Positions 1 to 64,000 of a stretch of DNA of 64,000 nucleotides are shown piece by piece. The notes under the pieces were generated by a model. The model was not told the origin of the DNA. It made no database searches and saw only the letters and a program-made list of their open reading frames with translations. Position 1 is the stretch's first letter; the number at the start of each line of letters is the position of its first letter. Source of the stretch: Candidatus Nezhaarchaeales archaeon. GTDB taxonomy: Archaea > Thermoproteota > Methanomethylicia > Nezhaarchaeales > WYZ-LMO8. The stretch lies in contig JAWAKK010000002.1 of the NCBI GenBank assembly GCA_038887515.1, positions 1 to 64,000 on the forward strand, written 5' to 3'. The position numbers and the translations under genes are program-made.

Positions 1-286
1 GGAAGCCCTTGGCCGCCAGCTCATTCTTGAGCCGCTCGACGAGCAGCGAAACAGCGTACTCATGTAGGTTCCTCCAAACCCTATCTACCTCCTCATCCCC
101 AGAGTAGCCAACCTTAAGCCTCTCAATAATGCAGCGCTCACAAAGGTTCTCCATCAGCAGGTCAATGACCTTCTTACTGCTGACACTGCTGGAATATTTA
201 GCGGCTATCTCCGCAGCCAAACTGATTAATGTATCCCTTAGCTGAATTACCTCCTTGTCAAATACGCCTAGTTGATCTGATTCCAT
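1..286 (-). CDS. Hypothetical protein, runs off the window edge (MESDQLGVFDKEVIQLRDTLISLAAEIAAKYSS...)
   Basis: Manual translation: open from ATG at 286 (alternative in-frame ATG at 307) to position 1, directly downstream of the 334-1425 gene. Confidence 0.6.
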   Translation of the reverse strand, partial: MESDQLGVFDKEVIQLRDTLISLAAEIAAKYSSSVSSKKVIDLLMENLCERCIIERLKVGYSGDEEVDRVWRNLHEYAVSLLVERLKNELAAKGF

Positions 287-333
287 AGGCGCCGCCCCAT
301 AGGCCATGTGGGGATACGCATATGCGTGAAGAT

Positions 334-1425
334 CTATCCATCCTCCTTAATCTGCCTGATGAGGTCCCTTAGCTGCTTAAGCGTTTTTTCTCTGGCATCT
401 ATCTCCCTGGCTAGGGCCTCCAGCTTAGCCATGGATACATCCATCTTATACTCCTCGGAGATCCTACCGGTCCTCTCGAACTCCAGCATCTTTGCAGCGA
501 TCCTAAGTTCCCTCCTAAGTATCTTCTCCAGGAGCCTGAGGTGGACGTTGTTTTCGGAGCACGGGTAGTCCTTCCAGCCGAGCCACTCCCATGTCTCCCA
601 GTCAATTGAGAATTTTAGTGATCCATCCTCATCGACCGCTATCTGGTATGGTGAGGCTAGCGCTAGAATGGCGTTGAGCACCGGTATAGCCCTCCTTAAG
701 ACCTCGGCTTTGCATTCTAGAAGCCTCCTCTCAGACTCCTCAGCCCTCTGCCACCACACGCCCCTTATCGGCACATTTAGAGCCCACTCGTTTGATCCTC
801 CGAGGACCGTTGCCAGAGCCTTGTTTATCAGCGGTCTCCAGAAGACCTCCTCCTCAACGGCCCGCGCCCTAGCCTCTCCATAAGCCTTCTCAGTCTCCCT
901 GTAGTCTGCTATGGCGCATATGAGCGCAGCCTCATGGAGAGACATATATAGGGTCCTTCTCCTCTCGGACTCCCAGCTGCCCGGGTACATGACCTCGCCA
1001 TTTCGGCAGACGATCCAAATATCGTTGGCAGCCCTGCCCAGGAGCCTAGAGTACCAGCCGCACCTATCCTGGAGCGCTACAATAACCTTGGCGAAGTTAT
1101 CCCTAGACTTAATGGCTCCCGCGCGCCTCTCAATTTTATCTTTAGCCGGATAGCGCTCGCACTCAACATAAACATTGTAGTCTCCGTCCCTAGCGAATAT
1201 ATCCACATATATTGGCTCGCCATTACCTGTCTCAACGACCTTCTCGAAGCTTATATCGGTATAGCCCTCACGCAGCATATAAAGCGCAGTATAAAGCCTA
1301 ACCAACTCATGCGCCCGGCTACCACGCTTAGGAGCCCCCTCATAGGCATCCCTAAGCTCGGATGGTAAATCCTTAATAACCCTGCCGATTAATCCATTAT
1401 CATTCAACCTAGACACGGTAACCAC
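334..1425 (-). CDS. Hypothetical protein with N-terminal PD-(D/E)xK nuclease-like motif and helical C-terminus
   Basis: 363-aa ORF; pattern H...E(K)...VDIFA...VYVECE resembles the restriction-endonuclease fold. Confidence 0.6.
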   Translation of the reverse strand: MVTVSRLNDNGLIGRVIKDLPSELRDAYEGAPKRGSRAHELVRLYTALYMLREGYTDISFEKVVETGNGEPIYVDIFARDGDYNVYVECERYPAKDKIERRAGAIKSRDNFAKVIVALQDRCGWYSRLLGRAANDIWIVCRNGEVMYPGSWESERRRTLYMSLHEAALICAIADYRETEKAYGEARARAVEEEVFWRPLINKALATVLGGSNEWALNVPIRGVWWQRAEESERRLLECKAEVLRRAIPVLNAILALASPYQIAVDEDGSLKFSIDWETWEWLGWKDYPCSENNVHLRLLEKILRRELRIAAKMLEFERTGRISEEYKMDVSMAKLEALAREIDAREKTLKQLRDLIRQIKEDG

Positions 1426-1508
1426 CTCATATGTTCCGTGCAGCGCAGTTCATACATCACATACCACTCAAATAGTATATTTAGCACATCTCTCCTTTAT
1501 AAACTTTG

Positions 1509-1529
1509 TGGTATGAGTGGCTTATACCA
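1509..1529. promoter_or_regulatory. Inverted-repeat operator candidate in divergent promoter region
   Basis: TGGTATGAG-tgg-CTTATACCA (1 mismatch), extra half-site CATACCA at 1460-1466, between divergent 334-1425 and the RHH gene. Confidence 0.45.
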
Positions 1530-1583
1530 TACAAATAACATAAACTTTATATACTTAATGAGCATCATAGATATCGATGTGAT

Positions 1584-1748
1584 ATGCTGAGAAAGTATCC
1601 AAAGACAAACTTATTCATTATAGATGAGGAATTGTGGAAGTGGGCAAAATATAGGGCGTCGGTATTGGGCTATAATTCGGTTTCAGAATATCTGTTTGAT
1701 CTGATAAGAAAGGATAGAGAAAGAGTGGAACAGGAAAAGCGGCAATAA
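1584..1748 (+). CDS. Small ribbon-helix-helix (CopG-like) DNA-binding protein, 54 aa
   Basis: Below ORF-track cutoff; MLRKYPKTNLFIIDEELWKWAKYRASVLGYNSVSEYLFDLIRKDRERVEQEKRQ has the RHH pattern (IDEELW...G..SVSEY...LI); TATA-like TTTATATA upstream. Confidence 0.75.
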   Translation: MLRKYPKTNLFIIDEELWKWAKYRASVLGYNSVSEYLFDLIRKDRERVEQEKRQ

Positions 1749-1923
1749 GCTCAAGGTTTCCTGCTATAGCTGTCGCTATACTTGGCCATGGAAAGCAAGA
1801 AAAATAGGCTCAGCTCATTCAGCATCTGGACAAGTAGGGATCTTAGGGAATAGTCTTGTATCCACCAGGGCTTATACCTTAATGTATTTCAATAATTGAT
1901 AAAATTTCGCATTCACGTCTTCC

Positions 1924-3582
1924 TCATGTATTTGTGATATTTAGCCTAGGCGTCTTCGTGTGAATTATGTCTATCCTCTTTGGCCTAATTATGCTGATTA
2001 TTGTTTTGATCTCATGTGGGTAGTAGTGGCCTGATGCCCTCATCAAGTATGCCTGCGTGCCGAGCTTAAGGAGCCAGTTCCTTATCGCTTCGTATTCTTG
2101 GGCCTCTTCGACCCTCGGCTCCGGCTCGCTTAATACCACGGCAGAGCCCCTTGGCAGGGCGCCGGCATCCCTTAAATCCCTTAACACGTCAATCACTTCA
2201 TGGTATGATGCTATTAGAATCGAGTTTTCGTCAATGTCTGTGAGACTTGCGCCCTCAAAGCGCGATAATATTTTTACATAGTCGGTGATGGCTTTTGGCC
2301 TGGTCTGGAGGTTTACGGCGGTCTCCATGAGCTTTGCGGCACCCTCTGAAGCAATGTATATGTTCCTCCCTGCCTGAAGCGCCAGCCTATCTAGGAGGAG
2401 GATGTACTCTAGGTCGAGTGGATGCATCGTTGCAATTACTAGGGTGTGCGCGGCGATTATCCTTCTGAGCATTGCTTCTTCCTCGGCTGGCGAGATTGGA
2501 GCCCTGATTGAGCCTAGGTTAGTCCCCTCAATTATTAGCCTATCGACCCTGATGTCCCTGTTCTCGCTTAGATACTCAAGCATGCTTATTCCGCCGTGAA
2601 CCTTAATGAACTCCTCGTCTTTCAAGAAGCCCTCAACCCTAAAGTCCCCGGTGTAGAGTACCGTCTCGTTGCTTCCAAAGTATAGGAGAGCGTATGCCGG
2701 GTAAGCGCTGTGCGATACTGGCAGCGGCATCACGTTGTTCTCGTCGGTTTCCAGGGGCCTAAGCTCCTCAATCCCGATATAGTATTTTCTCAGAATCATC
2801 GAGAGCCACGTCGGCGAATCGCGCCACTTCTCCTCTAAAACCTCATATATGCTCAGGCTCGGCAGGTAAACCTTGGTTCTCGACGGAATGTTTGAGAGCA
2901 GGCCGAGGTGATCCAGGTGCATGTGCGATATGTAGATGGCGTTTGCCCCCTCATACCACTCAGCCTTGGGCGCGGCGCCTATCTCCCTAAGCTCCCTTAA
3001 ACCTTTAGGCGCTATGAAGCCCCTATAGAACCTCTCCATTACATCGAACCTTAAACCCTGGTCGAATATTAGCGCTCGATCCCTATCCTCCATCCTAATG
3101 AAGTTTCCCGAGTAGCCTGCCCGGTCAACTATCAACGCGCAAAGTATAGGGCCTACGAAGAGGCCTAGAGACCAAGAAGTATTGAAGAAACCTAGGTATT
3201 TAGTTCTATTGTCTTCGCTAGTAACATCAGAGATAAGCGCTTCCGCTGGCGCCCATAGAAATGATAGACCAAGGCCTTGGAGCATCTTGACCAGTGCAAG
3301 GTGTAAAGGGGAGCTAGAAAATAGGAAGAAAGGGGTAGCTGCCGTATTGACTATTACGCCTATCATGATGCTCTTTAACCTGCCAATCCTTTCACTCCAC
3401 AAACCTGCGAGGACCGGAAATATACAGTATGGAGTTGATGCTGCTACGCCTATTAGTCCTAAATCTGTATAGCTCGCTCCAAGCTTCTTAGCGTAGAGCG
3501 GGACTATGGGATTGGCAATTCCTATTGATATCGAGGTTATGAAAATGGACGCCAATAATGCTACAACGCTCCTATTGTCCAT
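1924..3582 (-). CDS. In-frame chimera: N-terminal half of an MFS transporter fused to an MBL-fold/beta-CASP (RNase J-like) hydrolase
   Basis: aa 1-~157 hydrophobic with MFS motif A (GLWSERIGR); remainder has SHMHLDH, VSHS, YTGDF, IIEGT, ASGH, IIHT motifs. Confidence 0.7.
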   Translation of the reverse strand: MDNRSVVALLASIFITSISIGIANPIVPLYAKKLGASYTDLGLIGVAASTPYCIFPVLAGLWSERIGRLKSIMIGVIVNTAATPFFLFSSSPLHLALVKMLQGLGLSFLWAPAEALISDVTSEDNRTKYLGFFNTSWSLGLFVGPILCALIVDRAGYSGNFIRMEDRDRALIFDQGLRFDVMERFYRGFIAPKGLRELREIGAAPKAEWYEGANAIYISHMHLDHLGLLSNIPSRTKVYLPSLSIYEVLEEKWRDSPTWLSMILRKYYIGIEELRPLETDENNVMPLPVSHSAYPAYALLYFGSNETVLYTGDFRVEGFLKDEEFIKVHGGISMLEYLSENRDIRVDRLIIEGTNLGSIRAPISPAEEEAMLRRIIAAHTLVIATMHPLDLEYILLLDRLALQAGRNIYIASEGAAKLMETAVNLQTRPKAITDYVKILSRFEGASLTDIDENSILIASYHEVIDVLRDLRDAGALPRGSAVVLSEPEPRVEEAQEYEAIRNWLLKLGTQAYLMRASGHYYPHEIKTIISIIRPKRIDIIHTKTPRLNITNT

Positions 3583-3640
3583 CGACTAAAACCTCGAAGT
3601 CGAGTAACGCTTAATCTTACTATCTAACATAAATAACTTC

Positions 3641-4084
3641 ATGGCTCATAACGAGTTAAGATTAATGGCTGTAAGCGTGACGAGCCCGCGTCTAAGGAAT
3701 AAAGACTTGCTAATTTACAGCGCTTGCCTACCCACGGAGTATCCAGAGTTGTTTGAGCAAGCAGCCGTGGGTAGGGTGCCGCTGAGTGTATGCATGAGCG
3801 AGGAACATTTAGACAAGGTTGGCTTCAAAATAGCTACGATAATTGCGTATGCTAAGCCCAGCTCGATATCCGTACTAACGATGGACGGCTCACCACACTG
3901 CACGCAATTGCATGCTATAGTTGAGCAAGTAAGAAAGATAGCTAAAGAAGACGTAAGTGTCAAACACTTTGTAGTTGAAAAAGGCGTTGCAGTAGAGGTT
4001 TCAAGTGAAGCGGTCTATCTGTCGAGGCACCTATCGAAGATACACGAGCTTCTTAATGCTCAAGAAACAAGGAAAAGCCTATAA
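3641..4084 (+). CDS. Putative iron-sulfur cluster-binding protein (conserved archaeal family)
   Basis: Motifs SAC, VCMSEEH, MDGSPHC. Confidence 0.55.
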   Translation: MAHNELRLMAVSVTSPRLRNKDLLIYSACLPTEYPELFEQAAVGRVPLSVCMSEEHLDKVGFKIATIIAYAKPSSISVLTMDGSPHCTQLHAIVEQVRKIAKEDVSVKHFVVEKGVAVEVSSEAVYLSRHLSKIHELLNAQETRKSL

Positions 4085-4112
4085 TCCACTTATCTCACTC
4101 AATCTACTGCAA

Positions 4113-4190
4113 GCGGCCGTAGTCTAGCCTGGACTAGGACAGCAGCCTGCCACGCTGCGGACCCGGGTTCAAATCCCGGCGGCCGCACCA
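4113..4190 (+). tRNA. tRNA-Gly (GCC), intronless, CCA encoded
   Basis: Acceptor stem GCGGCCG/CGGCCGC, anticodon arm GCAGC-CT-GCC-AC-GCTGC (anticodon 4149-4151), T-arm CCGGG-TTCAAAT-CCCGG, ends ACCA. Confidence 0.97.
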
Positions 4191-4276
4191 CTATGGTGCT
4201 TTAGCTCGTTCCTTTTGGGCGCTCGATGCATAAAGGGGCTTCGAACGTCCGCTAAAGTTAGAAAGCGCTATAACCG

Positions 4277-5623
4277 TCAGTGCCCGGACGCAGGGTGCTT
4301 TACGATGAAGTCGTTGCTTATCGCAAACTTAACGTACCTCTTCGGCCGCTCTACAAGCTCGCGTATCTCGTTTTCAAGTTCGCTACGTCCCAGGGTTCTC
4401 CTTGAAAGCCCGAGCTCTATGGCCTTTCTCGCCACCGCTATAGCCTCTCTCACGTACGCTTCCTCTTCGTCCATCCTGGGAATTACGTACTCCTCGTGTA
4501 TGCCCTTCTCCTCAGCGTACCCTGCTAGCGCATAAGCCGCGGCCACGAACATCTCGTCGACCATCTTCTTAGCTCTAACAGTTAAAATGCCCCTAAAAAC
4601 TGCTGGAAATCCGAGGCTATTGTTTATTTGGTTAGGAAAATCCGATCTACCAGTAGCCACTATTCTAGCACCTCCCTCCTTAGCTTCCCAAGGCCATATC
4701 TCTGGTACCGGATTTGCTTCCGCAAACACTATAGCATCTTTATTCATCTCCCTCACCCATTCTTTTTTAATCACTCCCGGACCTGGTGTCGATGCTGCTA
4801 CGACTACGTCTGCCCCCCTCATAGCCTCTCTGATGCCGCCCGTTACCCCTTCACCGTTGCTCTCTACAGCGATGGCGTATTTCCATGGGTTCTCGATTCT
4901 CAGACGCTCTAGGTCCGACCTATTACTATGCAAAATCCCCTTACTGTCTACGGCAACTATGTTCTTCGGGTTCACTCCGACTGCTTTGAGGTACTTGTAA
5001 AGGGCTACGTTAGCTGCCCCGGTACCAATTAACGTTATTTTGATCTCGTTCATCTTCTTGCCAACCACTTTTAGTGCACTTATGAGGGCAGCTATGTTTA
5101 CTAGAGCAGTACCCTGCTGGTCGTCGTGCCATACAGGGATCTCTAAGATCTCTTGTAACCTTTCTAGTATGTAAAAACACTTGGGAGACTCTATATCTTC
5201 TAGATTTATGGCCCCAAAGCTTGGTTCTAGGGACTTTACTATGTAGACGAGTTTATCCGGATCGCGTTCTCTCAAGATTATTGGAACTGCGTCCACACCG
5301 CCCAGGTACTTAAAGAGTAGGGACTTCCCCTCCATAACCGGGAGGGCTGCTTCCGGGCCGACGTCGCCCAGCCCTAGAACCCTTGTACCATCGCTAACTA
5401 CAGCAGCATAGTTCCACCTACAGGTGTACTCGAAGGATAGGTCTCCATTCTCCTCAAATATCCTCCTGCATGGAGCAGCTACGCCAGGCGTATACCATAT
5501 TGAGAAGTCGTCTAGCTTAGTTATAGGAACCTTCGGGACTACCTCTATCTTACCTCTATATTCTCTATGGAGGGACAAGGAGGTCTCGAACCAATTTACA
5601 TTGCTCCCATTCATGTGCCCCAA
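4277..5623 (-). CDS. maeB: NAD(P)-dependent malic enzyme
   Basis: YTPGVA, SDGTRVLGLG, PVMEGK, INLEDI, HDDQQGTA, ATGRSDFPNQINN. Confidence 0.92.
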   Translation of the reverse strand: MGHMNGSNVNWFETSLSLHREYRGKIEVVPKVPITKLDDFSIWYTPGVAAPCRRIFEENGDLSFEYTCRWNYAAVVSDGTRVLGLGDVGPEAALPVMEGKSLLFKYLGGVDAVPIILRERDPDKLVYIVKSLEPSFGAINLEDIESPKCFYILERLQEILEIPVWHDDQQGTALVNIAALISALKVVGKKMNEIKITLIGTGAANVALYKYLKAVGVNPKNIVAVDSKGILHSNRSDLERLRIENPWKYAIAVESNGEGVTGGIREAMRGADVVVAASTPGPGVIKKEWVREMNKDAIVFAEANPVPEIWPWEAKEGGARIVATGRSDFPNQINNSLGFPAVFRGILTVRAKKMVDEMFVAAAYALAGYAEEKGIHEEYVIPRMDEEEAYVREAIAVARKAIELGLSRRTLGRSELENEIRELVERPKRYVKFAISNDFIVKHPASGH

Positions 5624-5861
5624 CTCGATACATTGAGTTAAACAAAGTACAATATGTAAGTTGCTGGATATTCAGCTATCTAGACCTCAAATCGGGTTTA
5701 ATAGTTCTAGGCTTCAAGTCATTTATGGGCAACGAGTCGCTAAAAGCCTCTAAACTTAGGCGTACTTTCGTAGTGACTAAAATTTAAATCGCCTAAGAGG
5801 GGCATAACCAAGGGAAGTATGGGTTCCGAAGGAGTTGCTCTAGCCAGCGGATGGCTACGGA

Positions 5862-5980
5862 TATTGTGCATCAAAAGTAGCTCTCTTAGGTCTTAGAAGG
5901 GCTTAGGCTTTAGGGCTCGCCAACTTTAGCATCGTAGTTAATACAATAGCTCCAGGTCCAACAGAAACGCCAGGTACCAA
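5862..5980 (+). pseudogene. Short-chain dehydrogenase/reductase fragment
   Basis: Reads YCASKVALLGLRRA*ALGLANFSIVVNTIAPGPTETPG (YxxxK and VNxIAPG motifs) with an internal stop and no N-terminus. Confidence 0.7.
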
Positions 5981-6176
5981 GATCGCCTTACGCACGAGGC
6001 TAAAGGAGCTTACGTTAGAGCTATGCCAATCAGTAAGTTGAGGCCCTAGTAGACGTAGCTGAGATAGTTGCGTCCCTAGCAGTCTGAGAAGGCAGGACTT
6101 ATAACCAGGTAACTCATAGTCGTCGATGGGAGTATACTGTCCAGTAAATCTCGCCTGGACAAAAACGTCGATAGAA

Positions 6177-6917
6177 ATGGTTGATATTATGATTGCAGTC
6201 AAAGTCTCCGGCCTAGTTAAGCACTTTGGAAGTACAACGGTCCTTAAAGGTGTGAGTTTTCAAGTTAAAGAGGGCGAAATCTTCGGTTTGATAGGGCCTA
6301 ATGGCGCTGGCAAGACTACTACGCTTAGGATTTTAGCTACTTTGCTTACCCCATCTGAAGGAATCGTCGAGATCTTCGGCCTCAATGTCGTAGAGAAAGC
6401 CGATGAAGTCAGAAAGATCATCAGTTATTTACCCGAAGAGGCCGGGGTTTATGCTAGACTTAGTGGGCTTGAATACTTGGAGTTCATGGCTAGCCTTTAC
6501 GCCAAGGACGCCAAGGAACTTAGAGAAATGGTAAGCGAAGGAGTGAGCATAGCTGGTTTAGGAGAGAAAATTAGGAATAGGGCTGCGACTTACAGTAAAG
6601 GTATGAAGAGGAGGCTCTTAATAGCTAGAACGTTGATGATTAAACCTAAGCTGGCAATCCTTGACGAGCCGACGAGCGGTCTAGACGTAGTTCACGCCTA
6701 CCACATAAGAAGGATTATAAAGGACTACGTTAAACGACATGGATTGACCGTCGTCCTGTCAAGCCACAACATGTTCGAGGTCGACTTCCTATGCGATAGA
6801 GTTGCGCTAATCCACGACGGCCAAATAATCGCTGAAGGCTCTCCACGCGAACTCAAGGAGGCCTATGGAGCTGAAAACCTTGAAGAGGTCTTTGCGAAGG
6901 TGACTAAGATTGGTTAG
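6177..6917 (+). CDS. ABC-2 type exporter ATP-binding subunit
   Basis: GPNGAGKTT, YSKGM signature, ILDEPT; start likely 6177 or 6189 rather than 6126. Confidence 0.9.
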   Translation: MVDIMIAVKVSGLVKHFGSTTVLKGVSFQVKEGEIFGLIGPNGAGKTTTLRILATLLTPSEGIVEIFGLNVVEKADEVRKIISYLPEEAGVYARLSGLEYLEFMASLYAKDAKELREMVSEGVSIAGLGEKIRNRAATYSKGMKRRLLIARTLMIKPKLAILDEPTSGLDVVHAYHIRRIIKDYVKRHGLTVVLSSHNMFEVDFLCDRVALIHDGQIIAEGSPRELKEAYGAENLEEVFAKVTKIG

Positions 6918-8211
6918 GTACGCGAAGACCATCATCCTCAAGGAACTTAAAGAGTTGATAAGGGATCCGAGGATATTGCTTGGCGTGATCTTAGTACCGC
7001 TACTAATATTTCCAATCATGGGTTCATCCTTCTTCGTCATTAGTGAAGTGGCGCAAAGGGAGACCATGGCTATTCGAGTTTCTTTAGTAGATGAAGACCG
7101 CTCGGTTTATTCCCGCTTACTGTTTGAAATGCTTAACAACCATCCAAGCATAGTCCTCGTCGACTTGAATCACACGCATTGGGTTGAAGACGCGATATCT
7201 AAGAACGTTAGAGCCATAATTAGGATCCCTCAAGGCCTTGCAAGCAATTTGAGTATTGGGCTTCCAGGAACGGTGGAACTCTACGTCGTTGCGAGAACTA
7301 TCAGTCCAAGCGAGACTGGGACTTACAACGTAATAAACTACGTATTAAGTGGCTTCTCCCAAGCAATATCCACGACCATAATTGACTCGCACGCGCCTAC
7401 GTTAAATGCATTGACGGTTTTAAGGCCGATAGTTGTAGATAGCAAGACCATCTTTAAGGGAGAGGTGATAGATGTCGCGCCTGAAAGCTTCATTTCTGCT
7501 ACCATGAGTCAGACCATGATGGTTCCAGTCATAATAATGATCTTGATGATGCTAGCGGCTCAGGTTGCCGTTACGTCTATTGCCGTAGAAAAAGAGGAGA
7601 AGACTCTTGAAACGTTACTTACGCTACCGGTTAAGAGGGTCACAGTACTTTGGGGGAAGCTCATTGGCTCGGCTATCGTCGCGGCAATAGGCGTTGTAGC
7701 GTACATGGTAGGCTTCAGTTACTACATGAACAGTATAACGTCCATGGTTACCAGTCAGCAGGCCCCCGCTCTCAGCAATTTATATGTTGAAATTTCGCTC
7801 GAAGGCTATGCTTTAATTGCGGTTTCCCTCTTCTTGTCTTTAATGTCCACGCTGGCCTTGGCGGTGCTACTCGGATCTTACACCCAAGACGTAAGGAGTG
7901 CGCACTCGCTTCTAGGCGTACTCTTCGTTCCGATATTCATACCCACGTTTATCTTGATGTTTACCGACGTCTCGGCATTACCTCTTAGTTTACAATTGAT
8001 TTTATATGCGATTCCGTTTTCGCATCCAATGATAGCGGCAAAGTCAGTAATCTTCGGCGATTACTTAACTCCAATCCTCGGGATCCTGTACAACGTTGTG
8101 TTTATGTTGGTCGTCCTACAAGTCGCAGCAAAATTCTTTAGTAGCGAGAAGGTGGTAACAGCGAGGATCGTATTAAGTAGGAGGAAGGGTGCTCAGCGGA
8201 TTAGGGTCTAA
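6910..8211 (+). CDS. ABC-2 type permease (NatB-like)
   Basis: KELKELIRD N-terminus, EKEEKTLETLLTLP motif, multiple TM segments; overlaps ATPase gene. Confidence 0.88.
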   Translation: MVRYAKTIILKELKELIRDPRILLGVILVPLLIFPIMGSSFFVISEVAQRETMAIRVSLVDEDRSVYSRLLFEMLNNHPSIVLVDLNHTHWVEDAISKNVRAIIRIPQGLASNLSIGLPGTVELYVVARTISPSETGTYNVINYVLSGFSQAISTTIIDSHAPTLNALTVLRPIVVDSKTIFKGEVIDVAPESFISATMSQTMMVPVIIMILMMLAAQVAVTSIAVEKEEKTLETLLTLPVKRVTVLWGKLIGSAIVAAIGVVAYMVGFSYYMNSITSMVTSQQAPALSNLYVEISLEGYALIAVSLFLSLMSTLALAVLLGSYTQDVRSAHSLLGVLFVPIFIPTFILMFTDVSALPLSLQLILYAIPFSHPMIAAKSVIFGDYLTPILGILYNVVFMLVVLQVAAKFFSSEKVVTARIVLSRRKGAQRIRV

Positions 8212-8899
8212 AGGTATAGGGATTGGAAGGCTCGTGGCCCTCTCCGGACACCTTCCTGTAAAACAATACAAGCCTGTTCGTTACTATCTCCGTTAAAGTC
8301 ACGAGCTCTTCAATTGGCAAGTTTACCTCCTTTACTTCCTCTCCTACCATTATGTTTGCGCCCGACGGCATCTCTTCTCCTCCTTGCCAGAATGTTATCC
8401 TAATCCTAACGCCGTTAATTGGCGTTACCTCGAAACTCCAAGAAGCACTTAAGTGCTCAACCATTACCCCGCCTACACAGCTTACGGTCTCCTTAACCTC
8501 ATCGATGCGTGAACCATCCATCTCCGTTACGAGGAAGTCCAAGATCTTCTTTTCATAGAGTTTAGCTACGCTTCCTCCTTGTAGGCATGAGAAATTGATT
8601 AACCTCCCCTTTGAAGTAACGAGCCTTCCATTAAGGGCTCTATCAATGGCGTTTAAAATGCACGGCAATAACCTAGAAGAATCCTCTTTCCTCCCAAGAG
8701 GATCGAGAACTTCTAGCTCAAAGATGCCTTCACGTAAAATTAAGTTAAAGATGATTCCAAATACTCTTACCTCCAGCTGCTTGTCGATGTCGATGGAAAT
8801 CCTACCATTTACTGCCTTCGCTATTAAGTGGGCGTTAAAGCTCGTTACCCTACTCAACAATGAAGAGGCCCTCTCTTTAAGGGTATCCGCGAGCTGCAT
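8201..8899 (-). CDS. Conserved hypothetical protein (DUF3786-like)
   Basis: INFSCLQGG..Y and ITFWQGGEEMPSGANI segments recall DUF3786. Confidence 0.55.
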   Translation of the reverse strand: MQLADTLKERASSLLSRVTSFNAHLIAKAVNGRISIDIDKQLEVRVFGIIFNLILREGIFELEVLDPLGRKEDSSRLLPCILNAIDRALNGRLVTSKGRLINFSCLQGGSVAKLYEKKILDFLVTEMDGSRIDEVKETVSCVGGVMVEHLSASWSFEVTPINGVRIRITFWQGGEEMPSGANIMVGEEVKEVNLPIEELVTLTEIVTNRLVLFYRKVSGEGHEPSNPYTFRP

Positions 8900-9040
8900 A
8901 GCTTTCTTTTGGCTTACGTTATATTAATGATTGCGGCTTAAGTTTTGAACGGAAACCGCTAGGAATAATACTGCTAGCATCTTTAGTAAAGTATATTTAC
9001 CGCCATTTAGTTCTCTCTATTTCACAAAAATACTGTAAGA

Positions 9041-9499
9041 GTGACTTCCATGTCTCAGGAGTTTAAGCACATAGTCAGGATCGCTGGAGTCGATATAAAC
9101 GGGGGATTAAACATAGAGGAGGGTCTAGCTAAGATTAGAGGAGTAGGATTTACTCTTGCCAAAGCAATGGTAAATGTACTTGACCTTGATAGAAGTATGA
9201 GGATTGGATATTTGCCAGACGTAGTCGTTAAGAAAATTGAAGATGTTATTTCGAACCCGTTAAAATACGGGATTCCTTCTTGGGCCCTCAATAGGCAGAA
9301 GGACTATAAGACCGGAGCGCACAAGCTCCTCATAGGATCCGACCTCGTACTTACCGTTAGAGAAGATGTTGAGAGACTTAAGAAAATTAAGTGCTGGCGC
9401 GGTATAAGGCATGCCTTGGGTCTCAAGGTTAGGGGACAATGTACTAGGACTACTGGCAGAGTGGGTTTAACCATTGGAGTTAAGAAGAAGCCTAAATAA
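9041..9499 (+). CDS. rps13: 30S ribosomal protein S13
   Basis: IVRIAGVDI, WRGIRHALGLKVRGQ. Confidence 0.97.
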   Translation: MTSMSQEFKHIVRIAGVDINGGLNIEEGLAKIRGVGFTLAKAMVNVLDLDRSMRIGYLPDVVVKKIEDVISNPLKYGIPSWALNRQKDYKTGAHKLLIGSDLVLTVREDVERLKKIKCWRGIRHALGLKVRGQCTRTTGRVGLTIGVKKKPK

Positions 9500-9514
9500 G
9501 TTAGGGGTGGTCTC

Positions 9515-10009
9515 ATGGGGGATCCTAAAAAGCCTCGAAAAACTTGGAAAGGTCCTCGACATCCGTGGAAGAGAGATGCCCTTAGAAAGGAGATGGAGCT
9601 CCTTGGAGTCTACGGCCTTAGGAATAAGCGTGAACTCTGGAAGGCTATGAGCATTTTAAGGAAAATTAGGCATCAGGCTAGGAAATTATTGGCCCAAAAG
9701 GATGAGAAGCAAGCTCGAGAGCTTCTATCTAAACTTTACAGGCTCGGCTTATTGCCCGAAAATGCAACTCTAGACGACGTCTTATCGCTAAAAGTTGAAG
9801 ATGTCCTTGAGAGGAGGTTGCAGACCATAGTCTTCCGAAAAGGTTTAGCGAAGAGCATACACCACGCCCGCCAGCTAATAGTCCATAGGCATGTGGCTAT
9901 AGGTGGAATGATAGTTACGACTCCCAACAGGCTACTTACGATAGATGAAGAAAAGCTAGTCCACGTAGTGGGGCAACCGATAACCGTAGAACAAAGTAGA
10001 GGTGGGTGA
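9515..10009 (+). CDS. rps4: 30S ribosomal protein S4
   Basis: [28 protein letters not shown]. Confidence 0.97.
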
Positions 10010-10425
10010 TGATGTCTTCTACCCCTCAAGCACAGGCAAAGGCCCTCAATTGGGGCATTGCTTGGATATACGCTAGCTTCAACAACACCATAATACTGAT
10101 AACCGACATGACCGGTGCTGAGACCGTCGCTCGGGCCTCTGGAGGTATGGTCGTAAAGGCTGATAGAGAGAAGCCATCGCCCTATGCGGCTATGCTTGCA
10201 GCCACTAGGGCAGCCAAAATGGCTATGGAGAGAGGCATAAATGCGATACACATTAGGGTCAGGGCACCGGGCGGTAGCGGTCCGAAGATACCGGGCCCAG
10301 GAGCTCAAGCAGCTATAAGAGCTTTAGCTAGAGCCGGACTGCTAATAGGTAGCATAGAGGACGTTACTCCGATACCTCATGACCACATAAGGAAGCCTGG
10401 CGGCAGGCGCGGTAGGAGAGTTTAG
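10006..10425 (+). CDS. rps11: 30S ribosomal protein S11
   Basis: [29 protein letters not shown]. Confidence 0.97.
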
Positions 10426-10440
10426 GAGGACAAAGCTACG

Positions 10441-11238
10441 ATGGAACTGGAAGTGTTGGAGAAAAAGGAAAATGAGCTACGCTTCGTAATTAAGGGGGTT
10501 AGCGCAGCCTTCGTGAACTCTTTGAGGAGGACCGCGATAGCTGAAGTCCCCACAATGGCTATAGAGGATGTGGTCATCTTGACGAACTCCTCCGTTCTAT
10601 TCGACGAAATTATAGCTCATAGGTTAGGCTTAATCCCTCTAACGACGCCGAAGGAGGGATACGTTATGCCTAAAGAGTGCGAGTGTCGAGGATCCGGTTG
10701 CCCCAAGTGTCAAGTTAGGTTGTACTTGGACGTTAAGGCGGAGTACCCGATGGTGGTTTACGCCGAAAACATACTTTCTGACGACCCGAACGTAAGGCCA
10801 GTATATGGTAATATCCCAATAGTTAAACTCGAGACGGGGCAGTCGCTAGTTCTCGAGGCCTACGCTCAACTAGGACTGGGTAGAGACCATGCAAAGTGGC
10901 AACCAGTCTCGGCTTGCGCTTACAAGTATTATCCGAAGATAAGAATTAAGCAAGATGCTTGTGATGGGTGTGGAAAGTGCGTGGACGCTTGCGCTAAGTC
11001 TGTGTTAAAGTTGAGCAATAAGGTGGAAGTAGCCAACCTTTTGTTGTGCACGATTTGCGGTGACTGTATGAATGCGTGCCCGAAGGAGGCAATAGAAGTT
11101 GATAAAGCTGATGATACCTTCATATTCTACTTGGAGTCTACGGGTTCCATGCCCCCCGAAGACGTAGTCATTAAAGCCGCCCATGTGCTCATCGATAAAG
11201 CTAAAAACTTCGTAAAGGCTTTGGAGGAGGTAGCATGA
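10441..11238 (+). CDS. rpoD: RNA polymerase subunit D (Rpo3) with ferredoxin-like domain
   Basis: NSLRR, AHRLGLIP, HAKWQP, two CxxCxxCxxxC motifs. Confidence 0.96.
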   Translation: MELEVLEKKENELRFVIKGVSAAFVNSLRRTAIAEVPTMAIEDVVILTNSSVLFDEIIAHRLGLIPLTTPKEGYVMPKECECRGSGCPKCQVRLYLDVKAEYPMVVYAENILSDDPNVRPVYGNIPIVKLETGQSLVLEAYAQLGLGRDHAKWQPVSACAYKYYPKIRIKQDACDGCGKCVDACAKSVLKLSNKVEVANLLLCTICGDCMNACPKEAIEVDKADDTFIFYLESTGSMPPEDVVIKAAHVLIDKAKNFVKALEEVA

Positions 11239-11597
11239 GAGAGATTAGGGCAACTAACCCCATGATTAAGAGAGTTGTGATAGCGCTTAGGAGAGCTTAC
11301 AAACAATACCATGCTAGATTATGGAGAGATCTTATTGAGAGGATTAACAGATCAAGGAGAGGCAGGATCGTAGTGAATGTAAGTAGGATCAATAGGTACA
11401 CTAGGGCCAACGATGTGATAGTCGTTCCAGGTAAGGTCTTAGGGGCTGGAGAGATAAATCACCCGGTAACAGTAGCTGCACTGTGGTTCTCCAAGACAGC
11501 TAAAGAGAAGATAGAGAAAGCGGGTGGAAGAACTCTGACAATAGAGCAATTGATGGTTGAGAAGCCGGCAGGTAGCGGAATTAAAATAGTAGGGTGA
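11235..11597 (+). CDS. rpl18e: 50S ribosomal protein L18e
   Basis: VNVSRINRY, VVPGKVLG, FSKTAKEKI. Confidence 0.95.
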   Translation: MREIRATNPMIKRVVIALRRAYKQYHARLWRDLIERINRSRRGRIVVNVSRINRYTRANDVIVVPGKVLGAGEINHPVTVAALWFSKTAKEKIEKAGGRTLTIEQLMVEKPAGSGIKIVG

Positions 11598-11604
11598 CAA
11601 TAAG

Positions 11605-12045
11605 TTGAGCCAACAAGTTGTAGTCGTTGATGCCGAAGGACAGATATTAGGAAGAATGGCTAGCCTAGTTGCCAAAATGCTTTTAATGGGTCAAAAAGTG
11701 ATCATCGTAAATGCTGAGAAAGCTGTGATCTCGGGCAATAAGCGGTCGGTAATTGAAGAGTACCGAGAAAATGTTTTATCTAAGAGGACCTGGAAGATGC
11801 CGGAGAAGGGACCTAAGAAGTATAGGAGGCCTGACATAATAGTAAAGAGAGTTATAAGAGGCATGCTTCCATATAAACAGTGGAAGGGGAGAGTAGCCTT
11901 CAAGAATTTAAAGGTCTATATGGGCGTACCTGAGGAATATGTAGAGGCGCCTAAAATCAAGTTCCCTCAAGCCTCTGCTTCCCGTCTTGCCAGAAAATAT
12001 GTGACTGTTGGCGAATTAGCAAAGGAGGTCGGATGGAATCCATGA
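11605..12045 (+). CDS. rpl13: 50S ribosomal protein L13
   Basis: [28 protein letters not shown]. Confidence 0.96.
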
Positions 12046-12455
12046 ATACAGCAACTAGAGTAGTATTGGCAACGGGAAGGAGAAAGACTGCGATAGCAAA
12101 AGCTGTCATAAGGCCAGGTAAAGGGAGGGTCTTCATCAATGGTAGACCCCTTGAAATATTAGAACCGGAAGTAGCTCGCTGGAAAATTATGGAACCACTT
12201 CTCCTCGTGGGAGACATAAGGAATGCCGTGGACATAGATGTAAGCGTTAAAGGTGGAGGATTTATGGGTCAAGCTGTTGCCTCAAGAATAGCTATAGCTA
12301 GAGCAATAGTAGAGTTCTTTAAAGATCGGCCGGAAGTCAAGCAGATACTTCTCAGCTATGATCGACACATGCTCGTAGGAGATCCCAGAGAGACCGAACC
12401 TAAGAAGCCTCGTGGCAGGTCGGCCAGAGCTAAGAGACAGAAGAGCTATAGATAG
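12042..12455 (+). CDS. rps9: 30S ribosomal protein S9
   Basis: [25 protein letters not shown]; ATGA overlap at 12042 (alternative start 12033). Confidence 0.96.
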
Positions 12456-12471
12456 TCGGGGGCGGTACCTT

Positions 12472-12678
12472 GTGGTAATAATACCGGTAAGGTGTTTCAC
12501 TTGCGGTAAGCCCATAGGTCACCTTTACGAGGAATTTAAAAAGCGCATTGATATGGGAGAGGATCCTAAGAAGGTGCTGGACGAATTGAACGTTAAGAGG
12601 TATTGTTGTAGGCGCATGTTAATCGGCCACGTTGAGATAGTGGAGGAGCTCCTAAAGTTCAAGAGGATATCAGCTTGA
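12472..12678 (+). CDS. rpoN: RNA polymerase subunit N (Rpo10)
   Basis: [18 protein letters not shown]; GTG at 12472 preferred over 12412. Confidence 0.95.
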
Positions 12679-12691
12679 CGTAGGAGGTTTA

Positions 12692-13960
12692 TTGTTGGTA
12701 GAGACAATTATTGAAAACGTCTACGCTAGGAAGGTATACGATAGCCGTGGGAATCCTACAATAGAAGTAGAAGTCGTTACAACTGATGGGTTTGGCAGGG
12801 CGTCTATCCCCTCGGGCGCAAGCACTGGAACTACGGAAGTAGTATCGTTTCCACGAGGGGTAGACGAAGCCGTAAACTTCGTAAACGATATTTTAGCTCA
12901 AAGGATAATAGGAATGGATGCCGTAGATCAAGTAGCTATCGACAGTTTGCTTCATGAAATTGATGGAACCGATAACTTCTCAAACATAGGGGGGGCCGTA
13001 GCCCTCGCAGTATCCATAGCTGTAGCGAAAGCTGCGGCATCGTCCTTTGGGCTACCTCTCTTCCAATACATAGGAGGCGTTTTTGCAACTGAGATTCCAT
13101 ACCCGCTCGGTAACGTAATAGGTGGAGGAAAACACGCTGGAGATAGGGCTCCAAACATACAAGAACTGCTTCTAATTCCCGTAGGCGCTAGGAGTTACCG
13201 CGAAGCATTGGAGGTATGCGTTAAGGTTCACAGAGAGGTGATAAAGTACCTCAGGAACGCCGACAAGTACTTTGCGGGAGGTAGAGGCGATGAAGGTGCA
13301 TGGGCTGCCAACATCTCTGATGAAGATGCACTTCAAGTATTAAGTGATGCAAGCTGCAAGGTCGCCGACGAGGTAGGATGCAAAATAGTTTTAGGTGTAG
13401 ACGTCGCCGCATCAAGTATGTGGATTCCTGAGAGAAAAGCATACTTCCTTAGAAGGGAAGGAAAAGTTAGGGACCGAGAGGAACAAATAAACTACGTAAT
13501 TGAATTAGTTGAGAAGTACGATTTAAGATATGTAGAGGACCCCGTACACGAAGAGGATTTTGAAGGATTTAGTATGCTTGTAAAGTCTCTGGGCCATAGA
13601 GCTCTCATATGTGGCGACGACCTCTTCACAACTAATGTTGTTAGAATAAAGCGAGGGCTGGAACTTAAGGCAGCCAATGCCATCATAATAAAGCCGAATC
13701 AGGTTGGGACGCTGACGGACACCTACAAGGCCCTTAGGACCGCGAGGGCTGGAGGGCTGACGCCTATTGTGTCTCATAGGTCCGGAGAGACCGAAGACAC
13801 CTTTATAAGTCATCTAGCTGTGGGGCTTAAGTGCCCAATAATTAAGGCGGGGATTCTAGGAGGAGAAAGGATAGCTAAGCATAACGAACTCATTAGAATT
13901 GAAGAGATATTAGAAAACGTTAAAAGTATGGCAGAGCCTCCTCCACAGCTAGCTCGTTGA
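12692..13960 (+). CDS. eno: Enolase
   Basis: [41 protein letters not shown]. Confidence 0.96.
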
Positions 13961-13961
13961 G

Positions 13962-14606
13962 GTGGTAGGTGTGGCTGTACAACAAAAAGAGATGCTGATA
14001 TCGCGGGAAGAGTACTTGAAGGCGGGAGTACACCTGGGTACGCACATAAAGACCATCGCTGTAAGGCCGTTTATATACAAGATTAGGCCTGACGGCCTAT
14101 GCGTCATAGACTTAAGTAAAACCGATGAGAGGATTAGAATAGCGGCAAAAATGATAGCGAGGTATGACCCCACAAAAGTTGTGGTGGTCTCCTCGAGACA
14201 GTACGGATTCAGGTGCATTGAAAAGTTTGCAAACCTCACAGGGTCCATTGCCATTCCTGGCCGCTTTGTTCCAGGGACGTTTACGAACCCTAAACTTCCA
14301 TTCTACATGGAGCCAGAGCTACTAATAGTCACTGACACTAGGGCGGATGAGCAGGCAATAAACGAAGCGGCGAAGATAGGTATACCGGTAATAGCACTTT
14401 GCGATACAGACAACGACGCCGCTTTCGTAGACCTGATAATTCCAGTTAATAATAAGGGCAGGAAGTCATTGGCGTTGGTCTACTGGCTCTTGACGCGCCA
14501 AGTACTTAGAGAAAGAGGAGTTATTCCACCCGACGGCGATTTACCGGTACCAGTTTCAGACTTCGAGCCTAAATTGCCGGTTGAAGAACAAGCCGAGGAA
14601 AGTTAA
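13962..14606 (+). CDS. rps2: 30S ribosomal protein S2
   Basis: [28 protein letters not shown]. Confidence 0.96.
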
Positions 14607-14644
14607 AGAGCGGTATATTAGAGTATCCTTTTAGGGGCTAAAAG

Positions 14645-15496
14645 TTGAAGAAAGTTAGATTGCCGGCGGTAGCTGGCCTGTTCTACGAGAGAGACGCGGA
14701 GGCGCTTAAAAGGAGGATAGATTGGTGCTTTGAACATCAACTCGGTCCAAGATTCATCCCCTCAGCCAACGAAAAAGGTGAAAGAAAGATAATTGGACTT
14801 GTAAGCCCTCACGCTGGCTACATGTACTCGGGGCCCATAGCTGCACACTCTTATGCTGAGCTCGCAAAAGACGGCATACCCGACGTGGTTGTAATATTGG
14901 GCCCAAACCACACAAGAATGGGCTCAGGAGTCTCCATAATTGATAGTGGATTTTGGAGGACGCCCTTAGGTACAGTTGAAGTCGATAGCGAAGTGGCAAG
15001 GAGGATAGCGAAAAACAGCGAGTTAATAGCTGTAGATGAGCTCGCTCACGAACAAGAGCATTCTATAGAAGTTCAACTGCCTTTCCTACAGTATATTTAC
15101 GGCAATAATTTTACATTCGTGCCCATATGCATGATGCTCCAGATGAGGGATGTGTGCATTGACGTCGGCAACGCCATCGCAAAGGCCATTGAAGGCAAGA
15201 ACGCAGTGATTATAGCATCAACGGACTTCACGCACTACGAACCCTACGACAAGGCGCATAGCAAAGACGGTAAAGTTTTAAAGGCCATAGAAGCACTGAA
15301 CCCGGATTTAATGCTCAACCTTGTGGACTCTCTACCGGTTTCAATGTGCGGTCCGGGTCCTGTCGCCTCTATGCTCTACGCGGCCAAGCGGTTGGGGGCT
15401 AGTAAAGCTACAGTCTTAAAGTACGCGACTTCAGGTGACGTTACGGGAGAGAAGTTTTCGGTCGTTGGATATGGTTCTGTGAAGATTGAAAAGTGA
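14645..15496 (+). CDS. MEMO1/AmmeMemoRadiSam protein B family
   Basis: PAVAGLFY, PHAGYMYSG, GPNH, EHSIEVQLPFLQ, STDFTHY, MCG. Confidence 0.92.
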   Translation: MKKVRLPAVAGLFYERDAEALKRRIDWCFEHQLGPRFIPSANEKGERKIIGLVSPHAGYMYSGPIAAHSYAELAKDGIPDVVVILGPNHTRMGSGVSIIDSGFWRTPLGTVEVDSEVARRIAKNSELIAVDELAHEQEHSIEVQLPFLQYIYGNNFTFVPICMMLQMRDVCIDVGNAIAKAIEGKNAVIIASTDFTHYEPYDKAHSKDGKVLKAIEALNPDLMLNLVDSLPVSMCGPGPVASMLYAAKRLGASKATVLKYATSGDVTGEKFSVVGYGSVKIEK

Positions 15497-16332
15497 CCGT
15501 GATGTCTAGGAGCTACTTCGTTAAGGTTCCGATATGCATTATTGGTCAGTCTCTAGCTCAATATAACTATCCCGTACTATGTTACCAATCTGATGATGTC
15601 GGATTCTCGTTAACACTTGAACCTGGCAGCGGAGGACTAGAGGTCAAATGGTTAAGCCCTATAGCTGCATACATTAAAAGAAAGCTTTCCATACTTCTAC
15701 CTCGCTTAGAAGCGTTGAAGGTGGACGTAAAGATGGAGTTCTCTAGGACTCTACCGTTAATAGACTCAATAATAGTGGCGCTTAGAACAATATATGGAGA
15801 AGTTGGATTAAAGGAGGTTTCCCTTTACTCGCTTTCAAAAAGGTTGGCAGTACCCAAGTGGAGGATGAGGATCACTCTTGAAGCCATGAGGGGTGAGGGG
15901 TTGATGGCTTACCGTGAAGGTGAGGGGTTGATGGAGTTGCAAGATCGTTTCCCTTGGGCCATCGGTCTGTGCATAAAGATCCCGTCTAGGTTTAAGTTCT
16001 CTAAGGCGAACGGATTCGAAGATTCCCTTGAAGCAGCAATACACTCTCTAGGTAGGTTGATCATCTCAGTAGCACGTTCAATACTTAACAGTGATTTTAA
16101 GTTGTTCCGCAACGCTCTTCAAAGGTACACTAAGTTAAGCATAGCATTATCGAATTTACCGCTTACAACCCTTAAAGCATATGAAGTGCTTTCTAGAGAT
16201 GGAGAAGTTGCATGCAAAGTTGATGAGGACTTCAAGGGGTTTATGTTATTTAGCGAGAATGAGGAGGCAATGATGAAGTGCATGGAGAGGGCGAGGAAGA
16301 TGGGGTTTCAGGCCTTGGCTTTAAGGGGTTGA
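15493..16332 (+). CDS. Highly diverged GHMP-kinase-like protein at the usual mevalonate kinase position; catalytic loops missing
   Basis: Synteny (MEMO-x-ipk-fni), size, weak likeness to mevalonate kinase motif I; no PxGxGLGSSAA. Confidence 0.5.
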   Translation: MTVMSRSYFVKVPICIIGQSLAQYNYPVLCYQSDDVGFSLTLEPGSGGLEVKWLSPIAAYIKRKLSILLPRLEALKVDVKMEFSRTLPLIDSIIVALRTIYGEVGLKEVSLYSLSKRLAVPKWRMRITLEAMRGEGLMAYREGEGLMELQDRFPWAIGLCIKIPSRFKFSKANGFEDSLEAAIHSLGRLIISVARSILNSDFKLFRNALQRYTKLSIALSNLPLTTLKAYEVLSRDGEVACKVDEDFKGFMLFSENEEAMMKCMERARKMGFQALALRG

Positions 16333-16339
16333 CGACCGC

Positions 16340-17128
16340 ATGACCCTATCTATCGTAAAGTTTGGAGGGAGCGCGATTACCGTAAAGGACAGGCCCTTTA
16401 AGGTGAGGAGGCGGGCGTTAAAGAGTGTCTGCGCTCAAGTCCTTAGCCACTTCAATAAGGGCGGTAGAGTCGTAGTAGTTCACGGGGGAGGGTCTTTCGG
16501 CCACCCACTAGCTATAAAGTACGAGTTAAATAGAGGATTGACCAGCGAGGAGAGCTATGTAGGGGTTTCGCTCACCAGGTTAGCTATGAGAAAGCTCAAC
16601 GAGATAGTAGTTAGGGAGTTTATAAAGCTTGGGGGCAGACCCTACGCCATCGAGCCCTCGTCCTCGTTCTTGTTAAGGGAGGAGACGATGGATAGGTACT
16701 TTATCGAATGTGTAGAGGTGGCCCTTAGAAAGGGGTTCATTCCAATTTTGCATGGAGACGTAGTCCTCGACAAAGGTAAGAGGGGCGTGTCAATTTTGTC
16801 GGGCGATACCATAGCATCAATGTTAGCCCTGGAACTAAAAGCTGATAAATTAATTTACGTGCTCGACGTCGACGGAGTATACCTCGAAGATCCTAAGAAG
16901 AGCCCTAACGCTAGGCTCATAAATTTCTTGGATAAATCCTTGCTCGAAAAGGTAGAAGCTATCTCTGGGCTAGATGCTACAGGAGGGCTTGCGAGAAAGA
17001 TAAGGGAGGCGTTTAGGGCATTCGAAGGCGGCGTAGGGACCGTGTGCTTTGTAGGTTGGCGTGGAGGCAATCTGCTGAAGGCCCTTGAAGGGCTGAGGTT
17101 TAGAGGTACTTCGATAAAGGGGTGTTAA
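16340..17128 (+). CDS. ipk: Isopentenyl phosphate kinase
   Basis: KFGGSAITVK, VHGGGSFGH, HGDVV, SGD, DATGG. Confidence 0.92.
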   Translation: MTLSIVKFGGSAITVKDRPFKVRRRALKSVCAQVLSHFNKGGRVVVVHGGGSFGHPLAIKYELNRGLTSEESYVGVSLTRLAMRKLNEIVVREFIKLGGRPYAIEPSSSFLLREETMDRYFIECVEVALRKGFIPILHGDVVLDKGKRGVSILSGDTIASMLALELKADKLIYVLDVDGVYLEDPKKSPNARLINFLDKSLLEKVEAISGLDATGGLARKIREAFRAFEGGVGTVCFVGWRGGNLLKALEGLRFRGTSIKGC

Positions 17129-17129
17129 G

Positions 17130-18239
17130 TTGCTAGATGAAGTAAGTAACAGGAAGCTTGAGCATATAGAGATATGCGTGAAAGAAGATGTCGAGATGCA
17201 CCGTAACACGACGGGCTTCGAAGATGTATGGCTAGTTCATAGATGCCTCCCCGAAATCGACGTTAGTGACGTAAGGTTAGAGACGAAGTTCCTTGGACAC
17301 GAGCTAAAGGCTCCATTAATGGTTTCAGCCATGACGGGGGGCCACAGTAAAACTAAGGAAATAAATAGTACAATAGCCGAAGTGGTCGAGGAAATGGGCC
17401 TGGCAATGGCGGTTGGCAGCCAGAGAGCTGCCTTACTAAATGAAGGTCTCGCAGAAACCTTTACAGTAGTGCGCAAGAAGGCACCTACAGCGTACATAAT
17501 CGCGAATATAGGGGTTGTCCAGCTCACAGCTAACTTGGATATAAGTGACGTACGCAAGATAGTGGAAATGATAGAGGCAGATGCCCTTAACATACACTTA
17601 AATCCAGCACACGAATTCTCCCAGATGGAAGGAGACCTCAAGTTTAAGGGGGCTTTACAAGCCATTAAAAGGGTTGCGGAGAATATAGATGTACCAGTAA
17701 TAGTTAAAGAGACCGGATGCGGAATTTCACGAGAAGATGCCGTAAAGCTCGTAGAAGAAGCGAACGTGAAGGCCATAGACGTAGCTGGAGCGGGAGGTAC
17801 AAGTTGGTGTAAAGTCGAAGCGTTGAGAGCACGAAACCGTGGCAACCACTTTAAGGCACGGGTTGCTGAAGCCTTCACAGAGTGGGGAATACCTACAGTC
17901 ATAAGCTTAATAGAAGTCAGGAGCGGAGTAGACATCCCCATAATAGCATCGGGGGGCGTTAGAAGCGGGGTCGATTGCGCTAAGGCGATAGCGATAGGGG
18001 CAGACATAGCCGGTATGGCTCTACCAGTTTTGAGGGCTGCGAGTCAAGGTGTAACCGCGCTAAGAAACTTTCTTAACGTTGTGATTGAACAGCTTAAGGG
18101 CGCTATGTTCTTAACCGGGGCTCGAAACCTACACGACTTAAAGAGGGTAGACATAGTAATAACCGGCAGAGTTAAAGAGTGGCTTCAAATAAGGGGTGTA
18201 GACCTCGAGGATTACCTGAAGAGAAGGAGAGCACTATGA
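17130..18239 (+). CDS. fni: Type 2 isopentenyl-diphosphate delta-isomerase
   Basis: RKLEH, AMTGG, VGSQR, VKETGCG, AGAGGTSW, ASGGVR. Confidence 0.95.
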   Translation: MLDEVSNRKLEHIEICVKEDVEMHRNTTGFEDVWLVHRCLPEIDVSDVRLETKFLGHELKAPLMVSAMTGGHSKTKEINSTIAEVVEEMGLAMAVGSQRAALLNEGLAETFTVVRKKAPTAYIIANIGVVQLTANLDISDVRKIVEMIEADALNIHLNPAHEFSQMEGDLKFKGALQAIKRVAENIDVPVIVKETGCGISREDAVKLVEEANVKAIDVAGAGGTSWCKVEALRARNRGNHFKARVAEAFTEWGIPTVISLIEVRSGVDIPIIASGGVRSGVDCAKAIAIGADIAGMALPVLRAASQGVTALRNFLNVVIEQLKGAMFLTGARNLHDLKRVDIVITGRVKEWLQIRGVDLEDYLKRRRAL

Positions 18240-19981
18240 TCTTCCCCGACGACGTGGTACAGCTAGTGAGGAAGTGCGCCTTAATCAATGCATACGAACA
18301 TGGAGGAAAGGCAGCCCAAGGACCCGTCCTAGGCAAAGTAATTGCCGAGAGACCTTATCTAAGAGCCCAAGTCAAGGACTTAGCTAAGCTAGTCGAGGAG
18401 GTAATCAGCGAAGTAAATAGAATGAGCTTAGAAGAAATAAAGAGGGAAGTAGAAGAAAAGTATCTCGAAGCCGTCGTAAGGAAGAGGGAAGTAGAAGAAA
18501 AGGTGTTGCCCCCTCTACCTAACGTTGACAAGTACGAAAAAGTCGTGACCAGGTTCGCTCCAAACCCCGACGCCCCGCTTCACCTAGGTAGTTTAAGACC
18601 TTTAATTTTATCATACGAGTACGCGAGGATGTACAAGGGCAAGTTCATTCTGAGGTTCGACGATACAGATCCTAAAACCAAGAAGCCTATGCCGGAGGCT
18701 TATAAGTGGATCATAGATGACATGAAGTGGCTTGGAATAGAGGCGGACGAAATAGTGTACCAGTCCGATAGACTCGAGCTCTACTACGAAGTTTGCAAAG
18801 AGCTCCTGAGCAAAGGAGGAGCATACGTATGTACCTGTAGCCAAGAGGGCTTTAAGGTGTTGAGGGATTCTGGCAAGCCCTGCCCTTGCAGAGCACTTAG
18901 CCCTGAAGTGCATGTCGAGAGGTTTGAAGACATGATGTCTTCAAGGTACACGGAGAAGGGAGCCGTCGTCAGAATAAAGACGGATTTAAACCATCCAGAC
19001 TCCTCGGTGAGAGATTGGGTTGCCTTTAGAATAATAGACGTCGAAAGGAACCCGCATCCAAGGGTTGGAAGTAAGTACTCGGTGTGGCCTACGTACAACT
19101 TCGCCTGTGCGGTTGATGACCACATGCTTGAGGTAAGCCACATTTTAAGGGCTAAAGAGCATGTAACCAATACGATAAAGCAGAGGTACATCTTCGAACA
19201 CATGAATTGGCGTTTTCCCGAAACCATTCACTTCGGTAGACTGAAGCTTGCGAATATAATACTTAGTAAGTCTCAGATAAGCAAGGGGATTGCTAAAGGA
19301 GAGTTTCAGTGGTGGGATGACCCTCGCTTGGGCACAATAATGGCTGTCAGGAGGAGAGGTATATTACCGGAGACTCTAAGGGAGATAATCATTCACGTAG
19401 GTGTAAAGAGTTCTGAGGCTTCGCTAAGCTGGGAGAATATATACTCAGTAAACCGCAAGTACCTAGACCCCAAGGTTAACAGGTACTTCTGCGTACTGGA
19501 CGAAGTAAAGATGGTGGTTAAGGGCGTTGGCAAGGATTTTGTAGCGAAACCGCCGCTCCACCCGGATTTCCCCGAGAGGGGGCATAGAGTGATAAGGGTT
19601 AGGGCTATTGACGACAAGGTCGAGATTTACGTCTCCAAGAGGGACCTTAAACTAATAGAGAAGAGTCCGCTCGTGAGGCTTATGTCCTTATTCAATGTTC
19701 AAGTGAAAGAGGTGGGAGAGAAGGTCATATATGCCATCTATAAGGGAGAGAGCGTTGAAGAGGCTTCAAGATTTAAGGCACCAATTATACAATGGGTCCC
19801 GGTAGACGATAACGTATGCATTGAGATCGTTATGCCTGACGCCAGCATTGCTCGAGGATTAGCAGAAAGACACCTCGAAAAACTCGATGTAGGCTCTATA
19901 GTTCAATTAGTGCGAGTGGGATTTGTGAAGCTTGACGACAAAAGCGAGCGGAAGCTGAGGTTCTATTTTGCGCACGAATAA
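18236..19981 (+). CDS. gltX: Glutamate-tRNA ligase
   Basis: RFAPNP..LHLG, LRFDDTD, LSKS, WDDPRL; ATGA overlap with fni at 18236. Confidence 0.95.
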   Translation: MIFPDDVVQLVRKCALINAYEHGGKAAQGPVLGKVIAERPYLRAQVKDLAKLVEEVISEVNRMSLEEIKREVEEKYLEAVVRKREVEEKVLPPLPNVDKYEKVVTRFAPNPDAPLHLGSLRPLILSYEYARMYKGKFILRFDDTDPKTKKPMPEAYKWIIDDMKWLGIEADEIVYQSDRLELYYEVCKELLSKGGAYVCTCSQEGFKVLRDSGKPCPCRALSPEVHVERFEDMMSSRYTEKGAVVRIKTDLNHPDSSVRDWVAFRIIDVERNPHPRVGSKYSVWPTYNFACAVDDHMLEVSHILRAKEHVTNTIKQRYIFEHMNWRFPETIHFGRLKLANIILSKSQISKGIAKGEFQWWDDPRLGTIMAVRRRGILPETLREIIIHVGVKSSEASLSWENIYSVNRKYLDPKVNRYFCVLDEVKMVVKGVGKDFVAKPPLHPDFPERGHRVIRVRAIDDKVEIYVSKRDLKLIEKSPLVRLMSLFNVQVKEVGEKVIYAIYKGESVEEASRFKAPIIQWVPVDDNVCIEIVMPDASIARGLAERHLEKLDVGSIVQLVRVGFVKLDDKSERKLRFYFAHE

Positions 19982-20075
19982 GGTTGGAAGACGAAGTTAA
20001 AGTTTATAATACAGAGACTAGAAGTTAAGAGGTGCCTAACCCATGATTCGATGACAAGAGGGAGGTGAGGGATGC

Positions 20076-20528
20076 ATGTCTAAGCCGAGTTATGTTAGGT
20101 TTGAAGTGCCACCTGAACTGGCAGAAAAAGCCTATGAAGCGCTTAAAGTTGCTAGGGAGACGGGAAAGATAAAGAAGGGGACTAATGAGACCACAAAGGC
20201 CGTTGAAAGGGGCTTAGCGAAACTAGTCATTATAGCCGAAGACGTTGACCCCCCCGAGGTTGTAATGCACCTACCATTGCTTTGCGAAGAAAGAAAGATA
20301 CCTTATGTCTACGTGTCGAGCAAAGAGAAGTTAGGTCAAGCAGCTGGAATTGAAGTCAAGGCTGCGTCAGCGGCAATAATCGATCTAGGGCAGGCCAAGG
20401 ACCTAGTGGACGAGATAGTAACTAGAGTCAATGAAATAAAGGCTAAGGCCGGCTTGCCGACAACGCCTACAGTAACTGTAGAAGAGAGGGAGAAGCCAGC
20501 TAAGAGAGAGAAGAAGAGGGAGAAATAG
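20076..20528 (+). CDS. rpl7ae: 50S ribosomal protein L7Ae with C-terminal extension
   Basis: [33 protein letters not shown]. Confidence 0.97.
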
Positions 20529-20533
20529 TACGT

Positions 20534-20749
20534 TTAGCGCGGAGTAAGCTTCCTTGCTTCTCTTTCTGTTTCTCTAAGCATTAATATATCGCCAACCCTA
20601 ACAGGGCCTTTAACGTTTCTCGTAAGTATCCTACCTTTATCGGGGCCTTCAAGTATTCTACACCTAACTTGAATAACTTCTCCGGTAACCCCCGTTCTAC
20701 CAGTTATCTGTACAACTTCAGCCGGTGTAGCATCCATTGTAGAGCTCAT
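20534..20749 (-). CDS. rps28e: 30S ribosomal protein S28e (inverted relative to neighbours)
   Basis: [39 protein letters not shown]. Confidence 0.96.
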
Positions 20750-20865
20750 GAGCCTACACCTAGTAGATACGCCTTATAGGGCAAGTAGATAAATCTCTCT
20801 CTTAAATTTGTAGGTGGTAAGGGTTATAAGAAAGCCATGAAGATTCCTTAGAGGCGGTGTTTAGA

Positions 20866-21054
20866 ATGCTTAGAGCTACCACGTGTACATTCTGCGGAAG
20901 GAACGTTCCGATCGGAAGCGGGCTCATGTACGTTAAGAACGACGGAACCATACTGTACTTCTGTTCTAGTAAGTGCAAGAAGAACATGCTAGAGCTTGGG
21001 AGAAACCCTGCTAAGCTTAAATGGTGCCGAAAGACTAGGAAGGTGTACAAGTAA
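20866..21054 (+). CDS. rpl24e: 50S ribosomal protein L24e
   Basis: [25 protein letters not shown]; start 20857 or 20866. Confidence 0.95.
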
Positions 21055-21503
21055 TGGCTGTAGAGAGGACCCTGATAATAATCAAGCCCGGAGCCGTCGT
21101 AAGGGGGCTTGTAGGGGAAGTCCTCTCGAGACTTGAGAAGAAGGGGTTGAAGATCGTAGGCTTAAAGATGCTGAAGATGTCTAAGAAGAAAGCTGAAGAG
21201 CTATACTCTGTACATAAGGGTAAGCATTTCTATGAAGAGTTGATAAATTACATAACCTCCGCTCCCGTAGTTGTGGGAGTAGTTGAAGGCGACGATGCCA
21301 TTCAAGTAGTTAGAAGAGTTATAGGACCAACGAACCCCAAAGAAGCACCTCCAGGAACTATTAGGGGTGACTACGGAATATCAATAACCCAAAACATAAT
21401 CCACGCCTCAGATAGCATGGAGAGCGCTCAAAGAGAAGTGAAAATATTCTTTAGTGAAGAAGAGCTGTGCAGCTACTCGAGAGCTGACGAAGCCTGGCTC
21501 TAA
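21054..21503 (+). CDS. ndk: Nucleoside diphosphate kinase
   Basis: [24 protein letters not shown]. Confidence 0.96.
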
Positions 21504-21586
21504 CGTAAATCACTTTCAATCGACAGATTAAAGAGGTCCTCCCTCAGCTTTTCACCTATCTGGTTTATCTGAGGGAGGTGTTATAG

Positions 21587-23409
21587 GTGAGTATTACCTT
21601 AGAAAGTAAAAGGGTTAGATCGCCTATTCTATGCGTGCTAGGACACGTAGACGTTGGTAAAACGCTCCTGTTGGATAAGATAAGAGGGACTGCAACAATG
21701 TTTAGGGAAGTTGGGGCCATGATGTAGCGCCTCGAGGCGCTACGTGGCAAACCCAACATATTGGTGCGTCCTTCTTACCCTGGTCTGCCTTAGAGAAGAT
21801 TTGTGGTCCATTACTTAGGAGCGTAAAGGTCGAGATCAAGATACCTGGATTCTTGGTTATAGATACTCCAGGTCACGAGGTTTTCGTTAACTTGAGAAAG
21901 AGGGGAGGCTCCATAGCAGATATGGCTATCCTAGTCATAGACGTTCTTGAAGGGTTTGAGGAGATAACGTATGAGTGTTTAGAGATATTAAAGGCTAGGA
22001 GAACCCCGTTTGTAGTCGCTGCAAATAAGATAGATAAGATATCTGGGTGGGTCGAGAACGAGTTTAAACCGTTTACTGAAACAATAAAGCAACAGCCACT
22101 ACAGGTACAGAAGAGGCTCGACGAGCTCATATACGCTATCGTGGCTAAGTTTGAAGAGCTTGGTTTTCAGGCAGATAGATATGACCGGATAAGAGATTTC
22201 ACCAAGACTGTTGCTATAATACCTACTAGCGCTAAGACTGGGGAAGGGATACCTGACTTACTACTAGTCCTAGCAGGCTTATCTCAGAGGTATATGTTGA
22301 AGAGGCTTTTCGTTAAAGAAGATGTAGCTAAGGGAGTTGTGTTAGAGTGTAGGGAAATGCCTGGCCTAGGCACAGTAGCCGACGTTATAATTTACGACGG
22401 CATACTAAGGAAGGATGACGTCATTGTGCTTGGTGGGCTCAAGGGGCCCATTGCGACTAAAATTAGGAACATTCTAATGCCTAAACCTATGGATGAAATG
22501 AGGGACCCGGAAGACAAGTTTAAGAGCGTTGATGAGGTCGTAGCCGCCGCTGGCATTAGAATTGTGGCTCAAGGCCTTGACGAAGCCGTAGCCGGTAGCC
22601 CACTGTTTTCAGCCAAAAGCCAGGCTGACGTGGACGCCGCCGTAAAGCAAGTCTTAGAGGAGATATCGAAGATAAGAATAACTACGGATACGATAGGGGT
22701 CGTCGTTAAAGCGGACACTCTAGGTTCCCTCGAGGCTCTGACCTTAAAGTTGCAGGAGCACAACGTCCCCGTGAGGTTAGCCGATGTAGGAAAGATATCG
22801 AAGAGGGACGTTGTAGAGGCTGCGATAACGAAGGAGAGAGATCCTTATCACGGCGTAATCTTAGCTTTCAACGTAGGCGTAAACCCCGACGCTGAACAAG
22901 AGATAGAGAGCAGAGGCATACCAGTCTTTAAGAGCAACGTAATTTATAGGCTCATAGAGGACTACTTGGATTGGGTTAAGAAGAAGATGGAAGAAGAGCG
23001 TAGGCAAACACTGTCCTCTCTCATATTGCCCGGTAAAGCGCAGATATTGAGGGGTTACGTCTTTAGGAGAAGCGACCCAGCAATAGTTGGAGTTGAAGTT
23101 TTGGCTGGAAGACTTAAGCCGGGATATCCTCTGATGAACGCCAAGGGGAGGAAGCTTGGAACGATAATGCAAATACAGGAGCAGAAGAAGAGCTTGAACG
23201 AGGCGGTTGCCGGACACGCGGTTGCAATATCGATTAAAGGGGACGTAATGGTTGGCAGGCAAATAGACGAAGGAGACTACTTGTATGTTGATGTACCCTT
23301 AGAACACATCCGAATACTAAAGGAGAAGTTTTCAAATCAACTATCAAAAGAAGAGCTAGAGTTACTCGACGAGATAGCGAAAATAAAGAAGACGGCTGGA
23401 AGTTATTAA
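21587..23409 (+). CDS. infB: Translation initiation factor aIF5B (IF-2), two exons: join(21587..21721,21751..23409), 597 aa
   Basis: Exon 1 from GTG 21587 (SD GGAGGTG) encodes [25 protein letters not shown]...REVGAM; exon 2 continues [10 protein letters not shown]...IDTPGHE...NKID in another frame. Confidence 0.93.
21722..21750 (+). other. 29-nt BHB-type intron in aIF5B mRNA (predicted)
   Basis: GTTGGG/CCCAAC exon helix, GCCA/TGGC 4-bp central helix, TG^A and AA^A 3-nt bulges, TGTAGCGCC/GGCGCTACG intron stem; removal restores the frame. Confidence 0.9.
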
Positions 23410-23476
23410 TTAATTCAATGACCTCAAAGTTTTTAGCTAAGCCAAAGAGTGAGTTCACGCTAAGGGGTGAAAGAAA

Positions 23477-23845
23477 ACGCCCGAGTTCAAAGTAGTAGTA
23501 TCCGATCCGTTGACTGGTAAGGCTCAGCAGATAACTGTTAGTGGGCCTCAGGCTAACGCGTTGATTGGATTAAGGATAGGTGATGAAATTGACGGCACGC
23601 TCATTGGAATGCCCGGCGTTAGACTCGTGATTAGAGGTGGAAGCGATAGGAGCGGGGCACCAATGAGGCCAGATCTTCCCGGCCCCGTCAAACGAAGGCT
23701 ATTGCTTAGCCAAGGCCCCGGCTTTAGGCCAGAGAGGAAGGGTCTAAGAAAGAGGAAGCTTGTCCGAGGAAATACTATTTCAGAGGACATAGTTCAAATA
23801 AACATGGCCATAAAGCGCGAAGAAAAGGTGGCTGAAAGTGGCTGA
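23477..23845 (+). CDS. rps6e: 30S ribosomal protein S6e, probable ACG start
   Basis: [37 protein letters not shown]; conserved N-terminus lies upstream of the first TTG (23510). Confidence 0.9.
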
Positions 23846-25123
23846 AGACTGGGTAAAGAGACAGGCCGAACTAAATATCGGTACGACGGGCCACGTGGAT
23901 CACGGCAAGACTACCCTTACTTGGGCACTCTCAGGCGTTTGGGCTTCAAAGCACTCTGAAGAGCTTAGGCGAGGGATAACACTTAGGCTCGGTTATGCGG
24001 ACACCACTGTCCTGAAGTGTCCTAAGTGTCCGCCACCTCAGTGTTATACTACCTACGCGCTATCTGGGACGAGATGCAAGCACTGTGGATCTGACCTCGA
24101 GTTCGTGAGAAAGTATTCCTTCGTAGACTGTCCTGGACACGAGATTGCACGCCCATAATGGGCGTGCAACGTGATATGTTAATGGCTACGATGCTTGCTG
24201 GAGCAACGCTATTTGACGGCGCCATACTCGTGATCGATGCTACAGTTCCATGTCCTCAACCCCAGACGCGGGAGCACTTGAAGGCACTTGAAGTGCTGGG
24301 AGTAAAGAACGTCGTGGTAGTGCAGAATAAGATTGAAGTAGTCTCAAAGGAAAAGGTCGTCGAGAACTATCGCCAGATAAAGGAGTTTTTAAAAGATACA
24401 GCGCTACGTGATGCGCCTATAGTCCCGATATCGGCACTCCATAGAGCAAACCTTGATGTCTTAATAGAGACCATCGAGAAGACCATTCCTACTCCAAAGA
24501 GAGATACATCCAAGCCTCTAAGAGCATTGATAGCCAGGTCATTCGACATAAATAAGCCTGGAACCCCTCCGGAGGAACTAAAGGGCGGGGTCTTAGGAGG
24601 ATCTATAATTCAAGGGATTGCAAGGGTTAGCGACGAGATAGAGATAAGGCCTGGAATTAGGATTGAGAAGGGCGGGAAAGTAGAGTACGAGCCCCTATTC
24701 ACTGAGTTAGTGAGCTTAAAAGCTGGAGACGTAGACGTAGAGGAAGCTAGACCTGGAGGTCTAATAGGGTTTGGCACTAGCCTCGATCCTTCAATAACGA
24801 AGGCTGACTCGCTTGCTGGCAGCGTTATAGGTAAGCCGGGCACATTGCCTCCAACACTTTTCGAATTAAGTTTGGAAGTTGTTCTATTTGAAAAGGCCGT
24901 TGGGACTGTCGAGATGGTGAAGGTTGAAAGCATAAAGCCCAACGAGGTTTTAATGATAAACGTCGGAACAGCTACGACCCTAGGGACTGTGACTAAGTCT
25001 TCAAAGGATATCGTATCATTGAAGTTACGAAGACCCGTCTGCGCTGAAGCTGGAACTAGAGTAGCTGTGAGCCGACAAATAGCTAGTAGGTTTAGGCTAA
25101 TAGGGTACGGAGTTATAAGGTGA
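23838..25123 (+). CDS. eif2g: Translation initiation factor aIF2 gamma, two exons: join(23838..24143,24176..25123), 417 aa
   Basis: Exon 1: [29 protein letters not shown], Zn knuckle, SFVDCPGHE; exon 2: [34 protein letters not shown]. Confidence 0.93.
24144..24175 (+). other. 32-nt BHB-like (relaxed exon helix) intron in aIF2gamma mRNA (predicted)
   Basis: CACG/CGTG central helix, AG^A and AT^A bulges, TTGCACGCCCA/TGGGCGTGCAA intron stem; removal gives DCPGHE-MLMATML. Confidence 0.85.
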
Positions 25124-25141
25124 TTATGGAGGGGCTTAGAT

Positions 25142-25537
25142 ATAGTTAAGGTACTTTTCGACACGAACTTCTTGATGGCGATGTTCGAGAGACCCGTAGA
25201 TGTGGTCAAGAGAGTTGAGGAGGTGCTCGAAGTAAGTGTTGAGCCTGTAATCTTAAAGTCGCAGATCCGCGAACTTGAGAATATCGCTAACTCCGATAAG
25301 AGGCTGAAGGCTTCGAGGACGGCTCGTGCGGTCCTACAGTGCATTAAAGACAGGTTTAGCGTAGTTGAGGATTTTGGAGGAGTCGTCGACGACGTCCTGC
25401 TCGAAGTCTCTAGACGTGAGGGTTACATCGTAGCAACGAACGATAGAGAGCTTCGACGGAAGCTTCGGAGCAACGGTATAAGCGTCATATACTTGAGGAG
25501 TGATGGGAAAGTAGAAATTGAAGGTTTTCAACCTTAG
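25142..25537 (+). CDS. PIN-domain protein (Utp24/Fcf1-like) usually found after aIF2gamma, probable ATA start
   Basis: VKVLFDTNFL...ELE...VDD...VATNDRELR; the catalytic DTN motif lies upstream of the first canonical start (25172). Confidence 0.85.
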   Translation: MVKVLFDTNFLMAMFERPVDVVKRVEEVLEVSVEPVILKSQIRELENIANSDKRLKASRTARAVLQCIKDRFSVVEDFGGVVDDVLLEVSRREGYIVATNDRELRRKLRSNGISVIYLRSDGKVEIEGFQP

Positions 25538-25621
25538 CAAGCTACAGAAAGTTTAATACAAAAAGCTTGAGGTTTCTAAACTTACGCAATACTCCAAGTT
25601 TAAGCTCACGGTGAAGAATCC

Positions 25622-26200
25622 ATGTACTACTTAGTCACCATGTCAGATGAAGTTAGGATTCCACCAAGTAGGTTTAACGAGAAGCTCGAAAACGTTGCTT
25701 TTGATAGTTTGAAGTCCATGTATGAAGGAATAGTCATAAAGGGCGTTGGATTGGTAGTCGCAATACTTGGAGTAAAGGTTTCCCCCGTTGGTAGGATATT
25801 GCCGGGCGACGGCGCAACATATCACAAGGTTAAGTTTGACGCTCTCGTCTACCTACCGGTTGAAGGGGAAGTGGTTGAAGGGGAAGTAGTAGATATAGTA
25901 GACTTTGGAGCGTTCATCAGGATAGGGCCCATAGATGGGCTTGTACACGTCTCGCAGGTAGCCGATGATTTTATATCATTCGATAAGAAGAAGGGAGAAC
26001 TTTTGTGTAAGCAGACGAGGAGGAAACTGTCTAAAGGAGATGTTGTAAGAGCTAGGATTGTAACCATTAGCGTAAGTGGTATGAGATTAAATGAAGTCAA
26101 GGTAGGCCTAACCATGAGGCAGCCATTCCTAGGAAAGATAGAGTGGATAAACGAAGACCTCAAGAAGGAGAAGGCTCCAACTAGGGTGAAGGAGAAGTGA
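25622..26200 (+). CDS. rpoE1: RNA polymerase subunit E' (Rpo7)
   Basis: VRIPP, GDGATY, FGAFIRIGPIDGLVHVSQ, LTMRQPFLGK. Confidence 0.96.
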   Translation: MYYLVTMSDEVRIPPSRFNEKLENVAFDSLKSMYEGIVIKGVGLVVAILGVKVSPVGRILPGDGATYHKVKFDALVYLPVEGEVVEGEVVDIVDFGAFIRIGPIDGLVHVSQVADDFISFDKKKGELLCKQTRRKLSKGDVVRARIVTISVSGMRLNEVKVGLTMRQPFLGKIEWINEDLKKEKAPTRVKEK

Positions 26201-26406
26201 GTAAGAGGGCTTCTGCGAGGTTTAAGTGCTGCTTAAGGTGTAAATCCCTTCTCCCAAGTCAAGCCAATGTATGCCCTAATTGTAAGTCTAGCGAATTTAG
26301 TTTCGATTGGAGCGGCTTGGTCATAGTATTCGACACTGAAAACTCCCTTATAGCAAGCGCTCTGAAGATAACGAAGCCCGGCAGGTACGCTATTAAGTGC
26401 AGGTAA
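26197..26406 (+). CDS. spt4: Transcription elongation factor Spt4 (RpoE'')
   Basis: CxxC...CPNC, WSGLVIV, PGRYAIK. Confidence 0.93.
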   Translation: MSKRASARFKCCLRCKSLLPSQANVCPNCKSSEFSFDWSGLVIVFDTENSLIASALKITKPGRYAIKCR

Positions 26407-26412
26407 GGAGTC

Positions 26413-26955
26413 TTGAGGCTGAAGGCGTATAAGGTAGACGAAAACATTCGAAGAGAGCTTAGCAAGCCTTGGGGCCAAGTCATTACCAACGAGGAAATAG
26501 CGGCTGGAGAACTCGAGAAGAATCTAGAGAGGATGGAGGCACGCATAATATTGACCGTAGGGGACGTAACCACCAATACATTTCTCGAAAGGGGGATAAA
26601 GCCCAAGGTAGCTATCGTGGACTCGAAGACCTTACGGGGACCTTATCATGTCGACCTAACGAGTAAAATGGAAGTGGTCGCCGAGGTCATAAACCCGCCA
26701 GGGCACGTAGCCGTCAAGGCTATAGAAGTCATAAGTAGGGTGATCGAAAGAGGGGGGCTAGTCGTAGTGAAGGGTGAAGAGGACCTGCTCGTCATTCCAT
26801 CGATACTCGCGCTACCCGAGGGAGCCGTAGTAGCATACGGTCAGCCGAATGTAGGAGTAGTACTAATAAAGGTGGACAAAGATAAGAAGGAGAAGGTTAA
26901 AGAGGTATTAAGGTCTATGAGGGAGGTAGAGGTCGATGACTCAATACCAAGTTAA
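26413..26955 (+). CDS. GTP-dependent dephospho-CoA kinase (DUF359)
   Basis: TVGDVTT, NPPG, GEEDLL, YGQP. Confidence 0.9.
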   Translation: MRLKAYKVDENIRRELSKPWGQVITNEEIAAGELEKNLERMEARIILTVGDVTTNTFLERGIKPKVAIVDSKTLRGPYHVDLTSKMEVVAEVINPPGHVAVKAIEVISRVIERGGLVVVKGEEDLLVIPSILALPEGAVVAYGQPNVGVVLIKVDKDKKEKVKEVLRSMREVEVDDSIPS

Positions 26956-27247
26956 GGTCTTAAGAGACGTAGAGAACAAGGTCCTAAACAGGAGGGAGCT
27001 CCTACTACAAATAGATCATACCAGCGCTAGGACCCCCACAAGAAGTGAGGTTAGAGAGGTCGTCTCCTCAATGTTCGGCGCTCCACAGAACCTAATCGTG
27101 ATCAAGAGCATAAGGACGGTATCTGGGACGAACGTTACTAAAGCCCACGTGCACATATACGGGGACGAGAAGGCGCTGGAGGAAGTAGAACCGAAGTACA
27201 TGAAACTCAGGAACTTTGGAAAGAAAGAGGAAAAGAGCGGCACATGA
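26936..27247 (+). CDS. rps24e: 30S ribosomal protein S24e
   Basis: NKVLNRREL, TPTRSEV, VEPKY. Confidence 0.93.
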   Translation: MTQYQVKVLRDVENKVLNRRELLLQIDHTSARTPTRSEVREVVSSMFGAPQNLIVIKSIRTVSGTNVTKAHVHIYGDEKALEEVEPKYMKLRNFGKKEEKSGT

Positions 27248-28251
27248 ACGGAGGACGATCGTTGCACAAGACCGTAGTACTGGGCATAGAAGCTACCGCT
27301 CACACCTTTGGTTGCGGAATAGTTGACGCCGACGGTAAAATCTTGGCCAATGTAAACGACACTTACATCCCAGCAAGAGGAGGAATTCATCCAAGGGAGG
27401 GCGCCCAACACCATTCCGACGTTGCCCCACGCGTCATTAAGAAGGCGCTAGCCCAAGCCAACTTAAGCCTTGAGCAGGTGGACGCTATAGCAGTTGCTCT
27501 GGGACCGGGGTTAGGTCCCTGCCTTAGGGTTGGCGCTACGATAGCTAGGGCTTTGGCAGTCGCATATAGGAAGCCTCTCGTTCCAGTTAATCATGCAGTG
27601 GCTCACATAGAGATAGCTAAACTGACCACTGGCTTCAAAGATCCATTAATAGTATTCGTGTCTGGCGGAAACACTATCATAGCGGCGTACTCCGACGGAA
27701 GGTATAGGGTTTTCGGCGAGACCCTCGATATAGCTCTAGGAAACCTGCTAGACACCTTTGCTAGAGAGGCAGGATTACCACACCCTGGCGGACCAAGGAT
27801 AGAAGAGTTAGCGAGGAAAGGGGAGAAGTTGCTTAAGCTACCGTACATAGTTAAAGGGCAGGACGTCTCGTACTCCGGGCTATTAACCGCGGCAACTAGG
27901 CTCCTTAAGGAAGGTCACAGACTTGAGGATTTATGCTATAGCTTGCAGGAGTATGCCTTTGTCATGCTTTCTGAAGTTGCTGAGAGGGCGCTGACCTACA
28001 CCGAAAAGAAGGAACTAGTGTTGACAGGCGGCGTCGCCGCTAATAGCGAGCTTCAGAGGAAGCTAATGATCGTAGCTGAAGAACATAATGCGAAGTTTGG
28101 AGTGGTTCCTAAAGCGCTTTCAGGCGATAACGGCGCTATGATAGCCTGGACAGGCGTTTTAGCCTACACCCATGGGGTCACGGTGGACGTAGAAAGAAGT
28201 TACGTGAAGCCGAGGTGGAGGCTTGATGACGTCGATATACCTTGGGTTTAA
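27244..28251 (+). CDS. kae1: KEOPS t6A synthase Kae1
   Basis: LGIEATAHT, GPGLGP, VNHAVAHIE, VSGG, GETLDIA, DNGAMIA. Confidence 0.96.
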   Translation: MNGGRSLHKTVVLGIEATAHTFGCGIVDADGKILANVNDTYIPARGGIHPREGAQHHSDVAPRVIKKALAQANLSLEQVDAIAVALGPGLGPCLRVGATIARALAVAYRKPLVPVNHAVAHIEIAKLTTGFKDPLIVFVSGGNTIIAAYSDGRYRVFGETLDIALGNLLDTFAREAGLPHPGGPRIEELARKGEKLLKLPYIVKGQDVSYSGLLTAATRLLKEGHRLEDLCYSLQEYAFVMLSEVAERALTYTEKKELVLTGGVAANSELQRKLMIVAEEHNAKFGVVPKALSGDNGAMIAWTGVLAYTHGVTVDVERSYVKPRWRLDDVDIPWV

Positions 28252-28258
28252 TGGGCGA

Positions 28259-28894
28259 ATGATAAGGAAGGGCGCTGAAGCGGAGCTCTACCTGATAGAC
28301 TTTTTGGGCATGCCAGCGGTACTCAAGAAGAGGATCTCGAAGCGCTATAGAGCTAAGGAGCTCGACGAGTACATTAGGAGGCTGAGGACGGCCCACGAAG
28401 TTACAATGATGTTCCACGCTAGAGTTTGCGGCGTCCCGGTTCCGGCTATATTTGACGTCGACCCGAACGAGGGCGTCATAATAATGGAGTATATTCCAGG
28501 GCCCACGCTTAAAGAGATGACGTTAAGGGGGCTTGACGTGGCTCCAATTTTTAGGCTCATAGGCTTCTACGTTGGTAGAATGCATGTTAACAACATAGTT
28601 CACGGGGACTTAACCCCAGCCAACGTAGTCGTACCGGAGTTGGAGAAGCCTTTCTTCGTGGACTTCGGGCTTGCAGATAGAACTGGAGAGCTTGAGGCTT
28701 TAGGGACCGATATACACTTAATGATTAGAGCTCTCGAGAGTACCCATTACAATAAGGTTAGAGAGCTCTTCGAAGCCTTCTTAAGTGGCTACAGGGAGGT
28801 CATGGGGGCTAAGACTAATGACGTGATGAAGAAAGTTAGAGAAATTAGGAGGAGGGGAAGGTATGTCGAGGAGAGGAGGATTAAGGCTCATTGA
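28259..28894 (+). CDS. bud32: KEOPS kinase Bud32
   Basis: KGAEA, IVHGDLT..N, DFGL, RRRGRY; ATG at 28259 preferred. Confidence 0.93.
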   Translation: MIRKGAEAELYLIDFLGMPAVLKKRISKRYRAKELDEYIRRLRTAHEVTMMFHARVCGVPVPAIFDVDPNEGVIIMEYIPGPTLKEMTLRGLDVAPIFRLIGFYVGRMHVNNIVHGDLTPANVVVPELEKPFFVDFGLADRTGELEALGTDIHLMIRALESTHYNKVRELFEAFLSGYREVMGAKTNDVMKKVREIRRRGRYVEERRIKAH

Positions 28895-29630
28895 CGTTCA
28901 CTGCCACCTACACGACGAGGCTTTCGACGGTGATAGAGATAACGTCATAAAGAGAGCCTTGGATAACGGCGTTGAAGTCATGGTAACTTCGACTCTAAGC
29001 CTTCATGAGCTTAAAAAGGCTTTTGAAATAGCTAGGAGGCATGAGTATGTTAAGGTGTCGGCAGGTTTCAACCCTTTAAACACTTCGATGACTGAAGCAG
29101 AAGAGTTAGCGCGTGAAGTAAAGAGGGTTAGAAATTCGATACTAGCTATAGGAGAGGTTGGTTTAGACTTCTTCTTCATGAAGGGGGAAGATCGAGACGC
29201 GCAGGTTAAGGTCTTTAGGTTCTGGATTAGCGTTGCTTCAGAGCTAAAGTTGCCGATAGTGGTTCACTCTAGGAGCGCTGGAAGGTACGCCATAGAGTTA
29301 TTGATTGAGGAGGATTATGATAGGGTTTTAATGCATGCTTTCGATGGTAGTAGTGGATGGGCGTTGAAGGGGGTCTCGAAAGGTTTCCTCTTTTCCATCC
29401 CTCCATCAATCGTAAGGTCGCGACAGAAGATTAAGCTTGTAAGATCCATTCCGTTAGATTTCCTAGCTGTCGAGAGCGATGCACCTGTCCTCGGCCCAAC
29501 GCCTACGGAAAGAAATGAACCTTTAAATATCGTCGTAGGGGCAACTAAGATTGCCGAAGTCAAGAAGATTGATTTAGCTGAAGCATGTGAAGCTTTGTAT
29601 TCAAACTCAAAGAGTTTCTTCAAACTTTAA
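28863..29630 (+). CDS. TatD family hydrolase
   Basis: DVHCHL, IGEVGLD, VHSR, ESDAP. Confidence 0.9.
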   Translation: MSRRGGLRLIDVHCHLHDEAFDGDRDNVIKRALDNGVEVMVTSTLSLHELKKAFEIARRHEYVKVSAGFNPLNTSMTEAEELAREVKRVRNSILAIGEVGLDFFFMKGEDRDAQVKVFRFWISVASELKLPIVVHSRSAGRYAIELLIEEDYDRVLMHAFDGSSGWALKGVSKGFLFSIPPSIVRSRQKIKLVRSIPLDFLAVESDAPVLGPTPTERNEPLNIVVGATKIAEVKKIDLAEACEALYSNSKSFFKL

Positions 29631-29631
29631 G

Positions 29632-30081
29632 TTAGAAGTTTATTTTGTCTTCTTCCTTTACGGTGCGTAGGACTATCATCGTCTGAGTTGAGGTGACCCC
29701 CTCAACTTCTCCTATCCTATCTATTATCTTAGCCAACGAGTCTCTACTGCTCGCTCTAATCTTTAGGACTGCATAGTACTCGCCGGTTACATCGTATACC
29801 TCGTAGACGTCGTCTATTGATGCTACCTCTTTTAGAACTTCTTTGAACTTCATGGGATCGGCCTTCAAGAGGACTATTGCTGTAAATCCCTTCCCTACCT
29901 TTGCTGGATCTATGACAGCCCTAAAGCTTTTGATTACTCCAAGTTTTTTGAGCTTTTGGACTCGGAGATGGACGGTAGCTTCGCTGACCCCTATACTTGA
30001 GGCTATCTTCGAAAAAGGCATTCTTGCGTTTTCCTGCAACATTTTAAGGATTTTCAAGTCTACTTCGTCGAGTCCCTCCAT
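29632..30081 (-). CDS. Lrp/AsnC family transcriptional regulator
   Basis: LDEVDLKILKMLQENAR HTH, VTGEY RAM domain. Confidence 0.93.
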   Translation of the reverse strand: MEGLDEVDLKILKMLQENARMPFSKIASSIGVSEATVHLRVQKLKKLGVIKSFRAVIDPAKVGKGFTAIVLLKADPMKFKEVLKEVASIDDVYEVYDVTGEYYAVLKIRASSRDSLAKIIDRIGEVEGVTSTQTMIVLRTVKEEDKINF

Positions 30082-30208
30082 AATTCTTTAACCCCTACTT
30101 CAAAAAGTTGAGCTTTGCTTTAGATAATTTTCAAGTAACCCTTAACTATTTAAGGTTTAAACGAAAGACCTATGAAATCCTTAATAGCGTAGGCAGTAGA
30201 AGTATTCC

Positions 30209-31336
30209 TTGATGATGCAGAGGAGAGCCTTCGACCTACCATTGCATGACGGCAAGGCCCCTAGGTGGCTCTATGAAAGGATGGTCAGGTTGGCGAGTTG
30301 CATTTTAGCGATAATAATCGATGAGTATGGTCCTAGAGGGTTCCTAGAAAGGGTAGCAGACCCCCTGTGGTTTCAAGCTTTAGCTTGCACTCTAGGATAC
30401 GACTGGGATAGTAGCGGTACTACAACAGTTACGTGCGCTGCGATTAAGAAAGCTCTACGAAATAGAGAGCTTGGAGTAAAAGCTTGTGGAGGTAAGGGTA
30501 AGACCTCGCGGCTTACGCCTCAAGAGATAGTCGAGGTCTGCAAGCTTTACGATATTGAAATCTACGCATCCAGCCTAGTAAAGGCAAGCAGGCTTGTAGC
30601 AAAGATAGACACCTCAGCCATACAGGCTGGATATCAGTTGTATCATCATATGTTCTTCATAGCTGAGGACGGTTCTTGGGCCGTGGTACAACAGGGAATG
30701 AGAGAGAAGTACGCGAGAAGGTTCCACTGGCTTTCAACGGAGTTAAATAACTTCAGCGAAGAGCCCCATAGCGGAATAGTTGGAGACACTGTTCATCAAA
30801 GCGTCCTAAACTTAACGGATAAAGAGAGTAGAGAAGCTAGGAAGCTATGCGTTGAGGTGGCGAAGGAGGGGCCTGAAAGAGTTAAGAAGCTACTTAGAGT
30901 TGCCTACACGAAGATTAGGGGCCCTCTCGATCAATGGCTACAGAGAGAGGGTACCGTAAATATCGACGTTTATAGGCTGCCGCAGACCGTCAATTGGACT
31001 GCGCTGGAGGAAGCACTTCGATTAAGCCCTTCAAGCTTCGAGGAGTTACTGCTAATTGATGGCATGGGCCCCCTGACTATAAGGAGCCTTGCGCTGATAG
31101 CTAACCTCATATTCGAGGCGAAGTTAAGCTGGAGGGACCCTGTAAAGTATTCGTTTGCGTTCGGCGGCAAGGACGGGATACCTCACCCGGTCGACGTCAA
31201 GAGGATGGATGAAGCAATAGGTTTCCTAGAAGCCGCTGTCGATAAAGCAAACGTTGATTGGAAGGAGAAGAGGGAAGCTCTTAGAAGGTTAGCCGGCTTA
31301 CTTGTTGGCGTGCATGAGCGTAATCGACGCGAATAG
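30209..31336 (+). CDS. DUF763 family protein
   Basis: DLPLH.GKAP.WL, DWDSSGTTT, YQLYHH, FAFGGKDG.P. Confidence 0.9.
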   Translation: MMMQRRAFDLPLHDGKAPRWLYERMVRLASCILAIIIDEYGPRGFLERVADPLWFQALACTLGYDWDSSGTTTVTCAAIKKALRNRELGVKACGGKGKTSRLTPQEIVEVCKLYDIEIYASSLVKASRLVAKIDTSAIQAGYQLYHHMFFIAEDGSWAVVQQGMREKYARRFHWLSTELNNFSEEPHSGIVGDTVHQSVLNLTDKESREARKLCVEVAKEGPERVKKLLRVAYTKIRGPLDQWLQREGTVNIDVYRLPQTVNWTALEEALRLSPSSFEELLLIDGMGPLTIRSLALIANLIFEAKLSWRDPVKYSFAFGGKDGIPHPVDVKRMDEAIGFLEAAVDKANVDWKEKREALRRLAGLLVGVHERNRRE

Positions 31337-31347
31337 CCTTAAAATAA

Positions 31348-31908
31348 TTGGGTACCGAGATAATTTTAAGTTGCGCTAGGCAAAGGGGTTTAAAGCACTT
31401 GTCGTCGAGCGCTGAAGAGAGGATAGTAGCAGTCGTGCCAGCACTTACGCCAGAGCACTTAGCTTTAAGTAAGTTGTACTTCGTGATCGTAACGAATAAG
31501 AGAGTTATGGGGCTTTACTGCGGAGGCCTCTTATCCGGAATCGATAGGTTTGCCTCTATACTGGAGGCCCTAGGATGGACTCCGGTCGCAAAGTACTCAT
31601 TAGCTAAAGAGATCCTCCTAGCTCCCAGCAGCGTACCGCTCGACAAACCTATGATAGGAGAGGAGGCTGAAGTAGACATTGAAGAGCTGGAGAAACTCTT
31701 ACAAGCTAGAAAGAACAACTTCGTCTATAGCTTGGACGAGATAAGCGAAGTGAGGATAGAGCCTAGGAGGGGACACGACGTTTTCTATAATTTCACGATA
31801 GTAGCTAAAGGAAAGTCGAAGAAACTACTAGTCAGCGTAAGAGTCATCAGAATCGTCGAGGATCTGTTTAAAAAGGTGCTTAAAGAGAAGCTTAAGATAA
31901 CTTATTGA
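31348..31908 (+). CDS. Hypothetical protein (possible PH-like fold)
   Basis: 186-aa ORF, IVTNKRV segment; true start may be TTG near 31399. Confidence 0.5.
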   Translation: MGTEIILSCARQRGLKHLSSSAEERIVAVVPALTPEHLALSKLYFVIVTNKRVMGLYCGGLLSGIDRFASILEALGWTPVAKYSLAKEILLAPSSVPLDKPMIGEEAEVDIEELEKLLQARKNNFVYSLDEISEVRIEPRRGHDVFYNFTIVAKGKSKKLLVSVRVIRIVEDLFKKVLKEKLKITY

Positions 31909-32684
31909 GCGTCTTCAGCCTTAGCGCCTACCTCGCTAGCAAGCTCCTTAAGCATCCTGCAGGCTTCATAGACCTCTTTTTCAGCTTCCTCCTTAATCGA
32001 AGCTCTACAAGAGACCTCTACCTCTATGTACAGCTCGCCATCCCTCTTAGGGCGAGACTTGACGTAGACCGACCTGAACTTCTTCATAACCTCGTCTATT
32101 AGGGGTGCGAGAGAAGACTCCTCGATCCCGCTAACCTTAATGGTTTTAAAGATGAAAGCAGTTCTCGAAAGCCTAGAGACTATAGGTTCTACATGTAGCT
32201 CGAACATGGCTTTCATCTCCGATGGGACCCCGGGCAGTGCTATGATGGTAGTAGCTCCAACCTCTATCAGACATCCTGGGGCTGTACCTACAGGGTTAGA
32301 GAGGGGCTTACCGCCTTCCGGTAGCCTAGCCATCTTTAGCCTAGGAGGCGTAACGTCTCCGCCGTACTTCTCTTCAATCATGCGAAGCGCTTCTTGGTTA
32401 AGCTTAAGACGAAGGCCTAGGGCAATCGAGATGCTCTCAAGGGTCCTATCATCGAAGGTGGGGCCTAAGCCGCCGGTAGTGATTATAAGCTTTGGCTTCC
32501 TATCTAGCGCTTCCCTTATCGCGGCGCTACATTCCTCAACTTCATCGCTTACGGTGGTAATCCTCTTAACTATGCCGCCAAGCCTAGTTATCCTATCAGC
32601 GATCCAAGATGCGTTCGTGTTAACGACCCTACCCGTTAGAAGTTCGTTACCTATGGTTATGAGTTCTACCGTAAGGTCCTCCAT
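31902..32684 (-). CDS. CinA-like/molybdopterin-binding domain protein
   Basis: IGNELLTG..VNTNA, TGGLGPTFDD, NPVGTAPG, LPGVP. Confidence 0.9.
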   Translation of the reverse strand: MEDLTVELITIGNELLTGRVVNTNASWIADRITRLGGIVKRITTVSDEVEECSAAIREALDRKPKLIITTGGLGPTFDDRTLESISIALGLRLKLNQEALRMIEEKYGGDVTPPRLKMARLPEGGKPLSNPVGTAPGCLIEVGATTIIALPGVPSEMKAMFELHVEPIVSRLSRTAFIFKTIKVSGIEESSLAPLIDEVMKKFRSVYVKSRPKRDGELYIEVEVSCRASIKEEAEKEVYEACRMLKELASEVGAKAEDAQ

Positions 32685-32850
32685 ACTACCACCGTCGATT
32701 CAAAAAGCAAGCTCTAGGAGACCATCTTCGACGATGGTTTAGCTCTATTATAAACCTTCCGCAAAACACCGTAATAGCTTCTGTAGCTTCTTGGCTTTAA
32801 GTAAGTACTCGAGGTACATTGCTTTTACGGTTTGGCGAGCGAGCCATCCA

Positions 32851-33885
32851 CTATGTTGTTAGGAGCTTATTGACGTTCAAGTTAAGAACAACTTCTGCGA
32901 TGTCGCTTGAGTACTCTCCAATCCTCCTTACGTCCTCCAAGATCATTTTTATACTTGGAGAAAGCATTCTTCCAAACCTCTCCGCGATAGCTTTTAGTGC
33001 TTCCTCTTCTATCAGCGCCATCTTCTTCGCCTCCGACACTACTTCCTCCGCTAGAGCGTAGTTCCTTTCGAAGAGGGACTTCATGGATTTTTCGAGCATA
33101 GATCTAGCGAAGGAACTCATGCCGGAAATCTTCTCAAGTACATAGTCTTCAAGCTTATCCTCAAGCAGTAGAGTGCTCTTAGCTATCCTTGCAGCGTGGT
33201 CAGCAGCTCGCTCTACGAATTTAACAATAACCCTGTAGCCCAAGCAGTCCTTCGGGTTTTCGAGCCCAATATCCCTTAAAACCCTACTGTTTTGAACCGT
33301 AGCCTTAAGTTGTCTAACTATGTAGAAGCCGAAGCGATCGACCTCATCGTCGAGCTCAATTATGTTCTTGGCTAAATCCTTATCCATGTTAATCAAGGCG
33401 TTCACAGCACCTTCAAGCATTGAGGACGCTACCAGGTACATACGCCTAAGGGCGGATGCCACCGATAGCTCGTGATAGCTAACCAAGACCTTCAACACCA
33501 TCTCTCGAGGGCTATCAGATATAATCTCTGTGCCCACGAGCCTCCTCTTCACGAGTTCGCTTATAGTGCTCCTCTGCTGTTGTGTTATCTGACTACCCGA
33601 CGTAACTACGGTGATGGAGCTATAGCCATTAAGGTATAGAGCTATTATTGCGCGCACTACCTTGTCGGGAGCATCCTTGTCTGATACCTTAAGCACCGCT
33701 TCTTGAGACTTAATGGTTGGTTTAACTAGTTCCTTAGGAGTTATGATGAGAGAGTTTCCTTCCCGTAACACTACAACTTGGCTACCGGCCTCAAGGCCCA
33801 TCTCGGAGACCCATCTCTTCGGCAAGGAAACTATGTAAGTCGTCTTGCCAGTAAGCTGAATCCTCCTTACCTCCTCGCTCCTCAT
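32851..33885 (-). CDS. phoU: AbrB-PhoU phosphate uptake regulator
   Basis: RRIQLTG..TYIVSLPK AbrB domain; DDEVDR, ERAADHA. Confidence 0.92.
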   Translation of the reverse strand: MRSEEVRRIQLTGKTTYIVSLPKRWVSEMGLEAGSQVVVLREGNSLIITPKELVKPTIKSQEAVLKVSDKDAPDKVVRAIIALYLNGYSSITVVTSGSQITQQQRSTISELVKRRLVGTEIISDSPREMVLKVLVSYHELSVASALRRMYLVASSMLEGAVNALINMDKDLAKNIIELDDEVDRFGFYIVRQLKATVQNSRVLRDIGLENPKDCLGYRVIVKFVERAADHAARIAKSTLLLEDKLEDYVLEKISGMSSFARSMLEKSMKSLFERNYALAEEVVSEAKKMALIEEEALKAIAERFGRMLSPSIKMILEDVRRIGEYSSDIAEVVLNLNVNKLLTT

Positions 33886-33899
33886 ACACCTCGACCAAT

Positions 33900-33949
33900 C
33901 TATATAGCTAACTTTTCAACTATATAGTTTATCAAGACAAGCTATATAT
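33900..33949. promoter_or_regulatory. Three phased CTATATA(G) palindromes between phoU and pstS
   Basis: CTATATAG 33900-33907, AACTATATAGTT 33918-33929, CTATATAT 33942-33949. Confidence 0.5.
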
Positions 33950-33981
33950 TTGTTACTTTGAAACCCTTATTTTAGAGATTT

Positions 33982-35175
33982 ATGAAGGCGGTCGTTAGAA
34001 CGACATTGATAGTAGTTTGCGTAATTGCAATTGCTATTGGAGGTGCGGTAGCTTATCAGCTGTTTCAAACACCACAAGCTGGTAGTGAGGGAGGCGCTCA
34101 AGGTGGACAAGTACAAGAAGGAGGAAGGGAAGGACAGCAAGGAGGCGGGGAAACAGTTCAAGAAAAACTTGTATCACTTGAAGGGGCTGGCGCTACATTT
34201 CCGTTTCCGCTAATAGATAAGTGGATCACGGAGTACAACAAGGTCAAGCCCAACGTCCTCATAAACTACAAGCCTATTGGTAGTGGTGGTGGAATTAGGG
34301 CTCACATGGAGAAGACGGCGCACTTCGCAGTAAGCGATGTCCCACTTAGCCCCAGTCAATACAGGAACGCTAGCGGCAGCCTCCACATACCGTTAACGAT
34401 AGGGGGCGTAGTGCCTATCTACAACATTCCAGGTATAACTAAGATGCTCAACTTCACCGGAGCAGTCTTAGCGAAGATCTATCTCGGCGAAATAACGAAG
34501 TGGAACAATCCTGAACTCGTTGCCCTAAATCCCGGGGTCAGTCTACCAGATAAGGACATAATAGTCGTCCGAAGAGCGGACGCTAGCGGGACCACGTTCA
34601 TCTGGACGAGCTACCTTTCAGCTGTATCTCAAAGTTGGAGGGAAAAGGTTGGCGCAGGAACCTCGGTAAACTGGCCTACGGGGCTTGGTGCCAAGGGGAA
34701 CGATGGAGTGGCCGCTACGGTCAAACAAACGCCCTACTCTATAGGATACGTAGAGTTCACGTACGCTAAGACCAATGACCTCACGTACGGTCGTGTACGA
34801 AATGCAGCTGGAGAATTCGTTGAGCCTAGCATAGAGTCGTTCATGAAGGCAGCCGCCATAACTTTGCCTAGAGGTGATGAGAGCTGGTCGGGCGTTTCAA
34901 TAGTCAGCAGTATTGTGAACAATAGGGAGGCTAGAGGTGTATATCCAATAACGAGCTTCTCCTACTTCATAGTGTACAGGGAGCTTAGCGTCTTCCAAGA
35001 CATGGATTTAGACAAGGCTAAGGCATTGGTATACTTCCTGTGGTGGTGCATGCATGAAGGGCAGCGCTATGCCGCTGAATTGTACTACGTCCCGCTACCC
35101 TCCAACGTAATAAAAATCAACGAAGAAACCATCAGGATGATTACATTCAATGGAGTGCAGGTCTACGGTGGCTGA
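33982..35175 (+). CDS. pstS: Phosphate ABC transporter substrate-binding protein
   Basis: GAGATFPFP, GSGGG, RRADASGTT, YPITSFSY; N-terminal TM anchor. Confidence 0.95.
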   Translation: MKAVVRTTLIVVCVIAIAIGGAVAYQLFQTPQAGSEGGAQGGQVQEGGREGQQGGGETVQEKLVSLEGAGATFPFPLIDKWITEYNKVKPNVLINYKPIGSGGGIRAHMEKTAHFAVSDVPLSPSQYRNASGSLHIPLTIGGVVPIYNIPGITKMLNFTGAVLAKIYLGEITKWNNPELVALNPGVSLPDKDIIVVRRADASGTTFIWTSYLSAVSQSWREKVGAGTSVNWPTGLGAKGNDGVAATVKQTPYSIGYVEFTYAKTNDLTYGRVRNAAGEFVEPSIESFMKAAAITLPRGDESWSGVSIVSSIVNNREARGVYPITSFSYFIVYRELSVFQDMDLDKAKALVYFLWWCMHEGQRYAAELYYVPLPSNVIKINEETIRMITFNGVQVYGG

Positions 35176-36175
35176 TAGAGTGCGCGCGAAAATTAGCCTT
35201 AAAACTCCCAATTTTATTTACGGTTTGAGATCTTGGATTCCTCAATTTAAATATATATTTAAAGGCGATAGAATCTTTAAGGCGCTTTGCGTTGCCGTTG
35301 CTTCAAGTGTAATCCTTATTCTAGGATTGATGGTTTACGAGTTAACCTTACGTTCTAAATTATCGATAGAGACCTTCGGCTTAGGTTTTATGGTGGGTAC
35401 CACATGGGACCCGGTCAAGGAAGTTTTTGGAGCCTTGCCGCTCATACTCGGCACGCTGGCTACGTCCGCGATCGCGCTACTCATAGGTCTGCCCATAAGC
35501 TTGGGCATTGCCTTAGCTATTTCGGAGTACATGCCCAAGAGGTTGGGTAAATCATTCACGTTCCTGGTAGAACTCCTGGCCGCAGTACCAAGCGTGGTCT
35601 ACGGGCTTTGGGGGATGTACGTCCTCATCCCATTTCTACGTGACAACGTATACCCGTTTCTGCAAGTTGCGCTGGGCTTCATCCCATTATTCTCCGGTCC
35701 AATATACGGTGGAGGCGTTTTAACTGGGGGCATCGTGCTAGCAATCATGATAGTGCCGATAATCTCCTCTGTTACGAGAGACTTGTTTTCGTCGGTTCCG
35801 CAATCCATGAGGGAGGCAGTCCTAGCGTTAGGAGCTACAAAGTGGGAGACCGCGAAGACTGTAATGAGCTACGCGCGCTCCGGCATCCTAGGCGCGGCGC
35901 TTCTCGGTTTAGGGAGAGCTATGGGCGAAGCTATGGCCATCTCGATGGTCATAGGTAACCAGTTCAAGTTACTCCCCTCATCCCTCTTCGACGCTTGGTA
36001 CACCATGTCGGCAATGATAGTGAACGAACTCTTAGAGGCAGTTCACGAGCTCCACGTTAGCGCCCTAATAAACGTTGGGCTACTACTCCTAGTCATAAAC
36101 CTAGTGGTCGTAATTCTGGCGAGGCTCATCGTCTGGCGATCCCTAAGGATGGTTAAGGGGGTCATGAGGGAGTGA
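35168..36175 (+). CDS. pstC: Phosphate ABC transporter permease PstC
   Basis: ELLAAVPSVVYGLWG, ALGATKWE, GRAMGE; start 35150 or 35168. Confidence 0.93.
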   Translation: MADRVRAKISLKTPNFIYGLRSWIPQFKYIFKGDRIFKALCVAVASSVILILGLMVYELTLRSKLSIETFGLGFMVGTTWDPVKEVFGALPLILGTLATSAIALLIGLPISLGIALAISEYMPKRLGKSFTFLVELLAAVPSVVYGLWGMYVLIPFLRDNVYPFLQVALGFIPLFSGPIYGGGVLTGGIVLAIMIVPIISSVTRDLFSSVPQSMREAVLALGATKWETAKTVMSYARSGILGAALLGLGRAMGEAMAISMVIGNQFKLLPSSLFDAWYTMSAMIVNELLEAVHELHVSALINVGLLLLVINLVVVILARLIVWRSLRMVKGVMRE

Positions 36176-37008
36176 AGGTTACCTCCAACTATACTTTGAG
36201 GAAGGTTAAGGACAAGATCGTGCACTTAATGGTTTACTTAGCGCTCGCAGTAGCCCTAGTCCCGCTTTTCAGTATTATTTTCGAGGTAGCGAAGAGGGGG
36301 CTAGGAGCGATAAGCCTAGACTTCTTCTTTAAGCCCACGCCAGCCGTAGGGGAGGCAGTAGGCGGGATTGCGAACGCTATACAGGGCACCTTCATAACCA
36401 TCGGGTTGGCGTCTCTAATAGGAGTACCCATAGGAGTAATATCCGGAATCCTATTAAGCGAGTATGGTGAAAGCAGGTTATCGTCAATTATAAGGTTCTT
36501 CAACGAGGTGCTCAACGGGGTACCGTCAATAGTCATCGGTATATTCTGCTACGCTATCATAGTCCTAGCTATAGGCTTCTCGGTTACGGCGGCATCATTT
36601 GCCCTGGCAATAATAATGATACCGATCGTTACTAGGACGACGGAGGAGGCACTCAAGATAATCCCAGCAACAATAAGGGAGGCAGCCCTAGCTCTCGGGA
36701 TTCCGAGGTGGAAGACCACTATGTACGTGGTCCTGAGGGGAGCAAAGAAGGCCATAATTACGGGGGTACTACTGGCGATCGCGAGGATATCCGGAGAATC
36801 AGCGCCAATACTTGTTACCATGGGGTTCTGGAAGTGGTGGTTCATGGGGCTCGACAAGTCGGTAGCTAACTTAACGTTAAACATATTCCTATTCGCCAAG
36901 TCGCCTTTCGAGAACTGGATAGTCCTAGCTTGGGGCTCGGCCTTGATACTCATCTTCATAGTTCTCGGGATAAATGTGATAGTTAGGGCATTGATGAAGG
37001 GGGTGTAG
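36172..37008 (+). CDS. pstA: Phosphate ABC transporter permease PstA
   Basis: [25 protein letters not shown]. Confidence 0.93.
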
Positions 37009-37012
37009 GCAC

Positions 37013-37798
37013 GTGACGATATATAGGGTTGAAGCTATAATGAAATGTAAAATAGAGATAGAGGACTTGAACGCTTGGTACGGCTCTAAGCAGGTCCTTA
37101 AGGACATCAACATGAGGGTGGCAGAGAGGGCGGTTACGGCTGTAATGGGTCCCTCTGGGTGCGGCAAGACAACGCTAATACGCTGCATAAACAGGATGCA
37201 CGAGCTTGTCCCGGGAGCTCGCGTTACTGGAAAGGTGTTCTTCAACGGAGTAAACATATACGATAGTAAGGTCGACCCGGTCCAAGTGAGGAGGAGGATC
37301 GGTATGGTCTTCCAGAAGCCGAACCCTCTACCCATGTTCTCGATATACGATAACGTCGCCATAAGTCCAAGGCTCAACGGTGTTAGGAGTAGAGAAGTTC
37401 TAGACTCCATTGTTGAGCGTAGCTTAAAGCTCGCGGGGCTATGGGACGAGGTAAAGGACGACCTAGACAAGCCAGCTACAAGCCTATCGGGAGGACAGCA
37501 ACAGAGACTCTGCATAGCTAGGGCGCTTGCAGTTGAGCCCGAAGTCATATTAATGGACGAGCCTACGTCGTCTCTAGACCCTATCTCCGCCGCCAAGATA
37601 GAGCATCTCATTAGGAAGCTAGCTGAGCACTACACGATAATCATTGTAACCCACAACCTACAGCAAGCCGCAAGGATATCCGACTATGTAGCCTTCCTCT
37701 ACTTAGGAGAGCTAGTCGAGTACGGACCCACAAGGAAGGTCTTCGAAGACCCCGAGAGCGAGCTAACGTCTAGGTACATATCCGGAGTGTTCGGCTAA
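37013..37798 (+). CDS. pstB: Phosphate ABC transporter ATPase PstB
   Basis: [37 protein letters not shown]. Confidence 0.95.
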
Positions 37799-37907
37799 GC
37801 GTGAGACCTAGTAGACTGGTAGAGCGGTGCAGTTGAAGACAGACTCTGCCAAACGTGCTTAAAGAGAAGGGAAGAGCTAGAAAGCACAAGCAAATATTAG
37901 GTGAAGT

Positions 37908-40112
37908 TTAGAGTGGCATAAAGTCTTCCGGCTTCGGAATCGTCTTCGGTAGACCTTTCCTCTCCCTTATCTTTAGTATCAAGTCCGTTAGCATTGACTC
38001 GGGAACGGGCTGCCAACCCTTAAACTCAGTAGCCCAGAAGGCGCGGCCAGCAGTTGCACTCCTAATCTCATTGGCGAGGTCGAAGGTCTCGGAGACAGGT
38101 ATCTCGCCCTTAAGAATCATGAGTGTCTCCTGGGCCTCTAAGCTACTTACCTTACCGCGGTGGGTCATAAGCACTCTAGTCAATCCGGAAATGTAGTCCG
38201 CGGGGCACTTAGCTTCTATCTTTAAGATGGGTTCGAGGAGCGTTGGCCTAGCCGAAAGGAAGGCTGCAAATATCGCGTCTCGTAGAGCCGGCATTATCTG
38301 GGCCGGGCCTCGGTGAGCCGGGTCCTCGTGTACGAGGGCGTCTACTAGCTTAACCTTCACTCCACGGCATGGCTCGTGGCATAGAGGCCCTTCAGCTAGA
38401 GCCCACCTGAAGCCCGATATTAATGTGTCCTTGATGTCTCTAAGGTACTGGATACCCTTAGTAACGTCGACGAATATGTTTAAGAAGTCGTCGATAGCCC
38501 ATATACCCCTAGCCTCGTCGGTATCCCAGCCAGCCTCCTCTCTAAGTATCTTAGCGCGCTCTCTCCAGTCCTGGTCGTCGTAGACTCTTCCAGTCTCCAA
38601 CAGCTTAAGGGTCTCCTCGTTGAGGGGTTCTACGACCACGTAGACCCTGTTGTGCTTGTTAGGCGACTTACCTTCAAACGGCCCGACACTCTTCCTAACG
38701 CTCTCGCGGTAGACTACTATTGGGGGAGTAGTGACTACGTCTATCCCGGTCCTCTGCTTCAAGTCCCATAAAGCTATCTCTAAGTGGAGCTGACCCATAC
38801 CTGCGAGGAGGTATTCTCCAGTCTCCTGGTTGATCTTTACGTGGAGTGTTGGATCCTCAATCGCCATCTTCCTTAAGGCATCGACTAGCTTAGGTAAGTC
38901 GCTACTCTTCTTGGGTTCTATAGCTATTGTGACCACGGGCTCGCTAATGTAGCGGAGCCTCTCGAAGGGTATCATGCTGCCCTTGAGTGAGGGGTCTACG
39001 ACCGTCTCACCTGCTCTTGCATGCTCTAAGCCCAGCATAGCAGCAATGTTCCCGGCAGTAATCTTCTGACAGACCTCGCGGTACGGACCCATGTAGAGGC
39101 CGACTTGAGTAATCTTCTCTGAGACCCTACCCATCATTAGGTAGACCTCGCGGCCCTCTTCAACGGTACCGCTAAACACCCTACCTGTGGCGACGAGGCC
39201 TGCGTGAGGGTCAGCTACCACCTTGTTTATGCATACTACGAGCGGCCCCTGATCGTCGCAGTTTATCATGGCCTTGCCTACGGGGCTATCTAAATCGCCC
39301 TTCCAGATCCTAGGGATACGGTACTTCTGAGCCTCCATAGGGTTGGGGACGTGCTCGACAACCATATCAAGGATGGCAGCGTAAAGCGGGAAGTCCTCGA
39401 CCAGCTTATCGTAGTAGCCCTTCTCATAGGCGTCAACTATGTAGCTGAACCTAATACCCTTCTGTTGGGCAATCGGAATAGTTAAGCCCCACTTGTGGAG
39501 AGCTGCGCCGAAAGCCACCTGGCCCTTGGCGGGGTCGACCTTCCACTTATCCCTAAACTCTGGCTCAGCGTGTAAGTCTATTAGGGCGTTGAAGTCCTTA
39601 ATGATATTAACGAACCTCTGCTGAACCTCACTAGCGCTAAGCTTAAGCTCCTTAATCAACCGGTCAACCTTATTAATGTAGAGGAGAGGACGAACGCGCT
39701 CCTCCATAGCCTGCCTAACAACAGTCTCGGTCTGAGTCATAACACCCTCAACAGCGTCAACAACAACAATGGCACCATCCATAACACGAAGACTACGAGT
39801 AACATGACCAGTAAAATCAACGTGACCAGGGGTATCAACTAGATTGATAACGTAAGGCTTACCCTCCCACTCATGGTACAAAGAGACGTTAGCAGCCTTA
39901 ACAGTCATCTGGCGAAGCTGCTCAATCTCAACGTAGTCCAAAGCCAAGGCTTTGCCGGCGACCTTCGGGGAGATCATGCCGGCAGCCATGAGCAAGCTGT
40001 CACTAAGAGTAGTCTTACCATGATCCACATGCGCGAGTGTCCCTATGTTCCTAATCCGTTCTCGATCTCTCATTAACTTCAGGACTTCCTCAGTCTGCTT
40101 GAACTTCACCAC
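37908..40112 (-). CDS. fusA: Elongation factor 2
   Basis: [21 protein letters not shown], diphthamide loop [11 protein letters not shown]. Confidence 0.98.
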
Positions 40113-40324
40113 GACTCTTGCACCTCAATATGCGTCTTCACTCTAGCGTCTAGGGGCTAAAAAACTTTTACAATGCAAGCAGCTAGGTCCTTGTCGGGGT
40201 TTGGTCGGAGATTTTAAGGGGCTTTGGACGTCATTTTTGCTTTCATAGGCTTTCAGGACCTCGTTGCATAGCTTTGTTAATTCAAGTTCAATACCGTTTA
40301 ATATCCTCTTGATAGTCTTACTCG

Positions 40325-40620
40325 CTAGTATGGTGTTGTTATCACGTATTTCCTTCCTCGAGTTACTATCACGTCGTTGTTCTCTAGTGCTTTGAGTATC
40401 TGTTTTGCCTGATCTATTGTTATTGATGCTTTCTTGGCTAGTAACTTTGTGACTGTTGTCTTGGGGACCTCCTTGCCCTTCTCGTAGAATATGTTCCAAA
40501 GCTTTCTAGCTATCACCTCGGCATCTATGCTTGGTGGAAGCCCCCCTCTCGATTGCTATTCTGAGTTCAACCTCTAGGTCTGATCTCGTCGGCAAGCCTC
40601 GCTCCTCGTACTAAGCCATT
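40325..40620 (-). pseudogene. Fragmented gene remnant ending in a winged-helix-like segment
   Basis: Short ORF IARKLW...LKALENNDVIVTRGRKYVI preceded by broken frames; family not identified. Confidence 0.35.
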
Positions 40621-40705
40621 TCTTCTTCAAGTTGTCTTTCCTCCTCGGATAGCAATCTCGTTTCCCTGAAGCTTTATGAGAAGATCCCTAAAGGGAGTAG
40701 GATAA

Positions 40706-41820
40706 TTGGTCTCTCCAAAGTCACCATTGGTAGAGAATCATGAGTACATGGAGGCAGACCAAATGGAGATATACCCATTCATAAACTTACTTTGTGAAAT
40801 CGTCGATCGAAACACCATAGCTATCGAGGTCCCTTACTTAGATTTAAAGCTTTTAACGCTGAGGTTCGAGTATCTGAATCCCAAGGTGAGTACGTAGTTG
40901 ACGAGAGGACCTTTAGCGAAAACTTGAAGAACAAGGGTCTATTGAGTACTGAGGCTCTCCTACCATTCGGTAATGAGAGAAAGCACATATTTATGTTGTT
41001 TAAGGACGCTCTAATAACTTCCGGAGTCATGGACATTGGGCATAGAGCCTTAATCGATGAAATCAAGAGAGAGGTAGAAGAAAGCGCATTAAGGAAGGGA
41101 TTTGCGACTGTTGCCATAGACACGAACGCTTTGTACATGAGGATCATAACTAATTACGTGTTAAGCTTCGTGGAGGCTAGCAAGCTTAAAGTATTGGTCT
41201 CGAACATCGTCGTGAGGGAAGCTTTAGCTCCCCACATTTTAAAAGAGGTATTTAAGGAGAAAGAGTGGGTCGAAGAGAGCGATAAGATCAGGTCTTTAGC
41301 ATTAAAGGTTGGGGCCGATATCCTGCGATTACCAGCTAAAGCAGAACCTCTAAGGTCAAGGCTATCAAGGCTCGCTGCAATTGAGTTAAAAGAACTCCAA
41401 GAAAGGACCAACTTAATAATTGCTAGCTCTGTAAGCGATAGAGGAGACCTAGCTTTAATTGAAGGTTATAAGCAAAGCCCCGATGACCCCATATTCATAA
41501 CCGGTGACAAGTCCGCTGCTAATATAGCCAAAACCGTGAAGTTAAGGACTTACTTAATACCTTATGACAAAGATATAAGCAAAGAGGTCCCTATAGTCAC
41601 TTACACGAACTTTCCAAAGCTCATATTCAACTCAGCAACACTATTAACTACAATCTCGATAAGAGTGCCGAAGACGCGAATAGAGATCCACATATTAGGA
41701 GCGTGGAAGGATATGATAGCCTTATGGAGTAAACCAACAATCTTAGTAAGGGCACCTAATCCAATACATGAAAAAGCAAAACAATTAATTGAGAAAACAA
41801 GACGCCTTCAATCACTGTAA
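40706..41820 (+). CDS. Large PIN-domain protein split by a -1 frameshift (40706-40897 plus 40924-41820)
   Basis: VAIDTNALY, DRGD, FITGD motifs; the two frames overlap over 40798-40897. Confidence 0.6.
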
Positions 41821-41884
41821 GGCCTCTCTAGGTAGGCTAGACAGCTAGGCGCTACAGCCGGAGCATAAGCTACGAAAGGGGCAT

Positions 41885-42235
41885 GTGCTGCAGTCCTTAC
41901 TGCAAAGAAGCCTACTCAAAGCTCACCAAACACTATTCGAGGCGAAGCAGATAAGAGGGGCAAATAGCTTGAGGTCGTCCTCCCGCCATCAAAGCTGTTC
42001 GTATGAGTATGTTGGAAGTGTAGTGGAGGAGCGAGTTACTTGTGGAAGTGATGTGAACGTACTGATAGTCGCTGAGAGCTTGCCCAAGGGCTTCAGGGTA
42101 AGGGGGCTGATAGCCAAGATAGAGGAGGCAGCTAACTTGCCACTGTACCACACATTTCAAATGCACTTAGCTACGTGGGAGGAAGTTAAAGCAAATTCAG
42201 CGTATAGAGAGGTTATTAGCAAGGGGATCCAATAA
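41885..42235 (+). pseudogene. Degenerate minimal nucleotidyltransferase
   Basis: VGSVV...SDVNVLIV (second catalytic Asp replaced), garbled N-terminus. Confidence 0.55.
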
Positions 42236-42346
42236 GGTTACGAGCTTAAGCTTAGAGGAGTAACTTCTCGGATGATGGTGTTCATGCCACTAGTGTAGAC
42301 AACCCTGAGATGATACGTGATGCCCCTCCTTGAGTACTGTTAAGCC

Positions 42347-43519
42347 TTACCCAGCAAATGAGGCTAGTAAGCGACCGGCTTCCCTCTCGCAGCTCGCAGC
42401 TTCACGTAGCTTCTCCGCAACCTTACCTCTTATCTCAACGGTGTATCCAATCTTGAGTGCCTCGATAACCTCTTCGTAGATGCTGGCTGCCTTCTCAAGC
42501 ATGCTTGCAGCCTCTAATACCTTAGGTTCTCCTAGAAACGCTAACTTAAGGAAGGCTGCGTTATCTCTTCTGGATGCTATTGCCATATGGAGCCCTACGT
42601 TAGCCATCTCCAAGCTTATTTTGCCGTCTTCGATGGCTTTCGCTAGTGCCTCGAAAGCTTGTGCGCCCACAAATACAGCGAAGGTGGCTCCTCCGAATCT
42701 CATCCCAACTTGGAGCTCTGCGCAGTCTCTAAGCGCCTCCCTAAGATCCCTTCCTATCTCGCCTTTAGGCTCATAGTATATGAGGGCGTAGCTCCAAGCT
42801 ACTGGGTAGCCCATGCCTCCAATCATCTCCATGACGGCTCTCGCTAGGACCTCAGCATCTATGGGAACGCCTCTCTCCCCGTATCTAACGCCCTCTACAT
42901 CCATAACGGGCTCATAGACGTACACTTCATCGCCGCTATATCCAACAGCTAGCACGAAGTGTGGAGAGAAGAGGCCGCCACCGTAGAGCCTTGAGGCGTT
43001 TACTGGTAGGATTACCGGTAGATCTCTATGTATCAGGTAGCGGACCGCCTTGAGGAAGAGGTCTTTATCCGCCGTCACGAGCATCCTGTACTTGAAGCCG
43101 AGGTACTCTGAGGCTCTTGCAAGCCCGGTTATGGGGTCTGAGCCAGGTATGAAGAAGAGCATCCCGCCCATCCTGCCGAAGTAGGCGCCGTACGTGAAGC
43201 ACGTTATGAAGTTGAAGTAGCCTATGGACTCTGTAACGCCGTACTTGTACGCTATCATCTGGAGGCATGTGGAGGCGCAGTAAGATCTCCTATAGCTGAT
43301 CCACGGAACATCCTTAATGAAGTGCTCAGGGGGATGCTCACCGACCTCAGCTGGGCTTATTGGCTCAGGCCTATAGCTCTCCATGATGTATTTGTGCCAG
43401 TAGCTTACCGCAAGGCTCGTTCCATCAAGCTCAGGTTGAGGTAGGTTTAGCACGTAGATTGCTGAAGCAAGTAGGGCTAGAGCAACTAATATTGAAGCTA
43501 GAGCCTGCTCCCTTCTCAT
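42347..43519 (-). CDS. Membrane-anchored papain-like protein (C39/BtrH-like)
   Basis: N-terminal TM, SYCASTCLQM (Cys), PHFVLAVGY (His), VYEP. Confidence 0.7.
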   Translation of the reverse strand: MRREQALASILVALALLASAIYVLNLPQPELDGTSLAVSYWHKYIMESYRPEPISPAEVGEHPPEHFIKDVPWISYRRSYCASTCLQMIAYKYGVTESIGYFNFITCFTYGAYFGRMGGMLFFIPGSDPITGLARASEYLGFKYRMLVTADKDLFLKAVRYLIHRDLPVILPVNASRLYGGGLFSPHFVLAVGYSGDEVYVYEPVMDVEGVRYGERGVPIDAEVLARAVMEMIGGMGYPVAWSYALIYYEPKGEIGRDLREALRDCAELQVGMRFGGATFAVFVGAQAFEALAKAIEDGKISLEMANVGLHMAIASRRDNAAFLKLAFLGEPKVLEAASMLEKAASIYEEVIEALKIGYTVEIRGKVAEKLREAASCEREAGRLLASFAG

Positions 43520-43614
43520 CTAGTCCCGCCCAACAGAGTTGCGATCCAACTTTACTACAAAAGCTTAATATTTAATGTTTGAGGTCAGATCTCCTTTAGG
43601 GAGGCGCGTTTTCC

Positions 43615-44406
43615 CTGATAGACGTAAGAGGTTTAGTTGTTAGGTATGGCTGGAGGAGGGAGCCTGTTCTTAGGGGCGTAAGCGTCGTATTTGATGGTAA
43701 GCACCTCCTCCTAGGCCCGAACGGCTCAGGTAAAACGACGCTCTTCAGGGCGCTGACAGGCTTAGTCCCAGTAGCATCTGGTGACATCTTAATTGATGGC
43801 GTAAGCATCGACAAGATATACGGGAGGCCTGGACTCGTAGCTGCGAACCTAACCGAGATCTATAATCTCCTACACCTAAGCGCTTATGATCACCTCAAAG
43901 TCTTCATGGATTTAATGGGCGGTGAGCTAGATCATGCACTCCAGGTATTGGAGGATCTGGGCTTTAGCACTGAGGTTCTAAGAAGGAGGACTTGGGAGCT
44001 CTCAGCTGGTCAGAGAAAAGCCTTTGCAACAGCCATTGCCTTAGCCTCCGGCGCCAAGCACATTCTTCTAGACGAGCCTTTTGAGCAGCTCGATCCTGCT
44101 AGGAAGAGCATAATGTTAAGGAGGGTAGCTGAGCACAGCGGTGTAGTAGTATTGAACACCCATGAGACTTGGCTCATCAATTCAATGTGGAACTGGAAGG
44201 TACACTTCATCTTTGAGGGTAGGGTTTATGGTCCACTAGAGGCCAGGGATCTGATGGATGCAAGCCTAGTGTCTGGCGATGTCGAGGATGCGCTATTAAG
44301 GTTTGAGACCTCCGGAAGGATCTTTAGTATACTACCAGGTGGAAGGGGCCAACCGTTGACGAACTTGGTAACCCTTGATAGGATCTACGAGCTAACGTTG
44401 GGGTAA
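43615..44406 (+). CDS. ABC transporter ATP-binding protein, probable CTG start
   Basis: Frame open upstream of 43906 through Walker A GPNGSGKTT to CTG-ATA-GAC (IDVRGL); LSAGQ, LLDEP. Confidence 0.8.
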   Translation: MIDVRGLVVRYGWRREPVLRGVSVVFDGKHLLLGPNGSGKTTLFRALTGLVPVASGDILIDGVSIDKIYGRPGLVAANLTEIYNLLHLSAYDHLKVFMDLMGGELDHALQVLEDLGFSTEVLRRRTWELSAGQRKAFATAIALASGAKHILLDEPFEQLDPARKSIMLRRVAEHSGVVVLNTHETWLINSMWNWKVHFIFEGRVYGPLEARDLMDASLVSGDVEDALLRFETSGRIFSILPGGRGQPLTNLVTLDRIYELTLG

Positions 44407-44412
44407 GCGGTT

Positions 44413-45240
44413 TTGACGGCTTATCTTAAATACAAGCTTAAGGAGCTGCTCACCAACGTCGAGCTTCTGGGTTGGTCGATAGGCTTCATAGAGTTCTGGG
44501 TCTTCATGTGGGTTTTCGTTTTCACGCCGGTATCCATGGTAGACGAATGGACCAAGGTTTTTCTTCAGGTGAATACTGGATTAGCGTATAGCTTCCTCGG
44601 CGTCCTGTCAATGGCGGCGGCTGGAGCAGGGCTTACGGGAAGCATTTACCGCGGCTCAATACCTACGAGGTATATAACCAAGTTCTCTAGGCTCGGACCA
44701 GCTCTCTACCTGCTAGAGGACTTCCTGGCAAGCCTAGTGGCGATCCTCGTCTATGTCTTGGTTATTTTCGTCTCGGTCATCGGCCTATCGTATGCGAGGT
44801 GGGGCGTCATCGCGTTACCGTACAGCCCTGTTGGGATCTTCGCTGGGCTCCTAATGGCAGCAGTAACCTTCTACTGGCTATCGTATGCGTTTTCCCTCCC
44901 AATAGTCGTAACTAAGAGGATTAGGGCTCTAACGATGGCGTCTTATATGCCCCTAATCTTAGGCTTCATAGCTTACTCTCAACTCTGGATAGACTTCGGC
45001 TCTGCCGTATACTTTGTTCCAGTGGTTCCGCTTATAGGTCTCCTAGCATACCATGGAGCTGGAATGTATCCTCCAACAGGTGCATACCTAGGTTGGCTAT
45101 ACAGCGATAAGCTATATCAAGCCTTAAACCTAAGGCTAGCTGCAGTCTCTTCCATCACTTGGATTGCAATTCTAATAGTGATTTCCATGCTGCTGTTGAG
45201 GAAGAGTAGAGGCGTATCCATCGAAGAGATCAAACTATAA
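44413..45240 (+). CDS. ABC transporter permease
   Basis: Multi-TM protein directly after the ATPase. Confidence 0.75.
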   Translation: MTAYLKYKLKELLTNVELLGWSIGFIEFWVFMWVFVFTPVSMVDEWTKVFLQVNTGLAYSFLGVLSMAAAGAGLTGSIYRGSIPTRYITKFSRLGPALYLLEDFLASLVAILVYVLVIFVSVIGLSYARWGVIALPYSPVGIFAGLLMAAVTFYWLSYAFSLPIVVTKRIRALTMASYMPLILGFIAYSQLWIDFGSAVYFVPVVPLIGLLAYHGAGMYPPTGAYLGWLYSDKLYQALNLRLAAVSSITWIAILIVISMLLLRKSRGVSIEEIKL

Positions 45241-45286
45241 CCTTGTACTCCTCCAAGAAAAATTAAGCAAAAAGCGTGAGTAAAGC

Positions 45287-45309
45287 TCTAAAGCCATGAG
45301 GGCTTTAGA
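45287..45309. terminator. Stem-loop, possible terminator
   Basis: TCTAAAGCC-atgag-GGCTTTAGA, 46 nt after the permease stop. Confidence 0.35.
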
Positions 45310-45549
45310 TTCTCCTCTAGAGAGCAAGCCTATGTCTATGATCTTCTCCTCGACGATCTTCCTAAACGGTATGATCAGCTGAAGTGAAAGCTGTTTAGAG
45401 GATTGGGGACGCACTATTTTCGAAGTAAGCCACTTTAAAAGAGTTATCGAGGTTGCCTTCGTGAATTGAAGGGTTATCGAGGTGCTTCAATTAGCTGGAG
45501 ACTGGGGCTTAAAGGTGGACATCACTTCTACCCAATACTTCGAGGCATC

Positions 45550-45814
45550 TCTTAGCACGACGCTTTGCTGAATCTTCTCTTCGAGCTCTCTAGGGGTCAG
45601 CGGGATTGCTTCTATGAAGGGGGTTTATGCCAGCCCTCCACTGCAACCTGTTTATCAAGTCCAGCCTCTCGGTGAACGACATTCCCTCGAAGCTCCTTGA
45701 CACGACTACTAAGTCTATGTCACTCCTCTTAATCCAAGAAAACTTAACGTAGCTCCCAAACAAGTACGCTCTCTCAACAACTATCCCATATTTCGAGAAC
45801 GGAGTTCTATGCAC
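45550..45814 (-). pseudogene. Minimal nucleotidyltransferase fragment
   Basis: YLFGSY...SDIDLVVVS; truncated and frameshifted. Confidence 0.65.
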
Positions 45815-45824
45815 TTGACGAACT

Positions 45825-46150
45825 CTACGAGAAGTTACGTGGGAGCTCGGAAGTCGAAATGGTGCTTACGTATTTCCTAGCTATATCTATTAGCTCGCTG
45901 TCATCGGTTACGAGCGTCAGCTTATCAGTCATCGCGATGTACAAGTAGGATGCATTGTAGACGGTTACGCCCTCCCTCACCGCCAAGTTGAAGACCTCCT
46001 CCTCAAGACCCCTTATGTTCTTTAACTCTAGAACGCTAAAAACCTTGGATAGGAGCTTCACCCACTTGTAGGCCGTCTCTACACGTACCCTCTTAAGTAG
46101 GAGACACTCCTTTCAGATGGCGTTAATGGTCTCGTAGGCAGCTAGGTCTC
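45825..46150 (-). pseudogene. PIN/VapC toxin fragment
   Basis: TVYNASYL...LVTDD; upstream part interrupted by a stop. Confidence 0.65.
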
Positions 46151-46618
46151 ATTCAGACAAGCGGTTAAGTACGTCAATCAGCTTAACTTCTCTTAGGAAA
46201 GCATACCTTAGCGAAGTAGCGTAAGTACCACCTTCACTAAAACTAGCATACAAGATAGCTAAGGTCTTCAATGCGAAGATAGAGGACGTATTCATCCTCA
46301 AGAAGATGATAGAGATCGTGAATAGCCGTTAAAGGTTATGTGGAAGGGTTAATCGCTTAAAAGGAAAACTCGCCTCTAGGTGAGAACTCTCCATAAATAC
46401 TACCATAGAGTAATATACGAAATTCTTCATACCATACTCTTTCACACGATGGTTGGTGGGTTTAATAGAGCGATATGTGACAGTTTCAGCTAAGGCCCCC
46501 GTGAGCTTGAATGCTTAGTCGATTACTCGCCACTTCACTTAGAGAAAGTTATGTGCTTCCTGCTTCGCGACATGATTAGCTAAAAAGTTTTATATTATGC
46601 ATTCTCTGTATTACATGT

Positions 46619-46864
46619 ATGACAGTAATTACTGTTAGAGTGGATGAGGAGACCAAGAGGCAGATGAAGTTGATTAAGATTAACTGGAGCGAGTTCATTA
46701 GGAATGCTATAAAGAGCAAGATCGAAGAAGAGAAGAGGAGGAATTTGGCTAAAGCAGTTTTAATAAATGAGGAGTTCAAGAAGAGGAGCCTTGGGGAACC
46801 TAAAGCTGAGGAGATCATAAGAGCTTTTAGGGAAGAGCGCTATGTCCATGGCTGTAGTTGTTGA
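46619..46864 (+). CDS. VapB-type antitoxin (RHH)
   Basis: VITVRVDEETK...INWSEFIR; overlaps the PIN gene. Confidence 0.85.
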   Translation: MTVITVRVDEETKRQMKLIKINWSEFIRNAIKSKIEEEKRRNLAKAVLINEEFKKRSLGEPKAEEIIRAFREERYVHGCSC

Positions 46865-47261
46865 TGCTAGCGTACTGGTCAAGTGGTTTGTGATCGAAGA
46901 GGGCTCTGAGGAGGCCCTCGAGATAAGGGACAAGTACGTTAGTGGAGAGGTGAGGCTCATAGCTCCAGAGCTCTTGATATTCGAGGTCCTAAACGCCCTA
47001 TACTACAAGAGGCTCTTCTCGCTTGAGGAGATGAGGGAGGTCGCTGAAGCTCTAGACGCATACTCCTTCGATCTATACCCTCTTAAAGGAGACTATGCGA
47101 AGAAGACTTTGGAGATAGCTTACGAGAACAACGTAACAATTTACGATGCGTCTTACTTGTCGCTAGCTCTTATTAAAGGTACCCTCATGTATACGGCTGA
47201 CGTAAAGCTTTGGGAGAAGTTGAAGGATAAGTACTCGCCCTACATTAAAGTGCTTAAATGA
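46842..47261 (+). CDS. VapC PIN-domain toxin
   Basis: VVDASVLVKW, E.LNAL, TIYDASYL, TAD. Confidence 0.9.
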   Translation: MSMAVVVDASVLVKWFVIEEGSEEALEIRDKYVSGEVRLIAPELLIFEVLNALYYKRLFSLEEMREVAEALDAYSFDLYPLKGDYAKKTLEIAYENNVTIYDASYLSLALIKGTLMYTADVKLWEKLKDKYSPYIKVLK

Positions 47262-47978
47262 AGACTACCATCCGCGCTTGAATACGCTTCACTAAATTAA
47301 ATGCTTGTGTGGGCTTCATGCTTGCCTCCTTCGAGACAAGAGTGTTGGATGTGGATAGAAGGGGTAAGGCGGTTAAGGACGTGGTCCTCGAAGCCTTAAA
47401 GTGCTTGGAGGCGAAGTTTAAGCCTGGATTCGATGAAGGCTATGAACGGGCGTTGAAGGACTTCGTTGATAAACCCCACTTCTTCTACAAGAAGGTTAAG
47501 AAGCTTGTAACTGAATAAGTAGCGCTGTTCACGCCACCATGCCCATTGTGCGGGGAGGTCATCGCCTTCACTCACAAGCCAGGCAACTGGCCGGACATAT
47601 TTAAGTCGCTAGTATTCACCTTCGGCAACTACGCTCACACTAAGTGTTCCTCAAAGGTTAAGGAGTAGTCGGGTTTCTCGCCTTAGAGGGCTATGGCATC
47701 CTTAGGCTACTTCCCGTAAGTTTTGCCCCTCATTGGAGGGGGCATGCTCGTCTAAAACTAGGAGGCCATTCAAACTCTTCCAATAGATGGAATACATAGA
47801 GTTGATAAGCATTACTCCTCGAACTTTTCGTGAATTATCATAGGTAATTGAAGGTGAAGATCATTAAGGCCGCATATGGTGGGATACCCCATTAATCTCG
47901 ACCGGCTAATCTAGTGTCCGCTTAAAAGATGATGGCTACAGCCATCTTCTTTGATGTATCGATCTTAGCGTGCTGCAG

Positions 47979-48585
47979 TTAATAGCTTCTTCTAACTTTA
48001 CTCGAAAAGTGGTACTCAATACGCCTTCCATCCTTTTCAATGAGAGCGTAACCGACTATCCTCCCACGCTCTTTTAAGATCTTGAGTTTACATCCTCTAT
48101 GTAGGAGAGCGATTCTAACGGCGTTGACCACATCAGGTATGGATGATGCAACGTGAGCAACGAATACGACGTGGATCAACGTATCAGAAGTCGAAATCCA
48201 CGCTATGAGTAGTGGAGTTGTTAAAGCGATTTGTGGTGCCAGCACTGTAACTACGTAGTTGATCCAGGTAAGCTCATCGTAAGTTACAGCAATTCCTCCA
48301 CACCTCAATAGCAGCTCGATCTTGGCCTGTCCCCAAGAGCCCTTATAGTTACGTAGTGACGAACTCGTGAAGAACGGCTACAAGTAAATAGAGAGAGCTG
48401 GCCTTCACAGCGAAGATCTCGAGACCTCCATGAAATTCAATTCCAATTGGGTCGGTGGTAGATAATAAGAGCGCGAAGGTTGCAATCAAAGCTGTGAGCG
48501 CGGTTATTTGCAGTAAGAGTTCCTTTTTCCTTACAACTTCGCTGTCTCCCTGCGCATTGCAGTTTACAACCCCCCGGAAATGCAT
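47979..48585 (-). pseudogene. Frameshifted membrane metalloprotease-like gene (HE motif, DUF3267-like)
   Basis: Two hydrophobic ORFs (48349-48585 with VLHE; 47979-48308 with LAP...SSIPD) in different frames. Confidence 0.45.
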
Positions 48586-49049
48586 AAAATTATTTTGAAT
48601 ACTCGTTCACTCGAATTTAGAGCGCTTGTTTGTTAAGTAATATTGCTGGATTATTACTCTTTGGCCTCCAAGTCTTCGTAGTAACTAATTGCTCTAGCAG
48701 TGATTAGAAGCCCATATACTGAGCGGGTGTAATATATATCGTACATAAAGTTATTTACAATACACGCTTTCGCGTCTTCGAAACTTTTACACCGCTTTCA
48801 TCCACGGCAATCATGATTCTCCGGCAGGTGATGTTTAGCACAGAAGTGCCACTACAAAGATTGCATTTAAAAGCTAAGCATGGAATTATGTCCTTACCAC
48901 AATGATCACAATTCACCACAACAATGAGTAAACTATAGTTTATATTCCTTTCCGCCTTGCTGCCAGATAATGCCTTAAAGTATGAGGCTACTAAGAAGGT
49001 AGTCGTAGTGGCTTTCGATGTTTTAACCGTTAATGGCCGTGAGTAGCCG

Positions 49050-49838
49050 CTAATATTGCCAACTGACGGTGTCCCTCGTAGTAGGTAAAGGTGCTATTAT
49101 CTTGTGCTCTCTAATTACGACGGTTGGGACGCCGTATACTTCAAATATCATCTTTGGATTGAGGACTTCATCGGGACGGCCCGCAGCGAATACCTTGCCC
49201 TTATTTAAGAGCAACACTTTGTCTGAAGCCCTATATGCTTGGGTGAGGTCGTGCAGAGCCATCACTATCGCCAGTCCCCTTGATCGTAGGGATCTTATTA
49301 AGTTCAATACTTCAACTTGATATTTTAGGTCTAAGTTGCTCGTCGGTTCATCTAGGAGTAGGACTTCTGGTTCTCCCGCCAAGGCTCTCGCGATGACTAC
49401 TCGCTGAAGCTCTCCTCCACTCAGCTCGTCTAGGCTCCTTTCGGCTAAGTCTAAGGCGTCCACCACCTTTAGGGCTTCATAGACCTTTTGTTCGTCGATT
49501 TTGGACGGGGTAAAATCTATGTAGGGCCTTCTACCGGTCATGACGAAGTCGTAGACCGACAGCATACCTGAAGTATTGATTCTCTGAGGAACGATACCTA
49601 TCCTACGTGCAATCTCCCTCCTCGGAAGCTCCCACAGACTAACGTTATCTACGTAAACCACGCCCATCAATGGCTTTAGGACCCCGTTAATCACCTTGAG
49701 GAGGGTACTCTTACCGGCGCCGTTCGGTCCTACGATGGAGAGGACCTCACCGCTACCTACGGTTAGCGAGACGCCGTCCAGCGCCTTAACACTTCGATAT
49801 CGAACCTTAACTTCCTTAACGATGATCTCTATAACCAC
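49050..49838 (-). CDS. Iron-siderophore/cobalamin-type ABC ATPase
   Basis: GPNGAGKST, LSGGELQRV, LDEPTSNLD, LHDL. Confidence 0.92.
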   Translation of the reverse strand: MVIEIIVKEVKVRYRSVKALDGVSLTVGSGEVLSIVGPNGAGKSTLLKVINGVLKPLMGVVYVDNVSLWELPRREIARRIGIVPQRINTSGMLSVYDFVMTGRRPYIDFTPSKIDEQKVYEALKVVDALDLAERSLDELSGGELQRVVIARALAGEPEVLLLDEPTSNLDLKYQVEVLNLIRSLRSRGLAIVMALHDLTQAYRASDKVLLLNKGKVFAAGRPDEVLNPKMIFEVYGVPTVVIREHKIIAPLPTTRDTVSWQY

Positions 49839-50871
49839 GCTTGTTAACCCCCAAGAGTAGGTAAACCAAGAGGGGGGCCCCGACGAGGGAGGTCATGACC
49901 CCAACGGGTATCATTGTTGGAGCTATAACATTCCTACCAATCGTGTCCGATAACGTTAAAATCGAAGAACCCATGAGCATTGAAGCGGGCATCAAGTACC
50001 TGTGCCCGCCTCCAAATAGGAACCTGGCTATGTGGGGGGCTGCTAGGCACACGAAGCCTATGACCCCTACGAAAGACGTAGCTAGAGCGGTTGCTAGAGC
50101 GGCTATAATGGTAGTTTCAAGTCTCAGCCTTTTAGGGCTTACGCCTGAAGACTTGGCTAAGTCGTCTCCACCCAATATAAGATCGAAGTCTAGGCTTTTA
50201 ATTATGAAGTAGGGCACGACGACGGCTATGGCGACTACGCCTACGATACCTAGCTCAAACCAAGATATCCTCCCCAGATCCCCAAAGGTCCAGAAAACCA
50301 CGGTTGAAACCAGTATCTCGTTGAGGTAGAAGTACTGTAGCAAGTACAATATTGCTTGGTAAACGAAGGATATGGCTATGGCCGAGAGGACGAGGGTACC
50401 TGCGCTTAGTCCAGCTTTGTAGGCGAGCAAGAGCACGACTGCGACTTGAATGAGAGAGAAGATGAAGGCGAACGCCGACACCATGAACGGATCGTATATG
50501 AGTATCTGATACCTCTGTATCGCTCCTCCGTGAAGTACTAGGAGAGCGACCGCGACTCCTAGAGAGGCTGCAAACGAAAGACCGAAAGTGAAGGGGGAAG
50601 CTAGCGGGTTCCTCATGGAGGCTTGTATTGCCGCACCGGATCCACCTAAAATGGCTCCTATTACTATTCCAGCTAAGATCCTCCTAAGCCTTAGGTCCCA
50701 GACTATTGTTGAGAGTACGCTATTATCCGGCATTACTAGGACTCGGATTATGTCGATTATTGAGGCCTTGTACCAGCCCCAGGCAATAGATATTGGAATT
50801 AAGAGTAGTACTAGGAAGGCTAGGATTATCAAGAAAAACTGTTTCCTCCTCTTAGAGGTAGCTGCCCGCAA
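49816..50871 (-). CDS. FecCD/BtuC family permease
   Basis: RLRR, RNPLASPFTFG, GVIGFVCL..PH, PVG. Confidence 0.92.
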   Translation of the reverse strand: MRAATSKRRKQFFLIILAFLVLLLIPISIAWGWYKASIIDIIRVLVMPDNSVLSTIVWDLRLRRILAGIVIGAILGGSGAAIQASMRNPLASPFTFGLSFAASLGVAVALLVLHGGAIQRYQILIYDPFMVSAFAFIFSLIQVAVVLLLAYKAGLSAGTLVLSAIAISFVYQAILYLLQYFYLNEILVSTVVFWTFGDLGRISWFELGIVGVVAIAVVVPYFIIKSLDFDLILGGDDLAKSSGVSPKRLRLETTIIAALATALATSFVGVIGFVCLAAPHIARFLFGGGHRYLMPASMLMGSSILTLSDTIGRNVIAPTMIPVGVMTSLVGAPLLVYLLLGVNKRGYRDHR

Positions 50872-50873
50872 AG

Positions 50874-52049
50874 CTATGGCACCTTAAATACTTCAGCTAA
50901 GTTCTTGAAGCCCCAATAGGCTTCTTCGTAAGCTCCGTACAACGGCCTCCCTAGGAAGGCGTTGAAGATCTCGTCTACCTTGCTCTTAGGATCTAAGTCT
51001 GCGAAGCTTTTCGGGTACAGCACCTTACCTATATAGTATGCATCAGCTAGGGCCACGGCTATGTTGGTATGATAGTAGTTGTAGGGAAGGATTCCATACA
51101 CATTACCTTCCCTAAAGGCGTTAAGTTGCAGGTACTTCGATGGATCCTTATCGAAGTCCTGCTTTACTATGTTCAAGTTCCCCTCGTCTATGAATATTAC
51201 TTCTGGCTGTTCTTTAAGCAAGAACTCAAAGTCCAAGCTTAAAAACCCTGAGCCCTTGGAGTAGCCGTCAGCAATCGACCGAGTATACAGTAGCGTAAGC
51301 GGCGGGAAGGGGGTTTGCGTAGCCGTAAAGGGTTGAGGTCCCCTATACGACACAGCCCCCACATACACCTTCGGTCTTTGCTCGATCCTCTCAGTCCTCA
51401 TCCTCAAATCTTCGACGAGCCCCTCCACGTAGCTTATTAACTCTTCAGCTCGCTCGCTCTTGTTTAAGGCCTTTCCAAGCATCCTTAGCGCTTTAGCGAA
51501 GCCATCGACGTCCAAGTAACCCGCCTGTCCATAGTCCACGACGACTACTTTAGCCTTAGTCTCCTTCTCAAGTTCGTCGGGATTATACAACTCGGCGTAA
51601 CTCCGGCTCATGATTATGAGGTCCGGTTCAACGCTCAATATGAGCTCCGGGTTTGGAGGCTTTCCAGGCCCTCCAGGGCCTATTACTGGTAGGCCTCTAA
51701 ATAGCTCTCCATAGGCCATAGCGTAGTCCCTCCCAGTAAAGCCCCACGTAATCTCGCTCTCTTCCACCCCAACGATCAAGTCGAGGGCGTTTAAGTAGCA
51801 TACTAAACGGAGCGCTCCAGGACCTATAGCCACTATACGCGTAACCCTTTCGGGTAAAGTAACGTTTCTACCCATAAAGTCGATTACGTAGTTGATGGTA
51901 GGAGTTTGGCTTTCCTGGTGGCCATACTCTGCCGAAGGCCTATTTAGCGGCTGGAAGAGGGTTAGCATAACTATGGCGGCGATGGCTACCGCGACTACTG
52001 TTAGAACGGCTACTTTAACTGTTGAAAAGCCCCGGCTCATGTTCCTCAC
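50874..52049 (-). CDS. Metal-chelate ABC substrate-binding protein
   Basis: DFMGRNVTLP, PELILSVEPDLI; N-terminal TM anchor. Confidence 0.88.
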   Translation of the reverse strand: MRNMSRGFSTVKVAVLTVVAVAIAAIVMLTLFQPLNRPSAEYGHQESQTPTINYVIDFMGRNVTLPERVTRIVAIGPGALRLVCYLNALDLIVGVEESEITWGFTGRDYAMAYGELFRGLPVIGPGGPGKPPNPELILSVEPDLIIMSRSYAELYNPDELEKETKAKVVVVDYGQAGYLDVDGFAKALRMLGKALNKSERAEELISYVEGLVEDLRMRTERIEQRPKVYVGAVSYRGPQPFTATQTPFPPLTLLYTRSIADGYSKGSGFLSLDFEFLLKEQPEVIFIDEGNLNIVKQDFDKDPSKYLQLNAFREGNVYGILPYNYYHTNIAVALADAYYIGKVLYPKSFADLDPKSKVDEIFNAFLGRPLYGAYEEAYWGFKNLAEVFKVP

Positions 52050-52714
52050 CTAACGTGCGGAACCTTGAAGTTCGGTACTATGCCTCTACCAACAACGGCT
52101 TCGCATTCACCCAAGCAACCTAAGCAAATGGGCTTCCCGTCGACTATCTTTACCCTAGTCTTCATCGCAAGCTCTCCACACTTTTCGCACCGAATACTTT
52201 CAAAGATAGGCGCTCTCTCGATCCCAGCTACCTTAACTTCCTCTATCTTGAACTCCTCTTCCGGGAGATCCTTCATGGAGTATGCTATCTTAGTCCATAT
52301 TTCCTGCAACTTCTTAACTTCATCAGGAGTACCTTCTCTCTTCACTACAACCTTCTCGAAGAGGGCCATAGCCTCCTTGCTAAAGTATTTATCAAGCCTC
52401 CCCCTATCTATGTAGACCCTAACGCCTTTCCAGTCCCTCCTCCTAACTAACGTGAGAGCGTTCTTGCCTAGATCCAAGTAGACGAGGCAGTTGTTCCCTA
52501 TGGTACAGCGGGTCGCCACTTGCACTCCGTCGGTAAAACAGTTGTTGCACTCTACGATGGCGAGGAGCTCTTCGCCGACCGTTTCTAGCGAGTTAGCCTG
52601 CTCTACGCCAAGCCTCTTCATAGCGATCTCGGATGCCCTCAAGCCTAAGACGAGGAAAGGGCATATGTGGCCATGTAGCTCCTTTGCTTTTAACATTAAT
52701 GTCTCGTCAACCAA
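52046..52714 (-). CDS. FmdE family protein with C-terminal Zn finger
   Basis: HGHICPFLVLG, CFTDGVQ, CTIGN, CEKCGE...CLGC. Confidence 0.9.
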   Translation of the reverse strand: MVDETLMLKAKELHGHICPFLVLGLRASEIAMKRLGVEQANSLETVGEELLAIVECNNCFTDGVQVATRCTIGNNCLVYLDLGKNALTLVRRRDWKGVRVYIDRGRLDKYFSKEAMALFEKVVVKREGTPDEVKKLQEIWTKIAYSMKDLPEEEFKIEEVKVAGIERAPIFESIRCEKCGELAMKTRVKIVDGKPICLGCLGECEAVVGRGIVPNFKVPHVR

Positions 52715-52849
52715 CCTCCATCACCATTATTACTGGAGCTTTAAAAAAGTAACACTATTGTAGTAATAAATTTTTCCAACAGTATTGACGACCCTTTAAG
52801 TTGGGTACAACTAAGTATTAAAGGGAGGTTAGCGGGACCGGAGCAACCC

Positions 52850-53803
52850 TTAAATCGTTAAGTAACGCCACGCCAACACGATTCCCAGGATAGATAGAGC
52901 CACAGCAAAGACGCCCAGATAGGCAAAGTCTAGCAATAATTTAGAGGTGTCTAGTGGAAGAATTGTCAGTTGCCTTATAGCATCGGTTAGGTATGAAAGG
53001 GGGTTTACGTTGACTATAGCCTGTAACCACTCCGGCATAAGCTTGCTTGGGAAGAATACGTTGCTGGCAAACATTAGAGGCATGGTTATGAGGCTTACGA
53101 ACTGCATTGGACGTTCCATTCTAGAGGACCTTATCGAGAAGGCTAGGAAGATTGCAGAGAGACTTACGCTCATAAGGAATATCGCTGCGTATATTCCTAA
53201 GATGTTGAGTAACGTGAACGTGCTGCTTAACTGCAATCCTAGGATGTAGGCCAACGCCAGTATTACTGTGGCTTGGAACATGGACCTAAGGGCCGTGTTA
53301 AGGATCTTCGCGAATATTACAGCTGCCCTCGAGACAGGAGTACTTATAACCTTATTTAAGAAGCCTAGACGTCGATCCCAGACTATTGACATTCCACTAA
53401 ACATCGACGTGGTCACGACTATCATTGAGACCATGCCTATAGACATAAAGCTAAAGTAATCTGCAACGCCGAACGAGCTTTGCATTATCCTTGAGCCCAA
53501 GTCTGCAAATACTTGCGAGAGGGCCGTGCCATTTAGCACTACGCTGGAAAGGCCTTGCGGGTGGAGAATAGCGCTACCTGGGATTAGCACTTGCTGCGGA
53601 ATGTTGATGTTGCTTGGTGAGAATAGCCCTCCTATGTTAAGCGCCTTGCCCAAGAGCCCCATCCATATGAAGGGTTGGAGTACGAACATCACTAACATTA
53701 CCGGGTCTTTAAGCCACTTTTTGAGTTCACGGCGCGTTAAAGCCCAAAGCCCTCTAAGGAAGCTTGGTTGATATTCGTTTAAGGTCTTCTTCTCAACGCT
53801 CAT
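52850..53803 (-). CDS. ABC-2 type permease (DrrB-like)
   Basis: RELKKW, DRRLGFL, P.WLQ...NPLSY. Confidence 0.9.
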   Translation of the reverse strand: MSVEKKTLNEYQPSFLRGLWALTRRELKKWLKDPVMLVMFVLQPFIWMGLLGKALNIGGLFSPSNINIPQQVLIPGSAILHPQGLSSVVLNGTALSQVFADLGSRIMQSSFGVADYFSFMSIGMVSMIVVTTSMFSGMSIVWDRRLGFLNKVISTPVSRAAVIFAKILNTALRSMFQATVILALAYILGLQLSSTFTLLNILGIYAAIFLMSVSLSAIFLAFSIRSSRMERPMQFVSLITMPLMFASNVFFPSKLMPEWLQAIVNVNPLSYLTDAIRQLTILPLDTSKLLLDFAYLGVFAVALSILGIVLAWRYLTI

Positions 53804-54795
53804 TTCCTAGCCCTCCTAACTATAAACATCTGTTTCATTATCTCCGCTTGAGAGCCCTCCACGTCGCGTAGCTTCCTCCCCGTGTACTCTAAGAAGACCT
53901 CATCCAACGTGGGCTTCGTGAGGGATAGCTTCGTTACCGTAAACCCTTTACTTCGTAATGCCTCAATTATGAGGGGTGCAGTTACTTCACCGTTCAAAGC
54001 CTTAATGCGGTAGCTATCGTTCTCCCTCTTTACCTCCTTTACGTTCTCGACGCTTTGAATTAATTCTATTACGTCCACGTCCTCCTTAATCGATATGGTG
54101 ATTATGTCTCCACCTAAGCTATCCTTAAGCTCATTGGGCGAGCCCATCGCAACTATTTTACCGCAGTCAATGATGGCTATTCGATCGCAGAGGGTATCTG
54201 CCTCCTCTAAGTAGTGGGTAGTCATGAATATCGTCATGTCGTACTCCTTCTTTAAGCGCCGAATATAGTCCCAAATAGCAACGCGAGTTTGTACGTCTAA
54301 ACCCAGAGTAGGTTCATCTAGGAACAAGACTTTAGGTCTATTTATGAGGCCGCACGCGAGCTCGAGTCTTCTCCTCATCCCGCCGGAATAAGTTTCAACC
54401 CTCTTATCCTTGAATTCTAGGAGGTTTACTAAGTCAAGTAGCTCTAGAGCCCGCTTCTTAGCTACGTCGCGTTGAATTCCATAAAGGTCCGCGCAGAGCA
54501 TAATGTTCTCGTAACCGGTTAAATCCTCATCGGCAGTGTACTCTTGGGGTACGACCCCTATGACCCTCCTGACCTCCTTGGCTTGCTTAACTATATCGTA
54601 ACCCAATACCTCAGCCGTACCCTCAGACGGCCTCAGAGTCGTCGTCAGCATGTTTATCGTGGTAGTTTTGCCGGCACCATTAGGCCCTAGGAAGCCAAAT
54701 ATCTCGCCTTCATGTACGCTGAAAGTCACGTGGTCGACGGCTACTAAGTTCTTGTTGAAGATCTTCGTTAAGCCCTTGGCCTCGATGACCTTCAA
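53800..54795 (-). CDS. ABC exporter ATPase (DrrA-like)
   Basis: GPNGAGKTT, YSGGMRRRLE, TTHYLEEA, PTLDEVF. Confidence 0.93.
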   Translation of the reverse strand: MKVIEAKGLTKIFNKNLVAVDHVTFSVHEGEIFGFLGPNGAGKTTTINMLTTTLRPSEGTAEVLGYDIVKQAKEVRRVIGVVPQEYTADEDLTGYENIMLCADLYGIQRDVAKKRALELLDLVNLLEFKDKRVETYSGGMRRRLELACGLINRPKVLFLDEPTLGLDVQTRVAIWDYIRRLKKEYDMTIFMTTHYLEEADTLCDRIAIIDCGKIVAMGSPNELKDSLGGDIITISIKEDVDVIELIQSVENVKEVKRENDSYRIKALNGEVTAPLIIEALRSKGFTVTKLSLTKPTLDEVFLEYTGRKLRDVEGSQAEIMKQMFIVRRARK

Positions 54796-55361
54796 GGCCT
54801 CTCACCTCTAACTCGCTTCTCTAGCTCTTCAAGCCGCCTCGCCGCTTCATTTAAAATATCTAAAGCGCGCCTTAGGGCTTCATCGCTAAAGCGCTCTCCA
54901 AGCGTTAGGCCTAAGCTAACTAGGGCTCTAAATAAGCGTCTTAGAGAGCCTCGAGCTTCCTCGGTCTTTTCTGGCGGTATTCGGAGCCAGAGCTCGCTTA
55001 TTAACGGTAGGACCAGGAACTTCCTGTCCATATGGAATTGAGCGAATATTCTACGCTGTTCCTCTAAGAAGAGCCTCCCCTTGTCCGTAAGGATGTAGCG
55101 CTTAACGCCCATCTCTTCCGTAGGTACTTCGCGTATGTAACCGTTATCCTGTAGCCAAGCTAGTAGAGGGTAAACTGAGCCTGGACTGGGTCTCCAGCAG
55201 CCGTTAGTACGTCTCTCTATTTCATTCATGATCTCCGAACCAGACATGGGCTTCTCGCTTAAGAGCTCAAGTACTTGATATCGTAGAAATCCCTTCGGTA
55301 CTGTGGCTGTATGCCTTAACAGGTGCCTGTACATGGGGAGGTGGAAGCTATTGTCAAACAT
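54792..55361 (-). CDS. PadR family transcriptional regulator
   Basis: WRPSPGSVYPLL..L, YILTDKG. Confidence 0.92.
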   Translation of the reverse strand: MFDNSFHLPMYRHLLRHTATVPKGFLRYQVLELLSEKPMSGSEIMNEIERRTNGCWRPSPGSVYPLLAWLQDNGYIREVPTEEMGVKRYILTDKGRLFLEEQRRIFAQFHMDRKFLVLPLISELWLRIPPEKTEEARGSLRRLFRALVSLGLTLGERFSDEALRRALDILNEAARRLEELEKRVRGERP

Positions 55362-55364
55362 TTT

Positions 55365-55392
55365 ATATCACTGTTGATATCGAAGTTGATAT
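55365..55392. promoter_or_regulatory. Tandem overlapping inverted repeats at the padR start (probable auto-operator)
   Basis: ATATCA-ctgt-TGATAT (55365-55380) and ATATCG-aagt-TGATAT (55377-55392), between the TATA-like element and the ATG. Confidence 0.6.
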
Positions 55393-55646
55393 AAGAGGAT
55401 TATATAAATGTTGCTCCCAAAAATGGAAGATTAAACTTTTACTTTGTCGGATAGTAACGGTACTTCTTTTATGGTAGCGAAAAGGGGCTTATGAAGGTTC
55501 TAAACCTACAATTAGCGTGGAAAGAGAGCTTAAGAGGCGTAGAGCCTTGATGATAATCATTAATTACTGCGTGCGCCTCCATAAATCGCTAAGGATCATG
55601 CTTTTAGGTAAACTATTTATTTAGCTAACTTATTTGTTTATCTTAT

Positions 55647-56384
55647 ATGTGGATGCCTCGATGGCTTGGCGAGATATACTCTAAGCTTTATGCTAAGTTT
55701 TGGATCGACGTCTTTACGTTTAATCAAGCTAGAGAGTATTCAGGTATTGAAAAGAGTATCCTCAACGTTGCCTTCAGTAAGCTCCACTCTTTAAGGGCTC
55801 TCTACATACATAGCAGGACCAAACCTAGGCTCTATAGGCTCATTAGACCTGAAAGTTTTGTTTTGATGTGCTCCAACGTCATTAAGAACATTAACGCCAT
55901 AAGGCAGGAGCGCTATCTACAATTGATATGCGATGTTGCTAAGGAACTTATTCGTGGATATAGTGATTGCTCGATATGCATCTACGGCTCAGTTGCTCGC
56001 GGAGTTGCGCGGCCCGAAAGTGACTTAGACATTCTAGTAGTCTCTGACAGCTTTAAGGGTCCCAAGACTAAGAGGGTTGAGGAGCTATGCCTCATAGAGG
56101 AACGAGTAGCCGACGAGATTAAGAGACTTAGGAGCTACGGTATCTACACGAGCCTTAGCTTCTATCCTCTTAGGAGGGATGAAGTACTTAGGTTCCCGCC
56201 GGTAATGTTGGATATAGTAGTCGACGGCATAGTGATATGCGATAACGGTTTCCTTGAAAAAGCCATGCCAATTATGAGAGAGAAAATGAACAGGCTTGGA
56301 GCTAAGCGCGTCGTATTGAAAGATGGTTCTTGGTACTGGGATTTAAAGCCCGATTACAGGTTCGGTGAGGTCGTAGAGCTATGA
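55647..56384 (+). CDS. MNT nucleotidyltransferase with N-terminal wHTH-like extension (antitoxin)
   Basis: IYGSVARG...SDLDILVV, WYWDLKP. Confidence 0.88.
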   Translation: MWMPRWLGEIYSKLYAKFWIDVFTFNQAREYSGIEKSILNVAFSKLHSLRALYIHSRTKPRLYRLIRPESFVLMCSNVIKNINAIRQERYLQLICDVAKELIRGYSDCSICIYGSVARGVARPESDLDILVVSDSFKGPKTKRVEELCLIEERVADEIKRLRSYGIYTSLSFYPLRRDEVLRFPPVMLDIVVDGIVICDNGFLEKAMPIMREKMNRLGAKRVVLKDGSWYWDLKPDYRFGEVVEL

Positions 56385-56818
56385 TGCTAATCAAGATGGC
56401 TGAAGCTTACTTAAGGCAAGCTAGCGCTAGGATTAAGGATTCTAGGGAGGCGTTGAACGATGGTCTCTACGCATATGCCTTAAGGTTATCTCAAGAGGCT
56501 ATAGAGCTATCGCTAAAAGCGGCGTTGAAGCTTGTAGCCATTGAATATCCAAAGAAACACGATGTATCCGACGTGCTCCTCGAAGTCAAAGATAGGTTTC
56601 CTGAATGGTTTAGAAACGAGGTTCGGACAATTGCCGATATATCGAGAAAGCTTGCAGCTAAGAGAGAGGTGTGCATGTACGGAGACGAAGAGACATTTAT
56701 GTCGCCGGACGAAACGGTAAGCGCTGAAGAAGCATTAAAGGCAGTAAAGGAAGCGGAAATGACTTACGATCTTTGCAAACGCCTCCTTGACGAGGTTAAA
56801 TCATGCGTCAAGGCATAA
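56381..56818 (+). CDS. HEPN domain protein
   Basis: QEAIELSLKA, PKKHD, REVCMYG; ATGA overlap with MNT. Confidence 0.9.
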   Translation: MMLIKMAEAYLRQASARIKDSREALNDGLYAYALRLSQEAIELSLKAALKLVAIEYPKKHDVSDVLLEVKDRFPEWFRNEVRTIADISRKLAAKREVCMYGDEETFMSPDETVSAEEALKAVKEAEMTYDLCKRLLDEVKSCVKA

Positions 56819-56900
56819 CCGTAATCTCTTCAACTTAAGCGGGCCGAGTAAAGACTCTTTCTATGCTAAGACAATTTTATAAACGGTCGCTCTACATGAA

Positions 56901-57518
56901 ATGTCAGTTGTACTACAATCAAGCGGTGTCGAACCGATGGAGCCTATAGAGCCTAGGCCTTTAACTAGGAGAGGTGTAGCGTTGGCATGGTTGATAGTGC
57001 TTGAGCTCATCGTTATTTGGGTGCTTGCAATCTACTCCTACCTTACGCTCCCCCAGGTTGTTCCAGTCCACTTTGGATGGAATGGAGAGCCTACGAGGTA
57101 CGGTGAAAAAATTGAACTTCTATTTTTAGCTGTACCATTAAGCATAGCTCCAAGCATATTCCTCTTAATCACGAAATATAGGTTTACCTTGATAAATAAG
57201 TACTCGTACTTAGTTAACCTTCCAGCCTTCTTTACTTACATAACTAAAATTCCTAAAGAGAGGAGGAGTTTATGGGTGAACAGGTACTTTGAGTCCCTAT
57301 TAGCGTTTGGGGCAGCCATAACTTTCTTCTTATTATTAATAGAGTACGAAGTATACCTCAGCGCCCTTCAGGGTAGGGTTCATCCTTGGCTCGTTTTTGT
57401 ACCGCTAACGATCGTAGGCTCCATAATCCCATTAATATTTTACTTGCGAAGACTATCACAAGAAATGAAGTTAGAGGCGGAGGGCGCATTAAGCCGTAAA
57501 ATTTCACGTGCTGTGTAA
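56901..57518 (+). CDS. DUF1648 membrane protein
   Basis: LPQVVPVHFGWNGEP..YG; four TM segments. Confidence 0.8.
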   Translation: MSVVLQSSGVEPMEPIEPRPLTRRGVALAWLIVLELIVIWVLAIYSYLTLPQVVPVHFGWNGEPTRYGEKIELLFLAVPLSIAPSIFLLITKYRFTLINKYSYLVNLPAFFTYITKIPKERRSLWVNRYFESLLAFGAAITFFLLLIEYEVYLSALQGRVHPWLVFVPLTIVGSIIPLIFYLRRLSQEMKLEAEGALSRKISRAV

Positions 57519-57669
57519 GTCGCCAGCATATTGTCCGTTCACGGTGAGAAAGTGTTTTATACAGCTTGAGCGCGCGGGGTGTGCTACTTCACGTTTATCG
57601 TTAAGTATCATAGTGGACGGGCTATAGAAGGAGATAAGTTTTTGAAATTTTGCTTGGCTACTGTGATAT

Positions 57670-58059
57670 ATGGACACTATCGGGTACCATTATGTTGTTG
57701 AAGCGTCTGGCTGCGACCCAGAAGTGCTTGGAAGCGTCGATAAGCTGAGAGAAATACTAACGAGGGCAGCTAAGAATGCAAAAATGGATGTGAAAGGTAG
57801 CTACTTTTTCAAGTTCACTCCAACAGGCGTTAGCGGGACGTTAATTGTCGCGATGTCGCATATATCAATCCATACGTGGCCAGAATACGGCTACGCAGCC
57901 CTAGACGTCTACGTCTGCGGACTAGGTTCAGATTCTGAAAAAGCTGTTTCCGAAATACTTTCCGGGTTAAAAGCCAAGCACGCCCACATCACGGAAATTC
58001 AGCGAGGAGTGAGAGACAACGGCGAGTTCACGCACACAATCGTAACTTGGGAAGAGTGA
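57670..58059 (+). CDS. speD: Pyruvoyl-dependent S-adenosylmethionine decarboxylase family proenzyme
   Basis: F.P.GVSG, SHISIHTWPEYGYAALDVY.CG. Confidence 0.8.
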   Translation: MDTIGYHYVVEASGCDPEVLGSVDKLREILTRAAKNAKMDVKGSYFFKFTPTGVSGTLIVAMSHISIHTWPEYGYAALDVYVCGLGSDSEKAVSEILSGLKAKHAHITEIQRGVRDNGEFTHTIVTWEE

Positions 58060-58238
58060 GTCTTCGACAGTACGTGTACGCATAACAAGCTTAGCGCCTT
58101 GCAAGTATAGCTTAGAGAAGTTAACCGTAAAGTCCTTTAGGCTTCTAAATTGCTTGCCTTGCTTAAGTCGTTCGGTCAAAACACTAATCTATGTTCTAAG
58201 AGCCTGAATGCAGGAAACAATTCTGGGGCTAGGGCTTC

Positions 58239-58727
58239 CTAGCCTCCGGGAGCTCCATGCCAAGGGCTATCGCGCCATATTATATCCCATAGAAGTTCTT
58301 CGGTTAAAGTCTCGATCTTGGCTATCTTGTCTCTAATATTCAGCAAGAGCTTATGGTGCTTAACCTCGTCTTCGCGTAGGGGTTCTAAAATTACCTTGAG
58401 CCTAGGATCGTTAGTTGCATTCATAAGTTCATTAACTACCTTAATCATTTCCTCTTCGATTTTAATGTGCTTCTCTATTTCTTTAGTTATGAGTTCTAAA
58501 TCCTCTTCAGGCATTAATGGTGATCGCATCGAGGTCAACTTTAGCATAGCCTTGTAAAACATGTCATGCTTCGCACTATCGCCCGCAATGGCAATTAAGG
58601 GACTTTTAAGGACCGGGTGGCTTAGCTTTAGGGCCAGTGCTCCTAGACTTTTAGAATACGCTAGTTCCTTCTTGGCTATGCTCTTAAACGTAGACTTCAT
58701 TTCTTCTAAATTATGCATAGACCTCAA
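58239..58727 (-). CDS. Ferritin-like/rubrerythrin-family protein
   Basis: E...DSAKH and E...DEVKHH pairs. Confidence 0.7.
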   Translation of the reverse strand: MRSMHNLEEMKSTFKSIAKKELAYSKSLGALALKLSHPVLKSPLIAIAGDSAKHDMFYKAMLKLTSMRSPLMPEEDLELITKEIEKHIKIEEEMIKVVNELMNATNDPRLKVILEPLREDEVKHHKLLLNIRDKIAKIETLTEELLWDIIWRDSPWHGAPGG

Positions 58728-59278
58728 TACTATAGTTCAACTTACAAGGGTAAATATGGCTATCCCAAGCTAGTTCAAAGCAATTTAACGCCTATACTGT
58801 CGAATTATGTAGCTCATTAAAGCTAGGGCACGACGCTAGCTGTCTAGAAGACTTTGAGTTAGCGAATGGCCTCTAAGATACTCACAAGCCCTGTGCGAAG
58901 CTGAAGCCATACTTTCGAGGTAATACCGTAATACCCAAGTTTAAAAGATATACTCGAAGCCTGGCATTAAGAAAGTTAAAGTTGAGGAGGAATCTGTGTG
59001 AACTTAAGCGAATTATTGGTATTTTTGATTCCGTTATTACTCTTGATACTTGGCTTCCTAGCTTCACTTAAGAGAACGTAGAGCTCCTTGCACGCGCTTC
59101 GGCAATGAAGTCCAAGTAACTTCTCCGTTAAGTGTGGCGGAGTATCTCACATTGTTTTATAGATGCTACAAAGTAAAAGTAGCCTTAATTCTATTACGAT
59201 TTACGTCCAAAGATCGTGAACTTTGATGTTAGGAGTCTCGAGCGTATAGCCGTGAAGGATTGTGTGCATAACAGGTCG

Positions 59279-60055
59279 CTAGAAGTTTAGCATCCTCTTC
59301 GCGTTTACGTAAGCTATTTTCTCCACTATTTTCTCTTTCAAGCCCTTGTTTAGTAGATAGTTTACGCAATTGTAGACAACTAAGGGTTCTGAAGGTTCTC
59401 TTCTACAGTCGCTGTTTAAAACCATGCGATCTACGAGGTCCTCGTAATTTTTTAGTGTCTCTAACACGTCCATGTGGGTAAGCTTCTCCTCCTGTATTGT
59501 TAAGCCTATGCCGTACCTCGCGATATTTGGTGACAATTCATCGAGCGCTTCTTTATTTAAATGGTTTATAATCACTAAGCCTTCGCTTATACCAGAGCTC
59601 TCTACGATCTTAAGAAGCTTCTTAACTATAACAAGCTTATTTCTCCTAGGTGAATGTAGGATGACAGACCTATCAGACCTCTTCACTATTCTGAGTTGTT
59701 CCCTTAAAACTTCGACTTCGACCTCGCTACCCAGCTCAAGGCCTACTTCGCCGAGGATTGCATAGCTGTAAGCTTTAAGGATCTCTTCTATGTAGCTGAG
59801 AGCTTCTCTCCAATCGCTAGGTATGTTCCTTGGATGTATTCCTAGACCTACTATAGCCCTTAATCCTAGGCTCGTAACTCTCTTGTATTCGTCGTCGAGA
59901 AGCCAGCGATATAGGTCTATGAGGGATGCGTGGTTCATTGGCTTTACGGGCATATACGACAGTACTGCAACTCCGTAGAACCCCCATCGCCTTAACTTGA
60001 GGAGAGTATTGTAGTTGCTGAATTGGTGGTGCGTATGGGGATCTACCCAGAGCAA
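59279..60055 (-). CDS. TatD-related amidohydrolase-fold protein
   Basis: DPHTH, GIHP, LGEVGLE, LHSPR, LNSD. Confidence 0.85.
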   Translation of the reverse strand: MLWVDPHTHHQFSNYNTLLKLRRWGFYGVAVLSYMPVKPMNHASLIDLYRWLLDDEYKRVTSLGLRAIVGLGIHPRNIPSDWREALSYIEEILKAYSYAILGEVGLELGSEVEVEVLREQLRIVKRSDRSVILHSPRRNKLVIVKKLLKIVESSGISEGLVIINHLNKEALDELSPNIARYGIGLTIQEEKLTHMDVLETLKNYEDLVDRMVLNSDCRREPSEPLVVYNCVNYLLNKGLKEKIVEKIAYVNAKRMLNF

Positions 60056-60254
60056 AGGTACCTACCGGAGTCTCAAAGATGGGGGAATCGTATTTTGAAT
60101 TAGCTCGTTAAAGATCTGGTAGCAGTTATCTCTAGAGCGGACTCTCGATGAAGCGATAAACCCTGCTAGCCGTAGACGCGCGGTCTCACCATAATAGCTA
60201 ACCACTGGGTCCTGCAACGTAGAAGTATTTGGAGTTACAGATGATCCACTAGGC

Positions 60255-60525
60255 TTAGGGCTCCGGTTCTAAGATGACTGCTGTACCGTAAGTCGATATC
60301 TCGGCAGCCCCGCCATTACGGCTACTGTAGCAAACCTCATAGCTATAACTGCGTTAGCCCCCATGCTTTTGGCCTTTTCAACCATTCCCTTTAAAGCTTC
60401 GTCCCTCGATTGAGCTAAGAGTTCCGTATACTCTTTAATCTCGCCGCCAACTATGTTCCTTAAGCCTGCCACCGTGTCGAGCCGGGCACATATTCCATCG
60501 TGGTAACTATGACGTCATTAAACAT
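60255..60525 (-). pseudogene. YbjQ/UPF0145 family pseudogene
   Basis: IVTTMEYVPG / AGLRNIVGGEIKEYT...GANAVIAMRF / AAEISTYGTAVI in different frames; internal deletion plus 1-nt frameshift. Confidence 0.8.
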
Positions 60526-60624
60526 CAGTGCCACCGCGACTTGCATCGGCGAAGTTAACATTTATTAATTACGCCATTACCAGATATCCCACCATTCAAA
60601 TGCTGAAGTAGAGGAGGAATAACC

Positions 60625-61071
60625 TTGTCTTCAAGTGTTAAGGAAAGTCCTTGTAGGGTGGAGGAGAGGAAAGTCCTTTTTGTATGCATAGGAAACTCCT
60701 TTAGAAGCCAAATTGCTGAAGCGTACTTCAACTCTATGGCTCCGCCTGGGTGTAGAGCCATTAGCGCTGGTGTTAAGCCGGCGATAAGCGTTCACCCTAA
60801 CGCTATAAAACTAATGGCCGAAGAGGGCATAGACATCTCTAGGAGTAAGCCTAAACCTCTTACGGAGGAGGCGAAGAAGGCTGACATAGTTGTCATAGTT
60901 TGCGATGAGTTAGAGAAGGAGTGTCCAGTTATCTACGCGAAGCGCTTAGAGCATTGGAGACTGCCCGATCCAGCCAAGATGTGCTTAGAAGATGCAAGGA
61001 AAGTAAGAGACACCATCAAACGTAAGGTAGTAGAACTAATAGAAGAGATTACCCACGAAGGGCTCTCTTGA
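60625..61071 (+). CDS. arsC: LMW phosphatase/ArsC family arsenate reductase
   Basis: LFVCIGNSFRSQIAE, SAG, W.LPDP. Confidence 0.85.
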   Translation: MSSSVKESPCRVEERKVLFVCIGNSFRSQIAEAYFNSMAPPGCRAISAGVKPAISVHPNAIKLMAEEGIDISRSKPKPLTEEAKKADIVVIVCDELEKECPVIYAKRLEHWRLPDPAKMCLEDARKVRDTIKRKVVELIEEITHEGLS

Positions 61072-61123
61072 ACGTCAATTAAACTAGTGGCGCTTGGCGA
61101 ATATAACTTGAGCAGGAAAAAAA

Positions 61124-62515
61124 TTATGGACTTGTAGCGAGTAATTCGTTTATAGTCTTCACTTGGGCTGTTACCGGTATGTCCTTATACTTCCAGTTGG
61201 CGACTATCTGTATTTCGTAGGGCCACTTAGCTCCCTTAACCCATTGCCCGCCAGCAAGCGGCGTTACAGAGTAGTGGTCTTGGTATTTAAGTAGTTGTGG
61301 AAATATTTCGGCCACCTTCTCGTAGATTGCATACTCTTCGGGGCTCAGTATCTCCTTTAACGGCTTCTTGTAGTTTATGTGACCAACAATGGTATCCAAG
61401 TCAGTATTCGCAATAGCCACCCTAACCTTCTCCTTATCCAAGCTACCAGCCCTCTTAAGAACGTCGACCACTAGCTCGAAAGCCGCGTGCGAGTACATCA
61501 TTGGGGCACACCATTGCCTACCCGTTTCTTCTTCATAAGCTCTTGTAAGGTCTTTTGGAGTCTCACCTGTTAGCGATGATATGAACGGGTAAACCGCGTG
61601 TGCCCAAACCTCTGTTGTTAAGCCTATTCCTAGACCTCTCCCAAGAGGGTCTACTCCAAGGGCTTCTACTTGAGCTGGGAAGAGGACGCACCTCGCTACG
61701 GTCACGACTTTAGGTATATAGCCAGCTTCATAGCACTGCCTCCAGAAGGACGCGAAGTCTGGTGGGAAGAATACTCCGGTCACTATGTCTGCCCCAGAAG
61801 TACGTAATGAAAGTATGTACGTGCTGAAGTCCGTAGTGCCAGGAGGGAACAAACCAAAGTCTTGTAGCTTGTAACCTCTGGCTTCAAGTACTATTGGAAA
61901 TACTTTTTGAAATGTCCATCCGTCTGGGTCGTTGCTCCATAGCCCTGCGACAAGCTTATTGGTTTCTACTTTATCCCATATGCTCGCGTACACGTGCGCT
62001 AAATCGATCTCGGTCCAGAAGGCGTGGTAGGACCATTTATAGGGAGCTCCCGTAAGCCATGCTAGGACAGGAGTATCAAGCGAAATGCACGGAACCCCAT
62101 ACCTCTCACATTGAGTAGATATGGGCACCGTCGTGTCAGGTGTGTGTAGGACTACCATTAAGTCTACGTTCTCTCTAGTTATTAGCTCAGCAGCAACTGA
62201 AGCAGCAGTATTAGGATCGCTCTTAGTATCCCTCATAATGATCTTTATCGGGACCTTCTTACCGTACTCAGCTAAGTAAACGCCGCCCATAACGTTGTTA
62301 ACGTAGTGCTCAATCCTACCTTTGATCCAAGGGTTTGGTTCAGCGAAAGCTGCTAGTTTACCGGTCGTGGGGGTGGGCCAACCTATCTTTATGTACGCGG
62401 GCGCCGCCGGAGGTAGGGTTAAGAAGTAGGCAGCAGCGCCAGCAACGGCAACAATAACGACGACGATGACAATGATTACAGCATACGTCCTCTTAATAGT
62501 TGACCCCTCCCTCAA
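61124..62515 (-). CDS. Branched-chain amino acid type ABC substrate-binding protein (no partners nearby)
   Basis: N-terminal TM, IKIG.P.P.TG, DTKSDP, RAGSLD. Confidence 0.82.
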   Translation of the reverse strand: MREGSTIKRTYAVIIVIVVVIVAVAGAAAYFLTLPPAAPAYIKIGWPTPTTGKLAAFAEPNPWIKGRIEHYVNNVMGGVYLAEYGKKVPIKIIMRDTKSDPNTAASVAAELITRENVDLMVVLHTPDTTVPISTQCERYGVPCISLDTPVLAWLTGAPYKWSYHAFWTEIDLAHVYASIWDKVETNKLVAGLWSNDPDGWTFQKVFPIVLEARGYKLQDFGLFPPGTTDFSTYILSLRTSGADIVTGVFFPPDFASFWRQCYEAGYIPKVVTVARCVLFPAQVEALGVDPLGRGLGIGLTTEVWAHAVYPFISSLTGETPKDLTRAYEEETGRQWCAPMMYSHAAFELVVDVLKRAGSLDKEKVRVAIANTDLDTIVGHINYKKPLKEILSPEEYAIYEKVAEIFPQLLKYQDHYSVTPLAGGQWVKGAKWPYEIQIVANWKYKDIPVTAQVKTINELLATSP

Positions 62516-62666
62516 CTACATATTTAGAGGGTTTAGTGTTATCTCTAATTTATAGGAGTATTAAAGTTTTACGGTCAACTTTTACCTACACGCCCGAAGA
62601 AGGGGGTCCACCTAAAGGTTAAAAATGTGTTTCTTGAGATGGTTAAGCGCTAGAAATTTAATAGCT

Positions 62667-63179
62667 CTACTTCGTTATCGGGGGCCTGTCGAAGTATATA
62701 CTTTTCGATGTTGCGCTTAGGGGGATCGCTACAACGACGTCGGCATCTATTAGTTTTAGTGCTTGAGCCGCTAGACCGGCACTATACATTACTCTATTGT
62801 CTACGTTATGGTTCGAAGCGGTCTTGGCTGCTGAGCCCACAGCTATGCCTAAGTTTATTGAGCTGAGAACTAAGTTTAGATCGTACGGGTATCCAGGAGG
62901 GGTCTTGACCCCTACGTCCTTTACCTTACAGCCTATTAGGACGACAGCGCTCGATCTCCTCACGTTATCGGCATCCCTCTTAAAGAAGTCTCCCGCGTGT
63001 ACAGCCAGTTCTTCCATCGCCTTTGCGAGCTTCTCTATATCCTCCCTATCCTTAACTATTCCAACTACTACGTTATCGATACCTTTAGCTTTAGGAGCGG
63101 TTATTGCGCTTAAAGCCATGAGCCTAGCAACGTCAATTATCGATTCCTTAACTATATCCTCCCTACCCTCTACAACCAA
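62667..63179 (-). CDS. DUF2148/ferredoxin-domain-associated protein
   Basis: TAPKAKG.D, NLGIAVGSA, VDNRVMYSAG, KSIYFDR. Confidence 0.8.
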   Translation of the reverse strand: MVVEGREDIVKESIIDVARLMALSAITAPKAKGIDNVVVGIVKDREDIEKLAKAMEELAVHAGDFFKRDADNVRRSSAVVLIGCKVKDVGVKTPPGYPYDLNLVLSSINLGIAVGSAAKTASNHNVDNRVMYSAGLAAQALKLIDADVVVAIPLSATSKSIYFDRPPITK

Positions 63180-63340
63180 GATCTTGCACCCGAGGAGATA
63201 ATGTTACGTGTGGGGTAAAAGCCTTTTGCCAAGTCTCAGGCTCGTGCGGAGGGGTTAGAAAGCAATTTTATTCTGTACCAACAGCTACATCCTTGCACAC
63301 CAAAATCTAATCGCTACTAGAAGGTCAGTAGCTACATTGG

Positions 63341-64000
63341 TTAAGCCCATGAAGGCCTGATCTCGATCTTCATAAACGCTATGTAACTAATTATCAAACA
63401 TATGTCTAGCCCTGAAATGAGGGCTGACATATGCGGCCAAGCGAGCATGAGGCTTTCGTCTAGTGGAAGGAGCTTGGGGGTTGGTATGTCTCGGGGGGTC
63501 ACGTATATTAGCTCCATGCTCTTTATCTCGGGGTTAAGCAGCACGCTCACGGCTTCCAAGTATAGTGTCGCTGGGCTTATTCTCGATATCGCTAACCTGA
63601 CTTCTTCATGGGCAAGTATTGTCGACAACGGTGGGGTCGTATAAGTGTAGGTCCCTAGTGGAACTAAGATCTCGGCTACGATGTTAGCTATCATATATAT
63701 GAAGAAGTTGAAGAAAACCCAGAGGGCTAAGCAAGCCAGCGCGGAAGTCGTCGTCCTCCGGAAGACGATCGAGAATAGGAGGCTTATGCTCATCCACAAC
63801 CCTACATAGACTGTTGATAGCAAGATGAAGTAAAGTATCCTCATAACGCCCTCGATGCCTGGACCGAAGCCGACAAGGATCATGTTAAAACCTGTAACTA
63901 TTCCGACCACGCTCGAAATTATCACTAACACAACGAGTAGCCCCGCACTTATCTTCCCGTTTATTATGGAGTCTCGGTGAAGGGGGTTTGAGAGCAATCT
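63341..64000 (-). CDS. ABC-2 type permease, 5' part outside the window
   Basis: LLSNPLHRDSIINGK motif, multiple TM segments. Confidence 0.8.
   Translation of the reverse strand, partial: RLLSNPLHRDSIINGKISAGLLVVLVIISSVVGIVTGFNMILVGFGPGIEGVMRILYFILLSTVYVGLWMSISLLFSIVFRRTTTSALACLALWVFFNFFIYMIANIVAEILVPLGTYTYTTPPLSTILAHEEVRLAISRISPATLYLEAVSVLLNPEIKSMELIYVTPRDIPTPKLLPLDESLMLAWPHMSALISGLDICLIISYIAFMKIEIRPSWA

Follow-up and report, generated by a model that had tools for sequence, protein, structure and literature searches.

The gene for the GTPase aIF5B, an initiation factor that is essential in the systems in which it has been characterised, raises in this DNA the question of how a complete protein can be made from a reading frame that is broken directly before the switch I threonine. 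In the window, by which the whole analysed stretch of 64,000 nucleotides is meant, the frame that opens with GTG at 21587 runs, just as the initial annotation had described, into an in-frame TAG at 21725-21727, and its continuation is open from 21751 to the stop codon at 23407-23409. That annotation attributed the break to a bulge-helix-bulge (BHB) intron of the kind cut by the tRNA-splicing endonuclease EndA, and the present analysis indicates that a 29-nt archaeal BHB intron very probably does interrupt the coding region of aIF5B, for which there is one gene only. The source is a hot-spring archaeon, represented by a Nezhaarchaeales-like MAG that is 94% complete.

The interrupted gene and the fold across the break

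The two pieces of the frame can be assigned to the same protein by profile comparison. The first, which follows a Shine-Dalgarno-like site at 21574-21579, matches positions 5-44 of the NCBIfam model NF003078, and the second matches positions 45-591 with a score of 770.9 bits against a cut-off of 468, so that the profile coordinates abut at 44|45. The G motifs are likewise divided, with GHVDVGKT in the first piece and TQHIGA, which opens the second with the switch I threonine where the insertion had been placed, together with DTPGH in the other; the profile match and these motifs together identify the gene as a member of the aIF5B/archaeal IF-2 GTPase family. Excision of 21722-21750, which contains the TAG, would join 45 and 552 codons into the 597-codon frame originally proposed, with the intron placed between the Met codon that ends at 21721 and the Thr codon that starts at 21751, and the resulting junction is the contiguous sequence of orthologues that have no insert.

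The RNA around the break can be folded into the arrangement denoted hBHBh', in which an outer exon-exon helix, a central helix and the hairpin of the intron are separated by two bulges (Table 1). The helices, bulges and stem lie where the initial annotation had located them and form a canonical BHB, and cutting in silico after the second base of each bulge removes 29 nt and restores the frame. RNAfold returns the hBHBh' fold for 21700-21770 at -30.1 kcal/mol (z = -3.35), a stability which none of 200 shuffled sequences reached. The minimum-energy register has a central helix of 5 bp, with the additional pair U21720-G21744, and a stem of 8 bp; the register with a 4-bp central helix, in which the stem has 9 bp and begins with a U-G pair, contains just as many pairs and is the register that relatives conserve. 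The cut register that corresponds to the 5-bp helix would leave the frame unrestored, which is a point against the intron reading.

Table 1. Positions of the aIF5B and aIF2-gamma features in the window
Feature	Coordinates	Strand	Remarks
aIF5B exon 1	21587..21721	+	45 codons, GTG start, includes the P-loop
Predicted aIF5B intron, 29-nt BHB	21722..21750	+	third base of 5' bulge through second base of 3' bulge
aIF5B exon 2	21751..23409	+	552 codons plus stop (23407-23409)
Outer exon-exon helix h, 5' strand	21710..21715	+	pairs with 21752-21757; 96.5% of cells paired in 19 alleles
Outer helix h, 3' strand	21752..21757	+	6-bp helix with 21710-21715
Central 4-bp helix H, 5' strand (exon side)	21716..21719	+	pairs with 21745-21748; 98.7% of cells paired
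Central helix H, 3' strand (intron side)	21745..21748	+	pairs with 21716-21719
5' bulge, 3 nt	21720..21722	+	predicted cut 21721/21722; junction agrees with intron-less orthologues
3' bulge, 3 nt	21749..21751	+	predicted cut 21750/21751
Intron hairpin h'	21723..21744	+	9-bp stem 21723-31/21736-44, 4-nt loop 21732-35
aIF2-gamma exon 1	23838..24143	+	NF003077 positions 3-96
Predicted aIF2-gamma intron, 32-nt BHB-type	24144..24175	+	central helix 24138-41/24170-73, bulges 24142-44 and 24174-76, 11-bp stem
aIF2-gamma exon 2	24176..25123	+	NF003077 positions 97-411

The BHB motif by itself is statistically not rare on the scale of the genome. With an outer helix of at least 4 bp, a central helix of 4 bp and a stem of at least 8 bp, three occurrences were counted on both strands of the four main contigs, against 1, 2, 3 and 1 in four Markov-simulated genomes. 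The aIF5B motif exceeds chance because its position coincides exactly with the break in the frame of an essential gene that has one copy only, and because it is conserved with covariation. A search of Rfam 15 gave no matches at E<=1 over positions 20000-26000 of the window.

The same-site insert in related genomes

The alignment of infB across related genomes, which the initial annotation had suggested as a check, reveals an insert of 22-33 nt (22, 25, 27, 29, 30, 31 or 33 nt) at exactly the same codon boundary in 23 of 36 genomes and its absence from the remaining 13; the 36 genomes consist of 30 loci, 19 of which have the insert, and six further relatives, four of which have it. The orthologues that lack it (11 loci and two genera with precise loss) are contiguous exactly across the predicted junction. 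An in-frame stop or a frameshift is introduced by the insert in all 19 aligned alleles and in all 36 distinct inserts found in aIF5B context on metagenome contigs, the latter being what was left of 48 distinct matches to a pattern scan after 12 chance matches in other ORFs had been dropped. All intron-bearing alleles encode R/K-E-V-G-A-M with helix-forming codons, and the 11 intron-less loci encode REPGTM or REAGGI (in one case KEPGTM). The retention of REVGAM in the two remaining intron-less genera points to precise loss of the intron there. In the aIF5B tree, from which four extra genera of family f5 are absent and in which every row was kept, including a row (L034) that runs past its stop with the stop replaced by X, the presence and absence of the intron require one change only, on a branch with support 92/85. 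A "stop inside" flag on the aIF5B of one genome (G021) proved to be the natural end of the gene rather than a further intron. Taken across these genomes, the aIF5B intron is old; it occurs throughout one Nezhaarchaeales-like order and, within that order's class, in most of the examined genera of a second family.

Conservation of the fold can be separated from conservation of the sequence by asking how often the predicted partners can pair in each allele. Across the 19 alleles 94.7% of cells are paired, compared with 80.4% in shuffles, none of the 500 coming up to the figure observed, and with 31-39% after sliding of the partners; since the compared genomes are relatives of one another, these shuffle statistics overstate the independence of the alleles. 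In the intron stem 91.6% of cells are paired while the stem sequence varies among clades, and for eight of the nine stem pairs the pairing is retained by double changes. The consensus fold computed by RNAalifold is the same hBHBh' structure and was obtained unprompted.

The insert is also supported at the level of the DNA. A Logan contig, assembled independently from the likely source run (X1, probably from the same sample as the assembly), is identical over 21400-25200, with the 29 nt included. An assembly artefact, which the initial annotation had named as an outcome that would speak against it, is further countered by the genomes of relatives and the metagenome contigs with an insert at the same site, which cannot be ascribed to the error of one assembly. 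Neither of two metatranscriptomes from that study yielded reads on 21400-25200 in the approximately 3% of each run that was read, and hence neither a spliced junction nor an excised circle was seen.

These observations bear on the possibility that the gene is split or decaying, so that a palindromic insert leaves a truncated C-terminal product or two polypeptides, or that the locus is a pseudogene or an artefact of assembly. Gene callers in the databases do treat aIF5B in this manner, given that all 14 hits with at least 79% identity are entered with 495-549 residues and none with approximately 597. A product initiated at the first in-frame start 3' of the break, TTG 21853, would however be without G1 and switch I, and exon 1, which bears the P-loop, remains 90-93% identical in amino acids to the same piece in relatives of the genus. 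Decay is also opposed by the gene copy number, because no second aIF5B locus was found in the 94%-complete genome, and an intact infB elsewhere, which had been envisaged as an argument against splicing, was thus not found. Together with the retention of the insert, accompanied by compensatory changes, at a single site in an order and another family, and with its recovery in the Logan contig, this makes a split or decaying gene very improbable.

A ribosome might instead hop over the hairpin and resume at 21751, so that a full-length protein would be produced by translational bypass or frameshifting and no splicing would occur. A stop codon and a stable hairpin are features of the gap in phage T4 gene 60, and in aIF5B the stop lies one codon past the break and is likewise followed by a stable hairpin. 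The introns of cbf5 were, moreover, formerly confused with frameshifting, according to Yokobori et al. (PMC2738675). The take-off and landing codons are nevertheless unmatched, since the last codon of exon 1 is ATG and ATG stands at the 3' end of the insert in none of the 19 alleles. The gap varies in length between 22 and 33 nt, with the 4-bp helix and both of the 3-nt bulges unchanged, a geometry that is needed by EndA and not by bypass, and the exon codons are constrained to pair, which again argues against it; bypass is accordingly given slightly less credence still than gene decay, and an intron remains the preferred reading.

Companion mini-introns and genome-wide scans

Similar mini-introns occur in the same genome in the genes for aIF2-gamma (in the same window), uS5, an MtnA-like protein and Cbf5, so that the aIF5B intron is one of at least five in the protein genes of this organism. 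This set had been missed by the earlier reading of the DNA. In each of the four further genes the orthologue junction is reproduced by the same cut rule. The predicted aIF2-gamma intron contains an in-frame TAA at 24156-58 and folds at -31.1 kcal/mol (z = -4.37); its outer helix is weak, and the motif is therefore a relaxed one. An insert of 31-35 nt is present at this site in 10 of 10 loci of the same family and in 0 of 20 others.

The sites fall at switch I in aIF5B, after DxxGH-E of G3 in aIF2-gamma, at QTD|AGE in uS5, inside the Asn codon of the conserved THCN|AG in MtnA (eIF2B-like) and in the catalytic Asp codon in cbf5, which is the known crenarchaeal site as given in PMC2738675. Two "stop inside" flags on MtnA (genomes G011 and G012) were natural gene ends and not further introns. 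The distribution is staggered, in that the aIF5B intron is found in an order and a second family, the uS5 intron in two families and the aIF2-gamma and MtnA introns in one family, a pattern compatible with repeated gains.

The detection of such introns from the BHB motif and ORF merging alone is less productive. A loose genome-wide scan (central helix 4 bp, stem at least 4, intron 12-160 nt, at least 40 open codons on each side) gave 6192 hits, compared with 6145-6366 in four controls with a shifted 3' cut, and stricter cuts were also without enrichment over frame-shifted controls. The genome is thus not full of such introns, the scan being in any case of low power, and it was dropped as a means of counting them. 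A hairpin-type scan that required an in-frame stop gave eight candidates against four and six in controls, with only stems of at least 9 bp convincing by motif; since it missed the cbf5 intron, whose stem has 4 bp, the intron count is a lower bound. A candidate at 44395-44424 (30 nt, 9-bp stem) was rejected, because it reaches from the stop of an ABC ATPase (43906-44406) to the start of a membrane-protein gene (44413-45240) and is probably a chance or intercistronic hairpin.

Proposed splicing and comparison with known systems

The enzymes that splicing would call for are available. The initial annotation had observed that endA and rtcB are not in the window, and both are encoded elsewhere in the genome. 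Two EndA proteins match PF01974 at C1:132718-132975 (106.8 bits) and C3:63691-63954 (70.9 bits), and correspond one to the C-half, the other to the N-half, of NF006795, a model of the fused enzyme; RtcB lies at C1:94319-95629 (600.8 bits). Introns are predicted by ARAGORN in 18 of 46 tRNA genes, which indicates that the pathway is in heavy use.

In the proposed mechanism exon bases 21710-21719 of the pre-mRNA would pair with the last four paired bases of the intron and with exon bases 21752-21757, and the hairpin of the intron would stack below, so that two 3-nt bulges are presented 4 bp apart. A two-subunit splicing endonuclease of the (alpha-beta)2 type would cut after the second base of each bulge, and RtcB would ligate the exons and probably circularise the intron. 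Translation of the spliced mRNA would yield the 597-residue aIF5B, and the unspliced mRNA would stop after 46 codons. That EndA cleavage serves chiefly to switch the mRNA towards degradation, with ligation inefficient and condition-dependent rather than constitutive, would accord with the effect on expression of a BHB in the 5' UTR of Haloferax HVO_1309 (PMC7714728) and with the stops or frameshifts that render unspliced mRNA non-productive for all inserts, but it is as improbable as bypass and is a refinement of splicing rather than an alternative to it, since aIF5B has a single copy and is essential in characterised systems, so that ligation to a productive mRNA has to predominate.

The aIF5B intron is thus in all likelihood real and an addition to the known BHB class, and the hosts of such introns are extended by an initiation factor that is essential and, in the same lineage, by no fewer than three other genes. 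These organisms would then be unable to make their translation apparatus without EndA and RtcB. The covariation, the precise-loss alleles and the staggered distribution make the gain and loss of archaeal mRNA introns tractable by comparison. There is also a practical consequence, in that these aIF5B genes are entered in the databases as ORFs with a truncated N-terminus and no P-loop, as in all of the close hits mentioned above, an error that affects, for Nezhaarchaeales-like MAGs and their relatives, both estimates of completeness from marker genes and alignments used in phylogenomics. A more far-reaching proposal, which is advanced only as a rather unlikely one, is that the mini-introns, instead of being scattered passengers, form a lineage-specific set at those codons of genes for the translation apparatus that are best conserved and define function, through which the tRNA-splicing endonuclease and RtcB gate the output of the translation machinery, and/or that they have propagated to conserved sites through reverse splicing with retro-integration.

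Among the closest known systems is the pre-mRNA intron of crenarchaeal cbf5 (Watanabe 2002; Yoshinari 2006; Yokobori 2009, PMC2738675), which the initial annotation had cited as the established protein-gene intron of archaea, in agreement with PMC7714728 and PMC2738675. According to PMC7714728 (2020), no archaeal protein gene other than cbf5 has a BHB intron in its coding sequence, and the reference list of PMC12397907 (2025) cites only cbf5 papers. In a literature search that covered papers outside subscription journals, cbf5 was the one archaeal gene for which an intron in the coding sequence was described, and nothing on introns in aIF5B, aIF2-gamma or uS5 came up. The cbf5 intron is alike in being short (from 16 nt upward, according to PMC2738675) and inside the coding sequence, in its BHB or relaxed BHB motif with cuts between the second and third bulge residues, in its association with hetero-oligomeric EndA, in disrupting a codon of a catalytic motif and in its lineage-specific precise loss. 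It differs in that the host gene here is that of a GTPase, with the intron at switch I, in that the lineage is Nezhaarchaeales-like (class Nezhaarchaeota/Methanomethylicota), and in the motif of aIF5B, which is canonical throughout and has an outer helix of 6 bp between the exons; for cbf5, splicing was demonstrated by cDNA and in vitro cleavage, whereas for aIF5B it is deduced from the sequence.

The BHB intron of Haloferax volcanii HVO_1309 (Schwarz 2020, PMC7714728) resembles the aIF5B intron in that EndA acts on an mRNA, but it lies in an untranslated leader, whereas the aIF5B intron falls within an essential gene and breaks its reading frame. The archaeal tRNA and rRNA introns, which are processed by EndA and RtcB, share the hBHBh' geometry and the cut register, have, for the tRNA introns, a similar size range (11-175 nt, according to PMC2738675), and differ in that the aIF5B substrate is an mRNA with no tRNA body to aid recognition. 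Since the exon strands of the aIF5B helices are codons, the same bases are constrained by both the protein and the RNA structure.

A further parallel, mentioned in PMC13149111, is the unconventional splicing of eukaryotic XBP1/HAC1 mRNA by IRE1 and RtcB. This splicing is alike in that a protein endonuclease and ligation of the RtcB type excise a short mRNA intron and change the reading frame, and it differs in its endonuclease, IRE1, in the recognition of another stem-loop and in the stress regulation that is a feature of XBP1/HAC1. If the gating of the translation machinery proposed above were true, control by the splicing endonuclease and RtcB would be the archaeal counterpart of this system.

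The interrupted aIF5B frame and its predicted fold

The N-terminus of aIF5B, with the P-loop GHVDVGKT, is encoded on the plus strand by an ORF that runs from GTG at 21587 to TAG at 21725-21727, and the remainder of the protein, from TQHIGASF on, lies in a different frame which is open from 21751 to 23409. This frame break had been proposed in an initial annotation, together with a motif of the bulge-helix-bulge (BHB) type between the two pieces; the stop codon and the continuation frame are found where it placed them, and all elements of the motif are recovered. RNAfold gives the same fold (-30.1 kcal/mol, z = -3.35; equal stability in none of 200 shuffles), with a minimum-energy variant in which one U-G pair is slid to produce a 5-bp central helix with the same pair count as the 4-bp register. 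Excision of 21722-21750 (29 nt) leaves 45 + 552 codons, for the 597-residue protein anticipated by the annotation. The two pieces map to positions 5-44 and 45-591 of the NCBIfam aIF5B model NF003078, for which the C-part on its own reaches 770.9 bits, the cut-off being 468.

Predicted elements of the aIF5B fold and companion introns of the same genome (C1 and C2, main contigs; L048, L049 and L146, the corresponding loci)
Feature	Position	Strand	Remarks
Outer helix	21710-15 with 21752-57	+	predicted fold
Central 4-bp helix	21716-19 with 21745-48	+	predicted fold
3-nt bulges	21720-22 and 21749-51	+	predicted fold
Intron stem, 9 bp, 4-nt loop	between the bulges	+	predicted fold
aIF2-gamma intron, 32 nt, BHB-type	24144-24175	+	junction PGHE|MLMATM, just past PGHE of the G3 motif
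uS5 intron, 30 nt, BHB	C1:3238-3267 = L048:939-968	-	junction QTD|AGE
MtnA/eIF2B-like isomerase intron, 30 nt, BHB	C1:10133-10162 = L049:834-863	-	Asn codon split, THCN|AG
cbf5 intron, 21 nt, BHB	C2:333915-333935 = L146:1547-1567	+	catalytic Asp codon split, G|AT

When an outer helix of at least 4 bp and a stem of at least 8 bp are required, the four main contigs, taken on both strands, hold three BHB motifs in all, four genomes simulated by a Markov model hold 1, 2, 3 and 1, and a scan of the genome under loose criteria for motifs combined with ORF merging returned noise only. Since the motif by itself is not above chance, the case for an aIF5B intron is built on position and comparison.

Position, covariation and loss of the insert among relatives

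A search with the C-part finds a single strong aIF5B locus in 38 of 40 relatives, and the N- and C-pieces were placed on 30 loci, the window's own included. In 19 of these an insert of 27, 29, 30, 31 or 33 nt lies precisely between the ...GCC ATG and ACC CA. codons; the other 11 read without interruption. Six extra relatives add four inserts (22, 22, 25 and 27 nt) and two loci with none, so that the insert is present in 23 of 36 genomes, and intron-less alleles of the kind the initial annotation had envisaged are present in 13. It occurs in 10/10 loci of the window's family, in 1/1 and 4/4 loci of the order's two other families, and in 8 of 10 genomes examined from f5, a second intron-bearing family of the same class; it was not found in 11 examined genomes from four other families. 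All 19 aligned inserts introduce an in-frame stop or a frameshift, as do all 36 inserts of aIF5B context (25-37 nt, several of them duplicates of genomes already compared) from a pattern scan of metagenome contigs. That scan returned 54 stretches with 48 distinct inserts, of which the remaining 12 are chance matches unrelated to aIF5B.

The 19 alleles align unambiguously, and the proposed structure has 94.7% of its cells paired on this alignment, compared to 80.4% in shuffles, none of 500 being as well paired, although these shuffle figures exaggerate independence because the alleles are relatives; when partners are slid, pairing falls to 31-39%. Both-side changes occur in 8 of 9 intron-stem pairs, the stems have no sequence in common between clades, and the outer and central helices are close to invariant because they are made of codons. 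RNAalifold, unprompted, gives the identical hBHBh' fold (h, outer helix; h', intron stem). The 4-bp central-helix register is the conserved one; the 5-bp register is not, alignment pair 16-41 being standard in 17 of 19 rows.

All intron-bearing alleles encode R/K-E-V-G-A-M in helix-forming codons, and the 11 intron-less loci among the 30 have REPGTM or REAGGI, with one KEPGTM. Two intron-less f5 genera (genomes G022 and G024, loci L144 and L145) retain REVGAM, one with nearly the same codons, which indicates precise intron loss. In a maximum-likelihood tree of the C-part, an unrooted single-gene tree with four extra f5 genera left out, one branch (support 92/85) divides intron-bearing from intron-less rows.

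The possibility, raised in the initial annotation, that the 29 nt are an assembly error finds no support: a Logan contig assembled from the probable source run, a sample which is not independent, is identical to 21400-25200 at depth 19, and inserts occupy the same site in separate assemblies of relatives' genomes and metagenome contigs. Judged from these assemblies, the intron is not an artefact. Nor is there an intact infB elsewhere, the genome (1.29 Mb, 94% complete) having one aIF5B locus. A split or decaying gene is very improbable, given that aIF5B is single-copy, that the P-loop-bearing exon 1 is conserved and that the insert is retained throughout an order. Translational bypass across the gap is rated slightly lower still: matched take-off and landing codons are absent, and bypass would leave unexplained the fixed 4-bp/3-nt geometry despite variable gap length. 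Purely regulatory cleavage of the mRNA by the splicing endonuclease EndA, equally improbable, refines the intron explanation without being a true alternative. It is highly probable that aIF5B harbours a real, conserved BHB intron, for which splicing is predicted.

The genome encodes the ligase RtcB and two EndA paralogues, which match different parts of a fused enzyme model (in one case the catalytic C-half, in the other the N-half) and point to an (alpha-beta)2-type enzyme; of 46 tRNA genes, 18 are predicted by ARAGORN to contain introns. The small contigs C5-C9 (6.6-12 kb) have 50-63% G+C, compared to 44-45% in C1-C4, and may be foreign to the bin.

Companion mini-introns and known archaeal mRNA introns

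The cut rule applied to aIF5B also yields the orthologue junction in four more genes of this genome. The aIF2-gamma insert, whose stem has 11 bp and whose outer helix is weak, carries an in-frame TAA; it is found (31-35 nt) in 10/10 loci of the same family and in none of 20 other relatives. In uS5 an insert of 22-34 nt occupies the same site in 14 of 30 loci, which belong to two of the order's families, and covariation is seen in its stems. The MtnA/eIF2B-like insert is confined to the window's family (9/30 loci), the Asn codon being whole (AAT or AAC) in the other 21. The cbf5 intron has a 4-bp stem and an in-frame TAA. Such a staggered occurrence suggests that introns were gained or lost at different depths. 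All five introns begin with A, the third base of the 5' bulge, and in all five the 3' bulge opens with A. A 30-nt BHB-like hairpin with a 9-bp stem at 44395-44424 (plus strand) spans the place where an ABC ATPase ORF stops and the next one, a membrane-protein ORF, starts, and its excision would join the two; it is probably a chance or intercistronic hairpin and is not counted among the introns.

All 14 public database proteins at least 79% identical to the C-part are 495-549 residues long and devoid of the P-loop, from which exon 1 is seen to be missed by gene callers in this lineage. Literature searches on introns with aIF5B, Nezhaarchaeota, Methanosuratincola or Verstraetearchaeota returned nothing relevant. 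The Conclusion of Yokobori et al. 2009 (PMC2738675) states that archaeal pre-mRNA splicing was then confirmed for cbf5 alone; a statement in Schwarz et al. 2020 (PMC7714728) makes cbf5 the sole reported mRNA intron apart from their own 5'UTR case; and the reference list of a 2025 EndA structure paper (PMC12397907) has, for such introns, cbf5 papers only. The crenarchaeal cbf5 intron, as described in section 7 of PMC2738675, lies at the same catalytic Asp codon as the one in this genome. The predicted aIF5B intron is part of a lineage-specific group of putative mRNA mini-introns, and joins a kind so far represented by cbf5.

Follow-up and report, generated by a model that had tools for sequence, protein, structure and literature searches.

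The locus described here occupies positions 21587-25537 on the plus strand of the window, i.e. the whole analysed stretch of 64,000 nucleotides. Open reading frames together with Pfam and NCBIfam matches place aIF5B, rps6e, aIF2-gamma and a PIN-domain gene here, in this order and within 4 kb, as had been described in the initial annotation. The host genome is that of a Nezhaarchaeales relative, a hot-spring archaeon. The genes and their parts, all on the plus strand, are the following:

21587-23409, plus strand: aIF5B as a whole, split by an insert (ORF, Pfam, NCBIfam)
21587-21721, plus strand: aIF5B exon 1, GTG start, 45 codons, P-loop GHVDVGKT (ORF; GTP_EFTU profile positions 4-31)
21751-23409, plus strand: aIF5B exon 2, 552 codons plus stop (Pfam GTP_EFTU 61-183, IF-2, GTP_EFTU_D4)
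23477-23845, plus strand: rps6e, ribosomal protein S6e (Pfam Ribosomal_S6e)
23838-25123, plus strand: aIF2-gamma as a whole, split by an insert (ORF, Pfam, NCBIfam)
23838-24143, plus strand: aIF2-gamma exon 1, GTG start, 102 codons, ending in DCPGHE (ORF; GTP_EFTU profile 4-80)
24176-25123, plus strand: aIF2-gamma exon 2, 315 codons plus stop (Pfam GTP_EFTU 85-187, eIF2_C)
25142-25537, plus strand: PIN-domain gene (PIN_9/Fcf1-like), with candidate starts at ATA 25142, GTA 25151 or later (Pfam PIN_9)

The second exons are matched almost to the end of the respective NCBIfam profiles, that of aIF5B by PRK04004 (profile 45-591 of 598) and that of aIF2-gamma by PRK04000 (profile 97-411 of 412). The rps6e product aligns with Ribosomal_S6e (protein residues 4-116, profile 1-116, E 3.5e-40), and residues 4-120 of the PIN protein align with positions 1-115 of PIN_9. 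The same gene order was found among relatives both with and without the introns described below; their proximity in the window most likely follows from this conserved order and not from any joint control. For the elongation factors EF-2 (39480-40061 of the window, minus strand; open frame of 738 aa) and EF-1alpha (on contig C4), the match to the GTPase profile is a single unbroken piece, which agrees with the earlier remark that EF-2 is free of such an insertion.

The reading frame of aIF5B breaks after codon 45, just upstream of the TQHIGA stretch, at a site which we take to be the G2/switch-I motif of translational GTPases. The inserted segment folds into a bulge-helix-bulge (BHB) structure, the kind of motif on which the archaeal splicing endonuclease acts, with exon and intron bases paired to each other:

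21722-21750, plus strand: aIF5B BHB intron, 29 nt, 3n+2 (MFE fold, RNAalifold consensus, junctions of relatives)
21710-21715 and 21752-21757, plus strand: outer helix, 6 bp (fold)
21716-21719 and 21745-21748, plus strand: central helix, 4 bp (fold)
21720-21722 and 21749-21751, plus strand: bulges of 3 nt (fold)
21723-21744, plus strand: inner hairpin with a 9-bp inner helix (fold)

With flanking helices on both sides (outer 6 bp, inner 9 bp), the motif has the strict hBHBh' form. The segment has an MFE of -30.1 kcal/mol (z = -4.45), and an equally good fold occurred in 0 of 200 shuffles. The RNAalifold consensus from 19 copies of the aIF5B intron yields the same BHB, with double-sided changes at six of seven inner-helix pairs. 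Across these copies, 97.3% of the cells are paired, as opposed to 30-40% in controls with slid partners; 42 cells carry double-sided changes, and the covariation score was matched by 0 of 500 shuffles. All four pairs of the central helix are kept in 18 of the 19 copies. The spliced join GAM/TQH (a slash marks the junction) is the exact reading of all nine intron-less relatives.

The frame of aIF2-gamma breaks after GHE of the DxPGHE motif, i.e. inside DCPGHE/ML, which presumably corresponds to the G3/switch-II motif of translational GTPases. Its insert is organised as follows:

24144-24175, plus strand: aIF2-gamma BHB intron, 32 nt, 3n+2, relaxed motif (fold, 10 family copies, junctions of relatives)
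24138-24141 and 24170-24173, plus strand: central helix (fold)
24142-24144 and 24174-24176, plus strand: bulges of 3 nt (fold)

The inner hairpin measures 11 bp here, and the inner helix 7-11 bp over the family copies, whereas the outer helix amounts to just 0-1 bp, which is the relaxed form in contrast to strict hBHBh'. The segment has an MFE of -24.5 kcal/mol (z = -3.14; equally good fold in 2 of 200 shuffles). The BHB geometry and all four pairs of the central helix are present in 10 of 10 family copies, and the consensus structure contains only two compensated pairs, both from one genome. In the 20 genomes outside this family (f1, of the Nezhaarchaeales), the insert is absent without exception, and they read GHE/M(S)LMATML; the spliced join GHE/MLM is the same as in these intron-less orthologues (20/20). 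The motif folds, the covariation and the restored orthologous junctions bear out the initial view that the inserts are BHB-type introns.

In BHB introns the cut falls after the second base of each bulge, a position consistent with both junctions here. Cutting both motifs in this way restores continuous aIF5B and aIF2-gamma products. As noted initially, both introns are 3n+2 long and carry an in-frame stop, a TAG at 21725-21727 in the 29-nt intron and a TAA at 24156-24158 in the 32-nt intron. The unspliced frames end one codon into the aIF5B intron and four codons into the aIF2-gamma intron, leaving fragments of 46 and 106 residues, neither with a complete G domain, and the claim that unspliced mRNA cannot give an intact GTPase therefore stands. 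The anticipated EndA and RtcB are encoded as well: the genome contains two matches to tRNA_int_endo (EndA family), in open frames 195 and 189 aa long, and a single match to RtcB, all above the curated cut-offs. The two EndA-family subunits suggest, as far as sequence can tell, a heteromeric enzyme of broad specificity. Since the aIF2-gamma motif lacks an outer helix, its cleavage presumes such a broad-specificity enzyme; the relaxed form requires a heteromeric or epsilon-type enzyme according to the accessible part of PMC5829648. ARAGORN predicts introns in 18 of 46 tRNAs of this genome. Three metatranscriptome runs provided no coverage, with 0 reads on 21587-25537 and five over the whole 8-kb stretch.

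The initial annotation had seen no such insertion in the other core genes of the window. In the genome as a whole, at least eight BHB mini-introns of 20-32 nt occur in at least seven genes. Besides aIF5B and aIF2-gamma, at least six were found in cbf5, rpS5, mtnA, hypD and pyrG, the last of which has two. This census is a lower bound, as the motif scan missed the cbf5 intron and the first pyrG intron, both of which were recovered by homology. The exon pairs of rpS5, mtnA and hypD match contiguous profile positions, and the cbf5 intron lies between the first and second letter of the catalytic Asp codon. The two pyrG introns share their codon phase and their ends and both follow the hexamer ACCCAT, which hints at site-specific insertion. 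Near-identical intron copies in different genes were not seen. The products of mtnA, pyrG and hypD have no role with the initiator tRNA. Of the seven host genes, four (aIF5B, aIF2-gamma, uS5 and Cbf5) serve translation or ribosome biogenesis. Among 72 intron copies, 69 have a stop in the frame of the upstream exon, with 50 and 22 for the other two frames. The share of translation genes and the exon-frame stops could hint at a function beyond neutral persistence; shared descent and detection bias are also able to produce both.

The distribution among the 30 relatives compared differs from gene to gene. All ten genomes of family f1 have the aIF2-gamma intron (31-35 nt), and none of the 20 outside has it. 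The aIF5B intron (22-33 nt) was found at 19 of 28 readable loci; across the class, an open-frame proxy places it in about 40 of the 56 genomes that could be evaluated, and by this proxy close relatives inside genera g12 and g26 differ in it. Ten genomes have the aIF5B intron without the one in aIF2-gamma. The rpS5 intron is found in families f1 and f3 (14/30 loci), those of pyrG and mtnA in f1 only, and that of cbf5 at 21 of 30 loci. The hypD intron is patchy (12/27 loci) and differs within one genus. The distributions of the introns are uncoupled and patchy among relatives. The 3n+2 length is not kept either (length modulo 3 of the aIF5B copies: 0 in 12, 1 in 4 and 2 in 3).

The two genes interspersed with the GTPases had been assigned non-AUG starts, and these fared differently. 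The start region of rps6e reads as follows:

23462-23479, plus strand: ribosome-binding site AGGGGTGA and, downstream of it, ACG as the initiator codon position at 23477-23479 (direct reading)

The ACG is located 6 nt downstream of AGGGGTGA, exactly at the start-codon position of the relatives, and the interval from the in-frame TGA (23468) to the TTG at 23510 is free of ATG, GTG and TTG. The initiator position is occupied by ACG in 9 of 10 family genomes, by ATG in G009 and by ATG, TTG or GTG in outgroups. The ACG in this position of rps6e is real and is kept in nine of the ten. For the PIN gene, a canonical start codon was not found ahead of the VLFDTN strand. The ATA at 25142, 9 nt downstream of GGAGG, is one candidate start among others and lacks conservation: the first VLFDTN codon is GTG in all eight family relatives in which the motif was found, and GTA in the genome itself. 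G009 has both introns together with an ATG at rps6e. Near-cognate starts occur at unrelated genes too.

Taken together, both inserts are best explained as genuine archaeal BHB mRNA introns, two members of a lineage-specific population of mini-introns, whose proximity is not a control device; this reading is given a probability of roughly 80%. In the pre-mRNA, pairing between exon and intron bases would create two 3-nt bulges separated by 4 bp. EndA would cut in both bulges and RtcB would ligate the exons, so that only spliced mRNA would encode an intact GTPase. Removal would presumably be constitutive. Each intron is lodged in a highly conserved motif and would be inherited vertically with occasional loss, and the introns may have accumulated stepwise along the branch leading to family f1.

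A dedicated control locus gated by splicing and start codons, as initially proposed, is unsupported, because introns of the same kind occur in unrelated genes and are patchy and not co-inherited among relatives. The initial annotation had itself stated that scatter over unrelated genes, full constitutive splicing and patchiness would speak against control; two of these three, scatter and patchiness, were found. The evidence favours the alternative given there, in which a family of micro-introns occupies conserved safe targets.

A broader proposal, rather unlikely at present, would be that BHB micro-introns are still expanding in the class Methanomethylicia, above all in family f1, by inserting into mRNAs at half-BHB sites. 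Kept in the catalytic motifs of aIF5B, aIF2-gamma, uS5 and Cbf5, and with an exon-frame stop in nearly every case, they would tie translation output to EndA/RtcB capacity. If true, translation in an archaeon would be subject to a primitive throttle that depends on splicing.

Regulated splicing proper, in which intron removal from aIF5B and aIF2-gamma would be rate-limiting and make GTPase supply depend on EndA/RtcB capacity, much as with HAC1/XBP1, with the non-AUG starts of rps6e and PIN as a second gate, appears unlikely. The position of the introns within GTPase switch motifs, where they stop the reading frame, would suit it, as would the retention of the aIF5B intron over much of a class, the prevalence of exon-frame stops and the conserved rps6e ACG; a negative regulatory role was earlier proposed for the cbf5 intron, as stated in the accessible part of PMC2738675. 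However, introns of the same kind in mtnA, pyrG (two) and hypD, the ten genomes with the aIF5B intron alone, its variation within genera g12 and g26 by the open-frame proxy, the ATG of G009 beside both introns, the unconserved PIN ATA and the near-cognate starts of unrelated genes all argue against it, and neither a sensor nor a dedicated nuclease is apparent.

It is decidedly unlikely that the micro-introns are actively mobile, i.e. still spreading, for example through homing-like recombination or through reverse splicing into mRNAs with subsequent reverse transcription and recombination, with sites supplying the exon half of the BHB as targets. Within f1, none of the genomes read lacks any of the introns, and these are colinear, which fits plain vertical descent; near-identical copies were not seen in different genes, and loss alone can account for the patchiness. 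In favour of mobility are the pyrG twins with their common hexamer, phase and ends, the gain of at least four introns by f1 that are missing from sister families, the hypD intron at one site across scattered lineages, and the cbf5 site shared with distant Crenarchaeota. That the inserts are not introns at all and instead represent assembly errors, pseudogenes, programmed frameshifts or translational bypass is extremely improbable and already contradicted: frame shifts of nucS at homopolymer runs show that errors or decay exist in this assembly, but the inserts are structured and 29 and 32 nt long, recur at one codon position in 10 to 19 genomes that were assembled independently, have covarying stems and interrupt otherwise intact, essential genes.

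A BHB intron in the cbf5 pre-mRNA of Crenarchaeota was reportedly described by Watanabe in 2002 and by Yoshinari in 2006. In the accessible part of Yokobori 2009 (PMC2738675), the site given for the crenarchaeal intron, whose splicing was shown experimentally, is the position of the cbf5 intron found here; this genome thus has the published intron itself, in the same place within the codon. The crenarchaeal intron also resembles the present ones in splitting a catalytic motif, in a length untied to the frame and in lineage-specific loss. The differences are that aIF5B, aIF2-gamma, rpS5, mtnA, pyrG and hypD are hosts here as well, that at least eight introns are predicted in one genome instead of one experimentally spliced, and that the lineage is Nezhaarchaeales/Methanomethylicia, not Desulfurococcales/Sulfolobales. 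Archaeal tRNA and rRNA introns, for which EndA does the cutting and RtcB the joining, share the two 3-nt bulges, the 4-bp helix and the enzymes encoded, but the host RNA here is mRNA, with codons making up the exon half of the motif. HVO_1309 of Haloferax volcanii has a BHB intron in its 5' UTR, an EndA substrate in mRNA (accessible part of PMC7714728); unlike it, the present introns interrupt coding sequence together with its reading frame.

HAC1/XBP1 (IRE1 with tRNA ligase or RtcB) may be likened to these introns in one respect, as a non-spliceosomal cutting and joining of mRNA, with RtcB-type ligation in metazoa and an inactive unspliced form. Here, no stress-sensing nuclease is apparent, the C-terminus is unchanged, the intron class is common to housekeeping and metabolic genes, and splicing does not switch between two functional products, the unspliced forms yielding fragments only. 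Inteins and homing introns persist at the most conserved, catalytically critical sites of essential genes, where imprecise loss would be lethal. The introns described here are likewise kept in conserved motifs of essential genes; in contrast, they measure 20-35 nt, encode no endonuclease or ribozyme and would be removed at the RNA level by host enzymes.

As far as its accessible part goes, a 2020 paper names cbf5 as the sole other archaeal mRNA case then reported (PMC7714728), and that of a 2025 paper cites cbf5 work only (PMC12397907). The literature searched yielded nothing relevant on BHB mRNA introns in Nezhaarchaeota, Verstraetearchaeota or initiation factors, and cbf5 is, in these partly accessible sources, the only archaeal protein-coding gene with a reported BHB intron. 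The findings are a new multi-gene extension of this known cbf5-type mRNA intron, with at least eight introns in one genome, two of them in essential initiation GTPases, and with the aIF5B intron common to most of a class. For annotation, this means that aIF5B, aIF2-gamma, uS5, PyrG, MtnA, HypD and Cbf5 of these MAGs are liable to be called as fragments or pseudogenes, which leads to lower completeness estimates and distorted marker-gene trees. The introns also offer a natural series of gains and losses in archaeal protein genes that can be dated on a tree, and they provide substrates for studying how EndA recognises motifs partly made of codons.

Within 21587-25537 on the forward strand, open reading frames together with Pfam and NCBIfam profiles place the genes for aIF5B, rps6e, aIF2-gamma and a PIN-domain protein in that order, which is kept in the relatives, intron-bearing and intron-less alike. 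The two GTPase genes are divided as follows.

21587-21721, + strand: aIF5B exon 1, 45 codons, matching GTP_EFTU profile positions 4-31
21722-21750, + strand: aIF5B insert, 29 nt (3n+2), with a TAG in the upstream frame at 21725
21751-23409, + strand: aIF5B exon 2, GTP_EFTU positions 61-183, then the IF-2 and domain-4 models
23838-24143, + strand: aIF2-gamma exon 1, GTP_EFTU profile positions 4-80
24144-24175, + strand: aIF2-gamma insert, 32 nt (3n+2), with a TAA in the upstream frame at 24156
24176-25123, + strand: aIF2-gamma exon 2, GTP_EFTU positions 85-187, then eIF2_C

The GTPase model is matched in a single piece in EF-2 (39480-40061, - strand) and in EF-1alpha. Given the two-frame genes, the stop-bearing 3n+2 inserts and the uninterrupted EF-2 and EF-1alpha, the initial annotation, which had described this gene order, two split GTPases and an EF-2 without insert, was accurate.

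The minimum-energy fold of the aIF5B segment is a textbook bulge-helix-bulge (BHB) motif, the substrate of the splicing endonuclease EndA, at -30.1 kcal/mol (z -4.45); none of 200 shuffles was as stable. Its elements are listed below.

21710-15/21752-57: outer helix, 6 bp
21716-19/21745-48: central helix, 4 bp
21720-22 and 21749-51: bulges, 3 nt each
21723-44: inner hairpin, 8-9 bp

In the aIF2-gamma segment (-24.5 kcal/mol, z -3.14), a 4-bp helix (24138-41/24170-73) forms together with the two bulges and a hairpin of 11 bp; an outer helix is nearly absent, so that the motif is a relaxed one. Cutting after the second base of each bulge, the usual cleavage position, joins ...EVGAM/TQHIGA... in aIF5B and ...DCPGHE/MLMATML... 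in aIF2-gamma (slashes mark junctions), and this position agrees with the data. The two sites presumably correspond to the GTPase switch I and switch II regions.

The inner stems of the aIF5B introns are wholly different between families, with pairing retained. RNAalifold on 19 aIF5B copies returns the BHB with six compensated pairs. In the consensus structure, 97.3% of cells are paired, as against 30-40% when the partners are slid by 1-3 columns, and double-sided changes number 42 cells, where the slid controls have 13 or fewer; the covariation score was reached by none of 500 shuffles. For aIF2-gamma, covariation amounts to two pairs only, both in a single genome (G009, of the same family).

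The comparison set consisted of 30 relatives plus the genome itself, with the aIF5B locus readable in 28 of the 30. An aIF2-gamma insert of 31-35 nt interrupts the same codon in 10/10 genomes of the genome's own family (f1; four genera), and all 20 genomes outside it read GHE followed by M/S-LMATML, without an insert. The aIF5B insert (22-33 nt, same codon) is present in 19 of the 28 readable loci, nine in f1, one in f2, four in f3 and five, from two genera, in f5; the other nine read ...G(A/T)M/TQH... directly. As a class-wide proxy, an aIF5B open frame that ends shortly before exon 2 was scored; it occurs in about 40 of the 56 Methanomethylicia genomes that could be evaluated, not counting four matches, of which three were split or partial and one was truncated at the end of a contig. 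This proxy agreed with direct reading in 28/28 cases, and by it two genera (g12 and g26) each have species with and species without the interruption. The 3n+2 length holds for both inserts of this genome, but length modulo 3 is not conserved among the relatives: aIF5B introns are 3n in 12 copies, 3n+1 in four and 3n+2 in three, and aIF2-gamma introns are 3n in three, 3n+1 in one and 3n+2 in six.

Nor are aIF5B and aIF2-gamma special in their own genome. A BHB scan covering all 1.29 Mb, together with subsequent homology checks, turned up inserts of this kind in a further five genes.

Mini-introns in other genes of the genome (C1-C3, its contigs), with their distribution by family (f1-f8) among the relatives
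rpS5, C1:3238-3267: 30 nt; exon 2 from profile position 17 of 65; site QTD/AGE of uS5; present in f1 10/10 and f3 4/4, not in 16 others
mtnA, C1:10133-10162: 30 nt; exons on profile positions 2-155 and 157-337 of 339; site THCN/AG; present in f1 at 9/9 loci found, not in 21/21 others
hypD, C3:12273-12294: 22 nt; exon 2 from profile position 29; site CG/THE; present in f1 9/9 and in a single genome from each of the families f4, f7 and f8, not in 15 others
pyrG, first intron, C2:221611-221630: 20 nt; pyrG, second intron, C2:221664-221695: 32 nt; sites DPY and NPY; both present in f1 10/10, not in 20/20 others
cbf5, C2:333915-333935, outside the window: 21 nt; present in 21/30 (f1, f2, f3, f4, f7, f8), absent from f5 7/7 and f6 2/2

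For every intron, intron-less orthologues read straight over the predicted junction, and the hypD intron is missing in a congener of its f7 carrier. All eight introns lie in highly conserved motifs, including the catalytic Asp of Cbf5, the codon of which is split between its first and second letters. The two pyrG introns are 33 nt apart. Each comes after the hexamer ACCCAT, with identical codon phase, and they agree in four bases at the start and eight at the end, a hint of site-directed insertion or of a local duplication.

The genome encodes two proteins of the EndA family, at C1:132718-132975 and C3:63691-63954, and one RtcB ligase, at C1:94319-95629, and 18 of 46 ARAGORN tRNA predictions, some of which look doubtful, bear introns; the splicing pathway is thus needed regardless of mRNA introns. 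On the most economical reading, the intron-bearing mRNAs would be further substrates of this pathway, and splicing would be required for functional protein. Conserved motifs would supply the invariant exon half of the BHB, and imprecise loss at such places would be lethal. The persistence of inteins and homing introns at conserved sites is explained by the same logic. This full reading, with the inserts as real BHB introns, is given a probability of about 0.8, and their identity as BHB introns, taken alone, is held with greater confidence. Three metatranscriptome runs from the same study gave no reads on the locus, and one of them gave five at 20.1-20.2 kb; they therefore speak neither for nor against splicing.

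Two observations might speak for a function beyond neutral persistence: translation or ribosome biogenesis is the role of four of the seven host genes, and the frame of the upstream exon meets a stop in 69 of 72 intron copies, whatever their length modulo 3, as against 50/72 and 22/72 in the other frames. Host-gene bias and stop excess are both confounded by shared descent and by a bias towards recognisable, conserved genes. The proposal of a splicing- and start-codon-gated control locus for translation initiation is not supported, since introns of the same kind occur in rpS5, mtnA, hypD, pyrG and cbf5, each with its own distribution, and are not confined to the two GTPases. The alternative named in the initial annotation, that of conserved safe targets for a family of micro-introns, is favoured instead.

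Of the two non-AUG starts that had been noted at the locus, that of rps6e was found to be conserved and that of the PIN-domain gene was not. The rps6e initiator position (23477-23479) is ACG, downstream of a strong ribosome-binding site. ACG is found in 9/10 f1 genomes across three genera, ATG in G009, and ATG, TTG or GTG in the outgroups; since G009 aligns colinearly with the ACG-bearing genomes, its ATG differs from their ACG by simple substitution. In the genome itself, a stop closes the frame three codons before the ACG, and starting at the next canonical codon would cost the protein its conserved N-terminal strand. The ACG may act as a weak near-cognate start or be served by RNA editing or another route, and a GTG valine codon 5-7 codons downstream in 8/9 ACG genomes may be an alternative start. 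A BHB joining an ATG at 23418 to 23480 as an upstream exon was rejected, as its helices are unpaired. At the ATA codon of the PIN-domain gene, relatives have TTA, CCA, GCG, ATA or GCA; four codons further on, GTG stands in 8/8 f1 relatives with a recognised VLFDTN motif and GTA in the genome itself.

A rough Shine-Dalgarno-led screen of open reading frames gave 476 with ATG, GTG or TTG and 44 near-cognate candidates. No canonical start lies within the next nine codons in 21 of the 44, and the N-terminus of the Pfam family falls at the near-cognate codon in three candidates. These three, listed below, also have a Shine-Dalgarno site that predicts the start there, and no canonical start nearby.

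G000:C1:116715 (G000, the genome itself), - strand: MtrH-like gene, ATA or ATT
C2:349949, - strand: tetrapyrrole methylase gene, CTG
C2:115515, + strand: TFS-like gene, CTG

Odd starts are therefore not peculiar to the aIF5B-PIN locus.

The genome-wide BHB scan was coupled to an ORF-joining test, and candidates were then assessed singly. It gave no statistical excess: decoy splice sites, displaced by 1-2 nt, got through the filters at about the rate of the real ones, and operon gene junctions imitate split genes, which makes the scan unusable as a census. Since the cbf5 intron and the first of the two in pyrG also escaped it, the count of eight introns in seven genes is a lower bound. Rejected candidates include C2:44395-44424 (the junction of an ABC ATPase gene with one for a membrane protein), C1:402387-402441, C1:99465, C2:297459 and others (gene junctions or coding sequence) and C1:8277-8324 in the L14 gene (in frame, probably coding). 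The nucS gene (G000:C1:733470-734400) was likewise rejected as a split gene; its frame breaks are one-base shifts, one in an A5 run and one in a G5 run, and no insert is present; the gene is either affected by homopolymer assembly error or decaying.

The cbf5 intron occupies the crenarchaeal cbf5 intron site published in PMC2738675, and its presence in 21/30 relatives of the class widens its known host range. In the literature searched, subscription journals and supplements aside, cbf5 is the sole protein-coding gene for which a BHB intron has been reported, as PMC7714728 states for 2020; PMC2738675 describes other cases as predicted and unconfirmed, and no report of such introns in aIF5B, aIF2-gamma or this class came up. 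The cbf5-type mRNA intron is a known kind, here extended to a multi-gene set, an extension of clear interest for archaeal RNA biology and for annotators of these MAGs.

Some possible further introns were seen in passing. The pyrG genes of f4, f7 and f8 relatives (loci L122, L123 and L128-L132) carry another GC-rich hairpin insert further upstream, near the GKG motif, which is probably a BHB intron too, at a different position and in different families. Single in-frame stops in otherwise full-length matches, in mtnA of the relatives G011 and G012, cbf5 of G017, G020 and G024 and aIF5B of G021, may mark additional introns, 3n in length, elsewhere in these genes. In the window, 3727-3780 adopts a canonical-looking BHB fold (10-bp inner and 3-bp outer helix, core -18.3 kcal/mol); these 54 nt, in frame and without a stop within the open reading frame 3608-4084, may be an in-frame intron or a structure that arose by chance.

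Follow-up and report, generated by a model that had tools for sequence, protein, structure and literature searches.

The question raised by this locus is how aIF2-gamma is made from a gene whose reading frame closes inside the G domain. In the window, the whole 64,000-nt stretch of DNA that was analysed, a frame from GTG 23838 (a putative start, chosen as the first start codon after a stop) runs through SFVDCPGHE into IARP and a TAA stop at 24156-24158, and a second frame opens at 24158 and ends at the stop at 25121-25123. The break between GHE and MLMATML is 32 nt long, and excising it joins the GAG that ends at 24143 to the ATG at 24176, for 102 + 315 = 417 residues. The original prediction read this insertion as a BHB-type intron. 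The evidence from sequence and predicted structure supports that reading, and we put the probability at about 0.85 that 24144-24175 is an archaeal pre-mRNA intron in aIF2-gamma, spliced by EndA and RtcB. The features are:

23838-24143, plus strand: aIF2-gamma exon 1, 102 codons, with G1 GHVDHGKT, the zinc knuckle and G3 DCPGHE
24138-24141, plus strand: 5' strand of central helix H, CACG, at the end of exon 1 (His codon and the G of the Glu codon)
24142-24144, plus strand: 5' bulge AGA, with the predicted cut between 24143 and 24144
24144-24175, plus strand: predicted intron, 32 nt, whose removal gives in-frame GHE-MLMATML
24145-24169, plus strand: intron hairpin h', an 11-bp stem of 24145-24155 with 24159-24169 around the loop TAA at 24156-24158
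24170-24173, plus strand: 3' strand of central helix H, CGTG, on the intron side and pairing with 24138-24141
24174-24176, plus strand: 3' splice-site triplet ATA, with the predicted cut between 24175 and 24176; loop-like, not a closed bulge
24176-25123, plus strand: aIF2-gamma exon 2, 315 codons plus the stop at 25121-25123

The two exons match family profiles as the halves of one protein. Against NCBIfam NF003077 (aIF2-gamma), exon 1 covers positions 3-96 and exon 2 covers 97-411, with neither gap nor overlap, and against the equivalog TIGR03680 the corresponding spans are 2-92 and 93-407. Pfam places GTP_EFTU 4-80 on exon 1, and GTP_EFTU 85-187, GTP_EFTU_D2 and eIF2_C on exon 2. Orthologues without the insert read DCPGHEMLMATML at this site.

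The insert folds around the proposed splice sites. Its stem arms, TTGCACGCCCA at 24145-24155 and TGGGCGTGCAA at 24159-24169, pair over 11 bp, and the MFE fold of 24120-24195 gives the same helix, bulge and stem at -31.1 kcal/mol (z = -4.37), with none of 200 shuffles as stable. RNAalifold, run on 16 distinct copies of the insert, returns an identical helix and bulge, a stem of 10-11 bp, and no outer helix. All 4 pairs of the central helix are invariant and form in 16/16 of these copies. The 5' bulge is ARA in all 16 and is a 3-nt bulge in both the MFE and the consensus fold, and the 3' triplet is ANA in 16/16, with T, C, G or A as its middle base. Next to the 3' triplet, the possible outer-helix pairs are an A-U in 15/16 copies, then a G.G that pairs in 0/16, then a G-C or G-U in 16/16, and neither the alignment nor RNAalifold on the 16 copies finds a conserved outer exon-exon helix closing the 3' bulge. 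The MFE fold does contain a more distal outer helix (24121-24131 with 24182-24191), which we rejected as conserved on the ground that 8-11 of the 16 copies lose its pairs at wobble sites.

A strict BHB motif, in the available part of PMC4090602, has a 4-bp central helix and 3-nt bulges on opposite strands. Held to this hBHBh' standard, the insert has the 4-bp helix and the 3-nt 5' bulge, with the 3' triplet unclosed. The modelled fold assigns it to the relaxed BHB class (HBh' or bulge-helix-loop), with the 5' site in a bulge and the 3' site in a loop; this class is described in the available text of PMC4090602 and PMC3241643. The original prediction had proposed the CACG/CGTG helix, the AGA and ATA triplets and a stem of 11-12 bp, which sequence, MFE fold and RNAalifold all reproduce, had called the exon-side helix weak and the motif therefore relaxed, as the outer pairs now confirm, and had placed the insertion directly after DxPGHE with a 417-aa product upon excision, which the sequence and its frames bear out.

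Archaeal EndA cleaves after the second base of the bulge. The rule agrees with the published cbf5 boundary, which is its sole check here, and when it is applied to both triplets, every one of the 16 distinct copies regains GHE-MLMATML, at insert lengths of 31-35 nt. A scan of the whole window with Rfam at gathering scores returns only a tRNA-Gly at 4113-4187 and no RNA family on the insert. A self-splicing group I or II intron was considered and rejected, there being no Rfam match and 32 nt being far under ribozyme size.

Both enzymes that the proposed splicing calls for have genes in this genome. RtcB is the ligase for RNA ends carrying a 2',3'-cyclic phosphate and a 5'-OH, and a PF01139 match with no stops scores 600.8 bits at 94319-95629 of contig C1. 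Two genes encode EndA, as units of 191 and 178 aa, the first with Tyr/His/Lys and the second without the His. The best PDB match of the 191-aa unit is the A. pernix EndA alpha subunit (3p1z_B, E = 2.6e-48), and the alignment is ungapped across the Crenarchaea-specific loop, with K46/K48 facing APE K44/R46. The host EndA thus appears to be the broad-specificity, two-subunit type with the loop Lys, and the expectation of such an enzyme in the original prediction is matched by the two genes and by the lysine at the A. pernix K44 position. The loop and its lysine confer cleavage of BHL motifs, according to the available part of PMC3241643. With the outer helix missing, the 3' cut would rely on this relaxed specificity, which we infer here by homology only. 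ARAGORN predicts introns in 18 of the 46 tRNAs that it finds in the genome.

We propose that in the transcript the CACG at the end of exon 1 would pair with CGUG, the last four paired bases of the intron, as a 4-bp central helix. A genuine 3-nt bulge, with this helix on one side and the 10-11 bp intron hairpin on the other, would contain the 5' splice site; the 3' splice site would follow the helix by two bases in an open, loop-like context, giving the relaxed HBh' or bulge-helix-loop arrangement. An (alpha-beta)2 EndA with the Crenarchaea-specific loop would cut after the second base of each triplet, and RtcB would ligate the exons into an uninterrupted 417-codon mRNA reading ...DCPGHE-MLMATML.... 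Left unspliced, the mRNA would yield only a truncated G-domain fragment.

A homologous insert stands at the same codon boundary in 10/10 species genomes of the family, with lengths of 32, 32, 35, 33, 31, 32, 33, 32, 33 and 32 nt, and at the same boundary on 16 contigs from metagenomes. This shared site means that the insert is more than a chance occurrence. The length variation is confined to the hairpin loop, and the 33-nt forms have an in-frame TAA. The pattern used to search for the 16 metagenome copies fixed the 3' arm and the helix, so these copies cannot reveal variation in those parts. Outside the family, the insert was not found in 20/20 loci from seven other families, which include the 5/5 genomes examined from the two other families that make up the rest of the order, nor in the 78/78 non-family archaeal loci of a wide genome scan. 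The intron would have arisen, or been kept, in only one family of the order. The family consists of hot-spring archaea, and its relatives are labelled Ca. Nezhaarchaeota or Methanomethylicia.

Diversity within the family indicates that the element is under purifying selection. The stem arms have pi values of 0.098 and 0.060, versus 0.53 and 0.51 at codon position 3 in the exons on either side. Across 10 species the CGTG strand of the central helix shows no variation (pi = 0.000), and the two final bases of the intron are free to vary (pi 0.32). Over the 10 stem pairs that align, pairing reaches 98.1%. Covariation support for the structure is thin: two stem pairs differ at both bases (C-G for U-A, and U-A for C-G), both in a single genome (G009), and the covariation of the whole structure, taken with its two non-conserved outer helices, was reached by shuffle controls in 12 to 34 of 500.

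The cutting rule that mends aIF2-gamma also mends cbf5, aIF5B, uS5 and an mtnA-like gene in the same genome. The cbf5 insert is 21 nt long, with its junction separating the first letter of the catalytic Asp codon from the second, the site to which a cbf5 intron has been assigned in Crenarchaeota (available text of PMC2738675). The aIF5B insert (29 nt, 21722-21750) has a canonical hBHBh' motif and is present in 15/15 genomes of the order, where its stem sequences are unrelated. The aIF5B pieces match their profile at 5-40 and 45-591, which is consistent with contiguity given that one query, 21587-21712, ended 3 codons before the exon does and the other, 21742-23406, took in 3 intron codons. The uS5 pieces match NF003125 at 4-66 and 67-208, and the mtnA-like pieces match NF004700 at 2-155 and 157-337.

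Scans for further motifs depend heavily on how strictly they are drawn. Two loose scans, allowing G-U pairs and loops to about 100 nt, gave 91 matches on one strand of the window and 263 'ORF-joining' matches genome-wide; these were mostly ordinary gene boundaries and were set aside as uninformative. A strict scan, which required stems of 8 bp or more, no more than one G-U and loops not exceeding 10 nt, yielded 38 matches versus 15 in a block-shuffled genome. Among the strict-scan matches examined, profile contiguity identifies introns in aIF2-gamma, uS5 and the mtnA-like gene, with aIF5B, which was counted twice, as the fourth. Others were rejected: the hairpins at C2:129387-129418 in uL3 and at C1:551020-551052 in an inositol-monophosphatase-like gene (DPLDGSSN) are parts of open frames rather than introns, and the matches at C1:103722, C1:598678 and window 44395-44424 are gene boundaries. 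Since the strict scan is blind to short-stem introns such as that of cbf5, five is a lower bound, and the genome would have at least five protein-gene introns of this kind, that of aIF2-gamma included.

Excision is not the only way in which a cell might cope with such a break. The hairpin could be retained in the mRNA and two polypeptides could assemble into one G domain, an N-terminal piece of about 106 aa with a short tail, and a C-terminal piece whose start would be either the Met of MLMATML or a GTG or ATG within the 3' arm. The codon logic is compatible with separate translation of the C-part, as an in-frame GTG or ATG stands 12 nt before exon 2 in 10/10 genomes; exon 2 itself starts with ATG, and the exon-1 frame stops inside the insert in 8/10. 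We nevertheless consider a split gene highly improbable. It would put the break inside switch II, between two consecutive profile positions, its candidate start is hidden in a G+C-rich stem of 10-11 bp, and its N-terminal piece would end variously in IARP and a stop, in a 9-residue tail, or in 12- and 29-residue tails that pass the insert. It also leaves unexplained both the pairing of exon CACG with the invariant CGUG and the geometry common to the inserts in cbf5, aIF5B, uS5 and the mtnA-like gene. More improbable still is translational recoding, whether by ribosome bypass as in phage T4 gene 60, by frameshifting or by readthrough. The likeness to gene 60 is a short untranslated gap with a hairpin in an essential coding sequence, and here a stable hairpin comes immediately after the last sense codon. 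Bypass in gene 60 relies on a landing codon that matches the take-off codon and on a stop after take-off; in aIF2-gamma neither is consistent. The triplet before exon 2 is GAR in 7/16 copies, which could re-pair the tRNA-Glu of the take-off codon GAR, but it is GAT or GAC in 9/16, and the take-off codon is followed by ATT or ATC rather than by a stop. Nor do the other four interrupted genes have matched codons; in aIF5B, for example, AUG precedes the insert and CAA ends it. Frameshifting would add 10-11 residues to switch II, and the 31-, 32-, 33- and 35-nt forms would each need a shift or other recoding event of their own, whereas bulge-defined excision fits all 16 copies.

A third alternative is an artefact of assembly or sequencing, or a pseudogene in a degenerating genome. 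The genome is a 1.29-Mb metagenome-derived assembly, 94% complete in 9 contigs, and the DNA run in which the stretch lies in one contig, at a depth of about 19, is possibly the source of that assembly and so is not independent of it. The insert recurs, though, in 10 independent species assemblies and on 16 contigs of other metagenomes. Decay is opposed by the strong constraint on both exons at the protein level (pi 0.06-0.12 at codon positions 1 and 2 versus 0.52 at position 3), and by the gene being single-copy in the genome, where the next match is a 34%-identical paralogue at E = 3.8e-5. We take this explanation to be effectively refuted. Two metatranscriptome runs from the study that also produced this DNA run, about 3/100 of each sampled, gave 0 reads on window 15000-34000 and are uninformative on expression and splicing.

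An EndA-spliced intron has a precedent in a protein gene. The cbf5 pre-mRNA intron was reportedly described by Watanabe in 2002. Splicing has been demonstrated experimentally for cbf5, whereas for aIF2-gamma it is predicted. According to the available part of Yokobori 2009 (PMC2738675), the cbf5 intron occurs in Desulfurococcales and Sulfolobales as a short non-coding insert in the catalytic motif of a protein gene, is lineage-specific, breaks the frame even in some copies whose length is a multiple of three, and is mostly of an 'unconventional' or relaxed BHB form cut by a hetero-oligomeric EndA; the aIF2-gamma insert resembles it in each of these respects, the last by prediction. The cbf5 insert of the present genome stands at the very site of that known intron (same source, as available). 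What differs is the host, here a translational GTPase interrupted at switch II, and the lineage, whose relatives carry the label Ca. Nezhaarchaeota or Methanomethylicia.

The non-canonical tRNA introns of Thermoproteota (HBh'/BHL), as far as the available text of PMC4090602 and PMC3241643 describes them, share with the aIF2-gamma insert a 4-bp helix, one 3-nt bulge and a second site in a loop. They need an (alpha-beta)2 EndA with the Crenarchaea-specific loop (PMC3241643, available part), as we infer for aIF2-gamma too, and the insert falls within the tRNA intron sizes of 11-175 nt given in the available part of PMC2738675. Unlike those introns, the aIF2-gamma substrate would be an mRNA without a tRNA body, and the exon strand of its helix is constrained by the His-Glu codons. 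Haloferax volcanii has an EndA of a different type. Its HVO_1309 BHB intron is also an mRNA substrate of EndA outside the tRNA and rRNA classes but, unlike that of aIF2-gamma, lies in a 5' UTR and interrupts no frame (available text of PMC7714728).

A more distant likeness is to the unconventional mRNA splicing of HAC1/XBP1 (touched on in the available part of PMC13149111), where a frame change also decides which protein is made. There, IRE1 cuts and a tRNA ligase or RtcB joins. The cutting enzyme is therefore not EndA, and HAC1/XBP1 splicing is regulated. In common would be a short coding-mRNA intron removed independently of the spliceosome, sites defined by stem-loops, and joining by the tRNA ligase.

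On its sequence and predicted fold, the insert in the essential initiation factor aIF2-gamma is most likely an intron of the archaeal type, a rarity in protein genes. The available part of PMC7714728 (2020) calls cbf5 the 'only one example' of an archaeal protein-coding BHB intron, besides the 5'-UTR case, and full-text searches of a literature with few subscription journals and no supplements turned up no intron reported for aIF2, aIF5B or Nezhaarchaeota. If true, the intron would show endonuclease-type mRNA splicing to be more than a one-gene curiosity. The inserts that accompany it in aIF5B, uS5 and the mtnA-like gene of these same genomes strengthen this point, and together they would show intron gain within an order. 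Gene callers will split aIF2-gamma, aIF5B and uS5 or label them pseudogenes, and since these three commonly serve as markers in phylogenomics and for completeness, trees and quality estimates for these genomes may be affected. The aIF2-gamma insert also offers a compact natural substrate, of about 40 nt, for the reading of relaxed motifs by (alpha-beta)2 EndA outside tRNA.

A wider reading, which we hold to be rather unlikely and put forward tentatively, is that the order carries a growing set of EndA-type introns across several genes, those of aIF2-gamma and the mtnA-like gene having appeared, or been retained there alone, at the root of one family. As part of the same reading, all five introns would sit in the motif where their host gene is catalytic or most conserved: switch II in aIF2-gamma, the switch-I region in aIF5B, the catalytic Asp codon in cbf5, THCN in the mtnA-like gene and the QTxAG loop in uS5. 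With both initiation GTPases, aIF2-gamma and aIF5B, and a ribosomal protein made only after splicing by EndA and RtcB, these enzymes would place a checkpoint on translation capacity, an archaeal counterpart of regulated splicing of the HAC1/XBP1 type. If this reading is true, the order would offer a living model for how coding genes gain introns.

The aIF2-gamma gene is encoded on the + strand in two frames. The first starts at a GTG at 23838 and carries the G1 motif GHVDHGKT, the zinc knuckle and the G3 motif as far as SFVDCPGHE, after which it reads IARP and reaches a TAA stop at 24156-24158. The second opens at 24158 with MGVQRD, followed by 15 residues not given here, and runs for 321 codons to 25123. 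Profile matches divide the gene as follows.

23838-24143, + strand: exon 1, 102 codons, matching NCBIfam NF003077 at 3-96 and TIGR03680 at 2-92
24176-25120, + strand: exon 2, 315 codons, matching NF003077 at 97-411 and TIGR03680 at 93-407

The 32 nt between them, 24144-24175, shift the frame and split the Pfam GTP_EFTU match into 4-80 and 85-187. The frames and the NF003077 matches confirm the break after SFVDCPGHE, the IARP-TAA ending and the 32-nt insert of the original prediction. In the 1.29-Mb genome (G000; 9 contigs, 94% complete), the sole further match to the C-terminal part is a paralogue with 34% identity (E = 3.8e-5), so the interrupted gene is the only aIF2-gamma there.

The C-terminal part was searched in this genome and 40 relatives, and 30 loci were inspected. 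An insert lies exactly between the Glu and Met codons in all 10 species genomes of the family, covering 4 genera, with lengths of 32, 32, 35, 33, 31, 32, 33, 32, 33, and 32 nt. It is absent from all 20 inspected loci of seven other families, which read uninterrupted DxPGHE-xLMATML; within the order of 15 species genomes the count is 10/10 in this family and 0/5 in the other two. When 185,579 species genomes were scanned, the 80 best loci comprised 2 from this family, both interrupted, and 78 others, none of them interrupted. A pattern scan of metagenome contigs, which fixed the 3' arm and was able to detect insert-bearing copies only, gave 16 further contigs, in each of which the insert measures 32-35 nt, and genomes and contigs together contain 16 distinct versions. 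One of these contigs (L122:2536-2615) has DCHGHE in place of DCPGHE at G3, the Pro codon being altered, with a normal 32-nt insert; the copy may be damaged or misread in sequencing. The source DNA run comes from a hot-spring metagenome. Among named relatives, those nearest are MAGs that carry the labels Candidatus Nezhaarchaeota or 'Nitrososphaerota', with Candidatus Methanomethylicia one family out; loci L031, L032 and L033 of these coincide with G003, G008 and G014.

The RNA around the insert folds into these elements.

24138-24141 with 24170-24173: central helix, CACG with CGUG, the CACG spanning the His codon and the Glu codon's first base
24142-24144: 5' bulge, AGA, bulged out
24145-24155 with 24159-24169: intron stem, 11 bp, loop UAA
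24174-24176: 3' triplet, AUA, directly after the central helix

The minimum free energy fold of 24120-24195 contains precisely this set of elements (-31.1 kcal/mol, z = -4.37; 0 of 200 shuffles folded as well), reproducing the fold proposed originally, and RNAalifold on the 16 distinct homologous copies returns the same central helix, bulge and stem. No outer helix appears in that 16-copy consensus, and the pairs adjoining the 3' triplet are A-U in 15 of 16 copies, G.G in none, and G-C or G-U in all 16. The distal helix of the single-sequence fold was rejected as a conserved feature, its wobble-site pairs being broken in 8-11 of the 16 copies, and with the outer helix absent from the consensus as well, the strict hBHBh' motif was rejected for this insert. 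The modelled motif is a relaxed HBh' or bulge-helix-loop form, in agreement with the weak exon-side helix that had been predicted; such motifs are known from Thermoproteota, according to passages in PMC4090602 and PMC3241643.

The length variation of the insert is located in the hairpin loop. Each strand of the central helix is followed by a triplet, which EndA cuts after its second base; we applied this rule to the 4-bp helix in every version. The single rule gives CAC GAR joined to AUG in 16 of 16 versions, which is the sequence of intron-less orthologues, and removing 24144-24175 as predicted would restore DxPGHExLMATML.

Across the family's 10 species genomes, nucleotide diversity (pi) is 0.53 and 0.51 at third codon positions in 150 and 300 nt of flanking exon, and 0.06-0.12 at first and second positions of the flanking exons. 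Within the intron, pi is 0.098 and 0.060 for the two stem arms, 0.000 for the central-helix strand that lies there, and 0.32 for the last two bases. Because a non-coding stretch is as conserved as the positions that determine amino acids, we take the insert to be a functional RNA element. There is little covariation: changes on both sides of a pair affect two stem pairs, both in one genome (G009), and shuffle controls matched the observed covariation in 12 to 34 of 500, with a test structure that included two non-conserved outer helices. In the alignment of homologues (A1), the stem at 24145-24169 is conserved at sequence level (pi 0.06-0.10) against near-saturated synonymous sites (0.52). Selection on structure only would predict more covariation and does not fully explain this; possible causes are sequence-specific recognition, a heavy penalty on unpaired intermediates in hot conditions, or the intron having spread between species recently.

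Three rival readings of the insert were considered. An artefact or pseudogene is excluded by the insert's presence in 10 assemblies and 16 contigs and by the strong protein-level constraint. Bypass or frameshifting fails: the codons are unmatched in 9 of 16 copies, and since inserts of 31, 32, 33 and 35 nt occur, recoding would take four different events. The 33-nt versions are a multiple of three, yet have an in-frame TAA. In 8 of the 10 family genomes the exon-1 reading runs into a stop within the insert, usually the TAA of the hairpin loop, where translation of unspliced mRNA would cease immediately; in the other 2 the reading extends 12 or 29 codons further. A split gene, with aIF2-gamma made as two pieces, could use the GTG or ATG found 12 nt before exon 2 in all 10 family genomes, but the break would fall within switch II, the tail of the N-terminal piece is not conserved, the stem would enclose the start codon, and the helix geometry would be left unexplained.

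A PF01974 profile search of the genome finds two EndA genes. The 191-aa product carries both EndA domains together with a catalytic unit's Tyr, His and Lys, and corresponds to two-unit EndA models in their C-terminal half; the 178-aa product aligns with the N-terminal half and with beta-subunit models, and lacks a His at the catalytic place. The best solved relative of the former is the alpha subunit of the A. pernix (alpha-beta)2 enzyme (3p1z_B, E = 2.6e-48), with an alignment ungapped over the Crenarchaea-specific loop that places K46 and K48 at APE K44 and R46. PMC3241643 showed that this loop, K44 especially, enables cleavage of bulge-helix-loop motifs and of introns at non-standard positions. 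Judged by these residues, the enzyme is probably of the broad-specificity type that had been expected. RtcB is present and intact, and 18 of 46 tRNA genes have introns predicted by ARAGORN. The five smallest contigs (C5-C9, 6.6-12 kb) have a G+C of 0.50-0.63 versus 0.44-0.45 in the four large ones and are free of tRNA genes; mis-binning or mobile DNA may account for them.

The same cut rule mends four more genes of this genome.

Window 21722-21750, + strand: 29-nt insert within aIF5B (21587-23409), upstream of aIF2-gamma
L129:1691-1711 (G000:C2:333915-333935), + strand: 21-nt in-frame insert with TAA, in cbf5
G000:C1:3238-3267 (locus L163), - strand: 30-nt hairpin with in-frame TAG, in uS5, profile 4-66 and 67-208
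G000:C1:10133-10162 (locus L164), - strand: 30-nt hairpin in an mtnA/eIF-2B-like isomerase, profile 2-155 and 157-337

aIF5B is broken after REVGAM in the switch-I region, and excision gives AM-TQHIGAS. Its motif has the canonical hBHBh' form, built from an outer helix GUUGGG/CCCAAC, a central helix GCCA/UGGC and the bulges UGA and AAA. All 15 genomes of the order have inserts of 29-33 nt here, and the stem sequences are unrelated between families. The insert is a candidate for a second protein-gene intron in the window. The uS5 insert sits between QRQTD and AGESSRF at contiguous profile positions; 14 of the 15 genomes have inserts of 22-34 nt with co-varying stems, the exception being an open frame of 228 codons. 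The mtnA-like insert lies inside the THC-N-AGALAT motif, its split junction codon giving the Asn of THCN, and is found in all 9 family genomes with a match and in none of 5 from the other two families, a distribution within the order identical to that of the aIF2-gamma insert. Each of the five inserts is at the most conserved or a catalytic motif of its host protein: switch II in aIF2-gamma, the switch-I region in aIF5B, the catalytic Asp in cbf5, THCN in the mtnA-like protein and QTxAG in uS5. A length of 29-32 nt and a stem of 9-11 bp are shared by four of the five, and the first base of the splice-site triplets is A in 9 of 10.

With a probability of roughly 85%, we predict that the aIF2-gamma insert is a pre-mRNA intron of the relaxed bulge-helix-bulge type, spliced by EndA and RtcB. 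Most likely it represents a new gene and a new lineage for a known intron type, and belongs to a set of at least five such candidate introns in this genome. A passage in PMC7714728 (2020) calls cbf5 the 'only one example' of such an intron in a coding sequence, besides the 5'-UTR case reported there, and PMC2738675 (2009) states that such introns are unconfirmed in genes other than cbf5. No report of introns in aIF2, aIF5B or Nezhaarchaeota was found in the full-text literature, subscription journals and supplements lying outside that search.

In cbf5, whose interruption falls at roughly one profile position in all 14 genomes of the order giving a match, the rule puts the junction between letters one and two of the catalytic Asp codon. 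PMC2738675 assigns the intron boundary of crenarchaeal cbf5 to this same site, and the cut rule is thereby corroborated. With the insert in this genome, the range of the cbf5 intron would reach past Desulfurococcales and Sulfolobales.
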